Positions 1 through 64,000 of a stretch of DNA of 64,000 nucleotides are shown piece after piece. The notes beneath the pieces were generated by a model that saw only the letters and a list, made by a program, of their open reading frames with translations, made no database searches and was not told the origin of the DNA. Source of the stretch: a bacterium UBP2_UBA2255 (lineage in GTDB: Bacteria > Edwardsbacteria > AC1 > EtOH8); the NCBI GenBank assembly GCA_002347565.1, contig DDXR01000049.1, forward strand, positions 42,302-106,301. Reading direction: 5' to 3'. Position 1 is the first letter of the stretch; each line of letters begins with the position of its first letter. The translations under genes and the position numbers were made by a program.

Positions 1-744
1 AAGCTGGCCGAGGGCGCCGACGGCCTGGTGCTGGACGTCAAGACCGGCAGCGGGGCCTTCATGCGCCGGCCCGAGGACGCCCGGGCGCTGGCCGAGACGA
101 TGGTCGCCATCGGGAACGGCCTGGGGCGGAAGATGCGGGCGGTGATCACCGACATGAGCCAGCCGCTGGGGCGGACGGTCGGCAACGCGCTGGAGATCGG
201 AGAATGCGTCGAGTGCCTGCGGGGCGACGGCCCGGCCGACCTGATGGCGGTCACCTACGAGCTGGGCGCCGAGATGCTGGTGATGGGCGAGCGGGCCGCC
301 GACCTGGATGCCGCCCGCCGGGCCCTGCGCGGCATCGTCGACTCCGGCCAGGGCCTGGAAAAGTTCCGCGAGATGGTGGCCGCCCAGGGCGGCGACCCCG
401 CCGTGGCCGACGAGCCCTCGCGACTGCCGCAGGCACGGCTGGCGGTCGAGGCGCCGGCCGAACGGGACGGGTTCGTATCGGCGATGGACACCCGGGAGGT
501 GGGCATGGCGGCGGTCGGGCTGGGCTGCGGCCGGCTGACGATGGAGGATGCGATCGACCATGCCGCCGGATTCGTCTTCCACAAGAAGATCGGCGACCAG
601 GTGGCGCAGGGCGAGCCGCTGGTGACCGTGCGCGCCAACGACCGGCCCCGGGCCGAGGCGGTTGCGGCCAGGCTGTCCCGGCTGATCCGGATAGCGCACG
701 AACCGCCGGCAATCCCCGAGCTGATACGGGAGCGGCTGCCGTGA
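1..744 (+). CDS. pdp: Pyrimidine-nucleoside/thymidine phosphorylase (5' truncated by window edge)
   Basis: Frame open from base 1: KLAEGADGLVLDVKTGSGAFM, DMSQPLG.TVGNALE and the C-terminal KKIGD.V..GEPL are PyNP/TP motifs. Confidence 0.93.
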   Translation, partial: KLAEGADGLVLDVKTGSGAFMRRPEDARALAETMVAIGNGLGRKMRAVITDMSQPLGRTVGNALEIGECVECLRGDGPADLMAVTYELGAEMLVMGERAADLDAARRALRGIVDSGQGLEKFREMVAAQGGDPAVADEPSRLPQARLAVEAPAERDGFVSAMDTREVGMAAVGLGCGRLTMEDAIDHAAGFVFHKKIGDQVAQGEPLVTVRANDRPRAEAVAARLSRLIRIAHEPPAIPELIRERLP

Positions 745-1511
745 GACGGCTGAGGGGAGCTACGGTGATGATCACCGGAGCCTCCAGCGGCTTCGGGCTG
801 GCCTGCGCCCGCGCCTTCTCCGCCCGGGGCGCCCGCCTGATCATCGCCGCCCGGCGGCGCGCGCGCCTGGCGCAGCTGGCACGCGAACTGGGGCGGAGGC
901 GCGGCGCCGAAGTACGGACGATGATGCTGGACGTCCGCGACCGCCGCGCGGTGTCGACGGCCGTCGCTCGGCTGCCGCGCGGCTGGAGGAACATCGACAT
1001 CCTGGTGAACAATGCCGGGCTGTCGCGCGGACTGAACCCCCTCCAGACGGGCGAAGTCCGCGACTGGGAGGAGATGATCGACACCAACGTCAAGGGCCTG
1101 CTGTACGTCACCCGCGCCGTGCTGCCCGGCATGGTCGCGCGCGGCCGCGGGCACGTGGTCAACGTCGGGTCGATCGCCGGGCACGAGACCTACCCGTCCG
1201 GCAACGTCTACTGCGCCACCAAGGCCGCGGTGCGCGCGCTGAACAAGGCGCTGCGGATGGACCTGTCCGGCGCCGGCGTCCGGGTCACCAGCGTCGACCC
1301 CGGCCTGGCCGAGACCGAGTTCTCGGTGGTCCGCTTCCGCGGCGACCGGGAGCGGGCGCAGAAGGTCTACCAGGGGCTGCGGCCGCTGGACGCGGCCGAC
1401 GTCGCCGAGGCCGTGGTCTGGGCCTGCGAGCGCCCCGCCCACGTCGACATCGAGACCATCGTGATCATGCCGACCGCCCAGGCATCGGCGACGATCGTCC
1501 ACCGCACATGA
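741..1511 (+). CDS. NADP-dependent short-chain dehydrogenase (YdfG-like SDR)
   Basis: GTG start overlaps the pdp stop (GTGA); TGASSGFG, LVNNAG, YCATK, VDPGLAETEFSVVRF. Confidence 0.9.
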   Translation: MRRLRGATVMITGASSGFGLACARAFSARGARLIIAARRRARLAQLARELGRRRGAEVRTMMLDVRDRRAVSTAVARLPRGWRNIDILVNNAGLSRGLNPLQTGEVRDWEEMIDTNVKGLLYVTRAVLPGMVARGRGHVVNVGSIAGHETYPSGNVYCATKAAVRALNKALRMDLSGAGVRVTSVDPGLAETEFSVVRFRGDRERAQKVYQGLRPLDAADVAEAVVWACERPAHVDIETIVIMPTAQASATIVHRT

Positions 1512-1537
1512 TCGAAACACCACACGCAGGGGAATGA

Positions 1538-2176
1538 ATGAAGATCATCGGGGTCACCAGCCTGGCCATCCCCGACGTCAAGGTGATCCGCTACCAGCGG
1601 TTCGCCGACCACCGGGGCTACTTCACCGAGACCTACCGCCGCAGCGACTTCGAGCGCCTGCCGGAGCTGGACTTCATGCGGGGCGTCTCGTTCGGCCAGT
1701 GCAACGAGAGCCGGTCGCGGCCCGGCACGGTGCGCGGCCTGCACTTCCAGTGGAACCCCTACATGGGCAAGCTGGTGCGCACCACGTCCGGCCGGATGGT
1801 GGACCTGTTCCTCGACATCAGGAAGGGATCACCGACCTTCGGCCAGGCCGCAGCCTGCGACCTGCCCGACGATCCCGCCGCGCCCCACGGCGAGTGGATC
1901 TGGGTGCCGGCCGGCTTCGCCCACGGCAATTACTTCACGGCCGAGAGCCGGATCGAGTACTTCTGCTCCGGCGAGTACAGCCCGGGCTGCGAGGCCGGCA
2001 TCTCGCCGCTGGCCGCGGACCTCGACTGGTCGCGGTGCGACCCGGCGCTGAAGCGGGAGTTCGACGCGCTGGCCGCCGCCGGCGCCCTGATCACCGACAA
2101 GGACCGCGACGGGTTCACGCTGGCGTCCTGGCAGGCCGACCCCCGGTCCGACAACTTCATCCACGGGAAGTGCTGA
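1538..2176 (+). CDS. rmlC: dTDP-4-dehydrorhamnose 3,5-epimerase family
   Basis: F.DHRGYFTE, Q.NES.S.PGTVRGLHFQ, KLVR, DIRKGSPTFG, WVPAGFAHG. Confidence 0.9.
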   Translation: MKIIGVTSLAIPDVKVIRYQRFADHRGYFTETYRRSDFERLPELDFMRGVSFGQCNESRSRPGTVRGLHFQWNPYMGKLVRTTSGRMVDLFLDIRKGSPTFGQAAACDLPDDPAAPHGEWIWVPAGFAHGNYFTAESRIEYFCSGEYSPGCEAGISPLAADLDWSRCDPALKREFDALAAAGALITDKDRDGFTLASWQADPRSDNFIHGKC

Positions 2177-2180
2177 CGCG

Positions 2181-3290
2181 GTGCTGTCGTTCCGCTGCAC
2201 GGTGATCGGCGCGGGCGCGGTCGGCTTGGCCGTGGCCCGCGCGCTGGCATCGCGCCACCGCGGCGAGAACGACGTGCTGGTGGTCGAGCAGGGCCGGTCG
2301 TTCGGCACCGGGATCTCCAGCCGCAACAGCGAGGTGGTCCATTCGGGGCTCTATTATCCCAACGGCAGCCTCAAGCACCGGCTGTGCGTCGAAGGGCGGC
2401 GCGCCCTGTACCAGTACTGCGAGGCCAAGGGCGTCCCGTTCAACAAGTGCGGGAAACTGGTCGTCGCGGCCGATGCCGCCGAGGAGCCGGAGCTCGATAT
2501 CCTGTTCGAGCAGGGCCGCCGCAACGGGATCGAGAACGTCGAGCGTCTGACCGGCGGACAGGCGGCGGCGCTGGAGCCGGACGTGCGGGCCAGCGCGGCG
2601 CTGTTCCTGGCCGAGACCGGCATCTTCGACACCCATTCCTACATGAAGGCGCTGGAATCGGACATCGCCGCGGACAACGGGACCGTTTCGTACGACTCCG
2701 AGGTGGTGGCGCTCGAGCGCAGCGGCTCCGGGTACGTGCTGCGGCTGCGCTCCGGCGAGGAGTTCGGGTCGGCGATCGTGGTCAACTGCGGCGGGCTGGG
2801 CGCCCCGGACATCGCCCGAATGGTGGGGCTGGAGCCTGAGGCCATGCACCCCTGCAAGGGCTCGTACTTCGCCTACTCGGGCGGACACCGGGTCACCCAC
2901 CTGGTTTACCCGATCCCGGAGAAGGGGTTGACCGGCCTGGGCGTGCACGCCACCATCGACCTGGCCGGCCGGCTGCGGTTCGGGCCGGATGTGGAGTACG
3001 TGGCATCGACCGACGACTTCACGGTGGACGAGCGCAAGCTGGAAGCGTTCCAGGGCGCGGCGCGGCGGCTGTTCCCCGCCATCGACGCCGCCCGGCTGGC
3101 GCCGGACCAGGCCGGGGTCCGCCCCAAGCTGCAGGGGCCGGGCGATGGCGAGGTCCGGGACTTCGTCATCCGGGACGAGATCGGCCGCGGGTTCCCGGGA
3201 TTCGTCGACCTGCTGGGGATCGAGTCGCCAGGCCTGACGGCCAGCCTGGCGATCGGGGAGCAGGTGGCTGTTCTCCTCGAAAAGGCATGA
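2181..3290 (+). CDS. FAD-dependent oxidoreductase, L-2-hydroxyglutarate oxidase (LhgO) family
   Basis: VIGAGAVGLA FAD motif, SSRNSEVVHSGLYY, LGVHATIDL.G..RFGPD, GIESPGLTASLAI. Confidence 0.88.
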   Translation: MLSFRCTVIGAGAVGLAVARALASRHRGENDVLVVEQGRSFGTGISSRNSEVVHSGLYYPNGSLKHRLCVEGRRALYQYCEAKGVPFNKCGKLVVAADAAEEPELDILFEQGRRNGIENVERLTGGQAAALEPDVRASAALFLAETGIFDTHSYMKALESDIAADNGTVSYDSEVVALERSGSGYVLRLRSGEEFGSAIVVNCGGLGAPDIARMVGLEPEAMHPCKGSYFAYSGGHRVTHLVYPIPEKGLTGLGVHATIDLAGRLRFGPDVEYVASTDDFTVDERKLEAFQGAARRLFPAIDAARLAPDQAGVRPKLQGPGDGEVRDFVIRDEIGRGFPGFVDLLGIESPGLTASLAIGEQVAVLLEKA

Positions 3291-3301
3291 CACCTCCCTT
3301 G

Positions 3302-3329
3302 ACCCTCCCCGAAAGCGTTCGGGGAGGGT
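3302..3329. repeat. Perfect 12-bp GC-rich hairpin (REP-like element or possible terminator) after the LhgO-like gene
   Basis: ACCCTCCCCGAA-AGCG-TTCGGGGAGGGT; no U tract. Confidence 0.6.
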
Positions 3330-3359
3330 AGGGTGGGGTCAAGATATTGCATTAAGTGC

Positions 3360-3388
3360 TTGACAAATCAGGCATTCTGATGTAAAAT
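3360..3388 (+). promoter_or_regulatory. sigma70-type promoter of the polysaccharide locus
   Basis: TTGACA (3360-3365), 17 bp spacer, TAAAAT (3383-3388). Confidence 0.8.
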
Positions 3389-3394
3389 ATCCCA

Positions 3395-3583
3395 GAATTA
3401 TTAATCCAAGGGAGCGTACGGGCGAGAGCGTTAAAGTCGGCGGTTTTCGGACATTCTGACATACCTTCGAAAGCTCGGGATTGCTCGAAACCCCGCTTTG
3501 GCGCCCCGTATCCAAGCTTCTTTGGAGACAAAGGATCGCGTATTCCTTTGCCGGGCGCCGTTTAGCGGCCGCCCGGTTTTTTT
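3395..3583 (+). ncRNA. Structured leader RNA or sRNA (attenuator/riboswitch candidate)
   Basis: TCCAAGGGAGC (3405-3415) pairs with GCTTCTTTGGA (3516-3526), enclosing TACGGGCG/CGCCCCGTA and further inner stems; small hairpin at 3529-3550; terminator follows. Confidence 0.5.
3551..3583 (+). terminator. Intrinsic terminator within the leader
   Basis: CCGGGCG-CCG-TTTAG-CGG-C-CGCCCGG followed by T7. Confidence 0.8.
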
Positions 3584-3760
3584 ATCCTATGAACTGCAGT
3601 GCATCGAGCAGCCCGCCGCAGGTCGAGTGGCCGCCATCTCGATATGAACCGGTATAGGTTCTACTCGATGTGCGGCTGTATCGAGACCCGGCGGGCATAT
3701 CGAGAGGCGCGGCCAACAACTATCACCGGAGAGAACATGCCTAAACACAGGGATTTGATC

Positions 3761-4690
3761 ATGAGACATCGCATCATTGTTGTCGCATCGATAGCCTTGA
3801 TGCTCGTCCTGGCCGTGCCGGCGTTCTCCCAGAAGACGATCATCCCCCAGATCGGCCTGGACTGGACCCGGGAGCGACCGGCGATCAAGGTGCAGGTGCT
3901 GGGCCAGGTGCGCAACCCCGGGCTCCACACCCTGCAGGCGTACGACCGGCTGGCCAGCGCCGTGGGCGCGGCCGGCGGGCCGAACGAGCAGGCGTCGATC
4001 CGCTCGGTGATCCTGATGCGCGACGGCAAGGCGATCGATACGCTCGACCTGTACCAGTACATGACCCAGAACGACCAGTCCCAGAACCCCGAGGTCAAAG
4101 ACGGGGACATCGTGTTCTTTCCCCTGGCCACCAACATGGTCACGGTCTTCGGCCAGGTGTTCAAGCCGGGGAAGTACGAGATCAAGCCGGGCGAGCGGCT
4201 GATGGACCTGGTCATCATGGCCGGCGGTTTCACGCCATTCTCGACCCGCGAGGACATCAAGGTCCAGAACATAGCCCGGCCGGACAGCGTGATAAGCATC
4301 AACGTCAAGCGGTTCGCCCTGGACCGCGACCCGGCGTTGAACATCGAGCTCAAGGCCGGCGACATCGTTACCGTGCCGACCACCCCGACCACCGTTACCG
4401 TGGTGGGACAGGTGCAGAAGGGCGGCACCTTCCCGTACGAGCCGGGAACGCTGCTGTCGTACTACCTGGGCATGGCCGGCGGGTACGCCGAGCGGGCCAG
4501 CACCGGGAACATCCGCATCAACCGCTGGGGCGGCAAGACGGTCAAGGGCAGGGAGAGCACCATCATGGAGCCGGGCGACGTGGTTGTGGTGGGGGAGATG
4601 CAGATCAAGGGCTGGCGCGACTACATCAACCTGATCGCCCAGGTGGCGACCACGGGTTTCATTGTATGGCAAGTTGCACGGGTACAATAG
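3761..4690 (+). CDS. SLBB-domain polysaccharide export protein (Wza/KpsD-like)
   Basis: Signal peptide MRHRIIVV..AFSQ; three SLBB repeats (V.VLGQVRNPG, VTVFGQVFKPG, VTVVGQVQKGG, each followed by AGG); alternative start at 3737. Confidence 0.85.
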   Translation: MRHRIIVVASIALMLVLAVPAFSQKTIIPQIGLDWTRERPAIKVQVLGQVRNPGLHTLQAYDRLASAVGAAGGPNEQASIRSVILMRDGKAIDTLDLYQYMTQNDQSQNPEVKDGDIVFFPLATNMVTVFGQVFKPGKYEIKPGERLMDLVIMAGGFTPFSTREDIKVQNIARPDSVISINVKRFALDRDPALNIELKAGDIVTVPTTPTTVTVVGQVQKGGTFPYEPGTLLSYYLGMAGGYAERASTGNIRINRWGGKTVKGRESTIMEPGDVVVVGEMQIKGWRDYINLIAQVATTGFIVWQVARVQ

Positions 4691-4698
4691 GAGGGACT

Positions 4699-5898
4699 AT
4701 GTTCAACAGCTTCTACGACGTCCTGGTGGTACTGGTCAAGAACCGGCGGATGATCCTCTGGAACACTGCTGGATTCACGGTCTTAGCTCTCGTACTGAGC
4801 CTGGTGATTCCTAACAAATATAAAGCCACGGCCACCTTGATGCCTCCGGTTTCACAAGGATCGAACAATTTAATGTCGATGGCGTTGCGGGGGAATTTCA
4901 TGTCCGCTGATCCCGAGATCGGCGGCACCGGGTTCATGCCGGGCATGGTCACACCATCGGACGTGTTTGCCTTCATGCTCGAGAGCGGTACTGTAGCTGA
5001 CATCGTCATCCGGGAATGCGATTTGGTCAACCACTACAAGCAGACGAAAACCTTCGTTAATAAACAGGACAAGGCGATGTACAACATCGCCAAGAAACTG
5101 AAGAAAGCCACCAAGGTCAAGGTCACGGACGAACGGTTCATCATCATCACGGTCGAGGACAAGAGCAAGACCAAGGCGGCCGAGATCGCCAACAAGTACG
5201 GCGAGGCGCTGGACCGGGTCTACGCCAAAATGACCATGACCCAGGGCGGCAAGATGCGGGAGTTCATCGAGAGAAGGTTGGGGCAGGAGGAACTCCTGCT
5301 GCGACAGACCGAGGACTCACTAAAACGGTTCCAGCAGCGTTACCGGACAATCTCGTTGGGCGACGAAATGAAGGCCGTTATCGAGATGTCGGCCACGCTG
5401 GAGGCCAAGATCATCAGCCAGAAGATCGAGCTGGACGCCATCAAGTCGTACGCCACAGCGGACAATACCCAGGTGAAAGTGATGGAGAACCAGATCCAGA
5501 AATCTCAACAGGAGCTGAACCAGCTGGTCGGCGGCAGCCGTGGCAACACGCTGTTCGTCTCGTTCGCCAAGGCCCCCGAGATCGGTGCCATGATGGGCCA
5601 GCTGACCCGGGATGTGCGGATCCACCAGGAGCTGTATGCGCTGCTGGTGCAGCAGCTGGAGCAAGCGAAAATATTGGAGGCCAAGGATACGCCCAAGGTT
5701 CAGTTCCTGGAACGCGCGGCGCCGCCGTACCGGAAGAGCTGGCCCAAGCGGTCGCTTCTAACGGCACTGGGATTAATCGCTGGACTGGTGAGCAGCATCG
5801 TCGCGATACTGGTGGCTCGCAGAATTGAGGCGTTCTTGACGGATTCCGGCCGCAGAGGTCAATTGGCGGAATTCAAGAAGATGCTTACAGCCAAGTGA
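4699..5898 (+). CDS. Polysaccharide co-polymerase / chain-length determinant (Wzz/GumC family)
   Basis: RBS GGAGGG; N-terminal TM then Y.ATATLMPP; coiled coil; C-terminal A.PP..KSWPKR then TM. Confidence 0.88.
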   Translation: MFNSFYDVLVVLVKNRRMILWNTAGFTVLALVLSLVIPNKYKATATLMPPVSQGSNNLMSMALRGNFMSADPEIGGTGFMPGMVTPSDVFAFMLESGTVADIVIRECDLVNHYKQTKTFVNKQDKAMYNIAKKLKKATKVKVTDERFIIITVEDKSKTKAAEIANKYGEALDRVYAKMTMTQGGKMREFIERRLGQEELLLRQTEDSLKRFQQRYRTISLGDEMKAVIEMSATLEAKIISQKIELDAIKSYATADNTQVKVMENQIQKSQQELNQLVGGSRGNTLFVSFAKAPEIGAMMGQLTRDVRIHQELYALLVQQLEQAKILEAKDTPKVQFLERAAPPYRKSWPKRSLLTALGLIAGLVSSIVAILVARRIEAFLTDSGRRGQLAEFKKMLTAK

Positions 5899-5920
5899 TG
5901 CGACTGGAAGTACAATCGCC

Positions 5921-7282
5921 GTGCCCTTCTATCGAGCGATGATGAAACGATTTCGGCACACCGTTGCTATTGCCTTGGGGTCCGCCCTGCTGCTGCTCGC
6001 TGTCTTTCAACAGTGGATCGTGCTGGGACTATTGTTCGGCATTAGCATCGCAGTGTCGCTTTTCTTAAAGATGCACACCAGACCGGAAATCATCCTTACG
6101 GTTTGCATGATACTTGGATTTGCACCTTCGCCATCGCGGTATTTCGGGTATGTGCTTTTTATGCTTGTCGCATTTGAACTGCTGTCTCGTCGCGGACCGA
6201 ATGCTCCGTGGAGGAACACGATTGATGTCGTTACTGTCGCCTGGTCTTGCATTGTTCTGTTTGGTCTCTTAACCGTACCACGGTGGCAGTTGCCTTTGGA
6301 AGGAATACAGTGGTCGCTGTCATTAGGATTGATGCCTCTTATTACTTATCTCATGGTCGGAGGTGGTATTTTGCGACCTGAGGAGTTGCGATGGATATTG
6401 GACAGGGGATTGCCGCTCGTATTTTTGTTCGTTGTTGGTGAGACACTTATCGCTGCGATAATCATCGCTGTTCAACAGCAATCCCTCAATAACTGGGTAG
6501 GTATTTATAGTTTTAGGAAACTGATGATACCGGACAATGGCAGCAACAGGCTGGCCGCACTGCTCGTCTTTATATCGGTGTTCAATTACACCAAGAACGT
6601 CACATGCCGCCGTGAGATGGCAAGTGAAACAAGAACAGTGATAGTATCGCTCGTAGCATTGGGACTGTCATTGTTGATCATGTCGCGCGGAGCGATCGTC
6701 GGCCTTGGTGTCGCAATAGCGGCATTCGTGTTGGGAAAGATTATCAAAGATAGACGGATCAGCGTAGTGCCGATAATTGTAATGATGCTGGTCCTATTTG
6801 TGGTTGCGAAGCCCTTCATTGATGAAGTAATATTCCGAATGCAGAACGTTCGATTTGACATGTCAACGCTCTATCGTCTCGGCATGTGGCAGCAAAGCAT
6901 TCTGTCTATCGGCAGGAACCTGGTGATCGGGTCGGGGCCCGGTCAACGGTCGTACGATATCATGAACGAGCAGCACGAGGACCCCCATAACATGGTGCTA
7001 CGCTATGGCGTAGAATACGGCGGCATAGCGGCACTGCTGATAGTGGTCATCCTGCTCTACCCGGTGATCCTTTACATAAGGCTGTTCCGCCGCGACCCTT
7101 CGTACGCGAAAAAACTATTTCTTGTGTTCAGCCCCGCGTTACTCGGTGTCACCGTTCACGCCCAGATGGATTTTGTGATAACGTCAAAGAGTTTCGGCCC
7201 GCTTTATTGGTTGGTTTGGTCGATGCAATTGCGGGCATTGCGAGACCATGATGACGGACGACTGATCAATACGTCGTCGTAG
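5921..7282 (+). CDS. O-antigen ligase/polymerase family membrane protein (Wzy_C)
   Basis: Many TM segments; SRGA, R..MW, G.GPG, PHN..L....E.G motifs. Confidence 0.8.
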   Translation: MPFYRAMMKRFRHTVAIALGSALLLLAVFQQWIVLGLLFGISIAVSLFLKMHTRPEIILTVCMILGFAPSPSRYFGYVLFMLVAFELLSRRGPNAPWRNTIDVVTVAWSCIVLFGLLTVPRWQLPLEGIQWSLSLGLMPLITYLMVGGGILRPEELRWILDRGLPLVFLFVVGETLIAAIIIAVQQQSLNNWVGIYSFRKLMIPDNGSNRLAALLVFISVFNYTKNVTCRREMASETRTVIVSLVALGLSLLIMSRGAIVGLGVAIAAFVLGKIIKDRRISVVPIIVMMLVLFVVAKPFIDEVIFRMQNVRFDMSTLYRLGMWQQSILSIGRNLVIGSGPGQRSYDIMNEQHEDPHNMVLRYGVEYGGIAALLIVVILLYPVILYIRLFRRDPSYAKKLFLVFSPALLGVTVHAQMDFVITSKSFGPLYWLVWSMQLRALRDHDDGRLINTSS

Positions 7283-7289
7283 TATTGCG

Positions 7290-8549
7290 ATGAAAGCCTA
7301 CAGAACTATTTGGGAAAACCTGCTGTCGTTGCTGGGTCTCCAGGTCGTTAATTACCTGCTGCCGTTGGTGTCTTTCCCGTACATCGTGCGAGTTGTGGGG
7401 ATCGATGGATTTGGGTTGTTCTCATTCATATTTTCGATAAACCAGTACTTTGTCATTCTAACCGATTACGGATTTAACCTGACAGCGACGCGTGATATTT
7501 CGATAGCTCGGCATGAACCGCAAAGGGTCTCGGAGATATTTTCGGCAGTGATCATCATTAAGTCTTTGTTCTTGCTTGCCAGCATAATATTGATGACCGG
7601 CGCAGTGCTGATGGTCCCAAAACTTCACGAGCATTGGACGTTGTACATGCTGTCGATGCTCAGCGTACTAGGGAATGTTTTATTTCCGGTATGGTTCTTC
7701 CAAGGCGTCGAACTTACCAAATACATCGCGGTCATCAATGGCGCAGTTAAACTGGTAGCAACGGCCTGTATCTTTTTATTTGTAAAGGTGGGCAGTGATC
7801 TCTCGGTGTTAGTGTTCATCCAGTCAGTTGGCGTTGTCGTGGCCGGTGTGGCATCGCTTCTCCTGATCTGGCGGCAGCGATCGGTGCGATTGGTGTGGCC
7901 GAGCAGCGGGACGATCACGCGGATGATGCGGTCCGGTCGCGAAGTGTTCCTGACGATCATATCCTCGACCTTGGTCAACAACACCAACATATTTTTACTC
8001 GGCATGTTAACGGACAACATGACGGTAGGGTTCTTTTCGATCGCCGATCGGATCGTTCGGGTGTTCATATCGCTTTGCGCACCGGTCAGCACCGCAATAT
8101 TCCCTTACGTGAGTAAAGGCTTTGGCGAAGATCGAAAGAAGACGATGTCTTTCCTGCGGCGAGTATTGACCATCGGGGGGTTAGCTTTCGGTTGTTTTGT
8201 AATGGTCCTATTGATTGCGCCGGACCTGCTGGTGCGAATCGTCACCGGCAGTGATTCGTCGCGGATAAGCCTGCTGGTAAGAATCATGTCTGTGGTGCCG
8301 CTCAGCATATTCATTGACAACCTATATGGAACACAAATATTGATCAACGTCGGAAGGACATCTGATTTTCTCAAAGCGGTCTTCATTCCTGGTGTGTTAT
8401 CAGTATTGGCCGCTTTGGTAGTGTACCCTGTCTTTAAGGATCTCGGGGCGGCAGTGGTATTCACTGTCGCTGAGCTGATGATCTTGGTATTCATGATTCA
8501 CTATGTGCGAGGGCAGCAGCTGTACCTGGTTCGGGATGGGTGGTTATGA
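7290..8549 (+). CDS. wzx: Wzx flippase (RfbX-like)
   Basis: NYLLPLVSFPYIVRV.G...FG, DYGFNLTATR.I, P.WFFQG.E. Confidence 0.9.
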   Translation: MKAYRTIWENLLSLLGLQVVNYLLPLVSFPYIVRVVGIDGFGLFSFIFSINQYFVILTDYGFNLTATRDISIARHEPQRVSEIFSAVIIIKSLFLLASIILMTGAVLMVPKLHEHWTLYMLSMLSVLGNVLFPVWFFQGVELTKYIAVINGAVKLVATACIFLFVKVGSDLSVLVFIQSVGVVVAGVASLLLIWRQRSVRLVWPSSGTITRMMRSGREVFLTIISSTLVNNTNIFLLGMLTDNMTVGFFSIADRIVRVFISLCAPVSTAIFPYVSKGFGEDRKKTMSFLRRVLTIGGLAFGCFVMVLLIAPDLLVRIVTGSDSSRISLLVRIMSVVPLSIFIDNLYGTQILINVGRTSDFLKAVFIPGVLSVLAALVVYPVFKDLGAAVVFTVAELMILVFMIHYVRGQQLYLVRDGWL

Positions 8550-9793
8550 AGATCGCCGTCTGGCACAACCTGCCGCATGGTGGAGGGCGTCGCGCCCTGC
8601 AGGACCATATCGCCGGACTTGCCTCGCGAGGGCATACCGTCAAAATCTGGCAGCCATCGGATGTGGCGCCACTCAATCTGCGAAAGGGGATAGCAGCTGA
8701 GCTCACACTTGTCGATCATCATTCCACATACCGGTCGGATGCTCCCTCGCCGAGAGGACTCATGCGACTGGTGGCGTATCAGCAGACCATTGCGACCCTC
8801 AATCGGAACGCGGCCGTAACCGCGTCGATGATACACCGGTCCGGTTGCGATGTACTCTTCGCCAATACCTGCCGGTTTATGGGTTCCCCGTTCATTGGAA
8901 GGCATGTGGAAATACCCTCGCTGCTGTACCTACAAGAGCCGTGCCGCGTACACTATGAAGCTATGCCTGAGAACCCATGGGCGGCCCCAGGCAGATTGAC
9001 ACGTGCCGGGAATTCGGCTCATGCGCTCGCCCGGCGTATGGAGAACGCCGTCAAGGTCTATGCTTACCGGCGAAAAGTGCGCGAGGAGATTGAGAACGCG
9101 CGGTCGTACCACCGAATCTTGGTCAACTCGTGCTATAGCCGCGAAAGCATCCTACGGGCTTATGGCATTGAAGCATCTGTGTGCTACCTGGGGGTTGATA
9201 CCGAGTTGTTCCATATGCAAGGTTCCCCGAATCGCCTGCACATGATCCTGACGGTCGGATCGGTCACCCGGCTGAAGCGCATCGATGCGGTTCTTGATGC
9301 TTTGGCCCTGGTGAGGCATCCGAGGCCGCGGTATGTGATCGTCGCCAGTACCTACGATGAGGATTATTGCCGGGAGCTCGTGAGGAACGCATCAAGGCAC
9401 GGCATCGAGTTCGAGTTGCGACGGAACGTCCCAGACGATGAACTTGTATCGTTGCTCTGCCGGGCCAAGGCGGTCGTGTACGCACCACGATTGGAACCGT
9501 TCGGGTACGGACCTCTTGAAGCCAACGCGTGCGCCACACCTGCGATCGGTATTGATGAAGGCGGGCTGCGGGAGACAATCGTCAACGGCGAGACTGGTGT
9601 GCTCGTCGAAAATGAACCCCGACATATCGCAGATGCTATCGAGATGTTGTGCCAGGACAGAGAGGCTCGCGAACGCCTCGGCGCACGAGGCAGAGAGTAC
9701 GTTATGGAGCGGTGGACGCTCCAGGCCGCGAACGAAAGACTCGCGGCTCATCTGGATCAGATCGTGGTACGATTTCCCGCAGGTGGAAGATGA
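8546..9793 (+). CDS. Glycosyltransferase family 4
   Basis: ATGA overlap with wzx; MKIAVWHNLPHGGG, EPFGYGPLEANACATP. Confidence 0.88.
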   Translation: MKIAVWHNLPHGGGRRALQDHIAGLASRGHTVKIWQPSDVAPLNLRKGIAAELTLVDHHSTYRSDAPSPRGLMRLVAYQQTIATLNRNAAVTASMIHRSGCDVLFANTCRFMGSPFIGRHVEIPSLLYLQEPCRVHYEAMPENPWAAPGRLTRAGNSAHALARRMENAVKVYAYRRKVREEIENARSYHRILVNSCYSRESILRAYGIEASVCYLGVDTELFHMQGSPNRLHMILTVGSVTRLKRIDAVLDALALVRHPRPRYVIVASTYDEDYCRELVRNASRHGIEFELRRNVPDDELVSLLCRAKAVVYAPRLEPFGYGPLEANACATPAIGIDEGGLRETIVNGETGVLVENEPRHIADAIEMLCQDREARERLGARGREYVMERWTLQAANERLAAHLDQIVVRFPAGGR

Positions 9794-9797
9794 CGCT

Positions 9798-10742
9798 ATG
9801 GCGAATCATGCGACGGTTATAACAGTCTATCATGATGGGATGCCTGCGCTGCTCCAAATGATCGCAAGCGTCTACACACACCACGCGTTGATTGCTGATG
9901 TGATCATCGTGAATAACTCTAACGAAAGAATCGATCATCTGTCTCAGAAGAGGCACGGCGCGCCGTTCCGGGTCCGCATCATCGAGTCAGGCCGTAACAT
10001 CGGATTCGGTGCCGCGAACAACCTCGCACTACGCAGGACCCAGACCGATTACGTGCTGTTGCTAAACCCTGACGCGCAATTAACCGGTGGATTTCTAGAA
10101 GCCGCGATAGTCATGATGGACGAACGACCGGAGATAGCGGCGGTAGGCCCGAAACTGGTCGATTTCTATGGCAACCCTCATGCATCCGCGTTCACTTCCC
10201 CTTCCTGCGCATCGTACTTTATCGATGCGTTCGCGCTGGGACGCTTTGTCGATAGAAGGCGTACGCCCGCGCGCGAAATCAACCTCTGCGGTTACCTGTG
10301 CGAGACAGCTGATTGGCTGTGTGGCGCAGCGGTGGTCCTCCGGCGAAAAGTTCTCGACCAGATAGGGAGGTTCGATGAAGACTATTTCCTGTATTATGAA
10401 GACACCGACCTGTTCATGCGCATCCGAATGAACGGATCAGTTGTGATGCATTGCCCCCAGTTTATAGTGCGGCACGTTGGCCGGAACGAGGATGGGCTTT
10501 ATTGCGACAAGTTCAATTCAAGCACACGGATCGTGCACCATAGCAGAAGCGTGCTGACATATTGGCGTAAGCACGGCCGACAGCAAATGCCGATCGTTCG
10601 GGCTATCTTGTGCGCCAGCTCCATCTTCAAGTTTTGGACATGGGCGTTGTTGATGCTGATCTCGAGAAAGACTGGATTCACGGCTGTGCGCCAGCGCCTG
10701 CGGGGGTATGCCGAAGCCGCTGCGATCGCCTTGTTCGAATGA
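9798..10742 (+). CDS. Glycosyltransferase family 2 (rhamnosyltransferase-like)
   Basis: NIGFGAANN, LLLNPDA, FDEDYFLYYEDTDL. Confidence 0.88.
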   Translation: MANHATVITVYHDGMPALLQMIASVYTHHALIADVIIVNNSNERIDHLSQKRHGAPFRVRIIESGRNIGFGAANNLALRRTQTDYVLLLNPDAQLTGGFLEAAIVMMDERPEIAAVGPKLVDFYGNPHASAFTSPSCASYFIDAFALGRFVDRRRTPAREINLCGYLCETADWLCGAAVVLRRKVLDQIGRFDEDYFLYYEDTDLFMRIRMNGSVVMHCPQFIVRHVGRNEDGLYCDKFNSSTRIVHHSRSVLTYWRKHGRQQMPIVRAILCASSIFKFWTWALLMLISRKTGFTAVRQRLRGYAEAAAIALFE

Positions 10743-10870
10743 TACACCCATAAAAAGCCCACGTCATTGTTCTGGAATACGTGCCCGTTTGGGAAATCTG
10801 CAAACGACACGAGCGAAGATACCTATGGTTTTTCGGCTGTAGTGCGCCACCAGCCTATAGCAGTATAGCT

Positions 10871-11267
10871 ATGATAGTGATCGACGCCCGGAAAAACTGC
10901 GATTCCGGTATAGGCATCTAGCTGCGTAGCCTCATCGACCATCTTAATGGCCGGCACGATCTGACCGTTCTGATGGCTCGCGATATGGTGTTGTCGGACA
11001 AGTTCGCGGAAACGTACATATATTCTCGTCAGCAGCCAACCCAACACCATGAAGACGTATTGAAATAATGTGGAAGTGCTCGGTCTGCGATGTGTTTATC
11101 TTACCATGCAACAACATCCCGTTGCTGACAATGCCGACGAGGCGGCTGATCGTGTTCATTCAGGATATCCAGCATCTGCCGGCGAGCGCTGGGTATGGGC
11201 CGCAAAACAGGCGTGTGCTAGAATCATGATCAACTTGTTATTCCCGTTGGTCTTTGCCAAAGGGTAA
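10871..11267 (+). pseudogene. Decayed GT4 glycosyltransferase, paralog of the 12505 gene
   Basis: MIVIDARKNCDSGIGI*LRSLI aligns without gaps to MIAFDARMSERSGIGSYVRNLL; TAG at 10919-10921 replaces Tyr; the span is too short for a full GT4; 3' limit uncertain. Confidence 0.65.
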
Positions 11268-11289
11268 CCGCTTGAATGGATACAGTAAA

Positions 11290-12153
11290 ATGAACGCGAA
11301 TATGAATGACCCATGCATCGCTTGTAAAAGCAAATATTACAGAGTGGTTTTTAACGAATTTGGGATTGATATAGTTCAATGCAAATGCTGCGGCCATTTG
11401 TTCTCAACATTCCCGGGTGATCAAAACTACAACGGTTATTTCGGTGAGCAACAGATCGAATCATGTAAGCAATTCTGGTGGGACGATGCGCATCGCGATA
11501 TGTATGCTGACTTCTACCGACGATTTATAAACAAGAAAACAGGTACATTGCTGGATGTCGGCTGTGGCCTGGGCTATTTTGTCAAAAATATGTCAGTAAT
11601 ACCGTGCTGGGAGGTCTACGGTTGTGAAATATCTCGGGTAGCAGTAGCCTATGCCCGCAACAAACTTGGACTCAAGAACATTTATGAGGGGAAAATAGAG
11701 GAAATTGATTTCGGGTGCAGGACCTTTGATATCATAACACTGTGGGATGTTATTGAACACATTCCGAATCCCTATCCTCTTCTTGTCCGAATCTATTCGT
11801 TACTCAAGCAGGGAGGCATGCTATTCCTTCACACCCCCAATGCCCGCATCCAGTTGCCGAAAGCACGGATGAAACAGCTGATCATGCGCAGAAACCCGCA
11901 CGCCCATTTTCTTGAGGCAAAAGACCACATGAACATCTATACCGACAAATCGATATCTGCCGTACTCGGACGAAGTGGTTACATCTCGGTACAATTTCTG
12001 CATCTTAAACCATTGCAGAGTGTCGCTGGCAGTCGGAATGCTCTATTCGTCATCATCAAGAACTTATGGGCGTCTCTCTCAAGAATAATATACGTTTTAT
12101 CGAAGAGACGAATCAACATCGGGAATTTGTTCGTCGTCGCGTATAAACAATAG
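11290..12153 (+). CDS. Class I SAM-dependent methyltransferase with N-terminal Cys cluster
   Basis: CIAC...CKCCG; LLDVGCGLG; FDIITLWDVIEH; visibly AT-rich. Confidence 0.85.
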   Translation: MNANMNDPCIACKSKYYRVVFNEFGIDIVQCKCCGHLFSTFPGDQNYNGYFGEQQIESCKQFWWDDAHRDMYADFYRRFINKKTGTLLDVGCGLGYFVKNMSVIPCWEVYGCEISRVAVAYARNKLGLKNIYEGKIEEIDFGCRTFDIITLWDVIEHIPNPYPLLVRIYSLLKQGGMLFLHTPNARIQLPKARMKQLIMRRNPHAHFLEAKDHMNIYTDKSISAVLGRSGYISVQFLHLKPLQSVAGSRNALFVIIKNLWASLSRIIYVLSKRRINIGNLFVVAYKQ

Positions 12154-12504
12154 CGAACGATTATCCCATCAGCTCAGGAACACCCGGGGAAAGCCATTTA
12201 CGGTCAGTTCGACTTCTCTCGATGACCGGGAATACGCACCCCGAGCGGAGTCGAGAAATGCAGTAACGTGCCATCCTGAATATATGGGATAATCACTCAA
12301 TAGAGATATGCCACCCGCAGGCTATTTCTTCTGTTCGCCGCGGCGGCATCGGATGGTCGGTTTGATGAAGAAGCACGAGAGTTACAACTCAATGAACTAC
12401 AATTCTCTTGATATCCGGTTGCAGGTTATACATAGCGCCACGAAATAGTAATGACAAGCTAGTTCTATAAAAGAAATGCAGTTTAAAAAAGTGATGGTGC
12501 CGGC

Positions 12505-13602
12505 ATGATCGCCTTTGACGCAAGAATGTCAGAGCGTTCTGGTATCGGTTCGTATGTGCGAAACTTGTTGGCACAATTCGCGGCAATGGACCGGCCGCCA
12601 AAGCTGACCGTGATCGGTGACCAAGATATCCACCGCTACTGGCGGCGACCGATTGTCTGCCGTAGCCCGATATACAGTATTCAGGAGCAACTGTCTATTC
12701 CAGTGGTGGCGCATAATTGCAACGTCTTTCATGCGCCGCATTACAACGCCCCGCTGCTGTTCCGCGGCCGTCTGGTCGTGACTATCCACGACCTCAATCA
12801 TCTCACGTTTTATGATGAATTGCCGACCATCGCCCACAAACTGTATGCCCGTCTGATGATGACGTTAGCCGTCCGGCGGGCCGACCACATCATGACGGAT
12901 TCCGAGTGGACACGGCGCGACCTCCTCCGACGATGGCCCGACGCAGCGACGAAGACGGAGGTTGTACATAACGGTATTGATCCACAATTGCGACGGACGA
13001 TCGAACCGGCTGTGCCAGCGAAATATGGCATCACCAAACCATACGTTCTTTATCTGGGACTGCTGAAACGGCATAAAAACATCACGCGACTGATCGAAGC
13101 TTTCCTGGCGGCCCAAGACGAATTGAAGGGTGAGTTCCAATTGGCCATCGCGGGAGATCCGACCAGCGACGATATCGGCCTTCGTGATTTTATCGTGCGA
13201 CGGCGATCATCCGAAATCGTACGGTTGATAGGATTCATTGCGCCGGGTGACATCGCCCCGTTGTATAGCGGCGCGAAGGTGTTCGCCTTCCCATCGCTGG
13301 CCGAGGGCTTCGGCTTGCCGCCGCTGGAGGCGATGGCCTGTGGCACGCCGGTGATCGCCAGCAACGCGAGCTGCCTTCCCGAGGTCCTGGGCGGCGCACC
13401 GCGTTTCTTCGACCCCCGCGACGTGGCTGACATGGCGGCGTCGATCGTGTCCGCCGTCCGGGACGAAGCCTGGCGGTTCGCAGCCATCGAGCGCGGCTAT
13501 CGCACCACGGCCAAGTACCGGTGGGAGGATACGGCGCTGGCCTGCATACGCGCATATAGTGCAGCCGATACGACGGTTGCCAATGGGAGTGGTGGGCGGT
13601 GA
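12505..13602 (+). CDS. Glycosyltransferase family 4 (mannosyltransferase-like)
   Basis: DAR..SGIG.Y, VVTIHDL, HKN..RL, FPSLAEGFGLPPLEAMACGTPV. Confidence 0.9.
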   Translation: MIAFDARMSERSGIGSYVRNLLAQFAAMDRPPKLTVIGDQDIHRYWRRPIVCRSPIYSIQEQLSIPVVAHNCNVFHAPHYNAPLLFRGRLVVTIHDLNHLTFYDELPTIAHKLYARLMMTLAVRRADHIMTDSEWTRRDLLRRWPDAATKTEVVHNGIDPQLRRTIEPAVPAKYGITKPYVLYLGLLKRHKNITRLIEAFLAAQDELKGEFQLAIAGDPTSDDIGLRDFIVRRRSSEIVRLIGFIAPGDIAPLYSGAKVFAFPSLAEGFGLPPLEAMACGTPVIASNASCLPEVLGGAPRFFDPRDVADMAASIVSAVRDEAWRFAAIERGYRTTAKYRWEDTALACIRAYSAADTTVANGSGGR

Positions 13603-14747
13603 CCCGCGAACGGAACAACCGGGTTTATAAATGGCTGGACGGACACATTGGACCGCCGATCATCGCGATGAAGGCAGCGCTTGATATGCGGCAACGGCCT
13701 TGCGATCAGCGTGTGTCCAACCGATCACCCAGGATCGCATTGGTGAAAACGGAATCCATAGGCGATACGTTGCTGACCGAACCGCTGATTAAAAGCATCA
13801 AACATGTCCATCCCGCGGGTGCGATCACGTACATCTGCATGTCGAACAACGTTGACGCGGTCAGGGGTCTGGATGGGATCGATGAGATCATCATCTTTGA
13901 TCTCGGGGCACCGCTACGATCGCTGTGTCGATTGACGAGGCTGCGACCGTTCGACGTGGTGATTGACTGCGGTTCCTGGGCCAGGATCAACAGCGTGATT
14001 GCAACCACAGTGCCCGCCGCATGCCGTGTGGGCTTCCGTACCGCCAGCATGCACCGGCACTATGCCTACGATATCGTCGTTGACCATGATTCCGGCATCC
14101 ATGAACTTGACAACTATCGCAACCTGCTACGGGCCGCCGGCATCACCCCGCAGCGGTCGGCACCGCGCTATGTCATCGGCCGGCAAGCTGCCGGGGCACC
14201 GGTGTTCCCGTTGCCGTCGCTGGGTGAATACGTCGTCCTGCACATTCATCCCGGCGGCGCCCAGCGGCATCTGAAGTGCTGGCCGGATGCCCAATGGATC
14301 GAACTGGGGAGGCGTCTGATCGGCGCCGGGATCCGCATCTATATTAGCGGCGGTCGCGGCGATGCCGTTGGTGCAGGGCGCATTGCGAACCTGATCGACG
14401 GCGTCCACTGCGCGTCGCTGGCTGGTCAGCTGTCTCTGGATCAAACCGCGCAGCTGATCGCGGGATCCCGTCTGCTGGTCACCGTTGACACCGGTATCAT
14501 GCACCTCGGAGCAGCCGTCGGGGCGAATGTCATCAGTCTACATGGACCGACCTCGCCACGACGGTGGGGCGGCATCGGCCGATCGGTCACGCCAGTTTGC
14601 ACGACGGCCAGCTGTGCCCCATGCATCAACCTGGGCTTCGATTCACCCTGTCGGCACGGCGGCTGCATGGACCTCATCACTGTTGATGCCGTGTTCACTC
14701 AGGCAGCCGAACACCTGAAACGCACCGGACGCGGACGGCCATCGTAG
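13599..14747 (+). CDS. Glycosyltransferase family 9 (heptosyltransferase-like)
   Basis: SIGD.LL..P, HPGG...KCWP, VTVDTGIMHLGAA.G...ISLHGPT. Confidence 0.87.
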   Translation: MTRERNNRVYKWLDGHIGPPIIAMKAALDMRQRPCDQRVSNRSPRIALVKTESIGDTLLTEPLIKSIKHVHPAGAITYICMSNNVDAVRGLDGIDEIIIFDLGAPLRSLCRLTRLRPFDVVIDCGSWARINSVIATTVPAACRVGFRTASMHRHYAYDIVVDHDSGIHELDNYRNLLRAAGITPQRSAPRYVIGRQAAGAPVFPLPSLGEYVVLHIHPGGAQRHLKCWPDAQWIELGRRLIGAGIRIYISGGRGDAVGAGRIANLIDGVHCASLAGQLSLDQTAQLIAGSRLLVTVDTGIMHLGAAVGANVISLHGPTSPRRWGGIGRSVTPVCTTASCAPCINLGFDSPCRHGGCMDLITVDAVFTQAAEHLKRTGRGRPS

Positions 14748-14761
14748 CCGGGAGCGAAGTT

Positions 14762-15736
14762 ATGAGCGGCACTAACGCCGGTACAGCGTACCTGGTCACC
14801 GGCGGCAGCGGGTTCATCGGCGGGCACCTGATCGTCGACCTGCTACGGGACCCGGGCACCGCCCGGGTGGTCAATATCGACCTGCGCCCGTACCCGGGCG
14901 CGGTCGACCCTCGCCTGGAGACGGTGATTGCGGACATCAGAAAGCCGCTGGCGGCCGGCCTGCCGGCGGGGGTCGGCACCTGCTTCCACCTGGCCGCGGT
15001 CTGCCGCGAGCCGGGCCACCGGCGGGAGGAGTACTTCGAGACCAACCATCGCGGGACCGGCAACGTGATCGACCTGTGCCGGCGACAGGGCATCCACAGC
15101 ATCGTCTTCACCAGCACCATCATGGTCTATTCGCCCGGGGACGCCCCGTGCGACGAGTCGGCGACCACTCGGCCCAACACTGCTTACGGGGAATCGAAGC
15201 TGCTGGCGGAGCGCGAGCTGGAGCGGTGGGGGGCGGAGGGGCGACACCTGCGGATCGTACGGCCCGGCGTGGTGTTTGGTCCGGGCGACTACGGCAACTT
15301 CATCCGATTGCACCGCGCGCTGCGGAGCAACCTGTTCTGCTACGTCGGCCGCCGCACCACAGTCAAGGGCAGCGTCTACGTCCGTGACGTGGTGTCGTGC
15401 CTGCGGTTCATGGAGACGGCGGCGGCGCGGAGCGCTGTCTACAACTGCGTGTTCCCGGGGCGGTACACCATCGGCGAGATCGTCGCCGCCATCTGCACCG
15501 CCGAGGGATGGCGGCGTTGGGTGCCGGTTCTGCCGTACCGGCTGATGCGGGCCCTGGCGGCGGTCGGGCCCTGGCTGGACGCGGCCGGGCTGCGCAACGG
15601 GCTCCATCCCCGCCGCATCGACAAACTGTACCAGTCAACTGACGCGGTGCCGCAGGCGCTGGCGCGCGATGGGTTCGGGTTCCGGTACGATCTGCGTGCC
15701 GCTGTCCGGGAGTGGCTGTGCGGCGCGGCATCCTGA
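14762..15736 (+). CDS. NAD-dependent epimerase/dehydratase
   Basis: LVTGGSGFIG, FHLAA, YGESKLLAE, IVRPGVVFGPG. Confidence 0.88.
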   Translation: MSGTNAGTAYLVTGGSGFIGGHLIVDLLRDPGTARVVNIDLRPYPGAVDPRLETVIADIRKPLAAGLPAGVGTCFHLAAVCREPGHRREEYFETNHRGTGNVIDLCRRQGIHSIVFTSTIMVYSPGDAPCDESATTRPNTAYGESKLLAERELERWGAEGRHLRIVRPGVVFGPGDYGNFIRLHRALRSNLFCYVGRRTTVKGSVYVRDVVSCLRFMETAAARSAVYNCVFPGRYTIGEIVAAICTAEGWRRWVPVLPYRLMRALAAVGPWLDAAGLRNGLHPRRIDKLYQSTDAVPQALARDGFGFRYDLRAAVREWLCGAAS

Positions 15737-15813
15737 ACGGCTGGATCTCCGGTGGCAGCACAGTTGCTGTATCGGAGTAGCCATTCGACGGCTGTATGCG
15801 ATGGGGGCATTCA

Positions 15814-17193
15814 ATGCTGAGGGATAAACGTACGGTCCTCCGCTTGTCGATGATGGCCATCGATATGGTGATCACCGTGGCCGCCTTCTTCACGGCGTAC
15901 TGGCTGCGGGTGGCGCTGCCGGTGCCGTGGTTCCAGGAGGGCGGCGTCTACCCGCTGGCGGTCACCATGAAGGCGCTGCTGCTGCTGCTGCCGCTGTGGT
16001 GGTCCCTGTATCAGCGCCTGGGCCAGTACCATCCGATCAAGATCCTGGGCCGCTACACCCTGCCGCTGCTGCCGGCCTACCGCGCCAACCTGATCGGCTT
16101 GGCGGTGGCCATCATCATCGCCTACTTCCTGAAGCTGGCGTCGGTCAGCCGGGCGCTGGTGCTGCTGTTCTTCATCGTCAACTGCCTGCTGCTGACCCTG
16201 TGGCGCCTGCTGCTGCTGTTCTCCCCCCGGCTGTCTTCCAGCAGCCGCGACAGCCGGCACGTGCTGCTGGTCGGGGACGCGGGCCGCCTGCCGCAGCTCG
16301 GGGCGTTCGAGCGCCTGGGAGAGGAGTGGGGCGTCACGGTGGTGGAAACCCTGGAACGTCGCGATCCGGAGCGGCTGGGCGCGGCGCTGCAGTCGATGGT
16401 GGTCGACGACGTGGTGTTCACCCTCGGCCGGACCAAGCTGCACGACCTCGAACCGGACATCCTGCTGTGCGAGGAGCGGGGGGTGGCCATCCACATCGTG
16501 ACCGACTGGTTCCGGGACCGCACCGGCCGGGCCAGGATGGACGAGTTCTACGGCATCCCTGTGATCTCCATCGATTCCACCAAGCGGCGGGCCTGGGAGG
16601 TGGTGGCCAAGCGGACCATCGACCTGCTGTGCTCCGGCCTGGCGCTGATCGCGCTGGCGCCGCTGCTGGCGGTGATCGCCGCGCTCATCAAGCTGACGTC
16701 GCCCGGGCCGGTGCTGTTCGCGCAAACACGGGCCGGCCTCAACGGGCGGCCGTTCCGGCTCTACAAGTTCCGTTCGATGATCCAGGGCGCAGAAAAACTG
16801 CAGGACAAGCTGCAGGACCGGAACGAGATGTCCGGCCCGGTGTTCAAGATCGCCAACGACCCGCGGCTGACGCGCGTCGGGAGGTTCCTGCGCCGCACCA
16901 GCCTGGACGAGCTGCCCCAGCTGTGGAACGTCCTGCGGGGCGACATCAGCCTGGTGGGCCCGCGGCCCCTGCCGGCCTACGAGGTCAAGAAGTTCAAGCT
17001 GCGCGAGCAGCGCCGCCTCAGCGTCATGCCGGGCATCACCTGCCTGTGGCAGATCAGCGGCCGGAACGAGGTCGGTTTCGACGAATGGATGCGTCTCGAC
17101 ATGCGGTACATCGACACCTGGTCGCTGTGGCTGGACATCAAGATACTGCTGCTGACGATCCCCGCCGTGCTGGTGCAGCGGGGGGCGAGGTAG
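15814..17193 (+). CDS. Priming polyprenyl glycosylphosphotransferase (WcaJ/CpsE-type sugar transferase)
   Basis: N-terminal TMs; KR..DL, F.LYKFRSM, DPRLTRVGRFLRRTSLDELPQLWNVL.GD.SLVGPRP, PGIT.LWQ. Confidence 0.93.
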   Translation: MLRDKRTVLRLSMMAIDMVITVAAFFTAYWLRVALPVPWFQEGGVYPLAVTMKALLLLLPLWWSLYQRLGQYHPIKILGRYTLPLLPAYRANLIGLAVAIIIAYFLKLASVSRALVLLFFIVNCLLLTLWRLLLLFSPRLSSSSRDSRHVLLVGDAGRLPQLGAFERLGEEWGVTVVETLERRDPERLGAALQSMVVDDVVFTLGRTKLHDLEPDILLCEERGVAIHIVTDWFRDRTGRARMDEFYGIPVISIDSTKRRAWEVVAKRTIDLLCSGLALIALAPLLAVIAALIKLTSPGPVLFAQTRAGLNGRPFRLYKFRSMIQGAEKLQDKLQDRNEMSGPVFKIANDPRLTRVGRFLRRTSLDELPQLWNVLRGDISLVGPRPLPAYEVKKFKLREQRRLSVMPGITCLWQISGRNEVGFDEWMRLDMRYIDTWSLWLDIKILLLTIPAVLVQRGAR

Positions 17194-17248
17194 CGGGACG
17201 GCGGCGCGGCCCGGGACGGCCGCCGGCACACGGAACGAGGAGGGATGG

Positions 17249-19010
<1,762 letters not shown>

Positions 19011-19068
19011 GACCGGCATGAAGGCACGGCGATCCCGGGCCGCCGGCCGGCCCGGCAGGGGCGGCTGA

Positions 19069-20352
19069 ATGCCATTCCCCAGGATCGGCGCCCACCTGCG
19101 AAACATCCTGCTGCTCGGCGGCGGCACGGTGCTGGGTCAGGCGCTGGCGGTCGGGGCGATGCCGGTCGTCACCCGGATGTACCGGCCGGACCAGCTGGGC
19201 CAGCTGGGGCTGTTCCTGTCGTTCCTGGGTTTCGCCGGGATCGCGGTGACCCTGCGCCTCGAGATGGCGATCGCCTCGGAAACCAGCCAGCGCAGCGCCG
19301 ATTACCTGCTGGCGATCTCGTTCGCCATGGCCCTGCCGGTGTCCGTGCTGGCCGGGCTGGTCCAGCTGCTGATGATCAAGTGCGACATCCTGTCGTACGG
19401 GAGCCTGCCGGCCTGGACCGCAGCCGCGATGGCGGCGACGCTGGCGGCAACGGGCGTGTTCGTGTCCCTGCGGTATTGGTTCGTCCGGCAGCAGCGGTTC
19501 GCCGAGATCAGCCGGGCGATGGTCGCGCAGGGCGCGGCGCGGGCGGTCGTCCCGATCGCGCTCGGCGCGGCGGGCTGTGGCTGGATCGGCCTGCTGGCTG
19601 GTGAAATTGCGGGGCGCGCGATGGGCCTGTACCGGATGCTGGTCCTGGCCTGGCCGAGGCTGGCGGACGTGGTCCGCGGCTGGGACCGGACCGAGGCCGC
19701 CGCGGTGCTGGGGCGCAACGTCAAATTGCCGTTGATCGGCCTGCCGTCGTCGTTGCTGGACGCGCTGGCCGCGGCGCTGCCATTGCCGCTGATCGCCAGC
19801 CTGCACGGGATGGAGGCGGCGGGCCAGTTTCTGCTGGTGCACCGGCTGGCCGCGCTTCCGGCGGGACTGGTGATCGCCAGTGTCAGCGACGTTTACCACC
19901 CGGTGCTCGCCCAGACCCACCGCGACCAGCCGGCGTTGCTGCGGCCGACCGTATTGCGGATCGCCGGGCGGATGCTCCTGGTCGCCAGCGCGATCTATCT
20001 GCCGCTTTGCGCGGCGGCGCCGGCGATGTTCGCCCCGCTGTTCGGCAGCCAGTGGGCCAGGGCCGGCGTGATCATGGCGATCGTCGCCCCGGTTCATCTC
20101 GCAGCCCTGACGGTCAGCCCCCTCAGCCGGGTCCTGTACATCGTTGATCGGATCGAATACAAACTGGTGTTCGATGTGTTCAGCTTATTGGTGCCGGTCG
20201 TCAGCCTGTATGGATTCCATCTGATGGGATGGGGCCTCTACCGGTGTTTGGCCGTGTACAGCGTGCTGCATCTCTGCTCCAGCTGCATCTACTTCGGACT
20301 GATATGGAAGGCCAGCGGCAGCGCCTGCCCCGGGGGAGCGCCCCGGTGCTGA
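19069..20352 (+). CDS. Second Wzx-type flippase (lipopolysaccharide biosynthesis protein)
   Basis: GT.LGQ.L....P.VTR.Y.P..LG, LR.E.AI, LFG..W..AG; about 12 TM segments. Confidence 0.82.
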   Translation: MPFPRIGAHLRNILLLGGGTVLGQALAVGAMPVVTRMYRPDQLGQLGLFLSFLGFAGIAVTLRLEMAIASETSQRSADYLLAISFAMALPVSVLAGLVQLLMIKCDILSYGSLPAWTAAAMAATLAATGVFVSLRYWFVRQQRFAEISRAMVAQGAARAVVPIALGAAGCGWIGLLAGEIAGRAMGLYRMLVLAWPRLADVVRGWDRTEAAAVLGRNVKLPLIGLPSSLLDALAAALPLPLIASLHGMEAAGQFLLVHRLAALPAGLVIASVSDVYHPVLAQTHRDQPALLRPTVLRIAGRMLLVASAIYLPLCAAAPAMFAPLFGSQWARAGVIMAIVAPVHLAALTVSPLSRVLYIVDRIEYKLVFDVFSLLVPVVSLYGFHLMGWGLYRCLAVYSVLHLCSSCIYFGLIWKASGSACPGGAPRC

Positions 20353-21713
20353 CGAGGATCACGGCGGCCGCGGCGGTGTCCGCGTACGCCGCAACATTCG
20401 CCTGGGCCTACGGTGCCCATGTCGCGCCATACTATGCATTCTGGGGGCTGGACAGCCGGGCGATACCGTCCCCGTTCCTGGCGCTGTCGGTGATGCTGGC
20501 CGTTGCGCCGGCGCTCTGGCTGCCGAGGGGGATCGGCAGGCCGTCGCTGCTGCTGTTCCTCGTGCAGTATCTGGTGCTTTTCGTGCCTGGGTGCTTCGTG
20601 CTGTACCAGACGTCGGCCCCGGTGCTGGCGCCGGCGGCATCGGCCCGGCTGCTGCTGGTGATGTTCGCCGGCCTGACGGTGATGCAGGCGTTCTACCTGC
20701 TGCCGACGGTGGCGCTGCCCCGCCCGGCCATTCCGCCGCGCGCCTACACGGCCCTGTTCTCATCGCTGACGGCCGGCCTGATGCTGTACGTGCTGTCGCA
20801 GTACGGGTCCAACTTCGCGATTACGGATTTCCGCGGCATCTACGCCGTCCGCCAGGCGCTGGCAGAGCGCATGGGAGGAGGCCCGGTGCTGGCCGGGCAA
20901 TACGCGATCATGTGGCTGTCCGGATTCTGCCTGCCGGCGGCGATGGCATTCGGTCTGCAGACCCGGCGGCTCCCGCTGCTGATCGCGGCTGCCGCCGGGT
21001 ACGTGGCCCTGTACGGCATCGCCGGGAACAAGCTGACGCTCCTGGCCATCGTCTTCATCCCCGCGCTCCACTGCTGGGCGCGGTGGGCCGCCCGGGCTGC
21101 GGTGCCCGCGTTCGCCGCCGGCATCACCCTGTTGCTGGCCGCGCCAGCCGCGCTGCCCGCGCTGCGGCTGGAGCCCCTGGGCCGGTGGTTCGTCGCGGTC
21201 GTGCACCAGCGCATTTTCAGCATTCCGTCGCTGCTGATCGCCCAGTATCACGGCTTTTTTGAGGGCCATCCCTTGACCTATTTTTCGCACATCCGGGGCA
21301 TCCACCTGGTGGTGCCATTCCCGTTCGGGATGGACCTTTCCCGGACGGTCGGCCTGCACTACTACGGTGAGCTGGTCGGTTCCAACGCCAATTTCTGGGC
21401 AGGCGACGGGCTGGCAGGTTTCGGGATGCCCGGCGTGATCCTGATGTCGCTGGCGTGCGGCCTGTTGTTCTGGGCCTTCGACAGTGTGGCGCGCGGCCTC
21501 AAGCCGGGTTTTGTGATGGCGGCTGCCGGATTCGCCGCGGCGTCCTTCGCCAACATCCCCCTGCCGACCCTGGTGCTGAGCGGCGGATTCGGCCTGCTGC
21601 TCCTCGCACTTTGGCTGCTGCCGCGGGAGGGCATGTACGCGTCGCTCTGGCAGACCGCTGCGGCCGGGGACCCGCCCCTTGCGCACGGCACCGCCGGACG
21701 GGGGCAACGCTGA
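20346..21713 (+). CDS. Putative O-antigen polymerase (Wzy)
   Basis: Many TM segments; NANFW.DG.A.FG..G; lies directly after the flippase. Confidence 0.7.
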   Translation: MLTRITAAAAVSAYAATFAWAYGAHVAPYYAFWGLDSRAIPSPFLALSVMLAVAPALWLPRGIGRPSLLLFLVQYLVLFVPGCFVLYQTSAPVLAPAASARLLLVMFAGLTVMQAFYLLPTVALPRPAIPPRAYTALFSSLTAGLMLYVLSQYGSNFAITDFRGIYAVRQALAERMGGGPVLAGQYAIMWLSGFCLPAAMAFGLQTRRLPLLIAAAAGYVALYGIAGNKLTLLAIVFIPALHCWARWAARAAVPAFAAGITLLLAAPAALPALRLEPLGRWFVAVVHQRIFSIPSLLIAQYHGFFEGHPLTYFSHIRGIHLVVPFPFGMDLSRTVGLHYYGELVGSNANFWAGDGLAGFGMPGVILMSLACGLLFWAFDSVARGLKPGFVMAAAGFAAASFANIPLPTLVLSGGFGLLLLALWLLPREGMYASLWQTAAAGDPPLAHGTAGRGQR

Positions 21714-23689
21714 TGTGCGGCATTCTGGGTCTGATCCAGCGGCCCGACCGGGCGGTCGACGTCGGCCGGTTCGCGGAATCCCTGCAGTCGATGCGCCACC
21801 GCGGGCCCGATGGCGAGGGCATCTACCTGCTGAACTCGGCCTCCGGCGCCGGCGCAGCCTGGGCTGGCAGCGACACCGATCCCCGGCTCCGGCTGCCGGC
21901 GGTGGCCGGTGCCGCCGGCAGCCGGGCCAATATCGCGCTGGGGCACCGCCGCCTGGCGATCATCGACCTGTCCCCCTCGGGCCATCAGCCGATGGCCAGC
22001 CGGGACCGCCGGCAGTGGATCGTCCTGAACGGTGAGGTTTACAATTACCGCGAATTGCGGAGCGAGCTGCGCGGCCGCGGCCATTCCTTCGTGTCATCAT
22101 CCGATACCGAGGTCGTGCTGGCCGCCTACCGGGAGTGGGGGCCGCTGTCGGTCGGGCGGTTCGTGGGGATGTTCGCCCTGGCGATCATCGACATCCCGCG
22201 GCGCGCTGTTTTCCTAGCGCGCGATCATTTCGGCATCAAGCCGCTCTACTACGCATTCGACGGCCGGCAGCTGGCGTTCGCATCCGAGATCGGGCCGCTG
22301 CTGCGGCTGCGCGGCGGGCGGCCCCGGATCGATCCCCGGCGCACCTACGAATACCTGCGGTACAACCTGTCGGACTACGGCGATGCCACCATGTTCCAGG
22401 GGATCTCCCAGTTGCCGACGGCGAGCACCATGGAGCTGTCCTGGGAGGACATGCGGCTGTCCGGGCCGACCGCCTACTGGCGGATCGACGGCGTTGCGCC
22501 GAGCGACATCGGCCGGCCGGAGGCGGCGCGCGAGCTGCGGCGGCTGCTCGAGGAGAGCGTCGGGTACCATCTCCGAAGCGATGTGCCGGTCGGATCGTGC
22601 CTGTCCGGCGGCCTGGACTCCAGCGCCATCGTCGCCATGATGCGCCAGCGCCTCGGGCCGCGGCGGTCGATCCAGACGTTCAGCTACGTCAGCGATGACC
22701 GCCTGTTGTCCGAGGAACGCTACATCGACATGGTCAACGGCGCCAACGCCTGCGTCCCCCACAAGACGACGATCTCACCGGACGAGCTGGCCAGGGACCT
22801 GGACAGCTTGATCCGGGTGCAGGAGCTGCCGTTCATGAGCACCAGCATCTACGCCCAGTACCGGGTCTTCCGGCTGGCGGGTGAATGCGGCATCAAGGTG
22901 ATGCTGGACGGGCAGGGAGCGGATGAGCTGTTCGCTGGCTACCTCAACCTGCTGGGGGCCAGGATCACGGCGCTGCTGGCCGGCCGCGACTGGTCCGGGG
23001 CCCGGCGGCTGTGTCGCGCGGTGCCGCTGAACATGGGCGGCTATCGCTTCGGCATGCTGGCGACAGCGCTCGGCCGGCTGGCGCCGGCCAGGCTCCATGG
23101 CCAGATGATGGCGGCGGCCGGGCAGCCGATCTGGCCGTCATGGCTGAACCCCGGATGGTTCGCCGAACGGGGCGTGGCGGCGGCGCCCCGGGCTTATGGG
23201 CGGGGGAGACAGGCGCTGCGCGAGGAGCTGCGACTGGCGATCGAGCAGGCGAGCCTCCCCAACCTGCTGCGCTTCGAGGACCGGAATTCAATGGCCCATT
23301 CGATCGAAAGCCGAGTTCCGTTCTGCAACCACCGGCTGGCGGAGTTCGCTTTCTCGCTGCCCGATGATTACCTGATCGACGGCAGCGGGACGACCAAGGC
23401 GATCCTCAAGCAGAGCCTGGGGGGGGTGCTGCCGGAGGAGATCCTCAACCGGGAGAAGGTCGGGTTCGCCGTGCCGGAGCGCCGCTGGGCGGTGCAGCTG
23501 GCCCCGTGGATCGAGCGCATCCTGGCCGGCGCCCACGACGATGGATTTCCGATGCTCGATCTGCCCAAGGTCAGGAAAACCGTGCGGCGGCAGATGGAGG
23601 ACGGACGCCGACACCTGCTGGGGGAGAGCTGGCGGATCGTGCTTTTCATCCGCTGGGCGGCGATCTGGGGCGCCGATGTCGCTGCCTGA
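21713..23689 (+). CDS. asnB: Asparagine synthase-like glutamine amidotransferase (sugar amidation, WbpS/LtsA-like)
   Basis: MCGI start, HRGPDG, GHRRLAIIDLS..GHQPM, LSGGLDSS, DGQGADELFAGY, DRNSMAHSIE.RVPF. Confidence 0.92.
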   Translation: MCGILGLIQRPDRAVDVGRFAESLQSMRHRGPDGEGIYLLNSASGAGAAWAGSDTDPRLRLPAVAGAAGSRANIALGHRRLAIIDLSPSGHQPMASRDRRQWIVLNGEVYNYRELRSELRGRGHSFVSSSDTEVVLAAYREWGPLSVGRFVGMFALAIIDIPRRAVFLARDHFGIKPLYYAFDGRQLAFASEIGPLLRLRGGRPRIDPRRTYEYLRYNLSDYGDATMFQGISQLPTASTMELSWEDMRLSGPTAYWRIDGVAPSDIGRPEAARELRRLLEESVGYHLRSDVPVGSCLSGGLDSSAIVAMMRQRLGPRRSIQTFSYVSDDRLLSEERYIDMVNGANACVPHKTTISPDELARDLDSLIRVQELPFMSTSIYAQYRVFRLAGECGIKVMLDGQGADELFAGYLNLLGARITALLAGRDWSGARRLCRAVPLNMGGYRFGMLATALGRLAPARLHGQMMAAAGQPIWPSWLNPGWFAERGVAAAPRAYGRGRQALREELRLAIEQASLPNLLRFEDRNSMAHSIESRVPFCNHRLAEFAFSLPDDYLIDGSGTTKAILKQSLGGVLPEEILNREKVGFAVPERRWAVQLAPWIERILAGAHDDGFPMLDLPKVRKTVRRQMEDGRRHLLGESWRIVLFIRWAAIWGADVAA

Positions 23690-24950
23690 TGGGGGCCGCC
23701 TGGTCGCGGCACCGCGGCGCTCCCCGATCCGCGTCGCCGTACTGACCGAGACCTTTGCCAAGGGCATGGGCTATGCTGGCAGCATGCTGCCGAAGTACCT
23801 TGCCCGGCTCGGGGCCGACGTCCACGTCATCACCATGGACCTGTCGCCGTACCATTCCCTCGCCGAGTTCCAGCAGATCTACGGCGGGATCACCGGCGCC
23901 GACGCCATCAAGCCCGGCACGGTCGAGCGATACGATGGCTATCACCTTCATGTGCTGGGGCACGCCCGGGTGATGGGATACATGCGGATGGTGGGGCTGG
24001 GGCCGGTGATCGCCGAGCTCAGGCCGGATGTCGTTCAGACCTTCGCCGCCATCGGGCCGATCCCGATGGATGCGGCCCTGCTGCGGCTCCGGTTCGGCTA
24101 CAAGCTGTTCACCGGAAACCACACCACGGCATCGGTGTTCCCGCTGGCGCAGGCGGCCCTGCCCTGCTGGCACCGCCGGCGGCTGCAGTGCCTCGCCCTG
24201 CGCAGCGCCCCCGGGCGCGTGATCAGCTGGTTCACCGAGCGCTGCTACGGCGCCACCGTCGACTGCGGGGAGGTCGCGGTCAAGTTCTTCGGCGTCCCGC
24301 GCCGAAAACTGACCGTCTGCCCGCTGGGCGTCGACAGCGAGGTATTCCACCCGGCGCCGGTGGCGGAAGGCGCTGAACGAGCCGCCCTGCGGCGGGAACT
24401 CGGGTTCGCAGACCACGAGATCGTCTGCATCTACACCGGCCGCTTCACCGAAGCCAAGAACCCGGCGCTGCTGGCCGAGGCCGTCGCCCGGCTGGCGCGG
24501 CAGGGCCGGCCATTCCGCGGGCTCTTCCTTGGGAGCGGCCCCCAGCAGGAACGGTTGCAGGGCAGCCCGGCCTGTTCGGTGCTGCCGTTCCGGCCGGTCA
24601 ACGAGCTCGGCAGGTACTTCCGGGCCAGCGAGATCGGCGTCTGGCCCACCCAGGAATCGACCTCGATGCTGGATGCGGCCGCCTGCGGTCTGCCGATCGT
24701 TGTCAACGACACGCTGCAGGCCGGGGAACGGGTCGAGGGGAACGGGCTGCGCTACCGGTTGAACGACCTTGACGACCTGGTCGCTGCGCTGCGCCGGCTG
24801 GAGGATCCAGCGCTGCGGTCCCGGCTGGGTTCAGCGGGAGCCGAGAAGATGCGGCGGGAGTACAGCTGGGAGAGCATCGCCCGCAGGCGCCTCGCGGATT
24901 ACCAACGGGCGCTCGAACCGCAGCCGGCCGCATGCGCCGGAACCGAATAG
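23676..24950 (+). CDS. Glycosyltransferase family 4
   Basis: PLGVD..F.P, YTGRF...K, DAAACGLP.VV, YSWE.IA. Confidence 0.85.
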   Translation: MSLPDGGRLVAAPRRSPIRVAVLTETFAKGMGYAGSMLPKYLARLGADVHVITMDLSPYHSLAEFQQIYGGITGADAIKPGTVERYDGYHLHVLGHARVMGYMRMVGLGPVIAELRPDVVQTFAAIGPIPMDAALLRLRFGYKLFTGNHTTASVFPLAQAALPCWHRRRLQCLALRSAPGRVISWFTERCYGATVDCGEVAVKFFGVPRRKLTVCPLGVDSEVFHPAPVAEGAERAALRRELGFADHEIVCIYTGRFTEAKNPALLAEAVARLARQGRPFRGLFLGSGPQQERLQGSPACSVLPFRPVNELGRYFRASEIGVWPTQESTSMLDAAACGLPIVVNDTLQAGERVEGNGLRYRLNDLDDLVAALRRLEDPALRSRLGSAGAEKMRREYSWESIARRRLADYQRALEPQPAACAGTE

Positions 24951-24959
24951 CACGAAGAC

Positions 24960-25736
24960 ATGTTCGTCCGCAACCTGAAGAAAATAGCCAACCGGTTGGG
25001 GTTCGAGGTCCGCCGCACGCCCGCGGTGCCCTATGACGACCAGGCATCAGCCGAGCGGGCCATCGCGGTGGTCGCGCCGTACACCATGCTCCCGTGGGAG
25101 CGTCTGGTGACGCTGTACCAGAAGGTGGCCTTTTGCGAGCGGTCGGGGCTGGACGGCGATTTGGTGGAATGCGGCGTCTGGAAAGGCGGTGCCGCGGCGC
25201 TAATGGCCCTGGCCAACATCGAATTGGGCCGAACGCGGCGCCACCTCCACCTGTTTGATTCGTTCCAAGAGATCTGCGCGCCGGATCAGGCGGTCGACGG
25301 CGAGCAAGCGGTGCGTGAGGCGCGCCGTCACGGCAGCGACTGCCTGGGCCAGCTCCGTCCGGTCACGGGGATCTATGACGCCGTTGGCGGTCCGGGGACC
25401 CTTCCCGGGAATCGCCGGCTGCTGGAGCAGGTTGTCGGCTATGACCCGGGATTCCTCCACTATCACGCCGGGTGGTTCCAGGAGACCCTGCCCCGGGACG
25501 CCCCCGGCATGGGGCCGATCGCGATCCTGCGGCTGGACGGTGATTGGTACGCTTCCACCAAAACCTGCTTGGCGCACTTGTACGATAAGGTCGTGTCCGG
25601 AGGTTTCGTGGTCATCGACGACTACGGCGCCTATCAGGGGTGCCGACGGGCGGTGGATGAGTTCATGGCGGAACGGCGCGTCAGCGCGTTTCTCCATTAC
25701 GACGATCGCATCTGCCGGTACTGGGTCAAGCCGTGA
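24960..25736 (+). CDS. TylF/MycF/NovP-family sugar O-methyltransferase
   Basis: GD.VECGVWKGG, LFDSF, GWFQETLP, LRLDGDWY.ST, IDDYG...GC..AVDEF. Confidence 0.92.
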   Translation: MFVRNLKKIANRLGFEVRRTPAVPYDDQASAERAIAVVAPYTMLPWERLVTLYQKVAFCERSGLDGDLVECGVWKGGAAALMALANIELGRTRRHLHLFDSFQEICAPDQAVDGEQAVREARRHGSDCLGQLRPVTGIYDAVGGPGTLPGNRRLLEQVVGYDPGFLHYHAGWFQETLPRDAPGMGPIAILRLDGDWYASTKTCLAHLYDKVVSGGFVVIDDYGAYQGCRRAVDEFMAERRVSAFLHYDDRICRYWVKP

Positions 25737-25792
25737 GCCGGCGGCGCGCGCCAGGCCGCGGAAGCGGCGGCACCACCAAGCGCGGAGGGACG

Positions 25793-26524
25793 ATGCTCAT
25801 CCTCAACCTAGGCTGCGGCCTGCGGACCAGCCCGGATCCTGATGTCGTCAACATCGACCGCTCGCCGTACCTCAGGATCAAACGGAATTTCCTGTTGCGG
25901 CTGCTGGTACCGGTGCTGCTGCGGGGCGAGCGGGCGGAGCGGTATTCCCGCATCCCGGACAACGTCGTCCTCCATGACCTGCGCCGGGGCATCCCGTTCG
26001 GTCCCGATAGTGTCGATGCGGTCTATCATTCGCACCTGCTGGAGCATCTCTCCCGAGCTGAAGCCGAGCATTTCCTGCTTGAGATCCGACGGGTGCTCAA
26101 GCCCGGCGGCATCCAGCGCATCGTTGTCCCCGATCTGGAGCGATCCTGCCGCCGCTGCCTGTCGCATCTCGCGCGGTGCGACGCAGACCCGTCACAGGCC
26201 GGCGAGCACGACCGCTATGTGGCGGCGATCATCGAGCAGTGCGTCCGCCGCGAGGCCGCCGGAACTGGCCGCCAAGGCCCGCTGCGGCGGTTTGCCGAGA
26301 ACCTGCTGGTGGGAGACGCCAGCAGGCGGGGCGAGGCCCACCAGTGGCTCTACGACCGGGCCAATCTCGCAGCTTTGCTGGCACGCACGGGCTACGTCAA
26401 TTTCTGCGTGCAGCGCCATGACACCAGCTTGATCCCGGGTTGGACCAGGTACGGACTGGACGGGGACCACCTGGGGGTCGAGCATCTGACCGATTCGCTG
26501 TTCGTCGAAGCGCGCAAGGGGTGA
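25793..26524 (+). CDS. SAM-dependent methyltransferase (type 11)
   Basis: LNLGCG, SVDAVYHSHLLEHL, RVLKPGG..RIVVPDL. Confidence 0.85.
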   Translation: MLILNLGCGLRTSPDPDVVNIDRSPYLRIKRNFLLRLLVPVLLRGERAERYSRIPDNVVLHDLRRGIPFGPDSVDAVYHSHLLEHLSRAEAEHFLLEIRRVLKPGGIQRIVVPDLERSCRRCLSHLARCDADPSQAGEHDRYVAAIIEQCVRREAAGTGRQGPLRRFAENLLVGDASRRGEAHQWLYDRANLAALLARTGYVNFCVQRHDTSLIPGWTRYGLDGDHLGVEHLTDSLFVEARKG

Positions 26525-26552
26525 CCGCTTGCCTCAGACGAGCAGGGCCCCG

Positions 26553-27815
26553 ATGCGGGCGTTGATCCTGAGCACCCACGACAGCGGGGGCGCCGGGATC
26601 GCAATCCACCGGCTGCACCGCAGCCTGCTGCGCCGGGGGATGTCATCCGCGATGGTAGTCTCGACGAAACGGACAGCGGACGAAACGGTGCTCGAGGCTC
26701 CCCGGGGAACGGCATTCTCGCGATGCTCCGCCCTTGCTGTCAGGGCGGCGTTGCGGCTGGCGACCCGCCAGGATTATCACTTCCAGCAGCAGCTGCTGGA
26801 GACGGGCCCGTCCGCCGCGGCGTTGCTGCGGACGCTGCCGTTCAGGCCGAACGTCATCATCGCCGGTTGGATATCGCGGTTCGTTTCGCCGCGGCTGCTG
26901 CGCGAACTGTCTCGGATCAGCGGCGCACCGGTGCTGTGGTATCTGATGGACATGGCCCCCCTGACCGGCGGCTGCCATTACGCCTGGGACTGCACCGGCT
27001 ACCAGCGCAGCTGCGGGAACTGCCCGGCGCTGCCGGTGCGGCATCCGGGGGACCTCTCCCACCGGATCATGCGCGGCAAGCGGCGGGAGCTGAAGGACTG
27101 CGACCTGACCATGGTCGCGGCCAGCGGCCAGCTGCAGCAGCAGTGCGCCCGATCGAGTCTCTGCCGCGGCAGGAGGGTGGAGCGGATCATGCTGTCGGTC
27201 GATCCCGACATCTTCCGTCCCGGCGACCGCCGCCTGGCCAGGAACGCTGTCGGACTTCCCGCCGCCGGCAAGGTTGTCCTGATCGGGGCCCAGTCGCTGT
27301 CGGTGCGCCGCAAAGGAACGGGACAGCTCGTTGACGCGCTCCGCCGCCTGGGGCCGATGCTCGGGGGCGCGGCCAAGTTGGTGACGATCGCGGCCATCGG
27401 TCCGGCCGCGGGACTGCGGGGCATGCTGCCATCGGTATTCGGTTTCCGGGCGCTCGGGTTCATGCACGGCGACCGGTCGCTGGCGGAGTGCTATCGGGCC
27501 GCTGATGTGTTCGTCTGCCCTTCAATCCAGGACTCGGGCCCCATGATGATAAATGAGGCGATCATGTCGGGCACGCCGGTGGTCTCGTTCGACATCGGCG
27601 TGGCGGCCGACTTGGTGGCGACCGGCAGCACCGGCTACCGTGCTGTTTCGCCGGACGCCCGCGACCTGGCCGCCGGCATCGCGGCGGTGCTTGACCTTGA
27701 TGCGCCGCGTGCGGACGCAATGGCGGCCCGCTGCCGGGATCTCGGTTTGCGGATGTGCCATCCCGCGGTCCAGGCCGGGGCATTCCGCGACCTGATGCGG
27801 GAGGTGACGGCATGA
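26553..27815 (+). CDS. Glycosyltransferase family 4 (WcaC-like)
   Basis: GGAGIA..RLH..L, DM.PLTGGCHY..DC..Y...CG.CP, RKG, EA..SGTPVV.F. Confidence 0.87.
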   Translation: MRALILSTHDSGGAGIAIHRLHRSLLRRGMSSAMVVSTKRTADETVLEAPRGTAFSRCSALAVRAALRLATRQDYHFQQQLLETGPSAAALLRTLPFRPNVIIAGWISRFVSPRLLRELSRISGAPVLWYLMDMAPLTGGCHYAWDCTGYQRSCGNCPALPVRHPGDLSHRIMRGKRRELKDCDLTMVAASGQLQQQCARSSLCRGRRVERIMLSVDPDIFRPGDRRLARNAVGLPAAGKVVLIGAQSLSVRRKGTGQLVDALRRLGPMLGGAAKLVTIAAIGPAAGLRGMLPSVFGFRALGFMHGDRSLAECYRAADVFVCPSIQDSGPMMINEAIMSGTPVVSFDIGVAADLVATGSTGYRAVSPDARDLAAGIAAVLDLDAPRADAMAARCRDLGLRMCHPAVQAGAFRDLMREVTA

Positions 27816-28561
27816 GCAGCTCCGGCGGCGAAAATGACCGCGGCTACCGCCTACTTGAATGGGACAGCGGCTTCTTCGGGTTCGGCGTGGCGAGGCTCAC
27901 GGTGCCGACCGCAGACACCGCCGGGATGGCGGGGATCATTGATATGCTCCGGTCCCGCGGGGTGTCGCTCGCCTACTGGGCGACTGATCCGGGTGATGCC
28001 GGCGCACAACTGGCGGCTTGCAGCAACGGCGGCTGGCTGGCAGACGAGAAGGCGACGTACGTGATCGGGCTCCGCGCCCTCCCGCCGGACGGCATCCCGC
28101 CGCCGGAGGCCGAGATCAGCGAATACCGGTCGAACGAGGTTGACGATGCCCTGTACCGCCTGGCGCTCCAGAGCGGCGTCCATTCGCGTTTCCGCATTGA
28201 TCCCCGTTTCCCCCCGGGGGCCTTCGAACGGCTCTACCGGGAATGGATGCGGCGGTCGGTCGGCGGGGAGCTGGCCCGAGCCGTGCTGGTGGCGGGACCG
28301 GCCGGGCGGATATCGGGGATGCTGACCGTCGGCGAACAGGGCGGCCGCGGAGACATCGGGCTGGTGGCGGTCGATCAGGCCGCGCGAGGCCGCCATGTCG
28401 GGACCTCGCTGGTCCGCGCGGCGTTGAGGTGGTTCGTCGGCAACGGCTACCAGTCGGCGCAGGTGGTGACCCAGCGGGCCAATGTCCACGCCTGCCGGCT
28501 GTATCGGGCGTGCGGATTCGAGATCGAGCAGATCAGGAACGTCTATCATTTTTGGCTATGA
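27812..28561 (+). CDS. wecD: dTDP-4-amino-4,6-dideoxy-D-galactose acyltransferase (GNAT)
   Basis: L.WDS.FFG, SRFR.DP.F, LY..W, IGLVAV...RG..VG, VVTQ..N..A..LY...GF. Confidence 0.8.
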   Translation: MSSSGGENDRGYRLLEWDSGFFGFGVARLTVPTADTAGMAGIIDMLRSRGVSLAYWATDPGDAGAQLAACSNGGWLADEKATYVIGLRALPPDGIPPPEAEISEYRSNEVDDALYRLALQSGVHSRFRIDPRFPPGAFERLYREWMRRSVGGELARAVLVAGPAGRISGMLTVGEQGGRGDIGLVAVDQAARGRHVGTSLVRAALRWFVGNGYQSAQVVTQRANVHACRLYRACGFEIEQIRNVYHFWL

Positions 28562-29691
28562 CCATTCCGTTCAACAAACCGTACCTGACCGGCCGGGAGA
28601 CCGATTACATCCGGCAGGCGGTGGAATCGGGGAAGATATCCGGCGACGGCATGTTCACCAAGCGCTGCCACCGGTTCTTCGAGCAGCGCTACGGCATCCC
28701 CAGGGCGCTGCTGACGACCTCTTGCACCGACGCCCTGGAGATGGCCGCCATCCTGGCCGACATCGGGCCCGGCGACGAGGTGATCGCGCCCAGCTTCACC
28801 TTCGTCTCGACGGTCAACGCCTTCGTGCTGCGGGGCGCCCGCATCGTTTTTGCCGACAGCGGAGACGAAACGCCGAACATCGACACGTCACGGCTGGAAG
28901 GGCTGGTCACGCCCCGCACCAGGGTGATCGTGCCAGTCCACTACGGCGGCGTGGCCTGCGACATGGACGTCATCCTCTCGATCGCCGAGCGCCACGGGCT
29001 GCTGGTGGTAGAGGACGCCGCCCAGGCCGTGGAAGCCGCCTACCGCGGCCGCCAGCTGGGGACGATCGGCCACTTGGGAGCATTTTCGTTCCATGAGACC
29101 AAGAACGTCATCGCCGGCGAGGGGGGGATGCTGGCGGTCAATGACCAGCGTTTCGCGGCGCGCGCCGAGATCATCAGAGAGAAGGGAACCAACCGCGCTG
29201 CGTTTTTCCGGGGAGAGGTCGACAAGTACGGCTGGGTGGACATCGGCTCGTCCTTTCTGCCGTCGGACATCGTCGCCGCATTCCTGTACGCCCAGCTGGA
29301 GAACATCGACCGCATCCAGCGGCGGCGACTCGAGATCTGGGAACAGTACCGCCGGGGCCTGGCCGATCTGGCGGCCGACGGTTGCTGTCGCCTGCCGGTC
29401 CTTCCGGCGTATGCCAGCAACAACGCCCATCTGTTCCATTTGGTATGCGACAGCCTGAAGCAGCGGACTGAGCTGATAGAATGGCTGAAGGGCCGGGGCG
29501 TCATGGCGGTGTTCCACTACCTGTCGCTCCACCGGAGCAGCTTCTTCAAGGACAGGCACGACGGCCGGCCGCTTCCCTGCGCTGACCGGTTCAGCGATTG
29601 CCTGGTCAGGCTGCCGCTGTTCTTCGAGCTGACGGACGGCCAGGTCGAAGCGGTGATCGCCGGCGTGCGCTCGTTCTATGGCCGCGGCTGA
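28558..29691 (+). CDS. wecE: dTDP-4-amino-4,6-dideoxygalactose transaminase
   Basis: IPFNKP, SGDG.FTK.C, TTSCTDALEM, SFHETKN...GEGG, REKGTNR..FFRG.VDKY.W.D.GSS. Confidence 0.93.
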   Translation: MTIPFNKPYLTGRETDYIRQAVESGKISGDGMFTKRCHRFFEQRYGIPRALLTTSCTDALEMAAILADIGPGDEVIAPSFTFVSTVNAFVLRGARIVFADSGDETPNIDTSRLEGLVTPRTRVIVPVHYGGVACDMDVILSIAERHGLLVVEDAAQAVEAAYRGRQLGTIGHLGAFSFHETKNVIAGEGGMLAVNDQRFAARAEIIREKGTNRAAFFRGEVDKYGWVDIGSSFLPSDIVAAFLYAQLENIDRIQRRRLEIWEQYRRGLADLAADGCCRLPVLPAYASNNAHLFHLVCDSLKQRTELIEWLKGRGVMAVFHYLSLHRSSFFKDRHDGRPLPCADRFSDCLVRLPLFFELTDGQVEAVIAGVRSFYGRG

Positions 29692-29719
29692 AGCGGGGCG
29701 GCGCGACGGCGCCGCGGGG

Positions 29720-30991
29720 ATGCGGATCACGATCGTCTGCCAGCTGTACCCGCCGGAGGTCGCACCGATCGGCGTGATGGTCTCCGAGCTGGCCCGGGAT
29801 CTGGCACGGGCCGGGCACGAGGTGACGGTCGTCACCGCATTCCCCAACCATCCCCGGGGCGTGGTGTTCCCCGGATTCAGGCAGCGGCTCGTCCGCCGCG
29901 AACGGGCCGGCGGCATCACCGTGCTCCGCTGCTACATGTTCGTCACCCCCGGCCGGTCGCCCGCCGCGCGGATCGCCGGCTACCTGACGTTCGGGCTGGC
30001 CGCGGTGCTGGCGGCGCTGCGGCTGCCGCGGCAGCACGCCGTACTGGTCCCGTCGCCGCCGCTGACGAACGGCATCGTTGCGCTGGTGCTCCGCCGGCTG
30101 CTCCGTACACCCTGTGTGCTCAACATCCAGGACGTCTTCCCGGACGCGGCGATCGCCGCCGGCGTCATCAGGAATGCGGCGCTGATCAGCGCGATCCGTC
30201 GGATGGAGCTGGCCATCTACCGCGGCTGCCGCCGGATCGTAGTGATCTCTGACGGTTTCAGGCAGAACCTGGAAGCGAAGGGGGTGGCGGGCGGGAAGAT
30301 CGAAGTGATATACAACTGGCTGGACACCGCGGAGATCACGCCATTGTCGCGGGACAATCCGTTCGCCCGCCGCCATGCGCTGGCCGGCAAGTATGTCGTC
30401 CTCTACTCCGGCACCATCGGCTTGATCTCCGGCGCAGAGCTGTTGCTCGATTGCGCGCAGCGGCTGTCCGGACTGCCGGACATCCTGCTGCTGATCGTCG
30501 GGGAGGGCGTCGCCAGGGACGCCCTGGTGCGCGGCGCCGGGCAACGGGGGCTGGACAACATGCGGTTTCTCCCGTTCCAGCCACGCGAACTGCTGTCCCA
30601 AGTGCAGTCCAGCGCCGACGTGTCGGTGGTGACCCTCAAGCCGGCGATGGGGAGGACCTCGGTCCCCAGCAAGGTGCTGGGATACATGGCGGCGGCCCGT
30701 CCGGTGATCGCCAGCGTCGATCGGGACTGCGACACCAGCCGCATGATAGCGCTGGCCGACTGCGGCATCGTGACCCCGGCCGGGGATGCCCCGGCATTGA
30801 CCGCGGCGATGCTGGCGCTCTACCGGAACCGGGTGCTGGCCCGTCGGCTGGGAGCGAACGGCCGGGCGTTCATCGAGCGACACTGCTCCCGCGCAGCCGC
30901 CACTGCGGCCTACGGACGAGTACTGCGCGAGGCAGGCTGCTCCGGGTACGGGGGATGGGCAGGAGGAACGGACGATGGTGAACACCGCTAA
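29720..30991 (+). CDS. Glycosyltransferase family 4 (WcaI/WbuB-like)
   Basis: Q.YPPE, V.T.FPNHP.G, QD.FPD, YSG.IG, VPSK..GYMAA.RPV; alternative start at 29678. Confidence 0.87.
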   Translation: MRITIVCQLYPPEVAPIGVMVSELARDLARAGHEVTVVTAFPNHPRGVVFPGFRQRLVRRERAGGITVLRCYMFVTPGRSPAARIAGYLTFGLAAVLAALRLPRQHAVLVPSPPLTNGIVALVLRRLLRTPCVLNIQDVFPDAAIAAGVIRNAALISAIRRMELAIYRGCRRIVVISDGFRQNLEAKGVAGGKIEVIYNWLDTAEITPLSRDNPFARRHALAGKYVVLYSGTIGLISGAELLLDCAQRLSGLPDILLLIVGEGVARDALVRGAGQRGLDNMRFLPFQPRELLSQVQSSADVSVVTLKPAMGRTSVPSKVLGYMAAARPVIASVDRDCDTSRMIALADCGIVTPAGDAPALTAAMLALYRNRVLARRLGANGRAFIERHCSRAAATAAYGRVLREAGCSGYGGWAGGTDDGEHR

Positions 30992-31013
30992 TCTTCAGCG
31001 ACGGGGGACTGCA

Positions 31014-31991
31014 ATGCAGCATGCCAGGATCCTTTCGACAGGGAGCGGACTTCCTGAGCGGATCGTGCGGAACGAGGACCTGACACAATTCCCGCGGCAT
31101 ACCCTGGGCCTGATCGAAGAGAAGACGGGCGTCAGGGAGCGGCGTTTCGCGGACCCGTCACAGTGCACCTCGGACATCGCCGCGTTGGCGGCCTCGGCTT
31201 GCCTGAAGCGGATCGGCTTCGATCCCCTGCGCGTCGACGCGATCATCCTTGCCACTTCCTCGCCGGACCGGATCCAACCGGCGACCGCCACCCGCCTGCA
31301 GCAGCTGATCGGCGCCGCCAATGCGTTTTGCTTCGACATCAACTCGGTGTGCAGCGGCGGCGTCTACGCCCTGGCGCTGGCCGAGTCGATGATCCGTGCG
31401 GCGCGCTGCGCGACCGTGCTGGTGGTGGCGTCCGAGGTGTACTCGCGGATCCTCAACCCGGCGGATTTCTCGACATATCCTTACTTCGGCGACGGCGCCG
31501 GTGCGGTGCTGCTGGGCGCCGGTGACGCCGGACCCGAGGTGGTGGGTGCGGTGCTGCGGACCGACGGCGCCGGCGCCGATGTCATCCAGATCCCGGCCGG
31601 CGGCACGATGCTGCCCTTCCACCAGCTGCAGCAGCCGAAGGACGCCTTTTTCCGGATGAAGGGGAGGGAGGTCTTCGATTTCGCAGTCGACAAGGGTTCA
31701 CGGGTGATCGGCGAGCTGCTGGCAAGCACCGGAACACCGCGCGAAAGCATCCGTTGGGTGATCCCGCACCAGGCCAACCTCAAGATCATCGCGGAACTGT
31801 CACAACGCTGCGGCATTCCGCTGCACAAGTTCGTCATCAATCTTGACCGCTACGGCAACACGGCCGGCGCCTCGGTACTGATCGCGTTCGACGAGCTGTG
31901 CGGCAGCGGGGAACCCAGGCCGGGCGACCACGTCGTCCTCGTCGCCTTCGGCGGCGGGCTGTCGTGGGGCGCGGCGCTGATAACCATGTAA
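31014..31991 (+). CDS. fabH: 3-oxoacyl-ACP synthase III (locus-specific FabH)
   Basis: Catalytic triad Cys (NSVCSGG), His (IPHQAN), Asn (YGNT); FGDGAGA, AFGGGLSWGA; alternative start at 30975. Confidence 0.9.
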   Translation: MQHARILSTGSGLPERIVRNEDLTQFPRHTLGLIEEKTGVRERRFADPSQCTSDIAALAASACLKRIGFDPLRVDAIILATSSPDRIQPATATRLQQLIGAANAFCFDINSVCSGGVYALALAESMIRAARCATVLVVASEVYSRILNPADFSTYPYFGDGAGAVLLGAGDAGPEVVGAVLRTDGAGADVIQIPAGGTMLPFHQLQQPKDAFFRMKGREVFDFAVDKGSRVIGELLASTGTPRESIRWVIPHQANLKIIAELSQRCGIPLHKFVINLDRYGNTAGASVLIAFDELCGSGEPRPGDHVVLVAFGGGLSWGAALITM

Positions 31992-32035
31992 CGGGCCGGC
32001 TGATCGGCCGGCGTACGAAAGGAGTGCAATCCATC

Positions 32036-32284
32036 ATGGAAGCCCAGACCAAACAGCGGCTGATCGCCGCCATCAGCTCCGTGTTCGACCGCTTCAATCC
32101 CGACCAGTTCAGCGAGGAACTGATGCTGGGCGACATCCCGGACTGGGACTCGATGAACGGCATCAATCTCCAGATGGCCGTCGAATCGGAGTTCTCGGTC
32201 GAGCTCAAGGACGCGTCCCTCGCCGGCACCGACCGCGTCGCGGACATCCTGCGGCTGCTGCGCGGACAGGGTGTCGCGGTCTGA
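32036..32284 (+). CDS. Acyl carrier protein
   Basis: 82 aa, acidic; DWDSM phosphopantetheine site; AVE.EF.V. Confidence 0.85.
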   Translation: MEAQTKQRLIAAISSVFDRFNPDQFSEELMLGDIPDWDSMNGINLQMAVESEFSVELKDASLAGTDRVADILRLLRGQGVAV

Positions 32285-32350
32285 CGGCCGCGGCCTGGTC
32301 GCCGCCAGAATCAGGGCAAGCCAACCGTCCCATCTAAGCGGGCTGGAGCG

Positions 32351-33013
32351 ATGCTGAAGCAACTCTACCTGTCCCCCCTGGGGTATTTCGCGTCGTTGAT
32401 GATGAATCTCGCGGCAGTGGCGCACCGCCCCTTCATGGTGTACGGCTACTACAACCGGGTGACCGGATCGTTCCACCGGCGGACCCGGATCAGCTCCACC
32501 GCGGCGCTGATCGCGAGGCGCAACCTGGACATCGCCGACAATGTCTGGGTATGGCACCATTCCATCCTCGACGCCAGCAACGGGCTGACGATCGGCCAGG
32601 GATGCCAGATCGGCGCCTGGGTGGGGATCTTCACCCACAGCAGCCATGTCGCGATCAGGCTGCTGGGCGACCGTTTCCTCCACATTGACCGGGATCAGCG
32701 CGCCGGATACCAGCGGGGCCCGGTGGCGATCGGCGAGTTCACTTTCATCGGCGCGTCATCGCTGGTCCTGCCGGGGGTGACGATCGGCAGAGGGTGCCTG
32801 ATCGCTGCCGGGTCAGTCGTCTCCCGATCGGTGCCCGACGGCTCGATCGCCGCCGGCAACCCGGCGCGGGTGGTCGGCAGGACCGCCGCGCTCGACGGCC
32901 GGCACCTCGCGGATCCCGAGGTCCAACGGACGTATTACGACCAGTCCGCCGCCGGCCGATTTCGGACCGCAGCCGGTGACACGGGGCGCGGGGGCGCCGG
33001 CGAGGGGCGATGA
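32351..33013 (+). CDS. Hexapeptide-repeat (LbH) acyltransferase
   Basis: IG.GCQIG..V.I.TH.SH, V.IG..TFIG....VLPGVTIG.G..IAAGSVV. Confidence 0.88.
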   Translation: MLKQLYLSPLGYFASLMMNLAAVAHRPFMVYGYYNRVTGSFHRRTRISSTAALIARRNLDIADNVWVWHHSILDASNGLTIGQGCQIGAWVGIFTHSSHVAIRLLGDRFLHIDRDQRAGYQRGPVAIGEFTFIGASSLVLPGVTIGRGCLIAAGSVVSRSVPDGSIAAGNPARVVGRTAALDGRHLADPEVQRTYYDQSAAGRFRTAAGDTGRGGAGEGR

Positions 33014-34248
33014 GCGGCGCCAGGGCTGATGCGTGGCTGGCCGGCGCCGTCCGCGCCCTGACCCTGCTGTTTGCGTTCAGCCTGCCGGTCGGCATCGCCT
33101 TCACCCAGATCACGCTGTTGGTCGCCATCGCCGCCTGGCTGGTGCGTTGCATCGCCGCGCGCCGCTGGCCCCTGCACGCGACGCCGCTCGACGGCTGGAT
33201 CGGCCTGTTCCTGGCCGCCTCCATCGTGGCGACGCTGTTCTCGGTGCGGCCGGCCGAGAGCGCCGTCGCCCTCAAGAAATTCTACCTGGTCACCCCCGCA
33301 TACCTGCTGGCCTACGCCGTGACGGACCTGCGCCACCTGAGGATGGTGATCGCCTCGTTCCTGTTGGGGGCCGCCTTGACGGCGGGGTGGGGCTTGGCAA
33401 GGTACGCGGCGGGAATCGATCCCCGGTTGCTGGGAACGCAGACCATGGCGTTGACCTCGGGCGGCATCTACATGATGGCCGGCCTGCTGTCCCTGTCGAT
33501 GCTCTGGTCCGCGTTGGATCGGAGAAGCCATGCCGGACTGGCCGCTGCCGCGGCCCTGCTGATCACCGCGGGACTGGTGCTCACCAAGGCCGTCAGTTCG
33601 TGGCTCGGCTGGCTGGCGGGATCGCTGGCATTCATTCGCGGCCGGCGACGGGCCGCCGCCGCGGCCTCGATCGCCGTGGCCGTCCTGCTGGTCTGCCTGG
33701 TATCGTTCCGTTCGTCTTCCGCGGAATTCCTGACCGTCGACAAGGCGGGGTCGTGGCAGGTGAGGGTCAACCTGTGGCGCCTGGGATGGCAGCTGTTCCA
33801 GGACCGCCCGCTTACCGGACACGGCCTGCTGTCCCTGCAGGGGTTCTACCGGGGGATTCCCTATGACAACCCGTATTGGCACGAGGCCATCCAGACCGGG
33901 CACATGCACAACAACTTCATCCAGGTCGCCGTCACGACCGGGTTGCTGGGACTGGTCGCGTTCCTGGCGATGTGGGGCGCGATCATCGGGGTCATGTTCC
34001 GCGCGCTGTCCGCCACGCCCGGCGGCAGGCCGTACGCCCTGGGCGCCCTCGGCTGCGTCGTCGGCTTCCTCGTCAACGGCATGGCGGAGTACAATTACGG
34101 CGACTCGGAGGTTGTCACCGTGCTGTGGATGGCCGTCGGCCTGGCTCTGGCGCTGTGCCGGATGCGCCCCGGCCTGCCCTGCGGCTGCGGCGGGGCGCCG
34201 ATCCCCTCCGCACCTGCTGGCCGGCAGGACTGCGGTCATCTCGTTTGA
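33010..34248 (+). CDS. O-antigen ligase (WaaL-like)
   Basis: Many TM segments; R..LW......F.D.PLTG.G; HMHNNFIQ.....GLLG. Confidence 0.82.
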   Translation: MSGARADAWLAGAVRALTLLFAFSLPVGIAFTQITLLVAIAAWLVRCIAARRWPLHATPLDGWIGLFLAASIVATLFSVRPAESAVALKKFYLVTPAYLLAYAVTDLRHLRMVIASFLLGAALTAGWGLARYAAGIDPRLLGTQTMALTSGGIYMMAGLLSLSMLWSALDRRSHAGLAAAAALLITAGLVLTKAVSSWLGWLAGSLAFIRGRRRAAAAASIAVAVLLVCLVSFRSSSAEFLTVDKAGSWQVRVNLWRLGWQLFQDRPLTGHGLLSLQGFYRGIPYDNPYWHEAIQTGHMHNNFIQVAVTTGLLGLVAFLAMWGAIIGVMFRALSATPGGRPYALGALGCVVGFLVNGMAEYNYGDSEVVTVLWMAVGLALALCRMRPGLPCGCGGAPIPSAPAGRQDCGHLV

Positions 34249-34251
34249 CCG

Positions 34252-34280
34252 TTGATTTCCTTTCCCCGTTGTGCTATAAT
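34252..34280 (+). promoter_or_regulatory. sigma70 promoter for hisC-cmk-plsC-ispH-rpsA
   Basis: TTGATT, 17 bp spacer, TATAAT with extended -10 TG. Confidence 0.7.
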
Positions 34281-34312
34281 AATCGCTTGCGCCATCGATC
34301 GGAGGGCTGTAC

Positions 34313-35416
34313 ATGATCCCCCAGGCCAGGAAGAATATCCGGGAAATCAACCCCTACGTCCCGGGCAAGCCCATCGAGGAGGTGCGGCGCGAGCTGAAGC
34401 TGCGGGGTTCGATCCTCAAGCTGGCCTCGAACGAGAACCCGCTGGGGCCGTCCCCCAGGGCCATGGCCGCCCTGCGCCGCGGGATCCGGGACGTCCATCT
34501 CTACCCCGACGACAACTGCTTCTACCTCAGCCGGGCCCTGGCGGATCGTTTGGGCGTTGCCCAGGACCGCCTGATCTTCGGCAACGGCTCGGTGGACATC
34601 ATCGACTTCATCGTCAAGAGTTTCGTGGCTCCCGGCGACCACGTGGTCTACTCCCAGGGGGCGTTCATCATGTACGCCATCGCGGCCAAGATGGCGGATG
34701 CCAGGGCGTCAGCGGTCCCGCTGCGGGAGTATGCCCACGACCTTGACGCCATGGCCGCCGCGGTCACGCCGCGGACCAGGGTGGTGTTCGTCGCCAACCC
34801 CAACAACCCGACCGGGACCATGGTCGACGCCGCCCAGGTCGGGCGCTTCCTGGGGCGGATCCCCGGCACCTGCGTCGTGGTGTTCGACGAGGCGTACTAC
34901 GAGTACCTCGACCGCAATGATTTTCCCGACACCATCCGGCTGATTGACCGGCACCCCAACGTCATGGTGCTGCGGACATTCTCCAAGATCTACGGCCTGG
35001 CCGGGCTGCGGGTGGGCTTCGGCGTCGGCCACCCGGAGATGATCGCCACCATCCGCAAAGTCCGGCTGCCGTTCAACGTGGGGCTGCTGTCGCAGATGGC
35101 CTGCCTGGCGGCGATCGGCGACACCCGGCACGTGGCGGCCAGCCGGGCGATGAACGCTGCCGGCAAAAAATACCTCTACGGCCAGTTCGACGCCATGGGA
35201 TTGCCATATGTCCGGTCCGAGGGCAACTTCGTCCTGATCGACGTCCGGACCGATTCCCGCGCCGTGTTCGACGCACTGCAGCGCCTGGGCGTTATCGTCC
35301 GCCCGGTGAAGAACTACGGGTTCCCGACCCATTTGCGGGTGACGGTGGGCACGCCTCCCCAGAACCGGCGGCTGGTCGCCGGCCTCAAGCGGGTGCTGGC
35401 CGGACCGCCGCGGTAG
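34313..35416 (+). CDS. hisC: Histidinol-phosphate aminotransferase
   Basis: YVPGKPI, KLASNENPLGPSP, NPNNPTG, DEAY, RTFSKIYGLAGLRVG. Confidence 0.93.
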   Translation: MIPQARKNIREINPYVPGKPIEEVRRELKLRGSILKLASNENPLGPSPRAMAALRRGIRDVHLYPDDNCFYLSRALADRLGVAQDRLIFGNGSVDIIDFIVKSFVAPGDHVVYSQGAFIMYAIAAKMADARASAVPLREYAHDLDAMAAAVTPRTRVVFVANPNNPTGTMVDAAQVGRFLGRIPGTCVVVFDEAYYEYLDRNDFPDTIRLIDRHPNVMVLRTFSKIYGLAGLRVGFGVGHPEMIATIRKVRLPFNVGLLSQMACLAAIGDTRHVAASRAMNAAGKKYLYGQFDAMGLPYVRSEGNFVLIDVRTDSRAVFDALQRLGVIVRPVKNYGFPTHLRVTVGTPPQNRRLVAGLKRVLAGPPR

Positions 35417-35432
35417 GCCCGCGGCTCCGGAA

Positions 35433-36122
35433 ATGCGCATGCCCCGCCAGCTGGTGATCGCCATCGACGGGCCGGCCGCGTCGGGCAAAAGCACCACGGC
35501 CCGGCTGGTGGCCGAGCGGCTGGGATACCTCTACATCGACACCGGCGCCATGTACCGGGCGCTGGGACTGAAGGCGCGGCGGCTCGGCATCCCCCTGTCC
35601 GACCTGGCGGCCGTCGCCGCCGTGGCCGAAGGCACCGAGATCCGGCAGGAGCAGGTCGCCGGCGGGGTGGCGACGTTCCTGGACGGCGAGGACGTCAGCG
35701 TGGCGATCCGCAGCCCGGAGATCTCGCAGGCCGCGTCCGACATCTCCACCATACCGGCGGTGCGCCGCCGTCTGGTGGCGTTGCAACAGGCCATGGGACG
35801 GTCGGGCGGGGTGGTGATGGAGGGCCGCGACATCGGGACCGTGGTGTTCCCGGACGCCGAGGTCAAGGTGTACATGGAGGCGTCGCTGGCCGAGCGCGCC
35901 AGGCGGCGCGGGTCGGAGCTCTCCGCCCGCGGCATCGCGGCCCGGGCCGACGAGCTGGAGTCGCAGATCGCCGCCCGCGACCACCAGGACAGTCAGCGGG
36001 AGGACAGCCCGCTGGCCGTCGCGCCCGGCGCGGTGGTGATCGACACCACGGGGCTGACGGTGGCGCAGCAGGTCGACCGGGTGGTGGCGCTGGCCGGCGA
36101 CGCCGCGGGGGGCCGGAGGTGA
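35433..36122 (+). CDS. cmk: Cytidylate kinase
   Basis: IAIDGPAASGKST, DTGAMYRA, EGRDIGTVVFPDA. Confidence 0.95.
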   Translation: MRMPRQLVIAIDGPAASGKSTTARLVAERLGYLYIDTGAMYRALGLKARRLGIPLSDLAAVAAVAEGTEIRQEQVAGGVATFLDGEDVSVAIRSPEISQAASDISTIPAVRRRLVALQQAMGRSGGVVMEGRDIGTVVFPDAEVKVYMEASLAERARRRGSELSARGIAARADELESQIAARDHQDSQREDSPLAVAPGAVVIDTTGLTVAQQVDRVVALAGDAAGGRR

Positions 36123-36766
36123 TCTGGGAGAGCCGGGCGTTCCAGTCGCGGGCGTTCCGGCTGTCGTGGCATGTCCTCAACTTCTTCATCCCGCGGCTGT
36201 TCGATTGGCGGGTGTCCGGGCGCGCGCATGTCCCGCACAACGGGGTGTTCCTGGTGGCCGCCAACCACATCGCGCTGCTCGATCCGCCCTATGCCGGCGC
36301 CTGTCTGCCCCGCGAGTGCGGATACCTTGCCAAACGGGAGCTGTTCGCCAACCCGTTCCTGCGCTGGCTGATCGAGGCGCACAACGCAGTCCCGATACGC
36401 CGCGGCGGATGGGACACGGCCGCGTTCCGTCACGTGAAACGAAAGCTGGCCCGGGGGATCCCGGTGATGGTCTTCCCCGAGGGCACGCGCAGCCGCGGCG
36501 ACCGGTTCCTCGCTGCCAAGCCGGGACTGGGCCTGCTGGCGATCAAGCTGGGCATGCCGATCCTGCCGATGTACATCGACGGTACCCAGCGCCGGCTGGC
36601 GGACCTGCTGCTGCGACGGCAGCCGCTGGTGTGCCGGATCGGGACCATGATCCCGGTCGGGGCGGTCCGCGAATTCTCCGATGACAAGGACGGGTACCAG
36701 TCATTGAGCGACTATACGATGGAGCGGATCGGCCGGTTGCGGGACGGGACGGAGGCGGCCGGATGA
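36119..36766 (+). CDS. plsC: 1-acyl-sn-glycerol-3-phosphate acyltransferase
   Basis: ANH...LDP, AKRELF, VFPEGTRS. Confidence 0.9.
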   Translation: MIWESRAFQSRAFRLSWHVLNFFIPRLFDWRVSGRAHVPHNGVFLVAANHIALLDPPYAGACLPRECGYLAKRELFANPFLRWLIEAHNAVPIRRGGWDTAAFRHVKRKLARGIPVMVFPEGTRSRGDRFLAAKPGLGLLAIKLGMPILPMYIDGTQRRLADLLLRRQPLVCRIGTMIPVGAVREFSDDKDGYQSLSDYTMERIGRLRDGTEAAG

Positions 36767-37647
36767 GGATCGAGGTCGCCCGCAGCGCCGGTTTCTGCTT
36801 CGGCGTGAAGCGGGCGGTGCAGCTGGCCTTCGAGGCCGCGCGGACCACTGGCGGCCCGGTGTACACGCTGGGGCCGATCATCCACAACCCGGAGGTGGTG
36901 GCGGAGCTGGCCCGGCGCGGGGTGCGGGCGGTCGGCGATCCGCGCCGGATCAAGAACGGCGCGGTCATCATCCGCTCGCACGGCGTGCACCCCCGGGTGC
37001 TGGCCTCGCTGCAGCGGCGCGGACTGGCCATCATCGACGCCACCTGCCCGTTCGTGACCAAGGCCCAGCGGGCGGCCGCCGCCCTGCGGGACGAGGGGCG
37101 CCAGGTGGTGATCGTGGGCGAGCCCCACCATCCCGAGGTGGTGGCGCTCAAGGGATACGCCGGCCGCAATTCGCTGATCTGCGACCGCCGGCCGGTCCGC
37201 GTCAAGTCCCGGATCGGCGTGCTGTCGCAGACCACCGTCTCGCAGGAAGATTTCATCGGCGCCCTGCTGTCGTTCGGCCGGCAGGCGGCCGACATCCACA
37301 TCTTCAACACCATCTGCAACGCCACCCAGATCCGGCAGCAGGAGACCATGGATCTGGCGCAGCGCTCCGACCTGATGATCGTGGTGGGCGGGCGCAACTC
37401 GGCCAACACCTCGCGCCTGGCGGAACTGTGCCGGACCGTCGGCAAGCCGACCCGCTCGGTGGAGACCGAGCAGGAGCTGCGGCCGGCCTGGTTCGCCGGC
37501 GTGCGCAAGGTCGGCGTGGCCGCCGGCGCCTCGACCCCGGCGTCTACGGTCGAGCGGGTGGTGCGCCGGATCCGGGGACTCACTACCGGGAAAACGAAGG
37601 CGGAAAGCCGAAAACGAGGCGGGAAACACTCCGTCCGGGGCAACTGA
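36763..37647 (+). CDS. ispH: 4-hydroxy-3-methylbut-2-enyl diphosphate reductase
   Basis: AGFCFGVKRA, IDATCPFV, NTICNAT..RQ, SANT..L, GASTP. Confidence 0.95.
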   Translation: MRIEVARSAGFCFGVKRAVQLAFEAARTTGGPVYTLGPIIHNPEVVAELARRGVRAVGDPRRIKNGAVIIRSHGVHPRVLASLQRRGLAIIDATCPFVTKAQRAAAALRDEGRQVVIVGEPHHPEVVALKGYAGRNSLICDRRPVRVKSRIGVLSQTTVSQEDFIGALLSFGRQAADIHIFNTICNATQIRQQETMDLAQRSDLMIVVGGRNSANTSRLAELCRTVGKPTRSVETEQELRPAWFAGVRKVGVAAGASTPASTVERVVRRIRGLTTGKTKAESRKRGGKHSVRGN

Positions 37648-37729
37648 CGGGTTCGTTTTCGCGATCTGTTTCTTGTTTTGACGGCCGGCATTGGTCGGCC
37701 GATCCTAGGAAAAGGAGCGTACCCAAACC

Positions 37730-39499
37730 ATGGCAAAATCCAACAAACTGCGTTCAGAGGACCTGAACGACGACCTCGTCATGGACGAGCAGGAGGCACT
37801 GGCGGCGGCGGAGTTCCGCCAGCTGCTGGACCAGTCACTCCACCACAAGAAGTTCGAGGAGGGGGAGGTGGTCCAGGGCACCGTGCTGCGGATCTCGGGC
37901 GACTCGGTGATCGTGGACATCGGCTTCAAGTCCGAGGGAGTGGTGCCGACCAACGAGTTCTCCGACATCACCACGGTCAAGCCCGGCGACAAGCTGGACC
38001 TGTACCTGGAAAAGGTGGAGGACGACGAGGGCCAGATCGTCCTGTCGAAGCAGCGGGCCGATTTCATCCGGGTGTGGGACAAGGTCAAGGAGTCGCTGGA
38101 CGGCGAGCAGGTGGTGGAGGGCAGGGTGGTGCGGCGGGTCAAGGGCGGCATGATCATCGACCTGATGGGCGTGGACGCCTTCCTGCCGGCTTCGCAGATC
38201 GGACTGCGACCGCTGGAATCGCAGGATTCGCTGGTGGGGACGGCGATCCCGCTCAAGGTGATCAAGATCAACAAGAAACGGCGCAACATCGTGGTTTCGC
38301 GGCGGGTGGTGATGGACGCCGAGCGCGCCAAGCTGCGCGACGTGATCCTGGCCGAGATCGACAAGGGCCAGGTGCGCGAGGGCGTGGTCAAGAACATCAC
38401 CGATTTCGGGGCCTTCATCGACCTGGGCGGCCTGGACGGCCTGCTCCACATCACCGACATTTCATGGGGCCGGATCAACCACCCCACCGAGGTGCTCAAG
38501 ATCGGGCAGCGGGTGAAGGTCAAGATCCTGGAGTACGACCGCGAGCGGTCGCGGGTGTCGCTGGGGCTCAAACAGCTGACGCCGCACCCCTGGGAGAACA
38601 TCGAGACCAAGTTCCCGGTGGCCGCCACCATCAAGGGCAAGATCGTCTCCATCGTCGACTACGGCGCCTTCATCGAGCTGGAGAAGGGCGTGGAGGGCCT
38701 GATCCACATCTCCGAGATGTCGTGGACCAAGCAGGTCAAGCACCCCTCCAAGATCCTCTCGATCGGGGACATCGTGGATGCGGTGGTGCTGAAGATCGAC
38801 AAGAACGAGCAAAAGATCAGCCTGGGGCTGCGCCAGCTGGAACCCGATCCCTGGTTCACCATCGACCGCAAGTACCCGGTGGGGAGCACGGTGGAGGGGC
38901 GGGTGCGCAACATCACCAACTTCGGCATCTTCGTCGAGATCGAGGAGGGGATCGACGGCCTGATCCACATCTCGGACATCTCCTGGACCAAGCGGATCAA
39001 GCATCCCTCCGAGGTCGTCAAGAAGGGCGACCTGGTCAAGTGCGTGGTCACCAACATCGACAAGGACAACCGCCGCATCTCGCTCGGCATCAAGCAGCTG
39101 GATGAGGACCCCTGGATGCTGATCGGATCCCGCTTCAAGCTGGGACAGCGCATCACGGCCGTGGTCAACCGGCCGCTGGACCGGGGCCTGTTGGTGGACA
39201 TGGACTACGGCTTCGAGGGCTTCGTGCCGGCGGCGGAGCTGGAGGGCGTGGAGGAATCCAAGCTGGCCGAGGCCTTCAAGGGCGGGGAGTCGCTGGACCT
39301 GCTGATCATCGAGATCGACCAGGTCAACCGGCGGATCGCGCTGTCGCAGAAGGCCTACCAGAAGTCGCAGGACAACCAGGACGTCAAGCCCTTCCTCAAG
39401 GATACTGCCGCCCCGGCCGGCACGGCCATGGGAGAGGCGCTGAAGGAGGCCCTGCAGAAGCAGGAGGAGAGCAAGCCCGAGGCCCCGCCCCAGGCGTAA
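37730..39499 (+). CDS. rpsA: 30S ribosomal protein S1
   Basis: Six S1 repeats (VDIGFKSEG, FGAFIDLGGLDGLLHITD, EGLIHISEMSW and others). Confidence 0.97.
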   Translation: MAKSNKLRSEDLNDDLVMDEQEALAAAEFRQLLDQSLHHKKFEEGEVVQGTVLRISGDSVIVDIGFKSEGVVPTNEFSDITTVKPGDKLDLYLEKVEDDEGQIVLSKQRADFIRVWDKVKESLDGEQVVEGRVVRRVKGGMIIDLMGVDAFLPASQIGLRPLESQDSLVGTAIPLKVIKINKKRRNIVVSRRVVMDAERAKLRDVILAEIDKGQVREGVVKNITDFGAFIDLGGLDGLLHITDISWGRINHPTEVLKIGQRVKVKILEYDRERSRVSLGLKQLTPHPWENIETKFPVAATIKGKIVSIVDYGAFIELEKGVEGLIHISEMSWTKQVKHPSKILSIGDIVDAVVLKIDKNEQKISLGLRQLEPDPWFTIDRKYPVGSTVEGRVRNITNFGIFVEIEEGIDGLIHISDISWTKRIKHPSEVVKKGDLVKCVVTNIDKDNRRISLGIKQLDEDPWMLIGSRFKLGQRITAVVNRPLDRGLLVDMDYGFEGFVPAAELEGVEESKLAEAFKGGESLDLLIIEIDQVNRRIALSQKAYQKSQDNQDVKPFLKDTAAPAGTAMGEALKEALQKQEESKPEAPPQA

Positions 39500-39512
39500 G
39501 CGAACCAACCCC

Positions 39513-39542
39513 AAGCCCCTCTCTGGTGAGAGGGGCTTTTTT
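39513..39542 (+). terminator. Intrinsic terminator after rpsA
   Basis: AAGCCCCTCTC-TGGT-GAGAGGGGCTT followed by a T tract. Confidence 0.85.
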
Positions 39543-39566
39543 ACAAGCCCGGGCCGCGGACGGCTC

Positions 39567-39595
39567 TTGACTTTTTACCTGGTTGGGGCTACACT
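39567..39595 (+). promoter_or_regulatory. sigma70 promoter for the S8 protease gene
   Basis: TTGACT, 17 bp spacer, TACACT. Confidence 0.6.
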
Positions 39596-39624
39596 ACTTC
39601 ATTCAAGCGGAAAGGACCTGACCC

Positions 39625-41385
39625 ATGAGGGCGTTGAAAACGATCGTCCTGCTGAGCGGCCAGCTGTGGACGTTGGCGGCCCCGGCGTCCATGGCGCATG
39701 CAGCCGAAGCTGATCGCCAGCCATCGGCGTTTGCAGCAACAGTGGCTGACAGCCGTCTGCCGGTGATGGTATATTTCACCGATAAGGGGATCCAGGGCAA
39801 AGGCGGGCTGCAGGCCGCGCTCGATGCCCGCCGGGCGCAATTCAGCGCGCGCGCCCTGAAACGCCGGGCCAAGATGGGTTTGGTGGGAATGACCTTCCAA
39901 GATCTCCCGGTGTGTGCCGCCTATGCGCAACAGATCGAAGCCCTGGGCGCGAGGCGCCGGCAGGCCTTGAACTGGTTCAACGCCGCCAGCTTCGAGATGA
40001 CCAAAGATCAGATCGCGGCCTGCGCCGGGTTTGTCTTTGTGGAGAGGATCGAGTTTTTAAGAAACCGCAGGCGCTCCGATATCACTGTACCCAAGCAGGG
40101 GGATGACATTCCGGCCGGGCCGGGCCCGGCCAAGGATCACCTGCTGAACTACGGCAACTCGCACGCCCAGCTGCACCTGATCAAGGCCGACGTCTGCCAC
40201 GATTCGGGCTACTCCGGCGCCGGCGTGCTGGTGGCGGTGCTCGACAACGGGTTCCGCAAGGATCACCAGGCGTTCGACTCGATCCGGATCTCAGGCCGGC
40301 TGATCGACACCTGGGACTTCGTCCATGGTGTTGACACCGTCGAATGGGCCGCCCACGGCACCGGCACCTGGTCGCTGGCCGGCGGGCACGTTCCGGGACA
40401 GCTGGTCGGACCGGCGTACCGGGCGCACTGGGCGATCTACCACACCGAGGACAATGCGCAGGAGATGCCGGTGGAGGAGGACCATTGGGCGGCGGCGCTG
40501 CAGCGGGCCGACTCCATCGGCGCCGACATCGTCACCAGCTCGCTGGGCTACCGCACGTTCGACGATCCGCAGTACTCCTACGACTACCAGGACCTGGACG
40601 GCAACACCGCCGTCAGCACCCTCGCGGCCCGCCATGCGGCGGCGCTGGGCATCATCGTCTGCAACGCCATGGCCAACAGCGGACCGTCGCTCGGCAGCCT
40701 GGCCGCGCCGGCCGACGCCGATTCCATCCTCTCGGTCGGGGCCACCGACTCGCTGGGCAATCTTTCCAGCTACAGCTCGCGCGGCCCGACTTACGACGGC
40801 CGGCCCAAGCCCGAGGTCTGCGCCCAGGGCTCGCAGACCTGGTGGGCGAGCTGGAACACCACCGCCTCATACGGACGGGCCACCGGCACCTCCTGCGCCA
40901 CGCCGCTGGTGGCCGGCGCCTGCGCCCTGGTGCTGGAGGCGCATCCCGAGTGGACGCCGCTGCAGGTAAGGGAGGCCCTGATGATGACCGCCAGCCGGGC
41001 GTCCAACCCGGATAGCTCGGCCTACGGCTGGGGCGTGATCGACGCCTGGGCGGCCATCCACTACGGTGGCAGCGGCGTGGGCCACGATCATCCCGGGATT
41101 ACGGCGAGTCCGGCGCTGTCGCTGTCCTGCCGGCCGAACCCGGCCCGGACGGGCACGGTGCTGAGCTTCGTGATGCCCAGAAGCGGGGAAGCATCCGTGT
41201 CGGTGTACGATATCGCCGGCCGGCTGGTGCGGGAGCTCCCCGCCGTCCGTCTTTCCGCGGGGCCGGGCGAGGTCCGCTGGGACGGCCGCGACCGGGCAGG
41301 GTACCCGGCCCGCAGCGGCGTCTATGTCTGCCGGATCGACGCCGCGGGCGCGGCGGCGGCGGCCAAGGTCCTGCTGCTGCGGTGA
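39625..41385 (+). CDS. Secreted subtilisin-like S8 serine protease with C-terminal FlgD-Ig/T9SS-like domain
   Basis: Signal peptide; Asp (VAVLDNG), His (HGTGT), Ser (GTSCATP); C-terminal PNP..VYDIAGRLVR.L..WDGRD..G....SGVY. Confidence 0.9.
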   Translation: MRALKTIVLLSGQLWTLAAPASMAHAAEADRQPSAFAATVADSRLPVMVYFTDKGIQGKGGLQAALDARRAQFSARALKRRAKMGLVGMTFQDLPVCAAYAQQIEALGARRRQALNWFNAASFEMTKDQIAACAGFVFVERIEFLRNRRRSDITVPKQGDDIPAGPGPAKDHLLNYGNSHAQLHLIKADVCHDSGYSGAGVLVAVLDNGFRKDHQAFDSIRISGRLIDTWDFVHGVDTVEWAAHGTGTWSLAGGHVPGQLVGPAYRAHWAIYHTEDNAQEMPVEEDHWAAALQRADSIGADIVTSSLGYRTFDDPQYSYDYQDLDGNTAVSTLAARHAAALGIIVCNAMANSGPSLGSLAAPADADSILSVGATDSLGNLSSYSSRGPTYDGRPKPEVCAQGSQTWWASWNTTASYGRATGTSCATPLVAGACALVLEAHPEWTPLQVREALMMTASRASNPDSSAYGWGVIDAWAAIHYGGSGVGHDHPGITASPALSLSCRPNPARTGTVLSFVMPRSGEASVSVYDIAGRLVRELPAVRLSAGPGEVRWDGRDRAGYPARSGVYVCRIDAAGAAAAAKVLLLR

Positions 41386-41388
41386 CGG

Positions 41389-41814
41389 GTGACCGATCAC
41401 GATCAAGTTGTGACCACGCTGCCGGTCGTCATTGCGATCGCCCTCCTGCTCCTCTGTTGCGCAGGCGGAGCGACCTGCGGCGATCGTCAATCGGCCGATG
41501 CCGGCAGCGACACGCTGCGGCTCGACCTGGGCTGTGCCACGGCGCGGAGCCGCAGCCTGGTGCGGCTGCTGTCGCAGGACGGGATCGCGGTCACCGCCAT
41601 CGATATCGGCAGGTCCGGCGAGACTGCGGTCCGCGTGGCGATGACGGCGGAACGGTTCCGGTCGTTGTTCGGCGGCACGGTTGCTGCACGGAACGTCGCC
41701 CGCAGTTCGGGTGACGGCTTCGTCAGCCAGCGGTATATCGTGGGATACTCGGCCCCCCAGCGCTACCGGCGTGCACTGCGCTGGATCCGCCTGCCCGACC
41801 CGCAGCTGGAATGA
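41389..41814 (+). CDS. Hypothetical exported protein, possibly a stand-alone protease prodomain
   Basis: Starts 3 nt after the protease stop; hydrophobic leader ending LLLCC; ends before the 41831 hairpin. Confidence 0.5.
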   Translation: MTDHDQVVTTLPVVIAIALLLLCCAGGATCGDRQSADAGSDTLRLDLGCATARSRSLVRLLSQDGIAVTAIDIGRSGETAVRVAMTAERFRSLFGGTVAARNVARSSGDGFVSQRYIVGYSAPQRYRRALRWIRLPDPQLE

Positions 41815-41830
41815 CGCAGCGCCCGGCGAT

Positions 41831-41861
41831 AAAAAACCCCGATGATCGCTCATCGGGGTTT
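41831..41861 (-). terminator. Intrinsic terminator of the minus-strand ncRNA (possibly bidirectional)
   Basis: Minus strand reads AAACCCCGATGA-GCGA-TCATCGGGG-TTTTTT. Confidence 0.85.
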
Positions 41862-41876
41862 CCCAGTTGAGAACCG

Positions 41877-42060
41877 GGTGGCTAGCTCCGGGCCTAGGTG
41901 TTTCCAGAGTACCGGATACCGAAGCACCGTTTCTCCAGAGTCCCAAGTCACCGGATTCCGGGGTACCGGGGAAGGTACCACACTCCAACGTTAGGTTGAT
42001 TCACGGGTTGCCGTAACGACCAGTGTCCCACCAGTAGTACATTGGAGCTAGCCACCATCC
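41877..42060 (-). ncRNA. Stand-alone ~180-nt structured RNA, 6S RNA candidate
   Basis: Perfect 13-bp closing stem (41877-41889 with 42044-42056); consensus promoter upstream and terminator downstream; folds by hand into a rod with a central bubble. Confidence 0.65.
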
Positions 42061-42066
42061 AATCGC

Positions 42067-42095
42067 ATTATAGCCACGGATCGCCGCTTTGTCAA
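42067..42095 (-). promoter_or_regulatory. Perfect consensus sigma70 promoter for the ncRNA
   Basis: Minus strand TTGACA (42095-42090), 17 bp spacer, TATAAT (42072-42067). Confidence 0.9.
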
Positions 42096-42164
42096 GTGGC
42101 ATTCGTCCGATTTTTCACTTTTTCCCTGCATCGCCGCCAACCTGTTCTATCTGTGAGTTTTCTG

Positions 42165-42193
42165 TTGCAAACCCGGTGCGGAAGGTCTATAAT
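42165..42193 (+). promoter_or_regulatory. sigma70 promoter for ispG (divergent from the ncRNA)
   Basis: TTGCAA, 17 bp spacer, TATAAT (42188-42193). Confidence 0.75.
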
Positions 42194-42199
42194 ATGACG

Positions 42200-43318
42200 A
42201 TGAGTCGAAACGATGGGACCGTGCGCCGGCGCTCCGCGACCGTCCGGATCGGATCGGTGACCATCGGCGGCGGCCGGCCGGTGGCGATCCAGTCGATGGC
42301 CAGCACCGACACCAGGGATGTCCGGGCCACGCTGGCCCAGATCCGGCGCCTGCAGAGGGCCGGCTGCGAGATCGTCCGCCTGGCGGTGCCCGACCGCGCG
42401 GCCGCCGCCGCCCTGAAGCAGATCCGCGCGGGGACCGCGGTCCCCCTTGTTGCGGACATCCACTTCGATCACCGGCTGGCGCTGGCGGCGCTGGATGCCG
42501 GAGTGGACAAGCTGCGGATCAATCCCGGGAACATCGGGCCGATTGAAAATGTTCGAGAGGTTGTAAAGGCTGCAAAGGTTCGCAAGGTTCCAATTAGAAT
42601 AGGGGTCAATGCCGGGTCGCTGGAGCGGGACATCCTGCGCAAGCACGGGCGCCCGACCGCGGCCGGCATGGTGGAAAGCGCCCTGCGGCATGCCCGGATG
42701 CTGGAGCGGCTGGACTTTCGCGGCATCGTGCTGTCGCTCAAGGGCTCGGACGTGCCGATGACCATCGCCGCCTGCCGGCTGATCGCCGGGAAGGTCCCCT
42801 ATCCCCTGCACCTGGGCGTCACCGAGGCGGGGACGGCCTTCGCCGGTGCGGTGCGATCGGCAGTGGGCATCGGGACCCTGCTGGCCGAGGGCATCGGCGA
42901 CACCATCCGCGTGTCGCTGTGCGGCGACCCGGTCAGGGAAATGGAGGCCGCCAAGCTGATCCTGCAGTCGCTGGGCCTGCGCAGCTTCGGCCCGACCGTG
43001 ATCGCCTGCCCCACCTGCGGCCGCTGCAGCATTGACGTCGAGAAGATCGCCCGGCGCGTGGAAGCGGCGGTCAAAGGGATCGGGCGGCCGCTGAAGATCG
43101 CGGTGATGGGCTGCGCGGTCAACGGGCCGGGCGAGGCGCGGGAGGCCGACGTCGGCATCTGCGGCGGCCGGGGCCGCGGCGCGCTGATCCGCAGGGGGAG
43201 GGTCGTGGCGACGGTGCGGGAGCGGGAGCTGGTGCCGGCCCTGCTGCGGGAGATCGCGGCACTGTCCCGGGGACGCCGCGCGTCCCCGAAGAACCAGAAC
43301 CAACGAACGACGGGATAA
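42200..43318 (+). CDS. ispG: (E)-4-hydroxy-3-methylbut-2-enyl-diphosphate synthase
   Basis: IQSM..TDT.D, PLVADIHFD, RINPGNIG, PLHLGVTEAG, GIGDTIRVSL, CPTCGR, VMGC.VNGPGE. Confidence 0.96.
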   Translation: MSRNDGTVRRRSATVRIGSVTIGGGRPVAIQSMASTDTRDVRATLAQIRRLQRAGCEIVRLAVPDRAAAAALKQIRAGTAVPLVADIHFDHRLALAALDAGVDKLRINPGNIGPIENVREVVKAAKVRKVPIRIGVNAGSLERDILRKHGRPTAAGMVESALRHARMLERLDFRGIVLSLKGSDVPMTIAACRLIAGKVPYPLHLGVTEAGTAFAGAVRSAVGIGTLLAEGIGDTIRVSLCGDPVREMEAAKLILQSLGLRSFGPTVIACPTCGRCSIDVEKIARRVEAAVKGIGRPLKIAVMGCAVNGPGEAREADVGICGGRGRGALIRRGRVVATVRERELVPALLREIAALSRGRRASPKNQNQRTTG

Positions 43319-43324
43319 CGAACC

Positions 43325-44440
43325 ATGTTCAAGACCAACGAGGGCAGCACCGGCCGGCTGGTGCAGCTGTGCCTGGCCTACCTGTTGACGTACGTGGTCT
43401 ACAGCGTGGCCACCAAGTACTACACCGGACCGGCCGCCAGGGGGCTGCCCGGGGTGGACAACTGGGAGTTCCTGGTCTACAGCACATTGGGCGGCAGCCT
43501 GGTGTGCCTGGCGGTGGTGTCCGCCTTCCGCTGGGCGCGGATGGAGTCGGCCAACATGATCGCCTGGGGCCCGGTCAGGTTCCCCGCGGAATACCTCTAC
43601 ATCATCCCGTCGGGCATCTGCACCGCGGTGGTCATTCCCACCACCACCCTGCTCTACATGCTGCTGCGCTCGGTGATGGTGGCCATGCTGATCATGCGCG
43701 GTTCGGTGATCATCTTCTCACGGATCATCGACGCCATCCAGATCAGGCAGGGCATCCTCCACAAGAAGGTCTACTGGGAGGAGGAGGTGGCGGTGCTGTT
43801 CGCCATCGCCGCGGTCGGGCTGCAGATGTTCTTCGTCAAGGAGGCCGGGGGCAGCGACCTCGTCAAGAACACACTGGCCATGCTGGTGCTGGGGAGCTAC
43901 CTGCTGGCCTATTTCATCCGCATCTACATCATGAACTACTACAAGAACACCCGGGGCAAGGGATGCCGGCAGGACAACAAGGCCTTCTTCGGCGTGGAGC
44001 AGCTGGCGGCATCGGCCACCATCCTGCTGGCGCTGGCGGCGCTGCTGCTGCTGCCCGCGGGTTCCGGCAAGGTCCTGGATTCGCTGCACCGCGGCTACCT
44101 GGCGGCCTCGGCCCACTGGCCGATGGTGGTGGCGTCCGGCGGCGTGTTCGGCGTCGTGGCGTTCTTCTCGGTGTTCATATTCATGTTCAAGGGGCGGACC
44201 GCCACGTTCGCCGGGCTGTCCAACCGGCTGACCTCGCTGGTGGCCGGCACCCTGGCCACCCTGCTGTTCGCGCTGTTCTTCGGGGGCAAGTATCCCCAGG
44301 CCGGGGACTGGGTGGCGCTGGTGTTCATCTTCGCCGCCGTGGCTTTCATGACCAGGGCCGAGTCCAAGCGGGCGGCGGAGCTCAAGCGCGAGGGCGATAT
44401 CTGCGGCCCGGAGAATCCGGCGGCGCCGGCCAAGGCGTGA
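43325..44440 (+). CDS. Uncharacterised polytopic (~10 TM) membrane protein
   Basis: 371 aa, host-like codon usage, starts 6 nt after ispG, about 10 hydrophobic segments. Confidence 0.8.
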   Translation: MFKTNEGSTGRLVQLCLAYLLTYVVYSVATKYYTGPAARGLPGVDNWEFLVYSTLGGSLVCLAVVSAFRWARMESANMIAWGPVRFPAEYLYIIPSGICTAVVIPTTTLLYMLLRSVMVAMLIMRGSVIIFSRIIDAIQIRQGILHKKVYWEEEVAVLFAIAAVGLQMFFVKEAGGSDLVKNTLAMLVLGSYLLAYFIRIYIMNYYKNTRGKGCRQDNKAFFGVEQLAASATILLALAALLLLPAGSGKVLDSLHRGYLAASAHWPMVVASGGVFGVVAFFSVFIFMFKGRTATFAGLSNRLTSLVAGTLATLLFALFFGGKYPQAGDWVALVFIFAAVAFMTRAESKRAAELKREGDICGPENPAAPAKA

Positions 44441-44677
44441 CCCCGCCCCCGCCGTTCCGGGAACGCGCCCCCTCCCCTGAGCAAAACAGGAGAGGGGGTC
44501 GTCGTCAGGCAAGGCCGCAAGCCGTCATGGTCTTGCCGCCGCAACCCTGTGACGTACGCGCCCCGGTCCCGGTTACTGGGAATCACCAGGGCCATAAGAT
44601 TGCAGCACACGGGGTAGCCGCTGCCAGGGTCGCCCGTCGCGAACGCCGGGTCATTGCATTTCCTGAAAAGGTTTTAG

Positions 44678-44706
44678 TTGAATTGTTCGGCGATTTCGTG
44701 TAAAAT
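44678..44706 (+). promoter_or_regulatory. sigma70 promoter for birA-coaX-rng
   Basis: TTGAAT, 17 bp spacer, TAAAAT. Confidence 0.6.
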
Positions 44707-44741
44707 ACTACGTTCACAAGCGTTACCCCTTATGCCAGGCC

Positions 44742-45527
44742 ATGAAGTTCCTGCAGATCGACTATATCACGGAAAACCTCCACACCCGGTCCATCGGAAA
44801 GAAACTGACCTATTTCGAGCGGCTGGACTCGACCAGCGCCAGGCTTTCCGCGCTGGCCGCCGATGGCGCCGCCGAGGGGACGGTGATCATCGCCGAGCAG
44901 CAGACGGCGGGCCGGGGCCGCACGGGCAGCGCCTGGTACTCGCCCCCCGGCGCCGGCCTGTACTTCTCCGTCCTGCTGCGGCCGGGGCTGCCGCTGATCA
45001 AGCTGTCCGGGTTGACCCTGGCGCTCGGCCACGCCGCGGCCACGGCCGTCGAGGCGGCCGCCGGCGCCGTGATCCAGGTCAAGTGGCCCAACGACCTCTA
45101 CTGCAACGGGCGCAAGTGCGGGGGCATCCTGGCCGAGGCCGGCGCCGGCGACGGGCCGCCGGTCGTGGCCGGGATCGGCATCAACGTCAACAACGACTTC
45201 CTGCCGCTCGAGCTCTGCGAGAGCGCGACCTCGCTGCGGCTGGAAACGGGCCAGTCGGTGTTCCGCGAGGGGCTGCTGGTGGCGCTGCTGGCCGCGATCG
45301 AGCGCGACTACGGCCTGTTCCGCAGCGACGGGCTGGCGCCGTTCCTGGAGCCGCTGCAGGCGAGGTCCTTGCTGGCCGGCCGCCGGGTGGTGGTCGAGGG
45401 CGAGGGCGGGGTCGCGGCCGCCGGCGTGGCGACCAGGTTCGACGGCCATGGCGCGCTGCTGCTGATCAATGAAAAGGGGGAGACGATGCGAATGACATCC
45501 GGCACCGTGCGGGAGGTCGGCGAATGA
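44742..45527 (+). CDS. birA: Biotin--protein ligase (no N-terminal HTH)
   Basis: DST, AEQQTAGRGR, W.SP, KWPNDL, K.GGIL.E, GIGINV. Confidence 0.93.
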   Translation: MKFLQIDYITENLHTRSIGKKLTYFERLDSTSARLSALAADGAAEGTVIIAEQQTAGRGRTGSAWYSPPGAGLYFSVLLRPGLPLIKLSGLTLALGHAAATAVEAAAGAVIQVKWPNDLYCNGRKCGGILAEAGAGDGPPVVAGIGINVNNDFLPLELCESATSLRLETGQSVFREGLLVALLAAIERDYGLFRSDGLAPFLEPLQARSLLAGRRVVVEGEGGVAAAGVATRFDGHGALLLINEKGETMRMTSGTVREVGE

Positions 45528-46288
45528 ACCTGTGCCTCGACATCGGCAACACCAAGGTCGCCATGGCGGTGTTCTCCGGCGACAAACTGATCCGCCAGTC
45601 GCGGATGGAGCACGGCGGGTCGCTGACCCACGAGGCCTTCTTCAGCTACATGGAGAAGGTGATCGGGGTGCGGTCCATCAAGAAGGCGGCGCTGATCTCG
45701 GTCGTGCCCGAGATGACCAAGATCGTCAGCGGGGTGGTGCGGGAGCTGCTGGCCGTCAATCCGCTGGTGATCCATTCGCGCCTGCTGCCGGGGTTCAAGA
45801 TCGGGTACCGCAGGCCCGACCAGCTGGGCGCGGACCGAATGATGAACGCCTTCGCCGCCTGGAAGCTGTACCGCGGGCCGGCCCTGGTGGCCGACATCGG
45901 CACCGCGGTCACCTGGGACGTCGTCGACGCCCGGGGCGTGTTCCGGGGCGGGGCCATCGCGCCGGGGCCCGGACTGATGATCAGGGCGCTGGCCGAGCGG
46001 ACCGCGCAGGTCAAGGAGGTCGCGTTGCGCAAAACGCCGCCGGCCGCCGGGCGCGACACTGCCGAGTGCGTCCGCTCGGGCGTGTACTGGGGCACGGTCG
46101 GGATGATCGAGGACCTGGCCCGGCGCATCTCCGCCGAGCTGGGCATCAGGCCCCGGCTGGTGCTGACCGGGGGGCTGGGCCCGCTGTACTCGCCGGCGCT
46201 CAAGGGCTGGACCCACGACCCGCTGCTGTCGCTGAAGGGGATCAACGCCGTGCTGGCGGGGATAGAGATCAGGGAGAAGAAACGATGA
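45524..46288 (+). CDS. coaX: Type III pantothenate kinase
   Basis: LDIGNT, SVVP, LGADR, D.GTA.T.D, GGAIAPG, LTGG. Confidence 0.93.
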   Translation: MNLCLDIGNTKVAMAVFSGDKLIRQSRMEHGGSLTHEAFFSYMEKVIGVRSIKKAALISVVPEMTKIVSGVVRELLAVNPLVIHSRLLPGFKIGYRRPDQLGADRMMNAFAAWKLYRGPALVADIGTAVTWDVVDARGVFRGGAIAPGPGLMIRALAERTAQVKEVALRKTPPAAGRDTAECVRSGVYWGTVGMIEDLARRISAELGIRPRLVLTGGLGPLYSPALKGWTHDPLLSLKGINAVLAGIEIREKKR

Positions 46289-46339
46289 CCCCGCGCTGCG
46301 CCGCCGCTGGTGCGGCAGCCGGAATGGACGGGACCGCCG

Positions 46340-47839
46340 ATGCCGTTTGACATCATCGTCAACGCGATGCCGGCGGAGACGCGGATCGCGGTGCTCGAGG
46401 ACGGGCTGCTGACCGAATTCTGGATGGACCGCGAGACCACCCGGGCGTCGGTGGGCGATATCTACAAGGGACGGGTGGAGAAGGTGCTGCCAGGCCTGCA
46501 AGCGGCCTTCGTCGACATCGGCACCGGCAAGAGCGGTTTCCTGTCCCTGGACGACGTCGCGTTCGACCCGGCGGACTTCGATGACGATGACGGCGGGAAG
46601 GCGAAACGGCCGCGCCGGCTGGAGCAGCTGCTCAAGGCCGGCCAGGAGATACTGGTCCAGGTCACCAAGGAGCCGATCTCGGCCAAGGGACCGCGGCTGA
46701 CCGCCCAGGTGTCGCTGCCGGGGCGGCTGTGCGTGCTGGTGCCGGCCGAGTCGGGCATCGGGGTGTCGCGCCGCATCGAGAACCGCGAGGAGAGGCGCCG
46801 GCTGAAGGAGGCGGTCCGCGGGCTGCTGCCGCCGGGTTGCGGCGCCATTGTCCGCACCGCGGCCCAGGGCGAGCCGGACAAGAAACTGAAGGTCGACCTT
46901 TCCTGGCTGGCCAAGGCCTGGGACGGCGTCGCCGGGGCCGCCAAGAAGGTCCGGGCGCCGGCGCGGGTCCACGCCCAGCCGCCGCTGGTGATCGGCCTGC
47001 TGCAGGACCTGGCGTCCTACGACATCAAGCGGGTGGTGGTGGACGACAAGGGGATGCAGAAGCTGCTCGCCGACCAGCTGGGGAAGACCGATCCCGACCT
47101 CAGGCGCAAACTGCAGCTGCACAAGGGCGACCGGCCGGTGTTCGAGGCCTACGATGTCGAGGGCCAGCTGGAGAAGGCCGTGCAGCGCAAGGTCTGGCTC
47201 AAGGGCGGCGGCCACCTCACCATCGAGCAAACCGAGGCCCTGGCCGCCATCGACGTCAATTCCGGCAAGTTCGTCGGCCGCTCCAACCCCGAGGACACCG
47301 TGTTCAAGGTCAACCTGGTCGCGGCCCGCGAGGTGGCCCGCCAGGTCCGGCTGCGCGACATGGGCGGCATCATCGTGATCGACTTCATCGACATGGAGAA
47401 GCGCAGCCACCGCCAGGCCGTGGTCGACGAGTTCAAGAAGGCCCTCGCCAGCGACCGTTCCCGGCCCAAGGTGTACGACATCTCGCCGCTGGGCCTGGTG
47501 GAGATGAGCCGTAAGCGGGTGCGCCCCAGCCTGTGGCAGAGCCTGTCGCAGGAATGCCCCGCCTGCGGTGGCACCGGCCGGGTGCTGTCGCCGCTGACCA
47601 TGGCGCTCAAGCTGGAGCGATGGCTGGCCGGCCGGGGAGAGGGGCTGAAGCGGAGGAAGATCCAGATCGCGGTGAATCCGGCGTTCCTCGACCACTTGCG
47701 GGGCGACGGCGCCCACGTGATCAGCAACCTGCGGCGGCAGCAGCGGACCGAGGTGTACCTGGTGGCCGACAAGCAGCTGCCGATGTCCGAGTTCGCGGTG
47801 ACCGACCTGGACGGCGGGCAGCTGCTGACCGACCAGTGA
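46340..47839 (+). CDS. rng: Ribonuclease E/G family (RNase G-sized)
   Basis: GDIYKGRV..VLPGLQAAFVDIG, QV.KEP...KGPRLT, IDVNSGKF, RLRD.GGIIVIDFIDM, CPAC.G.G. Confidence 0.93.
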   Translation: MPFDIIVNAMPAETRIAVLEDGLLTEFWMDRETTRASVGDIYKGRVEKVLPGLQAAFVDIGTGKSGFLSLDDVAFDPADFDDDDGGKAKRPRRLEQLLKAGQEILVQVTKEPISAKGPRLTAQVSLPGRLCVLVPAESGIGVSRRIENREERRRLKEAVRGLLPPGCGAIVRTAAQGEPDKKLKVDLSWLAKAWDGVAGAAKKVRAPARVHAQPPLVIGLLQDLASYDIKRVVVDDKGMQKLLADQLGKTDPDLRRKLQLHKGDRPVFEAYDVEGQLEKAVQRKVWLKGGGHLTIEQTEALAAIDVNSGKFVGRSNPEDTVFKVNLVAAREVARQVRLRDMGGIIVIDFIDMEKRSHRQAVVDEFKKALASDRSRPKVYDISPLGLVEMSRKRVRPSLWQSLSQECPACGGTGRVLSPLTMALKLERWLAGRGEGLKRRKIQIAVNPAFLDHLRGDGAHVISNLRRQQRTEVYLVADKQLPMSEFAVTDLDGGQLLTDQ

Positions 47840-47984
47840 ACAGCCGCGGGGAACCGCGCGTTCGACTGATCGCGATCTCCGGCCGGTGGTTTTCAACGGT
47901 CAGCACCGAGTGGCGCGGGTGGCGCTGGCTGACCGGCGATCGGGGCGGAAAACAGGCTCGGCCGTTTATTTTCCCGGTTTGGGA

Positions 47985-48014
47985 TTGACAGCACCAGCGG
48001 TTTTACGTTACAAT
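47985..48014 (+). promoter_or_regulatory. sigma70 promoter for tRNA-Leu
   Basis: TTGACA, 18 bp spacer, TACAAT. Confidence 0.65.
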
Positions 48015-48077
48015 CATGCAGGGTTGAGGCATTCCGACAGGCTTGCAATTGAACGGGTTAGCAAATCGGGTCACTGT

Positions 48078-48164
48078 GCCGGGATGGTGGAATTTTGGTA
48101 GACACGTACGTTTGAGGTGCGTATGGCGCAAGCCATGTGGGTTCAAGTCCCACTCCCGGCACCA
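48078..48164 (+). tRNA. tRNA-Leu (anticodon GAG)
   Basis: Acceptor stem GCCGGGA/TCCCGGC plus ACCA; anticodon arm TACGT-TTGAGGT-GCGTA; long variable arm TGGC-GCAA-GCCA; T arm GTGGG-TTCAAGT-CCCAC. Confidence 0.97.
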
Positions 48165-48270
48165 TGTCATCGGCCGCAGGCCAGGCTCTTGCCCATGCTC
48201 GGCCGCGCGCGAAACCCCCAGGGTTCGGCTCTTTCCCGGCCACTCCCGTCGTTAACCGCGAGATGATTCC

Positions 48271-49233
48271 ATGACCTTCGTTGACCTGATCATCGAGCGC
48301 CATTCGTGCGACCACGCGCTGCAGCAGGCGGTCGCCCTTATCAACGCGCGGCGGTACCGCCAGGCCATCCCCATTCTGGATGCGCTCCACCGCCGAGAGC
48401 CGCAGGGCTGCATCCAGAGCAGCGAGGTGGTGCAGTTCTACCTGATCGAGTCGCGCATGGCGCTGGCCCGCCGGGCGGCGCAGCGACGGGCGCTGGCCGA
48501 GGCGATCCGCGAGTACGGCGCGGCCGCGAAGCTGGCGCCGCGGTATGCCGACCTGCGCCATGCGCTGGGGATGATCGAGTACGAGCGGAGGCGCTACGCG
48601 GCAGCCGCCGCCGAGTTCCGCCGGGCGCTGCGGATCAACCCCCGGTACCAGGCGGCGCGCGTCCAGCTCGGGCTGACGATGCTCCGGCAGCGCCGGTACC
48701 GGGCCGGCCTGCGCCTGTTCGCCGGCCTGGCGCGCGACTGCAGCCTGGTCGACCAGGAGCGATACGACCGCGCCGTGGCCGCGGCGCAACGCCGCCGGTA
48801 CCGGGAGGCCGAGGGCGGTTTCGCGGCGGCGTTCCGGTCGAGGCCCGACCGGGGAAGGGCCCTCTGCGCCATGGGCCAGGACGCCTATCGGGAGAGCCGT
48901 TACGACGAGGCCATCCGCCATTTCCGGCAGGCGCAGCGGCTGGCACCGGGCTATGCGGATGTTTACAACAATCTCGGCGCCTGCTACAGCCGGAAAGGGA
49001 ACTGGGGCAGGGCGGCCCGCTGTTTCGCCATGGCGGCATCGCTGGCTCCGCGCTTCACCCGCGCCTGGCTCAACCTGGCGTATGTCTGTGACCGGCTGGG
49101 CGACCGCGAACGGGCGGCGAGGGCGGCCCGTAGCGCCCTGCGGCTGGACCCGGCGAACAAGCTGGCGACCGCCATCCTGCGCCGCGACGGCGCAACCAGG
49201 ACGGCGGCACTGAAGGACCGGCAGCATGGCTGA
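48271..49233 (+). CDS. Tetratricopeptide repeat protein
   Basis: Repeated TPR motifs (P.YADLR..LG, AL.INP.Y..A...LG, P.YADVYNNLG). Confidence 0.85.
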   Translation: MTFVDLIIERHSCDHALQQAVALINARRYRQAIPILDALHRREPQGCIQSSEVVQFYLIESRMALARRAAQRRALAEAIREYGAAAKLAPRYADLRHALGMIEYERRRYAAAAAEFRRALRINPRYQAARVQLGLTMLRQRRYRAGLRLFAGLARDCSLVDQERYDRAVAAAQRRRYREAEGGFAAAFRSRPDRGRALCAMGQDAYRESRYDEAIRHFRQAQRLAPGYADVYNNLGACYSRKGNWGRAARCFAMAASLAPRFTRAWLNLAYVCDRLGDRERAARAARSALRLDPANKLATAILRRDGATRTAALKDRQHG

Positions 49234-49882
49234 GTTCAAGGATTACTACGCAGTCCTGGGTGTCGGCCGCACGGCCGCGGAGCAGGAGATCAAGGCCGCC
49301 TACCGGCGGCTGGCGGTGAGGCTCCATCCCGACAAGAACCCGGCCGAGAGCAAGCAGGGATTCGCCAGCAGCCAGTTCCAGGACGTCAACGAGGCCTATC
49401 ATACCCTGGTCGACCGCAGAAAGCGAGACGCCTACAACAAGCAGCTGCTGGCCCGCCAGACCGGCATGTCCGACGGTCACACGTACGAGGCCAACCAGGC
49501 CGAAATGGTGTACCGCCAGGGGGTCAAGGCCTACAACGAACAGAATTTCAAGCGGGCGGTGGAGTACTTCAAGGCCGCAGTCAGGCTCAATCCCAAAAAG
49601 GCGTCCTACTACGACCGGCTGGGGATCGCCATCGTGAAATCCGGCGGATCGATCGAGGACGCCCGCGCCCAGTGCGAAAAGGCCCAGCAGATGGAGATGT
49701 ACAACCCCGAGCACTACCTGTCGATGGGCATCATCTACCAGCTGGCCGGGCTGGGGGACAAGGCCCGGGAGCAGTTCCGGGAGGCCCTCAAGTGGGATCC
49801 CGCCAACGCCGCCGCCAAGCAGCGCCTGGAGCAGCTCGGCCGGAGCAAGAAGGGGTTCTTCGGCAAGATGTTCGGCGGGTGA
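49226..49882 (+). CDS. J-domain (DnaJ) protein with C-terminal TPRs
   Basis: DYYAVLGV...EIKAAYRRLA..LHPDKN with intact HPD; TPRs; C-terminal KKGFFGKMFGG amphipathic tail. Confidence 0.9.
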   Translation: MAEFKDYYAVLGVGRTAAEQEIKAAYRRLAVRLHPDKNPAESKQGFASSQFQDVNEAYHTLVDRRKRDAYNKQLLARQTGMSDGHTYEANQAEMVYRQGVKAYNEQNFKRAVEYFKAAVRLNPKKASYYDRLGIAIVKSGGSIEDARAQCEKAQQMEMYNPEHYLSMGIIYQLAGLGDKAREQFREALKWDPANAAAKQRLEQLGRSKKGFFGKMFGG

Positions 49883-49940
49883 CCGACCCTCCCGTTGAAC
49901 GCGCCGCCTCCCGAGCCAACATCACGAAGGTAACCGTCCA

Positions 49941-50318
49941 ATGGACATGGCGAACTACGAGCAGCGGTTGAAGGAGCTGGTTGACAGCATCCCGGGTGCG
50001 GCGTCGGCCAACCTGACCGGCATCGACGGCATCGGGATCGCGGCCAGCAGTCTCGATCCGACGCTGGACCCGACGCTGGCCGACGCCGAGTTCGCCACCA
50101 TGCTGGCCACCGCCAACCGCGCCGCGGGCAACCTGCAGGTGGGTGACATCTCCGAGCTGATCTTCGCCACCGACAGGATCATGATCATCCTCAAGATGGT
50201 GGGCCAGGATTTCTACCTAGCGGTGGGGCTGCCGGCGGCCGCCGGCAACCTGGGGATGGCCCGGCTACAGATGCGCTGGGCGGTGGACGATTTCGCCAAG
50301 ATGCTGTACGCCGCGTGA
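49941..50318 (+). CDS. Roadblock/LC7 (MglB-like) domain protein
   Basis: L..LVDSIPGA..A.L.G.DGI.IA, LQVGDI.ELI, NLG.AR pattern. Confidence 0.82.
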   Translation: MDMANYEQRLKELVDSIPGAASANLTGIDGIGIAASSLDPTLDPTLADAEFATMLATANRAAGNLQVGDISELIFATDRIMIILKMVGQDFYLAVGLPAAAGNLGMARLQMRWAVDDFAKMLYAA

Positions 50319-50328
50319 GGAGGCTTTT

Positions 50329-50673
50329 GTGACGAACCACCAAAATGGATACCACGACCAGGCGTCCGAGATCATCAGGTCGCTGGCCGAGCGCGAGCGC
50401 GAGCTGTCCCGTTCGCTGGAGTCGGCCGAGGCCGAGGCCCGGCAGGCGATCGAGCGGGCCGAGGCGGCTGCGTCCGGCATTCGCGCAGCCGCTGCCGAGT
50501 CCGAGCGCCGCCTGGCGGCCGAGCATGCCGGGAGCTTGGCGGCGCTGGCAGATCAGATCGCCGCTGCCCGGGCGGCCCGGGCCGGGCAGGAGGCCGAGGC
50601 CCTGGCGGCCGCTGCCGCGGCCCGGATGGAGGCGGCCGTGTCGGAAGTCGTCAGGCGCGTGCTGCCGGAGTAG
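50329..50673 (+). CDS. V/A-type ATP synthase subunit G/H (peripheral stalk)
   Basis: Ala/Glu/Arg coiled coil ending AV..VV..VLP; directly upstream of subunit I as in Thermus. Confidence 0.8.
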   Translation: MTNHQNGYHDQASEIIRSLAERERELSRSLESAEAEARQAIERAEAAASGIRAAAAESERRLAAEHAGSLAALADQIAAARAARAGQEAEALAAAAAARMEAAVSEVVRRVLPE

Positions 50674-50679
50674 CCGCCG

Positions 50680-52578
50680 ATGATCGTCCCCATGCTCAGG
50701 GTGCTGGTGGCTGGTCCCAAACCGCTGATGGCCGCCGTGATCGAGACCATCCAGCGGCAGGGGCGGGTCCACATCGCGGCCGCGCGGGGCCAGGAGCAGG
50801 GCGTTTGCGCCGGCGGGCTGGCCGAGGCCGAGGCCGGGCGCCGGCAATCGGTCGAACGGGCCGCTTCCGAGATCGACGGCCTGCTGGCCCTGCTTGGGTT
50901 CCGGGGAAGGCCGGCACGACAGACCGGGGAACCGGACTGGGGCGCGCTGGAGGCCGGGCTGCGCGAACGCCAGGAGCGCGTGCGGGCGCTGGTGCGGCGG
51001 CGGCTGGAGCTGGAGGATGAGCTGGCGCTGATAGCCAGTTACCAGCAGGCGTTCGAGGCGCTCTCGCCGCTGCTGTCGCGGCTGGAGGGGAGCGCCAGGC
51101 TCCGGGCCTTCGGGTTCATCATCAAGGGGACCGATGCCACGGCTGCCGAACCGCTGCGCCGCGAGCTGGGCAGGGCCACGAGCGGCCGGTGCGAGGTGTT
51201 CGCCCAGGCGCTGGGCGACGGCCGGGTCGCCGTGCTGGCGGCGCACCACGCCGGGGACACCGACCGGGTGCGGGGGTTCTTCGCCAAGCTTGGCGTCAGC
51301 GAGCTGAAATTGCCGTCGACCGTTACCGGCCTGCCGATGGCAGAGGCGGTGCGGCAGCTCAAGGGAAAGCTGCGCGACCTGCCCGGGCAGATCCGGGCCG
51401 CGCAGGAGGATATCGGCAGCCTGGCCGGGCAGTGGGGGCCGGAGCTGGCGGGGCTGCGCCTGCTGGCGGGCGACGTGCTGGCGAGGCTGGCCGTGCGGGC
51501 CCAGGTCGGGGAAAGCCGGTTCACCTTCCTGCTGCAAGGTTACCTGCCGCAGGACGACCTGCCCGGCCTCCGCGACGCCCTGCGCGCCGCCTACCAGGAC
51601 CGGGTCACGGTGCAGACGATAGAGATCGGACACCGCGACGCGGCGCAGGTCCCGGTGATGCTGAAGAACAACCGGCTGGTCAAGCCGTTCGAGATGATGC
51701 TGTCGATCTTCAACCCGCCGCGCTACGGGACTGTCGACCCCACGCCGTTCATCGCGTTCTTCTTCCCGCTGTACTTCGGCTTCATCGTCGGCGACCTCGG
51801 CTACGGCCTGGTGATGCTGGCGCTGGCGCTGGCGCTGCGCTGGAAGCTCGGTCAGCGGCCGTTGGTCAGGCCGCTGACCACCATTTTCGCGCTGTGCGCC
51901 GCCTGGACCGCCGCGTTCGGCGTCGTCTACGGCGAGCTGTTCGGCGACCTGGGCGAGCACATGCACTGGCTGCATCCCATGGCCGACGCGGTCAACCGCA
52001 TGAGGCCGGAGTCGCTGATGCCGCTGTTCTGGTCATCGATCGCCGTCGGCGCGTTCCAGGTGATGGCCGGGTTCGGGATCATGCTCTACCAGGGTCTGAG
52101 GCATCGCGACCGGCACCATATCCTTGAGCCGCTGGCCTTCGTCATCGGCATCGCCGGCGTGGCCGGCTTCGCAGCCTCCTGGATGTTCGGGGTCATCCCG
52201 TCCTCCTTCATGGCGCCGTCGCTGGCCCTGCTGGTCGCCGGCGCCGGCCTGCTTGGGTGGCTGGCCGGCGTGGCAGGGCCGATCGAGATCTTCGGCGCGG
52301 TCGGCAACATTCTGTCCTTCGCCCGTTTGTTCGCGATCGGATTGTCCGCGGCATATCTGGCGTATGCGGCCAACCTGATCGGCCGCACCATCGGCGGCAT
52401 TCCGGGGATTCTGGTGGCGGCCCTGGTAGTGCATCCGCTGTTCTTCGCCCTGGGCCTGATCAGCCCCATCATGCAGTCGTTCCGTCTCCAGGTCGTGGAG
52501 TTCTTCACCAAGTTCAAATACCACGATTATCCCGGCAAACAATACAAACCATTCAAAACCACAGGAGAGACCCCATGA
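50680..52578 (+). CDS. atpI: V/A-type ATP synthase subunit I (a)
   Basis: P.YG..DPTP...FFP..FG...GD.GYG; GNILSFARL.AIGL (essential Arg); RLQ.VEFF.KF. Confidence 0.95.
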   Translation: MIVPMLRVLVAGPKPLMAAVIETIQRQGRVHIAAARGQEQGVCAGGLAEAEAGRRQSVERAASEIDGLLALLGFRGRPARQTGEPDWGALEAGLRERQERVRALVRRRLELEDELALIASYQQAFEALSPLLSRLEGSARLRAFGFIIKGTDATAAEPLRRELGRATSGRCEVFAQALGDGRVAVLAAHHAGDTDRVRGFFAKLGVSELKLPSTVTGLPMAEAVRQLKGKLRDLPGQIRAAQEDIGSLAGQWGPELAGLRLLAGDVLARLAVRAQVGESRFTFLLQGYLPQDDLPGLRDALRAAYQDRVTVQTIEIGHRDAAQVPVMLKNNRLVKPFEMMLSIFNPPRYGTVDPTPFIAFFFPLYFGFIVGDLGYGLVMLALALALRWKLGQRPLVRPLTTIFALCAAWTAAFGVVYGELFGDLGEHMHWLHPMADAVNRMRPESLMPLFWSSIAVGAFQVMAGFGIMLYQGLRHRDRHHILEPLAFVIGIAGVAGFAASWMFGVIPSSFMAPSLALLVAGAGLLGWLAGVAGPIEIFGAVGNILSFARLFAIGLSAAYLAYAANLIGRTIGGIPGILVAALVVHPLFFALGLISPIMQSFRLQVVEFFTKFKYHDYPGKQYKPFKTTGETP

Positions 52579-52919
52579 AGAAGTTCCTGGCGATCGTGAT
52601 GCTGTCCGTCATCGCGATGACCTTCGCCTCGGTGGCGTTGGCCCAGCATGCCGCACCGGCCGCGGAACAGCAGAAGGCGGACTCCCCGGCCAAGCCGCTG
52701 GACAACATCGTGATCTGGAAGGCCCTCGGCGCGGCGCTGGCCATCGGCGCCGCCGCTTTCGCCACGGCCTGGGCCCAGAGCAAGATCGGATCGGCCGCGG
52801 CCGGCGCCATCGCCGAGAAGCCGGAGATCGGCGGCGTGATGATCGTGCTGGAGGCCCTGCCCGAGACCATCATCATCCTGGGCTTCGTGATCGCCATCAT
52901 GATCGTGGGGATGAAGTAG
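52575..52919 (+). CDS. atpK: V/A-type ATP synthase subunit K (c), single hairpin with signal peptide
   Basis: RBS AGGAGA; signal MKKFLA..VALA; AQSKIGSAAAGAIAEKP; LPETIII.G. Confidence 0.93.
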   Translation: MKKFLAIVMLSVIAMTFASVALAQHAAPAAEQQKADSPAKPLDNIVIWKALGAALAIGAAAFATAWAQSKIGSAAAGAIAEKPEIGGVMIVLEALPETIIILGFVIAIMIVGMK

Positions 52920-52968
52920 CCGCTGCGCCGGGCCCCGGAACCGGCGGCATCTGGCACGATCTGACGAT

Positions 52969-53541
52969 ATGAATTCCGAACTACTGAAGGTCATCGAGGC
53001 CGAGGCCGCGGCCGAGCGCCAGCGGATCACGGACGCGGCCCGGGAGCGGGCCGGCGAGATCATCTCCTCGGCCGAGACCGCGGCCCGGCGGCTGCGCGAC
53101 AGCGGCGAGCGCGCCCGGGATGAGCAGGAACGCGCGGTCAGGCTCAAGACGGCCGCGGCCGCGGAACTGGCGGCATCGGCGCTGCGGCTGGAAGCCAAGC
53201 GCCGGGTGCTGGATTCGGTGTTCGACGCCGCCCGTCGGCGTCTGGCGCAGCTGTCCGGCCCGGAGTACCGGCGCGTCCTGAAGTCGCTGATCGCCGAGGC
53301 GGCGGCGGGCTTCGATGGGCAGTTCCGGCTGCGGGTGCGCCGGCAGGACGCCAAGCCGGCCGCCGAGATACTGAAGGAGTTGGGTCTGGAGGCGGAGGCC
53401 GAGGCCGAGGGCGCGGATGACGGCGGCGTGGTCGCGTCCGACCCCCAAGGCCGGATGATGGTCTGCAACAGGTTCGCCGACCGCCTGGAGCGCGCCCGTC
53501 CCGAGCTGCTGCCCGCGCTGTCGCGCATCCTGTGGGGATGA
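52969..53541 (+). CDS. atpE: V/A-type ATP synthase subunit E
   Basis: N-terminal coiled coil; GGV....G...N.F..RL.......L...LWG. Confidence 0.88.
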   Translation: MNSELLKVIEAEAAAERQRITDAARERAGEIISSAETAARRLRDSGERARDEQERAVRLKTAAAAELAASALRLEAKRRVLDSVFDAARRRLAQLSGPEYRRVLKSLIAEAAAGFDGQFRLRVRRQDAKPAAEILKELGLEAEAEAEGADDGGVVASDPQGRMMVCNRFADRLERARPELLPALSRILWG

Positions 53542-53544
53542 GCG

Positions 53545-54603
53545 ATGCCGTCGGACTACGGGTACATCAACGCCCGGATCAAGGGATGGCACAGCCGCCT
53601 GCTGACGGCCGGCGCAGTGACCGAGATCGCCGACCTGCCTGATTTTCCGGCTTTTCTGAAATGGATGGCCGCCGGTCCGTACGCGGCCGATTGGCAGCTG
53701 GCCCGTGCCCGGTTCGAGGGATTGGAAGCGGTCGAGCAGGCGCTGGAAGCGAATTTCGGCCAGACCACCCGGCGGTTGTTGGCGGTCTCGGACGGCGCCC
53801 CGCGCCGCCTGATCGGGATCATGCTGCGGCGCTGGGACCTGGCCAACCTCAAGACGGTGGTCCGTGGCATCGCCCGCCAGCACGGTTCGCAGGAGATCGC
53901 CCGCAACCTGTGGCCGGCCGGCAACCTGGTGATGGTCCGCCTGAGGGAGCTGGCCCAGCAGCGCGACCTGCGCGGCGTGGCGGACGTGCTGGCCACCTGG
54001 CGCGACCCGCTGGCGCAGCCCCTGATTGAATGCCTGGCAGGGTTCGACCGGGACCACGACCTGGTGCCGGTCGAACTGGCGCTGGACCGGTTCCATTTCC
54101 GCGACTCGCTGCGGCGGCTGCGAGGCCCGGAGAGCAACCGCAGCCTGATGGCGGGCCTGCTGCGGCGGGAGATCGACCTGGCCAATGCCAAAACGGCCAG
54201 GAGGCTGGCCGGTCAGGCCGCGGATCAGGCGCGGGATCCCCGGGCCTATGTGATCGACGGCGGCGAAGTCATCGATGCCGAGGCCGTGGCCGAATTGCTC
54301 GATCCCAGGACGCGCAGCCGCCGGCTGCGTGCCCTGCGGGCATCGCCCTACCACGGCTATCTGGCCGGCACCGGCGACCCGGTCCGGCTGGAGGATGAAC
54401 TCGACCATTCGTTCTGGCGCCACTGCGCCCGGCTGTACCGGGCCCGGCCGCTGGCGATCGACGTGGCCGTCGGCTTCATCTGGCGGAAACAGTACGAGCT
54501 GGTCAACCTGCGCCTGCTGGCCCGGTCCAAGTTCTACGGGCTGCCGCCGGAAGAGATACGCAGCCAGCTGTTCCTGGACGTTGCGGGCGGCCGCTGCGGC
54601 TGA
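53545..54603 (+). CDS. atpC: V/A-type ATP synthase subunit C (d)
   Basis: YGYINARI.G..SRLL, RWDL.NLKT..R, EID..N, K..E..NLR..AR. Confidence 0.92.
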   Translation: MPSDYGYINARIKGWHSRLLTAGAVTEIADLPDFPAFLKWMAAGPYAADWQLARARFEGLEAVEQALEANFGQTTRRLLAVSDGAPRRLIGIMLRRWDLANLKTVVRGIARQHGSQEIARNLWPAGNLVMVRLRELAQQRDLRGVADVLATWRDPLAQPLIECLAGFDRDHDLVPVELALDRFHFRDSLRRLRGPESNRSLMAGLLRREIDLANAKTARRLAGQAADQARDPRAYVIDGGEVIDAEAVAELLDPRTRSRRLRALRASPYHGYLAGTGDPVRLEDELDHSFWRHCARLYRARPLAIDVAVGFIWRKQYELVNLRLLARSKFYGLPPEEIRSQLFLDVAGGRCG

Positions 54604-54675
54604 CGACGGCTGGCGGTTTCCGCGCCGCATCCCGGGCATCCACCCAACCCCACCACGACAGCGAAAGGGGACGGT

Positions 54676-55884
54676 ATGAACCGCATCGCACTCGGCGCCA
54701 TTGCCCTGGTCCTGACGGCCGGACTGGCCGGCGCGGCGCCGGAAGCGCCGCCGGCCGCGCCGCCCGGTGAGGCGTCTGCCGCCGGACTGACGGCGGTCGA
54801 CACTCCCAACGACGAGGGGCGGTCGATCACCGTCACCTGGGCCCGGTCGCCCCGGGACATCGGCGATGCCGCCGTGTTCAAGGGCTACCAGATCCTGCGG
54901 GCCGACCACGCCGATGGGCCGTTCGCCGAGGTCGGGTTCGTCATCGGCGGCAAGACGGAGTTCCGCGACAACGTGGCCGAGGGCGCGGCGCACTGGTACC
55001 GCGTGCGCGCCGTGGCCGGCAGCGATTCATCGGAAACGGGGACGGCCGGTCCGGTCCGGGCGTCGGCCCAGTGGTTCGACGCCGGCCGCAGCAACGTGCT
55101 GATCGTGACCGTCCTGCTGGCGTTCCTGATGATCTGGTACATCGAGCGGGCCAAGAAGGGCGAGGAGCTGTTCATCCGGAAGATCCACGGCCTGGACGCC
55201 ATCGACGAGGCGGTGGGGCGGTCCACCGAGCTGGGCAAGCCGGTGCTGTTCTCGTTCGGCCTGGGCGAGATCAAGGACATCGTGACCGTGGCCGCGCTGT
55301 CAATCCTGCGCCAGGTCGCGGTGCGCTGCGCCCAGCACGGCACCGAGCTGCTGGTCCCGAACTGGGACCCGCTGGTGATGGCCGCGGCCCAGGAGACCAT
55401 CCAGCAGGCCTACTCCGAGCCGGGCCGGCCCGACCTGTACAAGGAGGGCAACGTCAGCTTCCTGACCTCGGATCAGTTCGGGTACGCCGCGGGCGTCGAC
55501 GGCATGATGATCCGGCAGAAGCCGGGGGCGGTGTTCTTCATGGGCTACTTCTATGCCGAGGCCCTGCTGATGTCGGAGACCGGCCACTCGGTGGGCGCGA
55601 TCCAGATCGCCGGGACCACGGCGGTCACCCAGCTGCCGTTCTTCATCGCCTCCTGCGACTACACCCTGATCGGCGAGGAGATGCTGGCTGCCAGCTGCTA
55701 CCTGAAGCGCGATCCCCAGCTGCTGGGGTCGATCAAGGGCGAGGATTTCGTCAAGGCCATCCTGATCGTCGGGTTCGCGGCGCTGGCCGTGGTCGGCACC
55801 GCCGGCGCCCTGCTGGCCGGCGCCGGGCGTCCCTGGCTGTCCGGCGTGTTCCAGGCCATCATCCAGTGGTTCGTGACCGCATGA
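54676..55884 (+). CDS. Uncharacterised membrane protein: signal peptide, FN3-like domain and DUF6754-like domain
   Basis: DTPND.G..I.V.W...Y.I.R...Y.V.AV (FN3-like); TM; IRKI.GLDAIDEAVGR.TE.GKP, QIAGT...QLPFF...CDY.LIGEE (family name recalled, not searched). Confidence 0.75.
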   Translation: MNRIALGAIALVLTAGLAGAAPEAPPAAPPGEASAAGLTAVDTPNDEGRSITVTWARSPRDIGDAAVFKGYQILRADHADGPFAEVGFVIGGKTEFRDNVAEGAAHWYRVRAVAGSDSSETGTAGPVRASAQWFDAGRSNVLIVTVLLAFLMIWYIERAKKGEELFIRKIHGLDAIDEAVGRSTELGKPVLFSFGLGEIKDIVTVAALSILRQVAVRCAQHGTELLVPNWDPLVMAAAQETIQQAYSEPGRPDLYKEGNVSFLTSDQFGYAAGVDGMMIRQKPGAVFFMGYFYAEALLMSETGHSVGAIQIAGTTAVTQLPFFIASCDYTLIGEEMLAASCYLKRDPQLLGSIKGEDFVKAILIVGFAALAVVGTAGALLAGAGRPWLSGVFQAIIQWFVTA

Positions 55885-55921
55885 CGCGCGCGTCACTGAT
55901 CGAAATGAAGGAGCGGCGCCC

Positions 55922-56554
55922 ATGAAAAAAGAGATCCCATTGGCCATCACCTTCCTGACCGGCCTGATCATCGTGGTCACGTTCTTCATCCCCCACCAGC
56001 CGCTGGGGACGATGCAGCAGCGGCTGCTGATCTGGTACTCGATCGTGCTGGGGTTCACCATGCTGCTGGGCGTGGACAGCTTGCTGCGCAGCAACCTCAA
56101 GCGGCTGGTGGGGCGCACCCCGGGATGGCCGTACGCCGCAGTGCTGCTCGCCGGGTTCGCGTTCACCCTGGCGGCCGGGATCTACAACTGGGCCACCACC
56201 AGGTCGCTGCTGACCCTGGGGTCGCCGTTCATGTTCGTCTACACCTTCGTGATCGTGCCCCTGCAGGCGACCATGTTCGCGGTGCTGGCGTTCTTCATCG
56301 CGTCGGCCGCCTACCGCGCCTTCCGGGCCCGCACCCTGGAGGCGACCCTGCTGCTGGTCACCGCCGCCATCGTCATGATCGGGCGGGTGCCGGTGGGGGC
56401 CGAGCTGTGGGACAAGCTGCCGGTCCTGGCCGACTGGATCATGGAGGTCCCCCAGATGGCGGCCAAGCGGGGCATCGTCATCGGCGTGGCCCTGGGGACC
56501 ATCGCCATGTCGCTGCGGGTGATCCTGGGCCTGGAACGGACCTACCTGTCATGA
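55922..56554 (+). CDS. Uncharacterised membrane protein (~6 TM), subunit 2 of the module
   Basis: RBS AAGGAG; PL.ATMF..LAFFIASAAYRAFRAR; RGI.IG.ALG. Confidence 0.8.
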   Translation: MKKEIPLAITFLTGLIIVVTFFIPHQPLGTMQQRLLIWYSIVLGFTMLLGVDSLLRSNLKRLVGRTPGWPYAAVLLAGFAFTLAAGIYNWATTRSLLTLGSPFMFVYTFVIVPLQATMFAVLAFFIASAAYRAFRARTLEATLLLVTAAIVMIGRVPVGAELWDKLPVLADWIMEVPQMAAKRGIVIGVALGTIAMSLRVILGLERTYLS

Positions 56555-56576
56555 AGCGCAGCAGAGGAGAACGACG

Positions 56577-57398
56577 ATGAGATTCTTCGAGCGGATCGCC
56601 GCCATCGACCGGCGGCTGATCTACCTGGCGCTGGCGCTGTCGGTGCTCATCCCCCTGCTGTTCAAGATGGTGCTCCCGACCCGCGTCTCCGAGCCGGTGC
56701 GGGCCGCCTACCGGTCGATCGATGACCTGCCCGAAGGTTCCGTGGTGATGATCTCGGTCGACTACGACGCCTCGTCGGCGCCGGAGCTGCAGCCCATCTA
56801 TCTCGGCATCCTGCAGCACTGCTTCGCCAAGAAGCTCAAGGTGCTGGTGCTGGGGCAGTGGGTGATGGGGACCCCCTTCGGCGAGCTGGGCTTGGGCCGG
56901 ATCGCGCCGCTGTACGACGCCGTCTACGGCGTCGACTACGTCAACCTGGGGTACCGGCCCGGCTACCGCGCCCAGATGGTGGGGCTGGGCCGCGAGATTC
57001 GCGACTTCTTCGCGGTCGATTCCCGCGGCATCACCCTCGACAGCTTGCCGATGATGGCCGGGGTCCACAATTACAACCAGATCGACCTGCTGGTGGGTCT
57101 CGAGGCCGGCCAGGCCGGCGACGAGTGGATCCAATTCGCCGGCGCCCGCTACGGCGTCGACATCGTGATCGGCGCCACCGGCGTGGTGGCCCCCGACAAG
57201 TTCCATTACCTGCAGGCCCGGCAGATCCGCGGGCTGATCGGCGGCCTGCAGGGCGCGGCCGAGTACGAGACCCTGATCGGCAAGCCGGGCGCCGCCATCG
57301 CCGGCATGGTCGCCCAATCCTGGGCGCACCTCCTGCTGCTGGCGTTCATCGTCCTGGGCAACGTCGGATATTTCGTGATGCGGAGGGCCAAGCCATGA
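56577..57398 (+). CDS. Uncharacterised membrane-anchored protein, subunit 3 of the module
   Basis: N- and C-terminal TMs around a soluble domain; YGVDYVNLGY.PG; GLIGGL.GAAEYE.L. Confidence 0.8.
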   Translation: MRFFERIAAIDRRLIYLALALSVLIPLLFKMVLPTRVSEPVRAAYRSIDDLPEGSVVMISVDYDASSAPELQPIYLGILQHCFAKKLKVLVLGQWVMGTPFGELGLGRIAPLYDAVYGVDYVNLGYRPGYRAQMVGLGREIRDFFAVDSRGITLDSLPMMAGVHNYNQIDLLVGLEAGQAGDEWIQFAGARYGVDIVIGATGVVAPDKFHYLQARQIRGLIGGLQGAAEYETLIGKPGAAIAGMVAQSWAHLLLLAFIVLGNVGYFVMRRAKP

Positions 57399-58018
57399 CG
57401 CAGATCATCGGCACCTGGATCGCGGCCGGGCTGACCCTGGCCATCTTCTCCTTCCTCTACAAGGACAACCCGTTCTACAAGGTGGCGGAGCACCTCTACG
57501 TCGGTGTCTCGGCGGCCTACGCCGTGCTGTACGCCTGGGCCAACGACGTCTACCCGATGCTGGTCGAACCGATGTTCCTGGGCCGGGGCGCCGTCACCAC
57601 GGCCGACCGCTGGATCCTGCTGGTGCCGCTGCTGTTCGGCCTGATGATGCTGGCGCGGTGGGTGCCGAGGATCGCCTGGCTGTCGCGCTGGTCCATCGCA
57701 CTGACGGTAGGCATCGCGGCGGGCCTGGGCATCACCGGCCAGATCCAGGGCATTCTGCTGCCGCAGGTGGCCGGCACCCTGGTGCCGCTGACATCGGCCA
57801 ACAACGTTCTGATGGTGGCCGGCGTCATCGCCACGCTGGTGTACTTCTATTTCTCGATCGCCCAGAAGGGCGCGGTCAAAGTGGGCAGCCGGCTGGGCAT
57901 GGTGTTCATCATGGTCGCGTTCGGCGCCTCGTTCGGCTATACGGTGATGGCCAGGATCTCGCTGTTGATCGGGCGCCTGCAGTTCCTGGTGTTCGACTGG
58001 CTCCACGTGGTCAAGTGA
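57395..58018 (+). CDS. Uncharacterised membrane protein (~6 TM), subunit 4 of the module
   Basis: ATGA overlap; TL.IFSFLYKDNPFYK.AEH.YVG; FGASFGYTVM.R.SLLIGR..FL. Confidence 0.8.
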   Translation: MTQIIGTWIAAGLTLAIFSFLYKDNPFYKVAEHLYVGVSAAYAVLYAWANDVYPMLVEPMFLGRGAVTTADRWILLVPLLFGLMMLARWVPRIAWLSRWSIALTVGIAAGLGITGQIQGILLPQVAGTLVPLTSANNVLMVAGVIATLVYFYFSIAQKGAVKVGSRLGMVFIMVAFGASFGYTVMARISLLIGRLQFLVFDWLHVVK

Positions 58019-58052
58019 CGGCCGCCCCAACCGTCGAGAGGAGGATCCTGCG

Positions 58053-58355
58053 ATGAACGACCTGACCGCTGTCAAGGGGGTGCGGGCCTGGGCGGTGTTC
58101 GCCAACGACGCGCCGGTGGAGGGCGAGGCCAAGGGCGAGCTGGGGGACAAGGCGGGCGAGATCGAGCAGTTCTGGGTGAACGCGGCCTCGGTGATCGCCA
58201 GCAACTTCCGGCTGGGCCAGCTGCGCGAGGTGGCCGTGGCCGGCCCCGACCGGCAGGTGCTGATGCTGCTGGCCGGCGACCGGACCGTGGTGTGCGAGGT
58301 CGATCCCGCCGCCGACTGGAAGGCGCTGGCGGGCGAGATCCGGAGGAAGATGTAG
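58053..58355 (+). CDS. Roadblock/LC7-like small protein
   Basis: L..VKGV....V...D; LGQL.EV.V.G....VL....G; 100 aa; RBS GAGGAGG. Confidence 0.65.
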   Translation: MNDLTAVKGVRAWAVFANDAPVEGEAKGELGDKAGEIEQFWVNAASVIASNFRLGQLREVAVAGPDRQVLMLLAGDRTVVCEVDPAADWKALAGEIRRKM

Positions 58356-58356
58356 C

Positions 58357-58905
58357 ATGGCACTTGCAGACGCGATAGCTGCTGGCAGGGTGGCGGGCCT
58401 CAAGGGCGCGTTCCTGGTGCCGGCCGGCGGCGACATCCAGGCGCAGGGCTGCGACCAGTCGGCCGCGACCCCCAGCGCCGAGCTGGCCCGCCAGATCCAG
58501 GACATCGTCGGCCTGCCGACGCTGGACACCGTGTGGCTCGCCGCCGAGGGCGGCATCGCCGGCCTGCGGCTGGCCGCCGGGGCGACGGCCGGGGTGCTGC
58601 TGGGGCCGGACGGGGCGGCCGGGCCCGCCCGCAAGCTGCTGGACGCGTTGCTGGCAGCCCCGGCGGCCGGAACGGGCGGCGGCGACGCCATCAACCAGAT
58701 CCGCAAGGTCGCCACCGAGTACCTCACCGACTTCGCCGAGACCGCGCTGATGATCCAGATCAAGCAGTCGGGTCTGGACGAGAAGAACCCCAGCCCCGAA
58801 AGCCTGGCCAAGCTGGCCGGCGGCCTGGAGAAGGCGGCGCTGATGATCATCGGCCCCTCGCGAGCCAAGGAGATGGGCGAGAGGCTGAAGAAGGCGATAT
58901 CATGA
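58357..58905 (+). CDS. Degenerate roadblock-like domain fused to a C-terminal helical domain
   Basis: V.GLKGAFLV..GG.I, GL.TLDTVWL; C-terminal INQIRKVATEYL..FA...L.KLA..LEKAA...IG. Confidence 0.55.
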   Translation: MALADAIAAGRVAGLKGAFLVPAGGDIQAQGCDQSAATPSAELARQIQDIVGLPTLDTVWLAAEGGIAGLRLAAGATAGVLLGPDGAAGPARKLLDALLAAPAAGTGGGDAINQIRKVATEYLTDFAETALMIQIKQSGLDEKNPSPESLAKLAGGLEKAALMIIGPSRAKEMGERLKKAIS

Positions 58906-58998
58906 TGCGGGACGCGGATCGACGCAGATCATATCGATCGGTTGTCCCGGCCGTCCGAACAGCGGATGTCTGCGTGAATCAGCGTCCGGAAGTGTCGG

Positions 58999-59322
58999 AT
59001 GAATAGGCTGGCCGTCATCACCGACAGCGGCACCGCCACCGGGTTCCGGATGGCGGGGGTGGACACCTTCGAGGTCGCCTCCGAACCGCAGCTCCAGGCC
59101 AAGCTGGCCGAGCTGATCGCGACGGGCGACTACGGGCTGATCGCCGTCAACCAAGACCTGGCGGCGGACCTGGGCGAGGAGGTCGACCGCATCATGAAGA
59201 ATCGCGCCCTGCCGGTGATCCTGCCGTTCCCGGTGCCCAAGGGCGGGACGGTGGAGAGCGGCGAGGCCTACCTCAATAAGCTGGTCAAGGACGCCATCGG
59301 GTTCTACGTCAAGCTGAAGTGA
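58999..59322 (+). CDS. atpF: V/A-type ATP synthase subunit F
   Basis: AVI.D..TATGFR.AGV, YGLIAV, LPV.LP.P, Y...LV..AIGF..KL. Confidence 0.92.
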   Translation: MNRLAVITDSGTATGFRMAGVDTFEVASEPQLQAKLAELIATGDYGLIAVNQDLAADLGEEVDRIMKNRALPVILPFPVPKGGTVESGEAYLNKLVKDAIGFYVKLK

Positions 59323-59807
59323 CCGCGGTGAAATCGATGACGTTCCTGGGATACCTCTTCGTCGCGTGCTGCTTCGCCGGTTGCAGCAAGGACCCGGCCG
59401 CGCCTGGAGCGACCCCCACGTTGGACACTGCCACGCTGACGGATTCCCTGCATGCAGTCGCCATCGGCATGTCGCGCCGGGAATGCCAGATCGACATCCA
59501 GCTGGCGTATTCGATCAATCGTTACCCGCTGATCAAGGCCGGCTCCGACTCGGATATGGTGACCGTCTACCTGCACAACGGCAAGGCGATATCGACCGAC
59601 ACCCCATACAACGCTGGCGCGATCGTCAGGCAGGATTACCGGAACGGTGACCTCCTGGCGAGATCGGTGCAAGGGGGATGGGGCTCGGACACGACGGCAC
59701 ACGTCCTGATGGCTTCCGATACCCTGACCACCATCGACAGTGCCACGGTCGACGTGTGGTGGTGGTTTGATGGCGGCCGCCAGGTGCACCACCGGCTTTT
59801 CCCGTAG
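59319..59807 (+). CDS. Hypothetical lipoprotein
   Basis: Lipobox FAGC after a hydrophobic stretch; GTGA overlap with the subunit F stop (alternative start 59337). Confidence 0.6.
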
Positions 59808-59851
59808 ACCACAGCACAGCAACCATCGAATATATCCTTCGGGGAGAACCT

Positions 59852-61594
<1,743 letters not shown>

Positions 61595-61680
61595 CTGCCG
61601 ACGAACGGTATCCACTATATCGTAGACGCTATCCAGTAGAGGATACTGAGTAGTGAATACTGAATAGGGAAGGCAACAGT

Positions 61681-62595
61681 ATGCGTTTAGTCACCCGCTC
61701 CGATTTCGACGGTTTGATCTGCGGCGTCCTGCTGCAGGAGGCCGGCATCGTCGACTCGTCCCTGTTCGTCCACCCCAAGGACGTCCAGGACGGCAAGGTC
61801 GAGGTCACGGCCAACGACGTGCTGGCCAACGTGCCCTACGCCAAGGGCTGCGGCCTGTGGTTCGACCACCACATGTCCGAGGAGGAGCGCGCCGCCTTCC
61901 CCCACGACTTCAAGGGCGCGTCCCTGCCGGCGAAGAGCTGCGCCCGGGTGATCTACGAGTACTACGGCGGCCGGGAGAAATTCCCGCGGTTCGAGGACAT
62001 GCTCAAGGCGGTGGACAAGTCCGACTCCGGCGGCCTGTCGCTGGAGGAGGTGGCCCAGCCCACCGGCTGGCTGCTGCTGGCCTTCCTGATGGACCCGCGC
62101 ACCGGCCTGGGCCGCTTCTCGGACTACCGCATCAGCAACCTGCAGCTGATGCAGGACCTGATGGAGCGATGCCGCACCATGGCGATCGCCGAGATCCTGG
62201 AGCTGCCCGACGTCACGGAGCGGATCAGGCGCTACCGCGAGTCGGAGTGGCTCTACAAGGAGATGATCAAGAGCAACGCCAAGGTCCACGGCAACGTGCT
62301 GGTGGTGGACCTGCGCAACGTGGAGAACATCGCCACCGGCAACCGCTTCGTGGAGTACGGCATGTTCCCGGCCATCAACATCTCGGTGCGGGTGATGTGG
62401 GGCGTCAAGAAGCAGAACGTGGTGTTCGCCGTGGGACACAGCATCCTCAACCGCACCTCCAAGACCAACGTCGGCTCGCTGATGCTGAAGCACAACGGCG
62501 GCGGCCATCCCAAGGTGGGCACCTGCCAGGTGCCGACCGACCAGGCCGACGCGGTGCTGGCCGAGCTGGTCAGGAAGATGAACGCCGACGGCTGA
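61681..62595 (+). CDS. DHH-family phosphoesterase (nanoRNase/pAp-phosphatase or exopolyphosphatase-like)
   Basis: RLVTRSDFDGL, HPKD.QDG, FDHH, GGGH...GTCQ. Confidence 0.87.
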   Translation: MRLVTRSDFDGLICGVLLQEAGIVDSSLFVHPKDVQDGKVEVTANDVLANVPYAKGCGLWFDHHMSEEERAAFPHDFKGASLPAKSCARVIYEYYGGREKFPRFEDMLKAVDKSDSGGLSLEEVAQPTGWLLLAFLMDPRTGLGRFSDYRISNLQLMQDLMERCRTMAIAEILELPDVTERIRRYRESEWLYKEMIKSNAKVHGNVLVVDLRNVENIATGNRFVEYGMFPAINISVRVMWGVKKQNVVFAVGHSILNRTSKTNVGSLMLKHNGGGHPKVGTCQVPTDQADAVLAELVRKMNADG

Positions 62596-62607
62596 GGGGC
62601 CTCCCGA

Positions 62608-62946
62608 ATGACCGGTCCAGACCACGATACTTTCCGCACACTGTACAAGATCGTCGGGGGCCTCGATAAAAAATTCCCCGGCGGGAACGACCCGTTCCGG
62701 ATCTTGTCCCGCCTGATGGAGGAATCCGGGGAACTGGCGAGCGAGATACACCACTTCGAGGGCCTGAAACGCCATCGCCGGCAGGACCCGCCGGACAAGG
62801 GCCATCTCGCGAAGGAGTGCATGGACATCTTCACCGCGGTGCTCCATATCGCGAAGCACTACGGGATCGAAAAAGAGCTGTCCGCCCGGATCGACAAGCA
62901 CTACCGCATGGTCATTTCCGAGGGATTGGTCGAACCTCTTGAATGA
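62608..62946 (+). CDS. MazG-like nucleotide pyrophosphohydrolase domain protein
   Basis: L.RL.EE.GELA..I; L.KE..D......IA..YGI. Confidence 0.72.
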   Translation: MTGPDHDTFRTLYKIVGGLDKKFPGGNDPFRILSRLMEESGELASEIHHFEGLKRHRRQDPPDKGHLAKECMDIFTAVLHIAKHYGIEKELSARIDKHYRMVISEGLVEPLE

Positions 62947-63061
62947 TGTATGTTTTCAGGCTGAACCATGACCACGATACTATGCGGCATTCTATTTCTG
63001 ACGAGCTATCGTTGCATCGCAGCGTAGCGATCGACTGAACGACTACAGATTTGGAACTACA

Positions 63062-63508
63062 ATGGCACCGTTCAACAAGACCAAGAAATTCGGCAAGCCG
63101 TCCTTCAGCCGGCCGGACAGCCGGGCCCCGCGGAAGTTCGGCGCCGGACCGCGCCCGGCGGGCGGGCCCAAACGCTTCGGCGGGGGGCCGCGCGCAGCGG
63201 GCGCCCGGACGTTCGGCAAGCCGCCCTTCGACAAACAGCTGTTCAAGGCCACCTGCGCCAGCTGCGGCAATCCCTGCGAGGTGCCGTTCCGGCCGTCCGG
63301 CGAGAAGCCGGTCTACTGCCGCGACTGTTTCCGCCGGCAGGAGGGCGACGGCCCGGCACGCCCCGCGTTCCGCCGCGACGACGCGCCCCGGCCGATGCGC
63401 CCCGCGTTCCGCCGTCCCGAGCCGGCCGGCCCCGGCAACCTGGAGAAGGAGCTGGAGCGCATCAACCTCAAGCTGGACCGGATCCTGCGGGCACTAGAAG
63501 GCAATTGA
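63062..63508 (+). CDS. CxxC-x17-CxxC zinc-ribbon domain protein
   Basis: ATCASCG..CEVPF.P...KPVYCRDCF; basic Gly/Pro/Arg/Phe-rich flanks; C-terminal IN.KLD.IL coil. Confidence 0.85.
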   Translation: MAPFNKTKKFGKPSFSRPDSRAPRKFGAGPRPAGGPKRFGGGPRAAGARTFGKPPFDKQLFKATCASCGNPCEVPFRPSGEKPVYCRDCFRRQEGDGPARPAFRRDDAPRPMRPAFRRPEPAGPGNLEKELERINLKLDRILRALEGN

Positions 63509-63524
63509 TTCATAAGGAACCGAC

Positions 63525-64000
63525 ATGGACCTGACCACCAAGAAATACCAGAGCATCTCCTACGTCTCCGGGCCGCTGTTGTTCGTCGACAACGCCAAGG
63601 GCCTGTCCTACGGCGCCATCGTCGAGATCGAGCTGCCCGACGGGTCGACCAAGGGCGGCCAGACCATCGAGGTCTCGGAGAAATACGCCGTGATCCAGGT
63701 GTTCGAGGAGACCCGCGGCCTGGACCTGGCCAAGAGCTCGGTGTCCCTCAAGGAGGACGTGGCCCGGATCCCGGTGAGCCGCGACATGATCGGCCGCCGC
63801 TTCAACGGACTGGGCGAGCCCATCGACGGCCTGCCGCCGATCGTGCCCGAGCAGCGCCTGGCCATCATCGGCGAGCCGATGAACCCCACCTCGCGGGCCA
63901 AGCCCGAGGCCTTCATCCAGACCGGCATCTCCACCATCGACGGCTTCGCCACCCTGGTGCGCGGACAGAAGCTGCCGATATTCTCCGGCGCCGGCCTGCC
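63525..64000 (+). CDS. atpB: V/A-type ATP synthase subunit B (3' truncated by window edge)
   Basis: MDLTTKKYQSISYVSGPLLFV...GQ.IEVSE.YAVIQVFEET...FIQTGISTIDG..TLVRGQKLPIFSG.GLP; absent from the supplied ORF track. Confidence 0.96.
   Translation, partial: MDLTTKKYQSISYVSGPLLFVDNAKGLSYGAIVEIELPDGSTKGGQTIEVSEKYAVIQVFEETRGLDLAKSSVSLKEDVARIPVSRDMIGRRFNGLGEPIDGLPPIVPEQRLAIIGEPMNPTSRAKPEAFIQTGISTIDGFATLVRGQKLPIFSGAGL

Follow-up and report, generated by a model that had tools for sequence, protein, structure and literature searches.

The roadblock genes within and just upstream of the V/A-ATPase gene cluster of an Edwardsbacteria genome are of two origins; they probably encode adaptors of the MglA/MglB polarity network, and probably entered the cluster by rearrangement rather than for control of the ATPase. 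The window, a stretch of 64,000 nucleotides, contains three such genes, designated rb1, rb2 and rb3.

Organization of the locus

All features described in this section lie on the forward strand, in the order G-I-K-E-C, a four-gene DUF6754 module, rb2, rb3, F, a lipoprotein-like gene, A, DHH, MazG, zinc finger, B. Upstream, a sigma-70-like promoter consensus with 11 of 12 matches (47985..48014) marks a possible start of a long transcript, and is weak taken alone because one such site was found against 1.2 expected by chance. It is followed by a tRNA-Leu (GAG) gene (48078..48164), a TPR protein of 320 residues (48271..49233) and, directly 5' of rb1, a DnaJ-domain and TPR protein of 218 residues (49226..49882). 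The coordinates and spacing given in the original prediction are correct: rb1 (49941..50318, 125 residues) ends 10 nt upstream of subunit G, and rb2 (58053..58355) and rb3 (58357..58905) are separated by 1 nt, with a further 93 nt to subunit F (58999..59322). The run of ATPase subunits G-I-K/L-E-C (50329..54603) comprises G (50329-50673), I (50680-52578), K/L (52575-52919), E (52969-53541) and C (53545-54603). Between C and rb2 lies the module: m1, a membrane protein with a signal-peptide-like start and a DUF6754 domain (54676..55884); m2 (55922..56554) and m4 (57395..58018), polytopic membrane proteins belonging to no family; and m3, a Rossmann-like domain flanked by two predicted membrane helices (56577..57398). 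Downstream of F are a variable, lipoprotein-like passenger gene of no family (59319..59807) and a stretch (59852..64000) holding subunit A (59852-61594), the DHH, MazG-like and zinc-finger passengers, and the start of subunit B (63525). No terminator had been visible to the original reader; the sole forward-strand match is indeed weak and falls within m4 (57829), and terminator candidates number six against 7.2 expected by chance. The roadblock genes are likely co-transcribed with the ATPase genes.

Three roadblock-fold genes

All three are real genes, under purifying selection with dN/dS values of 0.05-0.27 (four pairs per gene). The roadblock/LC7 fold, defined here as helix-strand-strand-helix-three strands-helix, had been proposed for each and is borne out, by sequence for rb1 and by predicted-structure matches for rb2 and rb3. 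Against the Pfam model Robl_LC7, rb1 scores 22.1 bits, slightly below the 23-bit cutoff. The degenerate roadblock rb2, 100 residues in length, has no Pfam match, but its Atlas model (pLDDT 0.65) matches Robl_LC7 clusters with TM scores of 0.81-0.86, and rbA, its relative at 97% by HHalign, clears the Pfam cutoff for roadblock. For rb3, the predicted model has a mean pLDDT of 82, and residues 1-107 form a roadblock that aligns with 3kye over 106 residues in structure comparison of the model (Z 11.7, rmsd 2.8). PDB sequence searches with rb2 and rb3 as queries returned no meaningful match, and NCBIfam supplies no name for any of the three. Residues 108-181 of rb3 make up a distinct helical domain that had gone unmentioned in the earlier description; DUF8082 is an Atlas lead only for this tail (score 0.87).

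rb1 resembles MglC

The best PDB match of rb1 is MglC of Myxococcus xanthus (PDB 7CT3; MglB_orphan1 clade), with an E-value of 2.5e-11; a second search gave 7.9e-18 for MglC versus 0.035 for MglB. Judged by sequence, rb1 is nearer to MglC than to MglB. Like MglC, it is an orphan roadblock in a genome that also encodes MglA and MglB, the mglB-mglA pair being located about 71 kb off on the same contig, and it keeps MglC residues D26, G27, I28, R106 and R110 (D29, G30, I31, R108 and R112 in rb1), all five invariant across ten of ten sequences. It differs from MglC at F25, replaced by Ile, and at K104, replaced by Met. The first change lies in the segment I28-D29-G30-I31, which corresponds to the D26-G27 signature plus the FDI surface; F25 is variable within the family (PMC4719450), and Phe occupies the position in 33 of 150 homologues. 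The second lies in the KRR surface, where the two arginines are retained; Met occurs there in 8 of the 150.

Homologs of rb1 are present in 18 of 19 genomes of the phylum, and in all 18 the gene directly precedes G/I. Outside the phylum, ATPase subunit genes were found near rb1 homologues at none of 40 loci. While rb1 has the DnaJ-TPR gene and ATPase subunit G as its neighbors, most homologues adjoin aroQ/efp/accB-like genes (names assigned by eye). One outside genome, G132, has a DnaJ-TPR gene preceding its rb1 homologue, as in the window, and the upstream neighbors of its ATPase H-I genes are other genes, not the rb1 homologue. The second partner of MglC is RomR; no RomR-like protein was seen among the 17 of 23 receiver matches inspected in the genome, which is 94.5% complete. 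TPR-type genes upstream of mglC homologues outside the phylum were considered as RomY/SgmX and dropped, the gene listing and the literature consulted giving no support.

rb2-rb3 and the PATAN cassette

HHalign pairs rb2 with rbA (C37:8414-9118) at 97.4% and rb3 with rbB (C37:9122-9859) at 98.2%, versus 10% or less for the three cross pairs tested; rb1 with rb2 scored 6%. The match of rb2 is to the rbA N-terminal domain, and rb3 is homologous to rbB over its whole length, with a shorter linker. By these profile alignments, rb2-rb3 is a shortened, same-order duplicate of rbA-rbB, and the origins of rb1 and of rb2/rb3 are separate. The parent cassette, found elsewhere in the genome with no ATPase nearby, consists of a PATAN (DUF4388) gene, the two roadblock genes and two membrane genes; in rb2-rb3 both membrane genes, the PATAN gene and the C-terminal domain of rbA have been lost. 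At locus L124 the arrangement module-PATAN-rbA-rbB likewise has no ATPase genes within 11.6 kb. An association of PATAN genes with MglA/MglB is described in PMC4316618, and rbA-rbB, like the DUF4388-associated MglB homologues treated there, comes directly after a DUF4388 gene.

Homologs of rb3 total 38, and the four with a source name are all from Edwardsbacteria. The pair sits before F in 14 of the 19 phylum genomes; the other five, G012-G015 (94-100% complete) and G018, keep the ATPase genes without rb2/rb3. In 12 outside genomes encoding both F and a Robl_LC7 protein, the two genes were never close.

MglA and Rag GTPases

The original statement that the window encodes no MglA-like GTPase is correct, yet it misleads, as the mglB-mglA pair lies on the same contig (C64:19707-20801). 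A genome search found three mglA copies (at C64:20226 and on contigs C10 and C22), the first of them 22 kb upstream of the window, and mglA was found in 19 of 19 phylum genomes. No GTPase occurs within four genes of rb1, rb2 or rb3. The local MglB keeps R115 and has changes at K14 and K120 (read by eye), and the genome encodes PilB/PilT-family ATPases. No Rag GTPase was found in the genome, the Gtr1_RagA profile being matched by MglA alone, below cutoff.

The DUF6754 module and a proposed history of the locus

The module lies directly upstream of F, or of rb2-rb3-F, in 18 of 19 phylum genomes. The m1 tree groups the window's copy, as sister, with the module found directly before lipoate ligase-PATAN-rbA-rbB in G018 (support 97/97), placing it in clade Y. 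The module before F in G012, G013 and G015 is the other paralogue, clade X (96/93), so the slot before F has been refilled; rb2/rb3 accompany clade Y only. This module history rests on the m1 tree and on matching identity patterns of m2-m4.

One alternative is that rb2/rb3 serve as cytoplasmic adaptors of the Y-type module, itself functionally coupled to the ATPase (it might, for instance, be a transporter driven by ion gradients or assist assembly), with the roadblocks linking the two indirectly. The position of the module, the refilled slot, the restriction of the pair to clade Y and the adjacency of module and pair at locus L124 (module-PATAN-rbA-rbB) all speak for it. Against it, among 80 metagenome loci carrying the module, 78 have no ATPase genes and 76 no detectable roadblock, only 42 of those loci being at least 10 kb long. 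The genome itself carries four further module copies away from ATPase genes; in G017 the module-rb2-rb3-F block is separated from C, and in G018 the ATPase genes have no module beside them. Because rbA-rbB persists also where no module adjoins, the tie between pair and module is historical, not obligate. The earlier suggestion of coupling to the neighboring membrane module survives insofar as rb2/rb3 belong with the module, with no support for ATPase regulation; we regard the adaptor alternative as unlikely.

Under the preferred explanation, entry by rearrangement, the ancestral locus would have had the arrangement still seen in G018: GlmL-like, biotin-lipoyl-like, module X, module Y, lipoate ligase, PATAN, rbA, rbB. 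In the class ancestor, a truncated copy of rbA-rbB would have come to sit upstream of F together with module Y; later, in one lineage, module X would have entered that slot and the rb2-rb3 pair been lost. An rb1 homodimer would dock on MglB through its D29/I31 surface and lack GAP activity, while rb2 and rb3 would likely pair as a heterodimer, with the helical tail of rb3 serving to scaffold partners either at the pole or at module Y. Co-transcription of all three with the ATPase genes likely arose through operon accretion. The presence of mglA throughout the phylum, the PilB/PilT-family ATPases and the variable passenger genes speak for this reading. The fixed positions of rb1 before G/I and of rb2-rb3 before F, the absence of a RomR-like protein among the matches inspected, the Met at K104 and the changes in the local MglB count against it; shared descent explains the positions, though selection for co-expression is possible. 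On this reading, the known range of MglC-type and PATAN-linked roadblocks comes to include a little-studied phylum in which a genome may carry as many as three MglA GTPases.

The module, unstudied and with two different paralogues in the slot before F, is a better lead than the roadblock genes. Of 401 genomes searched, 113 have a DUF6754 match, and a literature search of non-subscription papers returned nothing on it. The m3 model (pLDDT 91) has generic Rossmann-like matches only, none standing out from the rest (highest Z 10.0), m3 has no detectable relationship to m1, and PDB sequence searches with m1 and m3 gave no meaningful match.

Proposed control of the ATPase

In another scenario, the V/A-ATPase is wired to the MglA network, the MglC-like protein and an rb2-rb3 heterodimer docking on it or on an ATPase-coupled DUF6754 complex to set where or when pumping occurs, as a convergent bacterial counterpart of Ragulator. 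We consider this improbable; if true, it would offer a simple bacterial model for how roadblock proteins control a rotary ATPase.

The original prediction of a regulatory module holds as to folds, likely co-transcription and conservation within the lineage, and linkage of roadblock and ATPase genes exists within the phylum and was not seen at the outside loci and genomes examined; searches of non-subscription papers on roadblocks with V-ATPase operons and on Edwardsbacteria ATPases listed no description of the arrangement. A Ragulator-like complex of rb1, rb2 and rb3 that binds, regulates or localizes the ATPase is very improbable: the common fold, the tight spacing with ATPase genes, the class-wide positions, the purifying selection and the fold matches of the rb3 model to LAMTOR chains (2zl1 at Z 10.2) favor it, but bacterial and archaeal roadblocks match rb3 equally well or better (Z 11.7, 11.6), rb1 and rb2 are not close kin, rb1 is MglC-type with none of 40 outside relatives near ATPase genes, and rb2-rb3 derives from a cassette with no ATPase nearby. 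Matches of LAMTOR chains to the rb3 model reach a Z of 10.2 at most, with identities of 8-15%, and are no better than those of other roadblocks; by sequence none matched rb1, rb2 or rb3. With Ragulator (LAMTOR1-5) the locus shares the fold and an adjacent pair of unlike roadblocks, and proximity to a V-type ATPase, here known from gene order alone; it differs in having no Rag GTPase, no LAMTOR1-type scaffold so far recognized, no special LAMTOR likeness in these comparisons and a pair dispensable among close relatives. Since relatives retain these ATPase genes yet lack rb2/rb3, a bacterial form of the eukaryotic nutrient sensor is unlikely.

The Thermus-type V/A-ATPase operon has the order G-I-L-E-C-F-A-B-D. 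The ATPase genes of this genome include all subunits in that order, with insertions at C-F, F-A, A-B and B-D; G018 has the near-plain form. Passenger genes differ among genomes at the last three junctions; the operon readily accepts them, and the locus illustrates accretion as a source of suggestive operon neighborhoods.

Gene order and the roadblock folds

In the window (C64:42302-106301 of genome G000), genes on the forward strand run in the order tRNA-Leu, TPR, DnaJ-TPR, rb1 (49941-50318), ATPase subunits G, I, K, E and C, a four-gene membrane module (m1-m4, 54676-58018; m1 is the DUF6754 protein), rb2 (58053-58355), rb3 (58357-58905), subunit F, a lipoprotein-like gene, A, DHH, MazG-like, zinc finger and B. 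Intergenic gaps measure -8 to 115 nt from the TPR gene onward, no credible terminator was found from tRNA-Leu to B, and co-transcription of the ATPase, module and roadblock genes is likely. The V/A-ATPase operon is porous; unrelated passenger genes differ among genomes at the F-A, A-B and B-D junctions. Small toxin-antitoxin-like pairs, recognized by eye, occupy A-B and rb3-F positions (G017; loci L063, 7473-8190, and L046, 4911-5371). Subunit B (63525 onward; C64:105826-107237), about 470 aa in relatives, is broken just beyond the window into frames of 353 and 162 aa, an assembly error or frameshift. The source genome, G000, has a second, divergent V/A-ATPase cluster (L071, contig C34, about 12.9-18.5 kb) whose A is 41% identical, and 7 of 19 phylum genomes have two subunit-A matches. 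Window positions 4001-14000, with surface-polysaccharide-like genes and low GC (0.49-0.59 vs about 0.68), were likely acquired.

The original prediction that the operon holds three genuine roadblock-fold genes was borne out. Across four pairs each, dN/dS was 0.05-0.19 for rb1, 0.07-0.22 for rb2 and 0.19-0.27 for rb3. Residues 1-107 of rb3 form the roadblock fold, with best structural matches to 3kye (Z 11.7) and 9jue (Z 11.6), and residues 108-181 a separate helical domain; MglB, archaeal and LAMTOR chains rank lower, at Z near 10. A moderate-quality Atlas model of rb2 matches Robl_LC7 clusters at TM 0.81-0.86, and the top PDB match of rb1 is M. xanthus MglC (E 2.5e-11 as a single sequence, 7.9e-18 as a profile). 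Of 38 rb3 homologues, four carry organism names and all four are Ca. Edwardsbacteria, as are the two named loci retrieved with rb3; the source organism therefore likely belongs to this phylum, represented here by 19 genomes.

Origin of rb2-rb3 and the DUF6754 module

Module copies in G000 occur in the window, on C7 (three in tandem) and on C37, where the order is GlmL-like, biotin-lipoyl-like, DUF6754 module, lipoate ligase, DUF4388 (PATAN), the roadblock pair rbA (C37:8414-9118) and rbB (C37:9122-9859), and two small membrane genes. Alignment pairs rb2 with the N-terminal domain of rbA (97.4%, E 1.3e-11) and rb3 with the whole of rbB (98.2%, E 5e-14), with no match among the cross pairs tested; judged by sequence, rb2-rb3 is a duplicate of rbA-rbB. 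An rbB-type match occurs in 19/19 phylum genomes, full rb3 in 14/19. A C-terminal domain is common to the PATAN protein and rbA (L218, C37:7273-9118; 28% over 113 aa, E 1e-17) and has been lost from rb2.

DUF6754 matches occur in 113 of 401 genomes, the module often being preceded by GlmL-like and biotin-lipoyl-like genes; the m3 model shows a membrane-anchored Rossmann-like domain. We found no paper under the name DUF6754.

In a tree of 36 m1 sequences, the window's clade Y is sister (support 97/97) to a second module in G018, which lies directly before lipoate ligase-PATAN-rbA-rbB. G018 (87% complete) also has a plain G-I-K-E-C-F-x-x-A-B-D run lacking module and roadblock, and in metagenome locus L124 module-PATAN-rbA-rbB-membrane genes occur without ATPase genes. 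Most simply, module Y and a truncated roadblock pair would have moved jointly to the position before F. In G012-G015 (94-100% complete), F follows m4 directly, and genome-wide searches for rb2/rb3 found only rbA and rbB. Their module before F (L055, L054, L067 and L053 in G012, G013, G014 and G015) is the clade X paralogue, placed by a tree including G012, G013 and G015, and the GlmL locus of all four lacks the clade X module. G011, of the same genus, retains clade Y with the pair; the four are kin, and absence of the pair in them likely reflects a single loss. In G017 unrelated genes come after C, and a different contig carries the module-pair-F block.

Because a module stands before F in 18/19 phylum genomes, the pair might instead serve module Y, with the module coupled to the ATPase. 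We consider this improbable. The rbA-rbB cassette frequently stands without an adjacent module, so the association of pair and module is not obligate.

Outside the phylum, subunit F is present in 34/132 genomes, 12 of them with Robl_LC7 matches. None of the 12 has one near F (on the sole shared contig they are about 410 kb apart), a survey that would miss degenerate copies because Pfam misses rb2 and rb3 themselves. Among 80 metagenome loci retained from 572 m3 matches, two have ATPase genes, both in the window's order (67-74% identity), and four have roadblock-profile matches. Our literature searches found no account of this arrangement of roadblock and V/A-ATPase genes.

rb1 and the polarity network

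By its residues as well as its top match, rb1 is MglC-like: it retains MglC D26, G27, I28, R106 and R110, and its profile scores only E 0.035 against MglB. McLoon et al. (PMC4719450) give D26 beside G27 as the orphan-clade signature and detected no GAP activity; Carreira et al. (PMC10329633) assign MglB binding to F25/D26/I28 and RomR binding to K104/R106/R110. Counting against the MglC reading, no RomR-like protein was seen among the 17 of 23 receiver matches inspected, and local MglB retains, from our reading of the alignment, R115 alone of the three KRK residues.

The rb1 profile matches 42 genomes outside the phylum. Excluding the two weakest, 40 neighbourhoods were examined (35 of at least 10 kb, a few stopping at the gene); in about 26 the next genes, judged by eye, are presumably aroQ-, efp- or accB/C-like. 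None of the 40 neighbourhoods contains an ATPase subunit gene. The G132 homologue of rb1 stands at a contig end after a DnaJ-TPR homologue (42%), the ATPase H-I genes of that genome lying on another contig with different genes upstream. Therefore rb1 is likely the last gene of the upstream cluster, despite its position directly before G/I in 18/18 phylum genomes having it.

We think it probable that rb1-rb3 are adaptors of the polarity network that joined the ATPase cluster by accretion. Ragulator is linked to the V-ATPase, and the original prediction likened the three genes to it. Ragulator comprises two roadblock heterodimers on LAMTOR1 that recruit Rags (PMC10933270); here the genome search found no Rag GTPase, LAMTOR chains do not outscore other roadblocks as matches to rb3, and rb1, rb2 and rb3 are not one family. 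The original interpretation is supported in part: the roadblock folds stand, but direct Ragulator-like control of the ATPase is very unlikely.

The genome search for mglA suggested with that prediction returned three copies, one in an mglB-mglA pair on the window's contig (C64:19707-20801; E 6e-35 and 3.7e-92) and others on C22 (about 8-31 kb) and C10 (22866-23459); mglA is found in 19/19 phylum genomes. The C22 copy is accompanied by three roadblocks, two PATAN-TPR genes and a chemotaxis cluster; PATAN genes adjoining MglA/MglB are already described (PMC4316618). Three receiver proteins at C52:902, C66:48102 and C32:24228 have C-terminal parts that look PATAN-like by eye.

Follow-up and report, generated by a model that had tools for sequence, protein, structure and literature searches.

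Bacterial primary active transport is known to be carried out by ABC, P-type and rotary ATPases, redox enzymes, pyrophosphatases, decarboxylases and the PTS, and we know of no transporter driven by an ATPase of the ASKHA (actin-fold) type. Inverted pairs of membrane subunits are found in RnfA/RnfE and NqrD/NqrE, which carry conserved Cys pairs for a [2Fe-2S] cluster. ECF transporters, in which a shared energising module serves several substrate-specific units (as outlined in PMC7755397), offer an analogy to the way in which the system described here may work, with one ATP-using module and several membrane units encoded apart. However, they use ABC ATPases and a single-protein S-component, whereas the present system would combine an ASKHA-fold ATPase with a four-subunit unit, in whose gene set Pfam and NCBIfam gave no Walker-type ABC ATPase, T component, solute-binding protein or ECF family. 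One of the four subunits matches Pfam DUF6754 (PF20539), but this is a domain of unknown function, and a search of open-access main texts gave no mention of the name ‘DUF6754’. No published account of the four-gene cassette or of its link to the ATPase was found in the literature searched.

A four-gene cassette in a V-ATPase operon

The window, by which we mean the whole stretch of 64,000 nucleotides analysed, contains a prokaryotic V/A-type ATPase operon (G-I-K-E-C-F-A-B-D) that hosts a cassette of four genes, A to D, which are not known subunits of this ATPase. The features of the insertion and its borders are:

53545..54603, + strand: V/A-ATPase subunit C (atpC), left border of the insertion; PF01992, E 7e-55
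54676..55884, + strand: subunit A of 402 aa; a signal peptide is followed by the FN3 arm (residues 36-132, predicted outside) and TM1 (139-157), then by a Rossmann-like DUF6754 domain, predicted to be cytoplasmic, and TM2 (362-380)
54781..55071, + strand: FN3 domain of subunit A, the N-terminal arm, very variable among relatives
55063..55794, + strand: DUF6754 (PF20539) region of subunit A, Pfam match; invariant R168, R182, E185, G195, G290, E295, E301, D328, E335, D357
55922..56554, + strand: subunit B of 210 aa, predicted to have six TM helices and an inner N-terminus; S128, R132 and E205 are invariant
56577..57398, + strand: subunit C of 273 aa; a Rossmann-like domain, predicted to lie outside, between TM1 (14-32) and TM2 (249-267); E70, P73, E231 and H251 are invariant
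57395..58018, + strand: subunit D of 207 aa, predicted to have six TM helices and an outer N-terminus; N25, E32 and R187 are invariant
58053..58355, + strand: roadblock-type protein, 100 aa; passenger of the same insertion
58357..58905, + strand: 182-aa protein; passenger of the same insertion
58999..59322, + strand: V/A-ATPase subunit F (atpF), right border of the insertion; PF01990, E 4.5e-20

The four open reading frames of the cassette share one strand and are separated by 37, 22 and -4 nt, the last being an ATGA overlap of C and D, with a purine-rich, RBS-like stretch ahead of each gene after its gap. GC3 is 0.945-0.967 and the codon-adaptation percentiles are 69-85 relative to 1,550 long ORFs of the host genome; because codon usage is host-like, a recent origin as a foreign island was rejected. 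The first-pass annotation had described four closely spaced genes with an ATGA overlap, host-like codons and RBSs, encoding an FN3-like domain with a TM helix and a soluble domain (A), two six-helix proteins (B and D) and a TM-flanked soluble protein (C), and this description agrees with the coordinates above and with Pfam, structural models and helix prediction (six helices each in B and D, two in C). Its DUF6754-like assignment of A was likewise borne out (residues 130-373, E 6e-106), and the model of residues 36-132 has an FN3 fold (vs 5g56: Z 12.0, rmsd 2.2, 85 aligned). Subunits B, C and D are without a family: they have no Pfam match at E<=0.1 and no convincing NCBIfam match, B giving a single weak match, to TraX (E 0.0012, 18.8 bits against a cut-off of 419). 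The insertion itself had been taken to hold four genes; it holds six, as two roadblock-type genes follow D. The 100-aa protein is a diverged copy of the N-terminal domain of a 234-aa roadblock gene that lies on contig C37, in the GlmL locus (hhalign probability 97.3), and PF03259 matches weakly on an orthologue; the 182-aa protein is a diverged copy of the 245-aa gene after that roadblock gene (hhalign probability 98.5).

The four genes also occur together elsewhere, as the first-pass annotation had expected. The order A-B-C-D is found at 280/281 C genes with room on both sides, a count that includes some redundant loci and uses a relaxed coverage filter on D (a stricter one gave 221/278). Five full paralogous cassettes are present in the host genome (G000), the others being 39-52% identical to the window copy. 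DUF6754 occurs in 121/121 genomes of a further phylum, with 2-6 matches each, and in 48/51 genomes of the phylum of G020; in genome surveys the cassette is near-universal in several phyla of uncultured bacteria, and the class and phylum of G019 show no patchy distribution. A tblastn search against plasmid sequences gave no match. Subunits A to D are likely an undescribed four-subunit membrane unit, kept as a fixed set in many uncultured bacterial groups, and very probably form one complex. That whole phyla carry it almost without exception would agree equally well with nutrient uptake and with a housekeeping role in the envelope.

The seat in the V-ATPase operon is a local insertion confined to one lineage. 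A cassette lies between atpC and atpF in 17/19 genomes of the host phylum, and this position was retained through a paralogue swap in G012, G013 and G015, so co-expression may be selected. Outside this phylum, atpC or atpF was found in 0/237 cassette loci, 117 of which extend at least 1.2 kb upstream. Within it, atpC adjoins atpF in G018, which has four cassettes elsewhere in the genome; G000 has a second V-ATPase operon, which is free of cassettes, and four of the five G000 cassettes are located away from the V-ATPase operon. The window operon carries further passengers (DHH, MazG-like, zinc finger). The scan for promoters and terminators was at chance level and gave no promoter-like site between the genes. 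The window cassette and the two roadblock-type genes would have moved into the operon together, and the cassette is probably co-transcribed with the V-ATPase without being part of it. A role of A-D as subunits or accessories of the V/A-ATPase is not supported by gene context: they are not encoded with atp genes in the 237 loci outside the phylum or in G018.

A GlmL-like ATPase proposed to serve several cassettes

The recurring partner of the cassette is a GlmL-like ATPase of the actin fold (PF13941), together with a barrel-sandwich protein. The ATPase has about 610 aa and matches PF13941 over about 450 positions. It is present in 19/19 genomes of the host phylum, in 10/10 cassette-bearing genomes of other groups and in 120/121 genomes of the further phylum, 110 of which have one match. 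The usual ratio is one ATPase per genome to 2-6 cassettes, copy numbers that fit an ECF-like sharing of one energising module. In the phylum of G020 all three DUF6754-negative genomes also lack the ATPase and both positives tested have it, the co-absence sample being three draft genomes of one phylum and 14 control genomes, with kin not independent. The ATPase gene lies within the cassette locus in 14/76 and 7/78 loci of two locus sets. In G002, G003, G010-G015 and four other genomes its gene has no cassette close by; if the two are linked, the ATPase therefore acts in trans. Taken together, we consider a functional tie between cassette and ATPase very probable.

The partner ATPase is well conserved, with 63-70% identity across groups. 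Its phosphate-1 (D15-G17-S-T-T-T-K22) and phosphate-2 (D289-I-G-G-A-T-T-D296) motifs are invariant in 14/14 sequences and have the forms given in PMC5214803; with these motifs intact, the protein is a putative ASKHA ATPase. The ATPase and the barrel-sandwich protein are fused into one protein in four genomes, with no cassette near the fusion genes in the surrounding DNA examined. The barrel-sandwich protein has weak RnfC_N (E 7e-4) and biotin/lipoyl (E 1e-4) matches. A sequence search of the PDB gave no match for the ATPase and no credible one for the barrel-sandwich protein.

The described relatives are GlmL/MutL of B12-dependent glutamate mutase and Or-4 of ornithine degradation (NF040745, NF040744, TIGR01319), which share the PF13941 match and the ASKHA phosphate motifs. 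In contrast to these, the partner ATPase scores below all three NCBIfam cut-offs (226/475, 207/600 and 155/204 bits) and travels with a barrel-sandwich protein and membrane cassettes. The glutamate mutase E subunit (PF06368) exceeded its cut-off in 0/5 genomes tested, which are partly drafts. On these scores and this five-genome search, a role as mutase reactivase was set aside. A search with PF09043 gave no match anywhere, control genomes included.

Predicted architecture of the membrane unit

The folds, topology and B-D contacts of the complex are predicted. Applied to alignments, the positive-inside rule gives out-in-out for A, in-out-in for C, an inner N-terminus for B and an outer one for D. 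Thus B and D are predicted to have opposite orientations in the membrane, with the inner domain of A inside and the domain of C outside.

Covariation was analysed in 319 cassettes (Neff 193) with seven re-paired controls. The top pairs, B182-C207 (z 12.3), B74-D30 (12.2), A155-D152 (11.9) and B78-D34 (11.2), all exceed 10.9, the highest value in the controls, whereas nine inter-chain pairs reach z>=8.5, a count within the control range of 0-10. Seven of the nine top pairs lie at matching membrane depth, compared with 1/9 when D is flipped and a background of 27%; at z>=7, flipping A or C was not discriminated. The B1-D4 and B4-D1 helix pairs are both high, as expected of a two-fold. Nothing exceeded the re-paired controls for A-B and A-C. 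The covariation supports a contact of B and D in opposite orientation. In predictions of A+B+C+D with residues 130-402 of A, the value with D as partner was 0.81 in three runs, and it was 0.00 and 0.00 in partner-replaced controls and 0.75 in a chain-1-replaced control; these values do not enter the argument for the complex.

The first-pass annotation had proposed a pseudo-symmetric 2+2 complex. The antiparallel layout and the B-D covariation agree with this, but the proposed paralogy of A and C fared less well. Their models have the same order of helices and strands, and the best ungapped 30-residue window falls at an equivalent place (offset -109; the fourth-best at -111). However, hhalign probabilities are 1-3% for A/C and <1% for B/D, profile alignment z values are 1.4 and 0.1, and BLASTP was not significant for either pair. 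That A and C are distant paralogues is suggestive only.

Among described proteins, RnfA/RnfE and NqrD/NqrE resemble B and D in being two six-helix subunits of ~200 aa in opposite predicted orientation, and the barrel-sandwich partner adds its weak RnfC_N match. In contrast, B and D have no PF02508 match and are not detectably homologous to each other, and no Cys column reaches 50% in 346 B or 342 D sequences; for lack of conserved Cys, a redox relay through B and D was rejected. No conserved acidic residue lies inside a predicted helix core, and invariant charges are found near the membrane faces (E32 and R187 in D, H251 in C, D357 in A).

Structure searches gave general folds. In the fold search of A the list was filled by FN3, the rows for the inner domain being Sir2A 3u31 (Z 10.2, rmsd 4.0, 144 aligned) and LpxB 5w8x (Z 10.0, rmsd 3.2, 129 aligned). 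C matched general Rossmann-like folds (1kjn: Z 10.2, rmsd 3.1, 137 aligned) and the RCK/TrkA domain 3l4b (Z 9.4, rmsd 3.6, 126 aligned), the latter a match that ranks level with many unrelated Rossmann folds. The matches listed for A and C included no transporter membrane domain, and Foldseek gave nothing more specific. A structure-atlas search recovered for D its own family (TM 0.87-0.91) with no match named by features, and for C unnamed clusters only. In the PDB sequence search A matched only FN3/titin, and C gave no match.

Proposed transport and competing explanations

The gene set, its order, the copy numbers, the co-occurrence with the ATPase and the lineage-limited position in the operon are observed. 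We tentatively favour the explanation that A-D form the membrane part of a transporter not described before, to which a single GlmL-like ATPase, shared by the cassettes, would supply energy in trans; transport as such we regard as an evenly balanced proposition. B and D would form a 12-helix core in opposite orientations, to which A and C would each add two helices and a Rossmann-like domain, one on either side. The outer domain of C and the variable arm of A may capture substrate. The ATPase and its barrel-sandwich partner may dock on the inner domain of A, and their ATP cycle would make the core alternate between outward-facing and inward-facing states. The paralogous cassettes would each handle a substrate of their own. 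Somewhat more speculatively, such an actin/Hsp70-fold ATPase and its adaptor, docking in turn on several modules and driving uptake, might constitute a new class of primary active transporter.

The docking of the ATPase, transport, its direction and the substrate are all inferred. Three G000 cassettes lie inside a DAO/Pyr_redox/ferredoxin cluster, and glycine-cleavage genes precede the ATPase in locus L127, which weakly suggests amino acids or peptides, a doubtful assignment. Pfam matches (E<=1e-20) of 97 genes flanking cassettes in other groups are miscellaneous, with few peptidases and aminotransferases (raw counts: TldD 3, aminotransferase III 2, S9 1, M6 1).

Alternatively, the complex could be an envelope-spanning scaffold or export machine, anchored from the cytoplasm by the ASKHA protein in the manner of PilM and FtsA, in which A-D, through the long arms of A, would reach the wall or outer membrane and assemble or export something there. 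The arm of A, which ranges from none to about 1,000 residues with FN3 repeats, beta-propellers and HEAT repeats (A has at least 500 aa in 90/150 representatives), the presence in nearly every genome of several phyla, and TolQ/R/A/B after the barrel-sandwich gene in locus L124 are consistent with such a machine. However, transporters are the more typical setting for an antiparallel 12-helix core that bears invariant charges at both faces, and no secretin, pilin or wall enzyme recurs among the neighbours; we consider this explanation unlikely.

The first-pass annotation had favoured a secondary transporter or sensor that runs on an ion gradient and is expressed together with the V-ATPase as its source of energy. 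The persistent atpC-atpF position, the lack of promoter-like sites between the genes, and the antiparallel layout with charges near the faces speak for it, but a general tie to the V-ATPase is not supported, because the position is lineage-limited, most G000 cassettes lie elsewhere and the partner that does recur, which could not be seen from the window, is an ASKHA ATPase of non-Walker type, a link this mechanism leaves unexplained. The second, cassette-free operon, the other passengers and the lack of a conserved acidic residue in the helix core count further against it. It is less likely than ASKHA-driven transport, and we consider it improbable.

Slightly less probable again is an ATP-linked ion pump or energy-conserving enzyme with the GlmL-like ATPase and barrel-sandwich protein as catalytic head and A-D as ion-conducting part. 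The high conservation and single copy of the ATPase, the RnfC_N and biotin/lipoyl matches and the residence in an ATPase operon in one lineage would fit, but five old paralogous modules per head suggest substrate variety, and a mid-helix carboxylate and conserved Cys pairs in B or D are absent. The least probable explanation is transmembrane signalling, with C sensing an outside ligand and A passing the signal on to the ATPase and to roadblock/DUF4388 regulators: such genes follow the cassette in the host phylum and some WOR-3 loci and C resembles RCK/TrkA domains, but DUF4388 is present in only 6/76 and 4/78 loci, the RCK match is tied, and no kinase or regulator recurs among the neighbours.

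That almost all sampled genomes of several phyla carry the cassette, often as 4-6 copies, points to a part in the core physiology of abundant anaerobic and subsurface bacteria. Were the transport reading false, a conserved 16-helix complex with no characterised member would still be left. If ASKHA-driven transport is correct, genes annotated as ‘glutamate mutase L’ in these genomes would need renaming, and the driving of a membrane carrier by an ASKHA-fold ATPase would represent a coupling principle that is new.

The cassette and its place in the V-ATPase operon

The four genes that the first-pass annotation described between V/A-ATPase subunits C and F are located there, with gaps of 37, 22 and -4 nt and RBS-like stretches, and their codon usage is indeed host-like (percentiles 69-85 among 1,550 long ORFs). 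DUF6754, on A (E 6e-106), is the sole family match among them, and the closest named relatives, by the source names of the matches, are from Ca. Edwardsbacteria and WOR-3. Two more genes share the atpC-atpF interval.

54676..58018 (+): cassette genes A (FN3 and DUF6754), B, C and D
58053-58355: first additional gene
58357-58905: second additional gene

Unrelated passenger genes also ride in this operon. TPR, DnaJ-TPR and roadblock genes lie upstream (48271-50318), and genes for a 162-aa lipoprotein-like protein and DHH-type, MazG-like and zinc-finger proteins are found between atpF, atpA and atpB (59319-63508). Just past the window end, atpB (contig C64, about 106735) is split into two ORFs by N bases, probably at an assembly gap.

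The A-B-C-D cassette forms a unit. Five complete sets are present in the window's genome, the other four being 39-52% identical to the window copy.

Complete A-B-C-D sets in the window's genome
Cassette 1: window copy
Cassettes 2-4: three in tandem on contig C7, within a DAO / Pyr_redox / ferredoxin cluster
Cassette 5: contig C37, downstream of genes for GlmL-like and barrel-sandwich proteins

Of the loci from other records, all 76 contain A, 74 contain B, 67 C and 66 D, the missing genes mostly falling at contig ends. Across all loci fetched, some of them redundant, 281 C genes have enough flanking sequence to either side, and 280 of these stand in the order A-B-C-D. Among 50%-identity representatives there are 2,093 matches at E<=0.001, and DUF6754 occurs in 19/19 genomes of the phylum, in 121/121, 48/51 and 10/10 genomes of three other phyla, and in none of 14 control genomes. 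Upstream of the tandem cassettes, a low-GC block (C7:22200-25065, GC3 about 0.25) in a dehydrogenase-like cluster differs in length among relatives; one of its ORFs, of 178 aa, is putatively TIR-like.

The position within the V-ATPase operon is local. In 17 of the 19 genomes of the phylum, a cassette comes after atpC or before atpF (two, G004 and G017, seen from one side only). The contig of G014 stops at atpC, and in G018, which lies outside the window's class, atpC directly adjoins atpF and four cassettes sit elsewhere. Neither atpC nor atpF was found in 237 cassette loci of other groups (117 with at least 1.2 kb upstream), where a single distant atpA-like match (27%) lies on the opposite strand. 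The window's genome has a second V-type ATPase operon (C34:12944-19876) with another gene order; its A subunit shares 41% identity with the one in the window, and no cassette is present there. On the features tested, the cassette does not qualify as part of the V-ATPase.

A FastTree tree built on 69 concatenated cassettes places the window copy, with support 1.0, together with WOR-3 cassettes that lie outside atp operons and the second of the cassettes in the GlmL locus of G018. Downstream of this G018 cassette lie LplA, DUF4388 and two roadblock-type genes. Both additional window genes are divergent copies of this roadblock-type pair (hhalign 97.3 and 98.5). We infer that a translocated GlmL-locus tail makes up the six-gene block. 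The same slot in G012, G013 and G015 (loci L109, L024 and L110) holds a paralogue of the C37 type (support 1.0) lacking the two roadblock-type genes, and these genomes have no cassette at their ATPase locus. The swap may be due to recombination between paralogues or to selection for co-expression.

Predicted folds and membrane topology

AlphaFold2 models of A (pLDDT 92.5) and C (pLDDT 94.5) have the same predicted order of elements: a TM helix, a helix, six strands with intervening helices, and a second TM helix. The modelled soluble domain of A aligns with the Rossmann-like fold of Sir2A (Z 10.2, rmsd 4.0, 144 aligned), and that of C with Rossmann-like 1kjn (Z 10.2, rmsd 3.1, 137 aligned) and SIRT1 (Z 8.6); these matches are generic. 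No significant A/C or B/D sequence homology was detected by hhalign. In an ungapped profile scan of A against C, A343-372/C234-263, which includes a TM helix, ranked first, and A311-340/C200-229, in the same register, fourth.

The positive-inside rule places the domain of A inside and that of C outside, with B N-in and D N-out, predicting an antiparallel 2+2 arrangement of 16 helices. Covariation over 319 cassettes supports the predicted opposite orientations of B and D: a helix ladder connects B TM3 with D TM2 (74-30, 74-34, 78-34, 78-38), and B182-C207, A155-D152 and C214-D127 are single strong pairs. Each of the top four pairs scores above the maximum (10.9) of the seven re-paired controls, while the number of pairs at z>=8.5 falls within the control range. 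Membrane depth matches in 7/9 top pairs, compared with 1/9 when D is flipped. No A-B or A-C covariation rose above the controls.

The outer arm of A varies, with FN3, beta-propellers or HEAT repeats, and whole A proteins range from 298 to 1,341 aa. Among DUF6754 proteins P0128-P0263, which reach 1,341 aa, the domain is preceded by FN3 repeats, HEAT repeats or PQQ-type beta-propellers; a Pfam match is lacking for many of the arms (50 scanned).

A GlmL-like ATPase as recurring partner

A protein of about 610 aa that matches PF13941 (GlmL/MutL-like) is found in 19/19 genomes of the phylum (broken across two contig ends in the window's genome), in 10/10 other cassette-bearing genomes, and in 120/121 genomes of the phylum of G019, counts that overstate independence since the genomes are kin and mostly drafts. 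In the latter phylum 110 genomes have one PF13941 match each, whereas DUF6754 matches number 2-6 per genome. In the phylum with DUF6754 in 48/51 genomes, 5 of the 51 were tested: three lacking DUF6754 also lack PF13941 and two with DUF6754 have it. The ATPase lies inside the cassette locus in 14/76 and 7/78 loci, and is often apart from it.

Both phosphate motifs are kept in 14/14 sequences (63-70% identity across groups); the motif forms of ASKHA (actin-fold) proteins are given in PMC5214803. The ATPase scores under the cut-offs for GlmL and Or-4. In none of five genomes tested did a match to the glutamate mutase E subunit exceed the cut-off. On these features, cassette and ATPase differ from the mutase-accessory (GlmL/Or-4) systems.

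The 373-aa neighbour of the ATPase gives weak barrel-sandwich matches, and a protein of this type is fused to the ATPase in four genomes, always as a second copy that shares 38-42% identity with the main form; the stretches fetched around these fusions contain no cassette.

ATPase-barrel-sandwich fusions, 924-952 aa
L119:7304-10075
L120:6968-9808
L121:8788-11565
L122:542-3397

In several groups (L127:11780-16792, L128, L125, L126, L104, L115, L116:842-1243), glycine-cleavage genes and then a conserved 106-135-aa orphan lie upstream of the ATPase, and a lipoate ligase downstream of the cassette. TolQ, TolR, TolA and TolB lie downstream of the barrel-sandwich gene in L124:3413-6595 and L130 (tested on L124).

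A putative transporter with a shared motor

No paper with 'DUF6754' and no description of the cassette system was found in the openly accessible literature searched, including passages of PMC5167688 and PMC5214803. On the features tested, the cassette does not qualify as an ABC or ECF transporter or as an Rnf/Nqr complex.

Invariant charges lie at both membrane faces, and no acidic one inside a helix core. Genes of amino-acid metabolism form the context in the phylum itself and beside the ATPase, while 97 genes flanking cassettes in other groups are miscellaneous. An envelope scaffold is an unlikely reading of the complex. The gradient-driven transporter or sensor of the first-pass annotation is less probable again, slightly ahead of an ion pump, and signalling is the least probable.

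A transporter whose membrane modules share one motor is the best, if tentative, fit to one conserved ATPase alongside several old paralogues of the membrane unit, with an antiparallel core and soluble domains on both sides. We infer docking of the ATPase on A, as well as transport, its direction and its substrate. The arrangement would resemble the shared motor of ECF transporters, although the parts are unrelated (ECF transporters: PMC7755397). The paralogous cassettes would then act as several membrane modules, driven by one shared ATPase.
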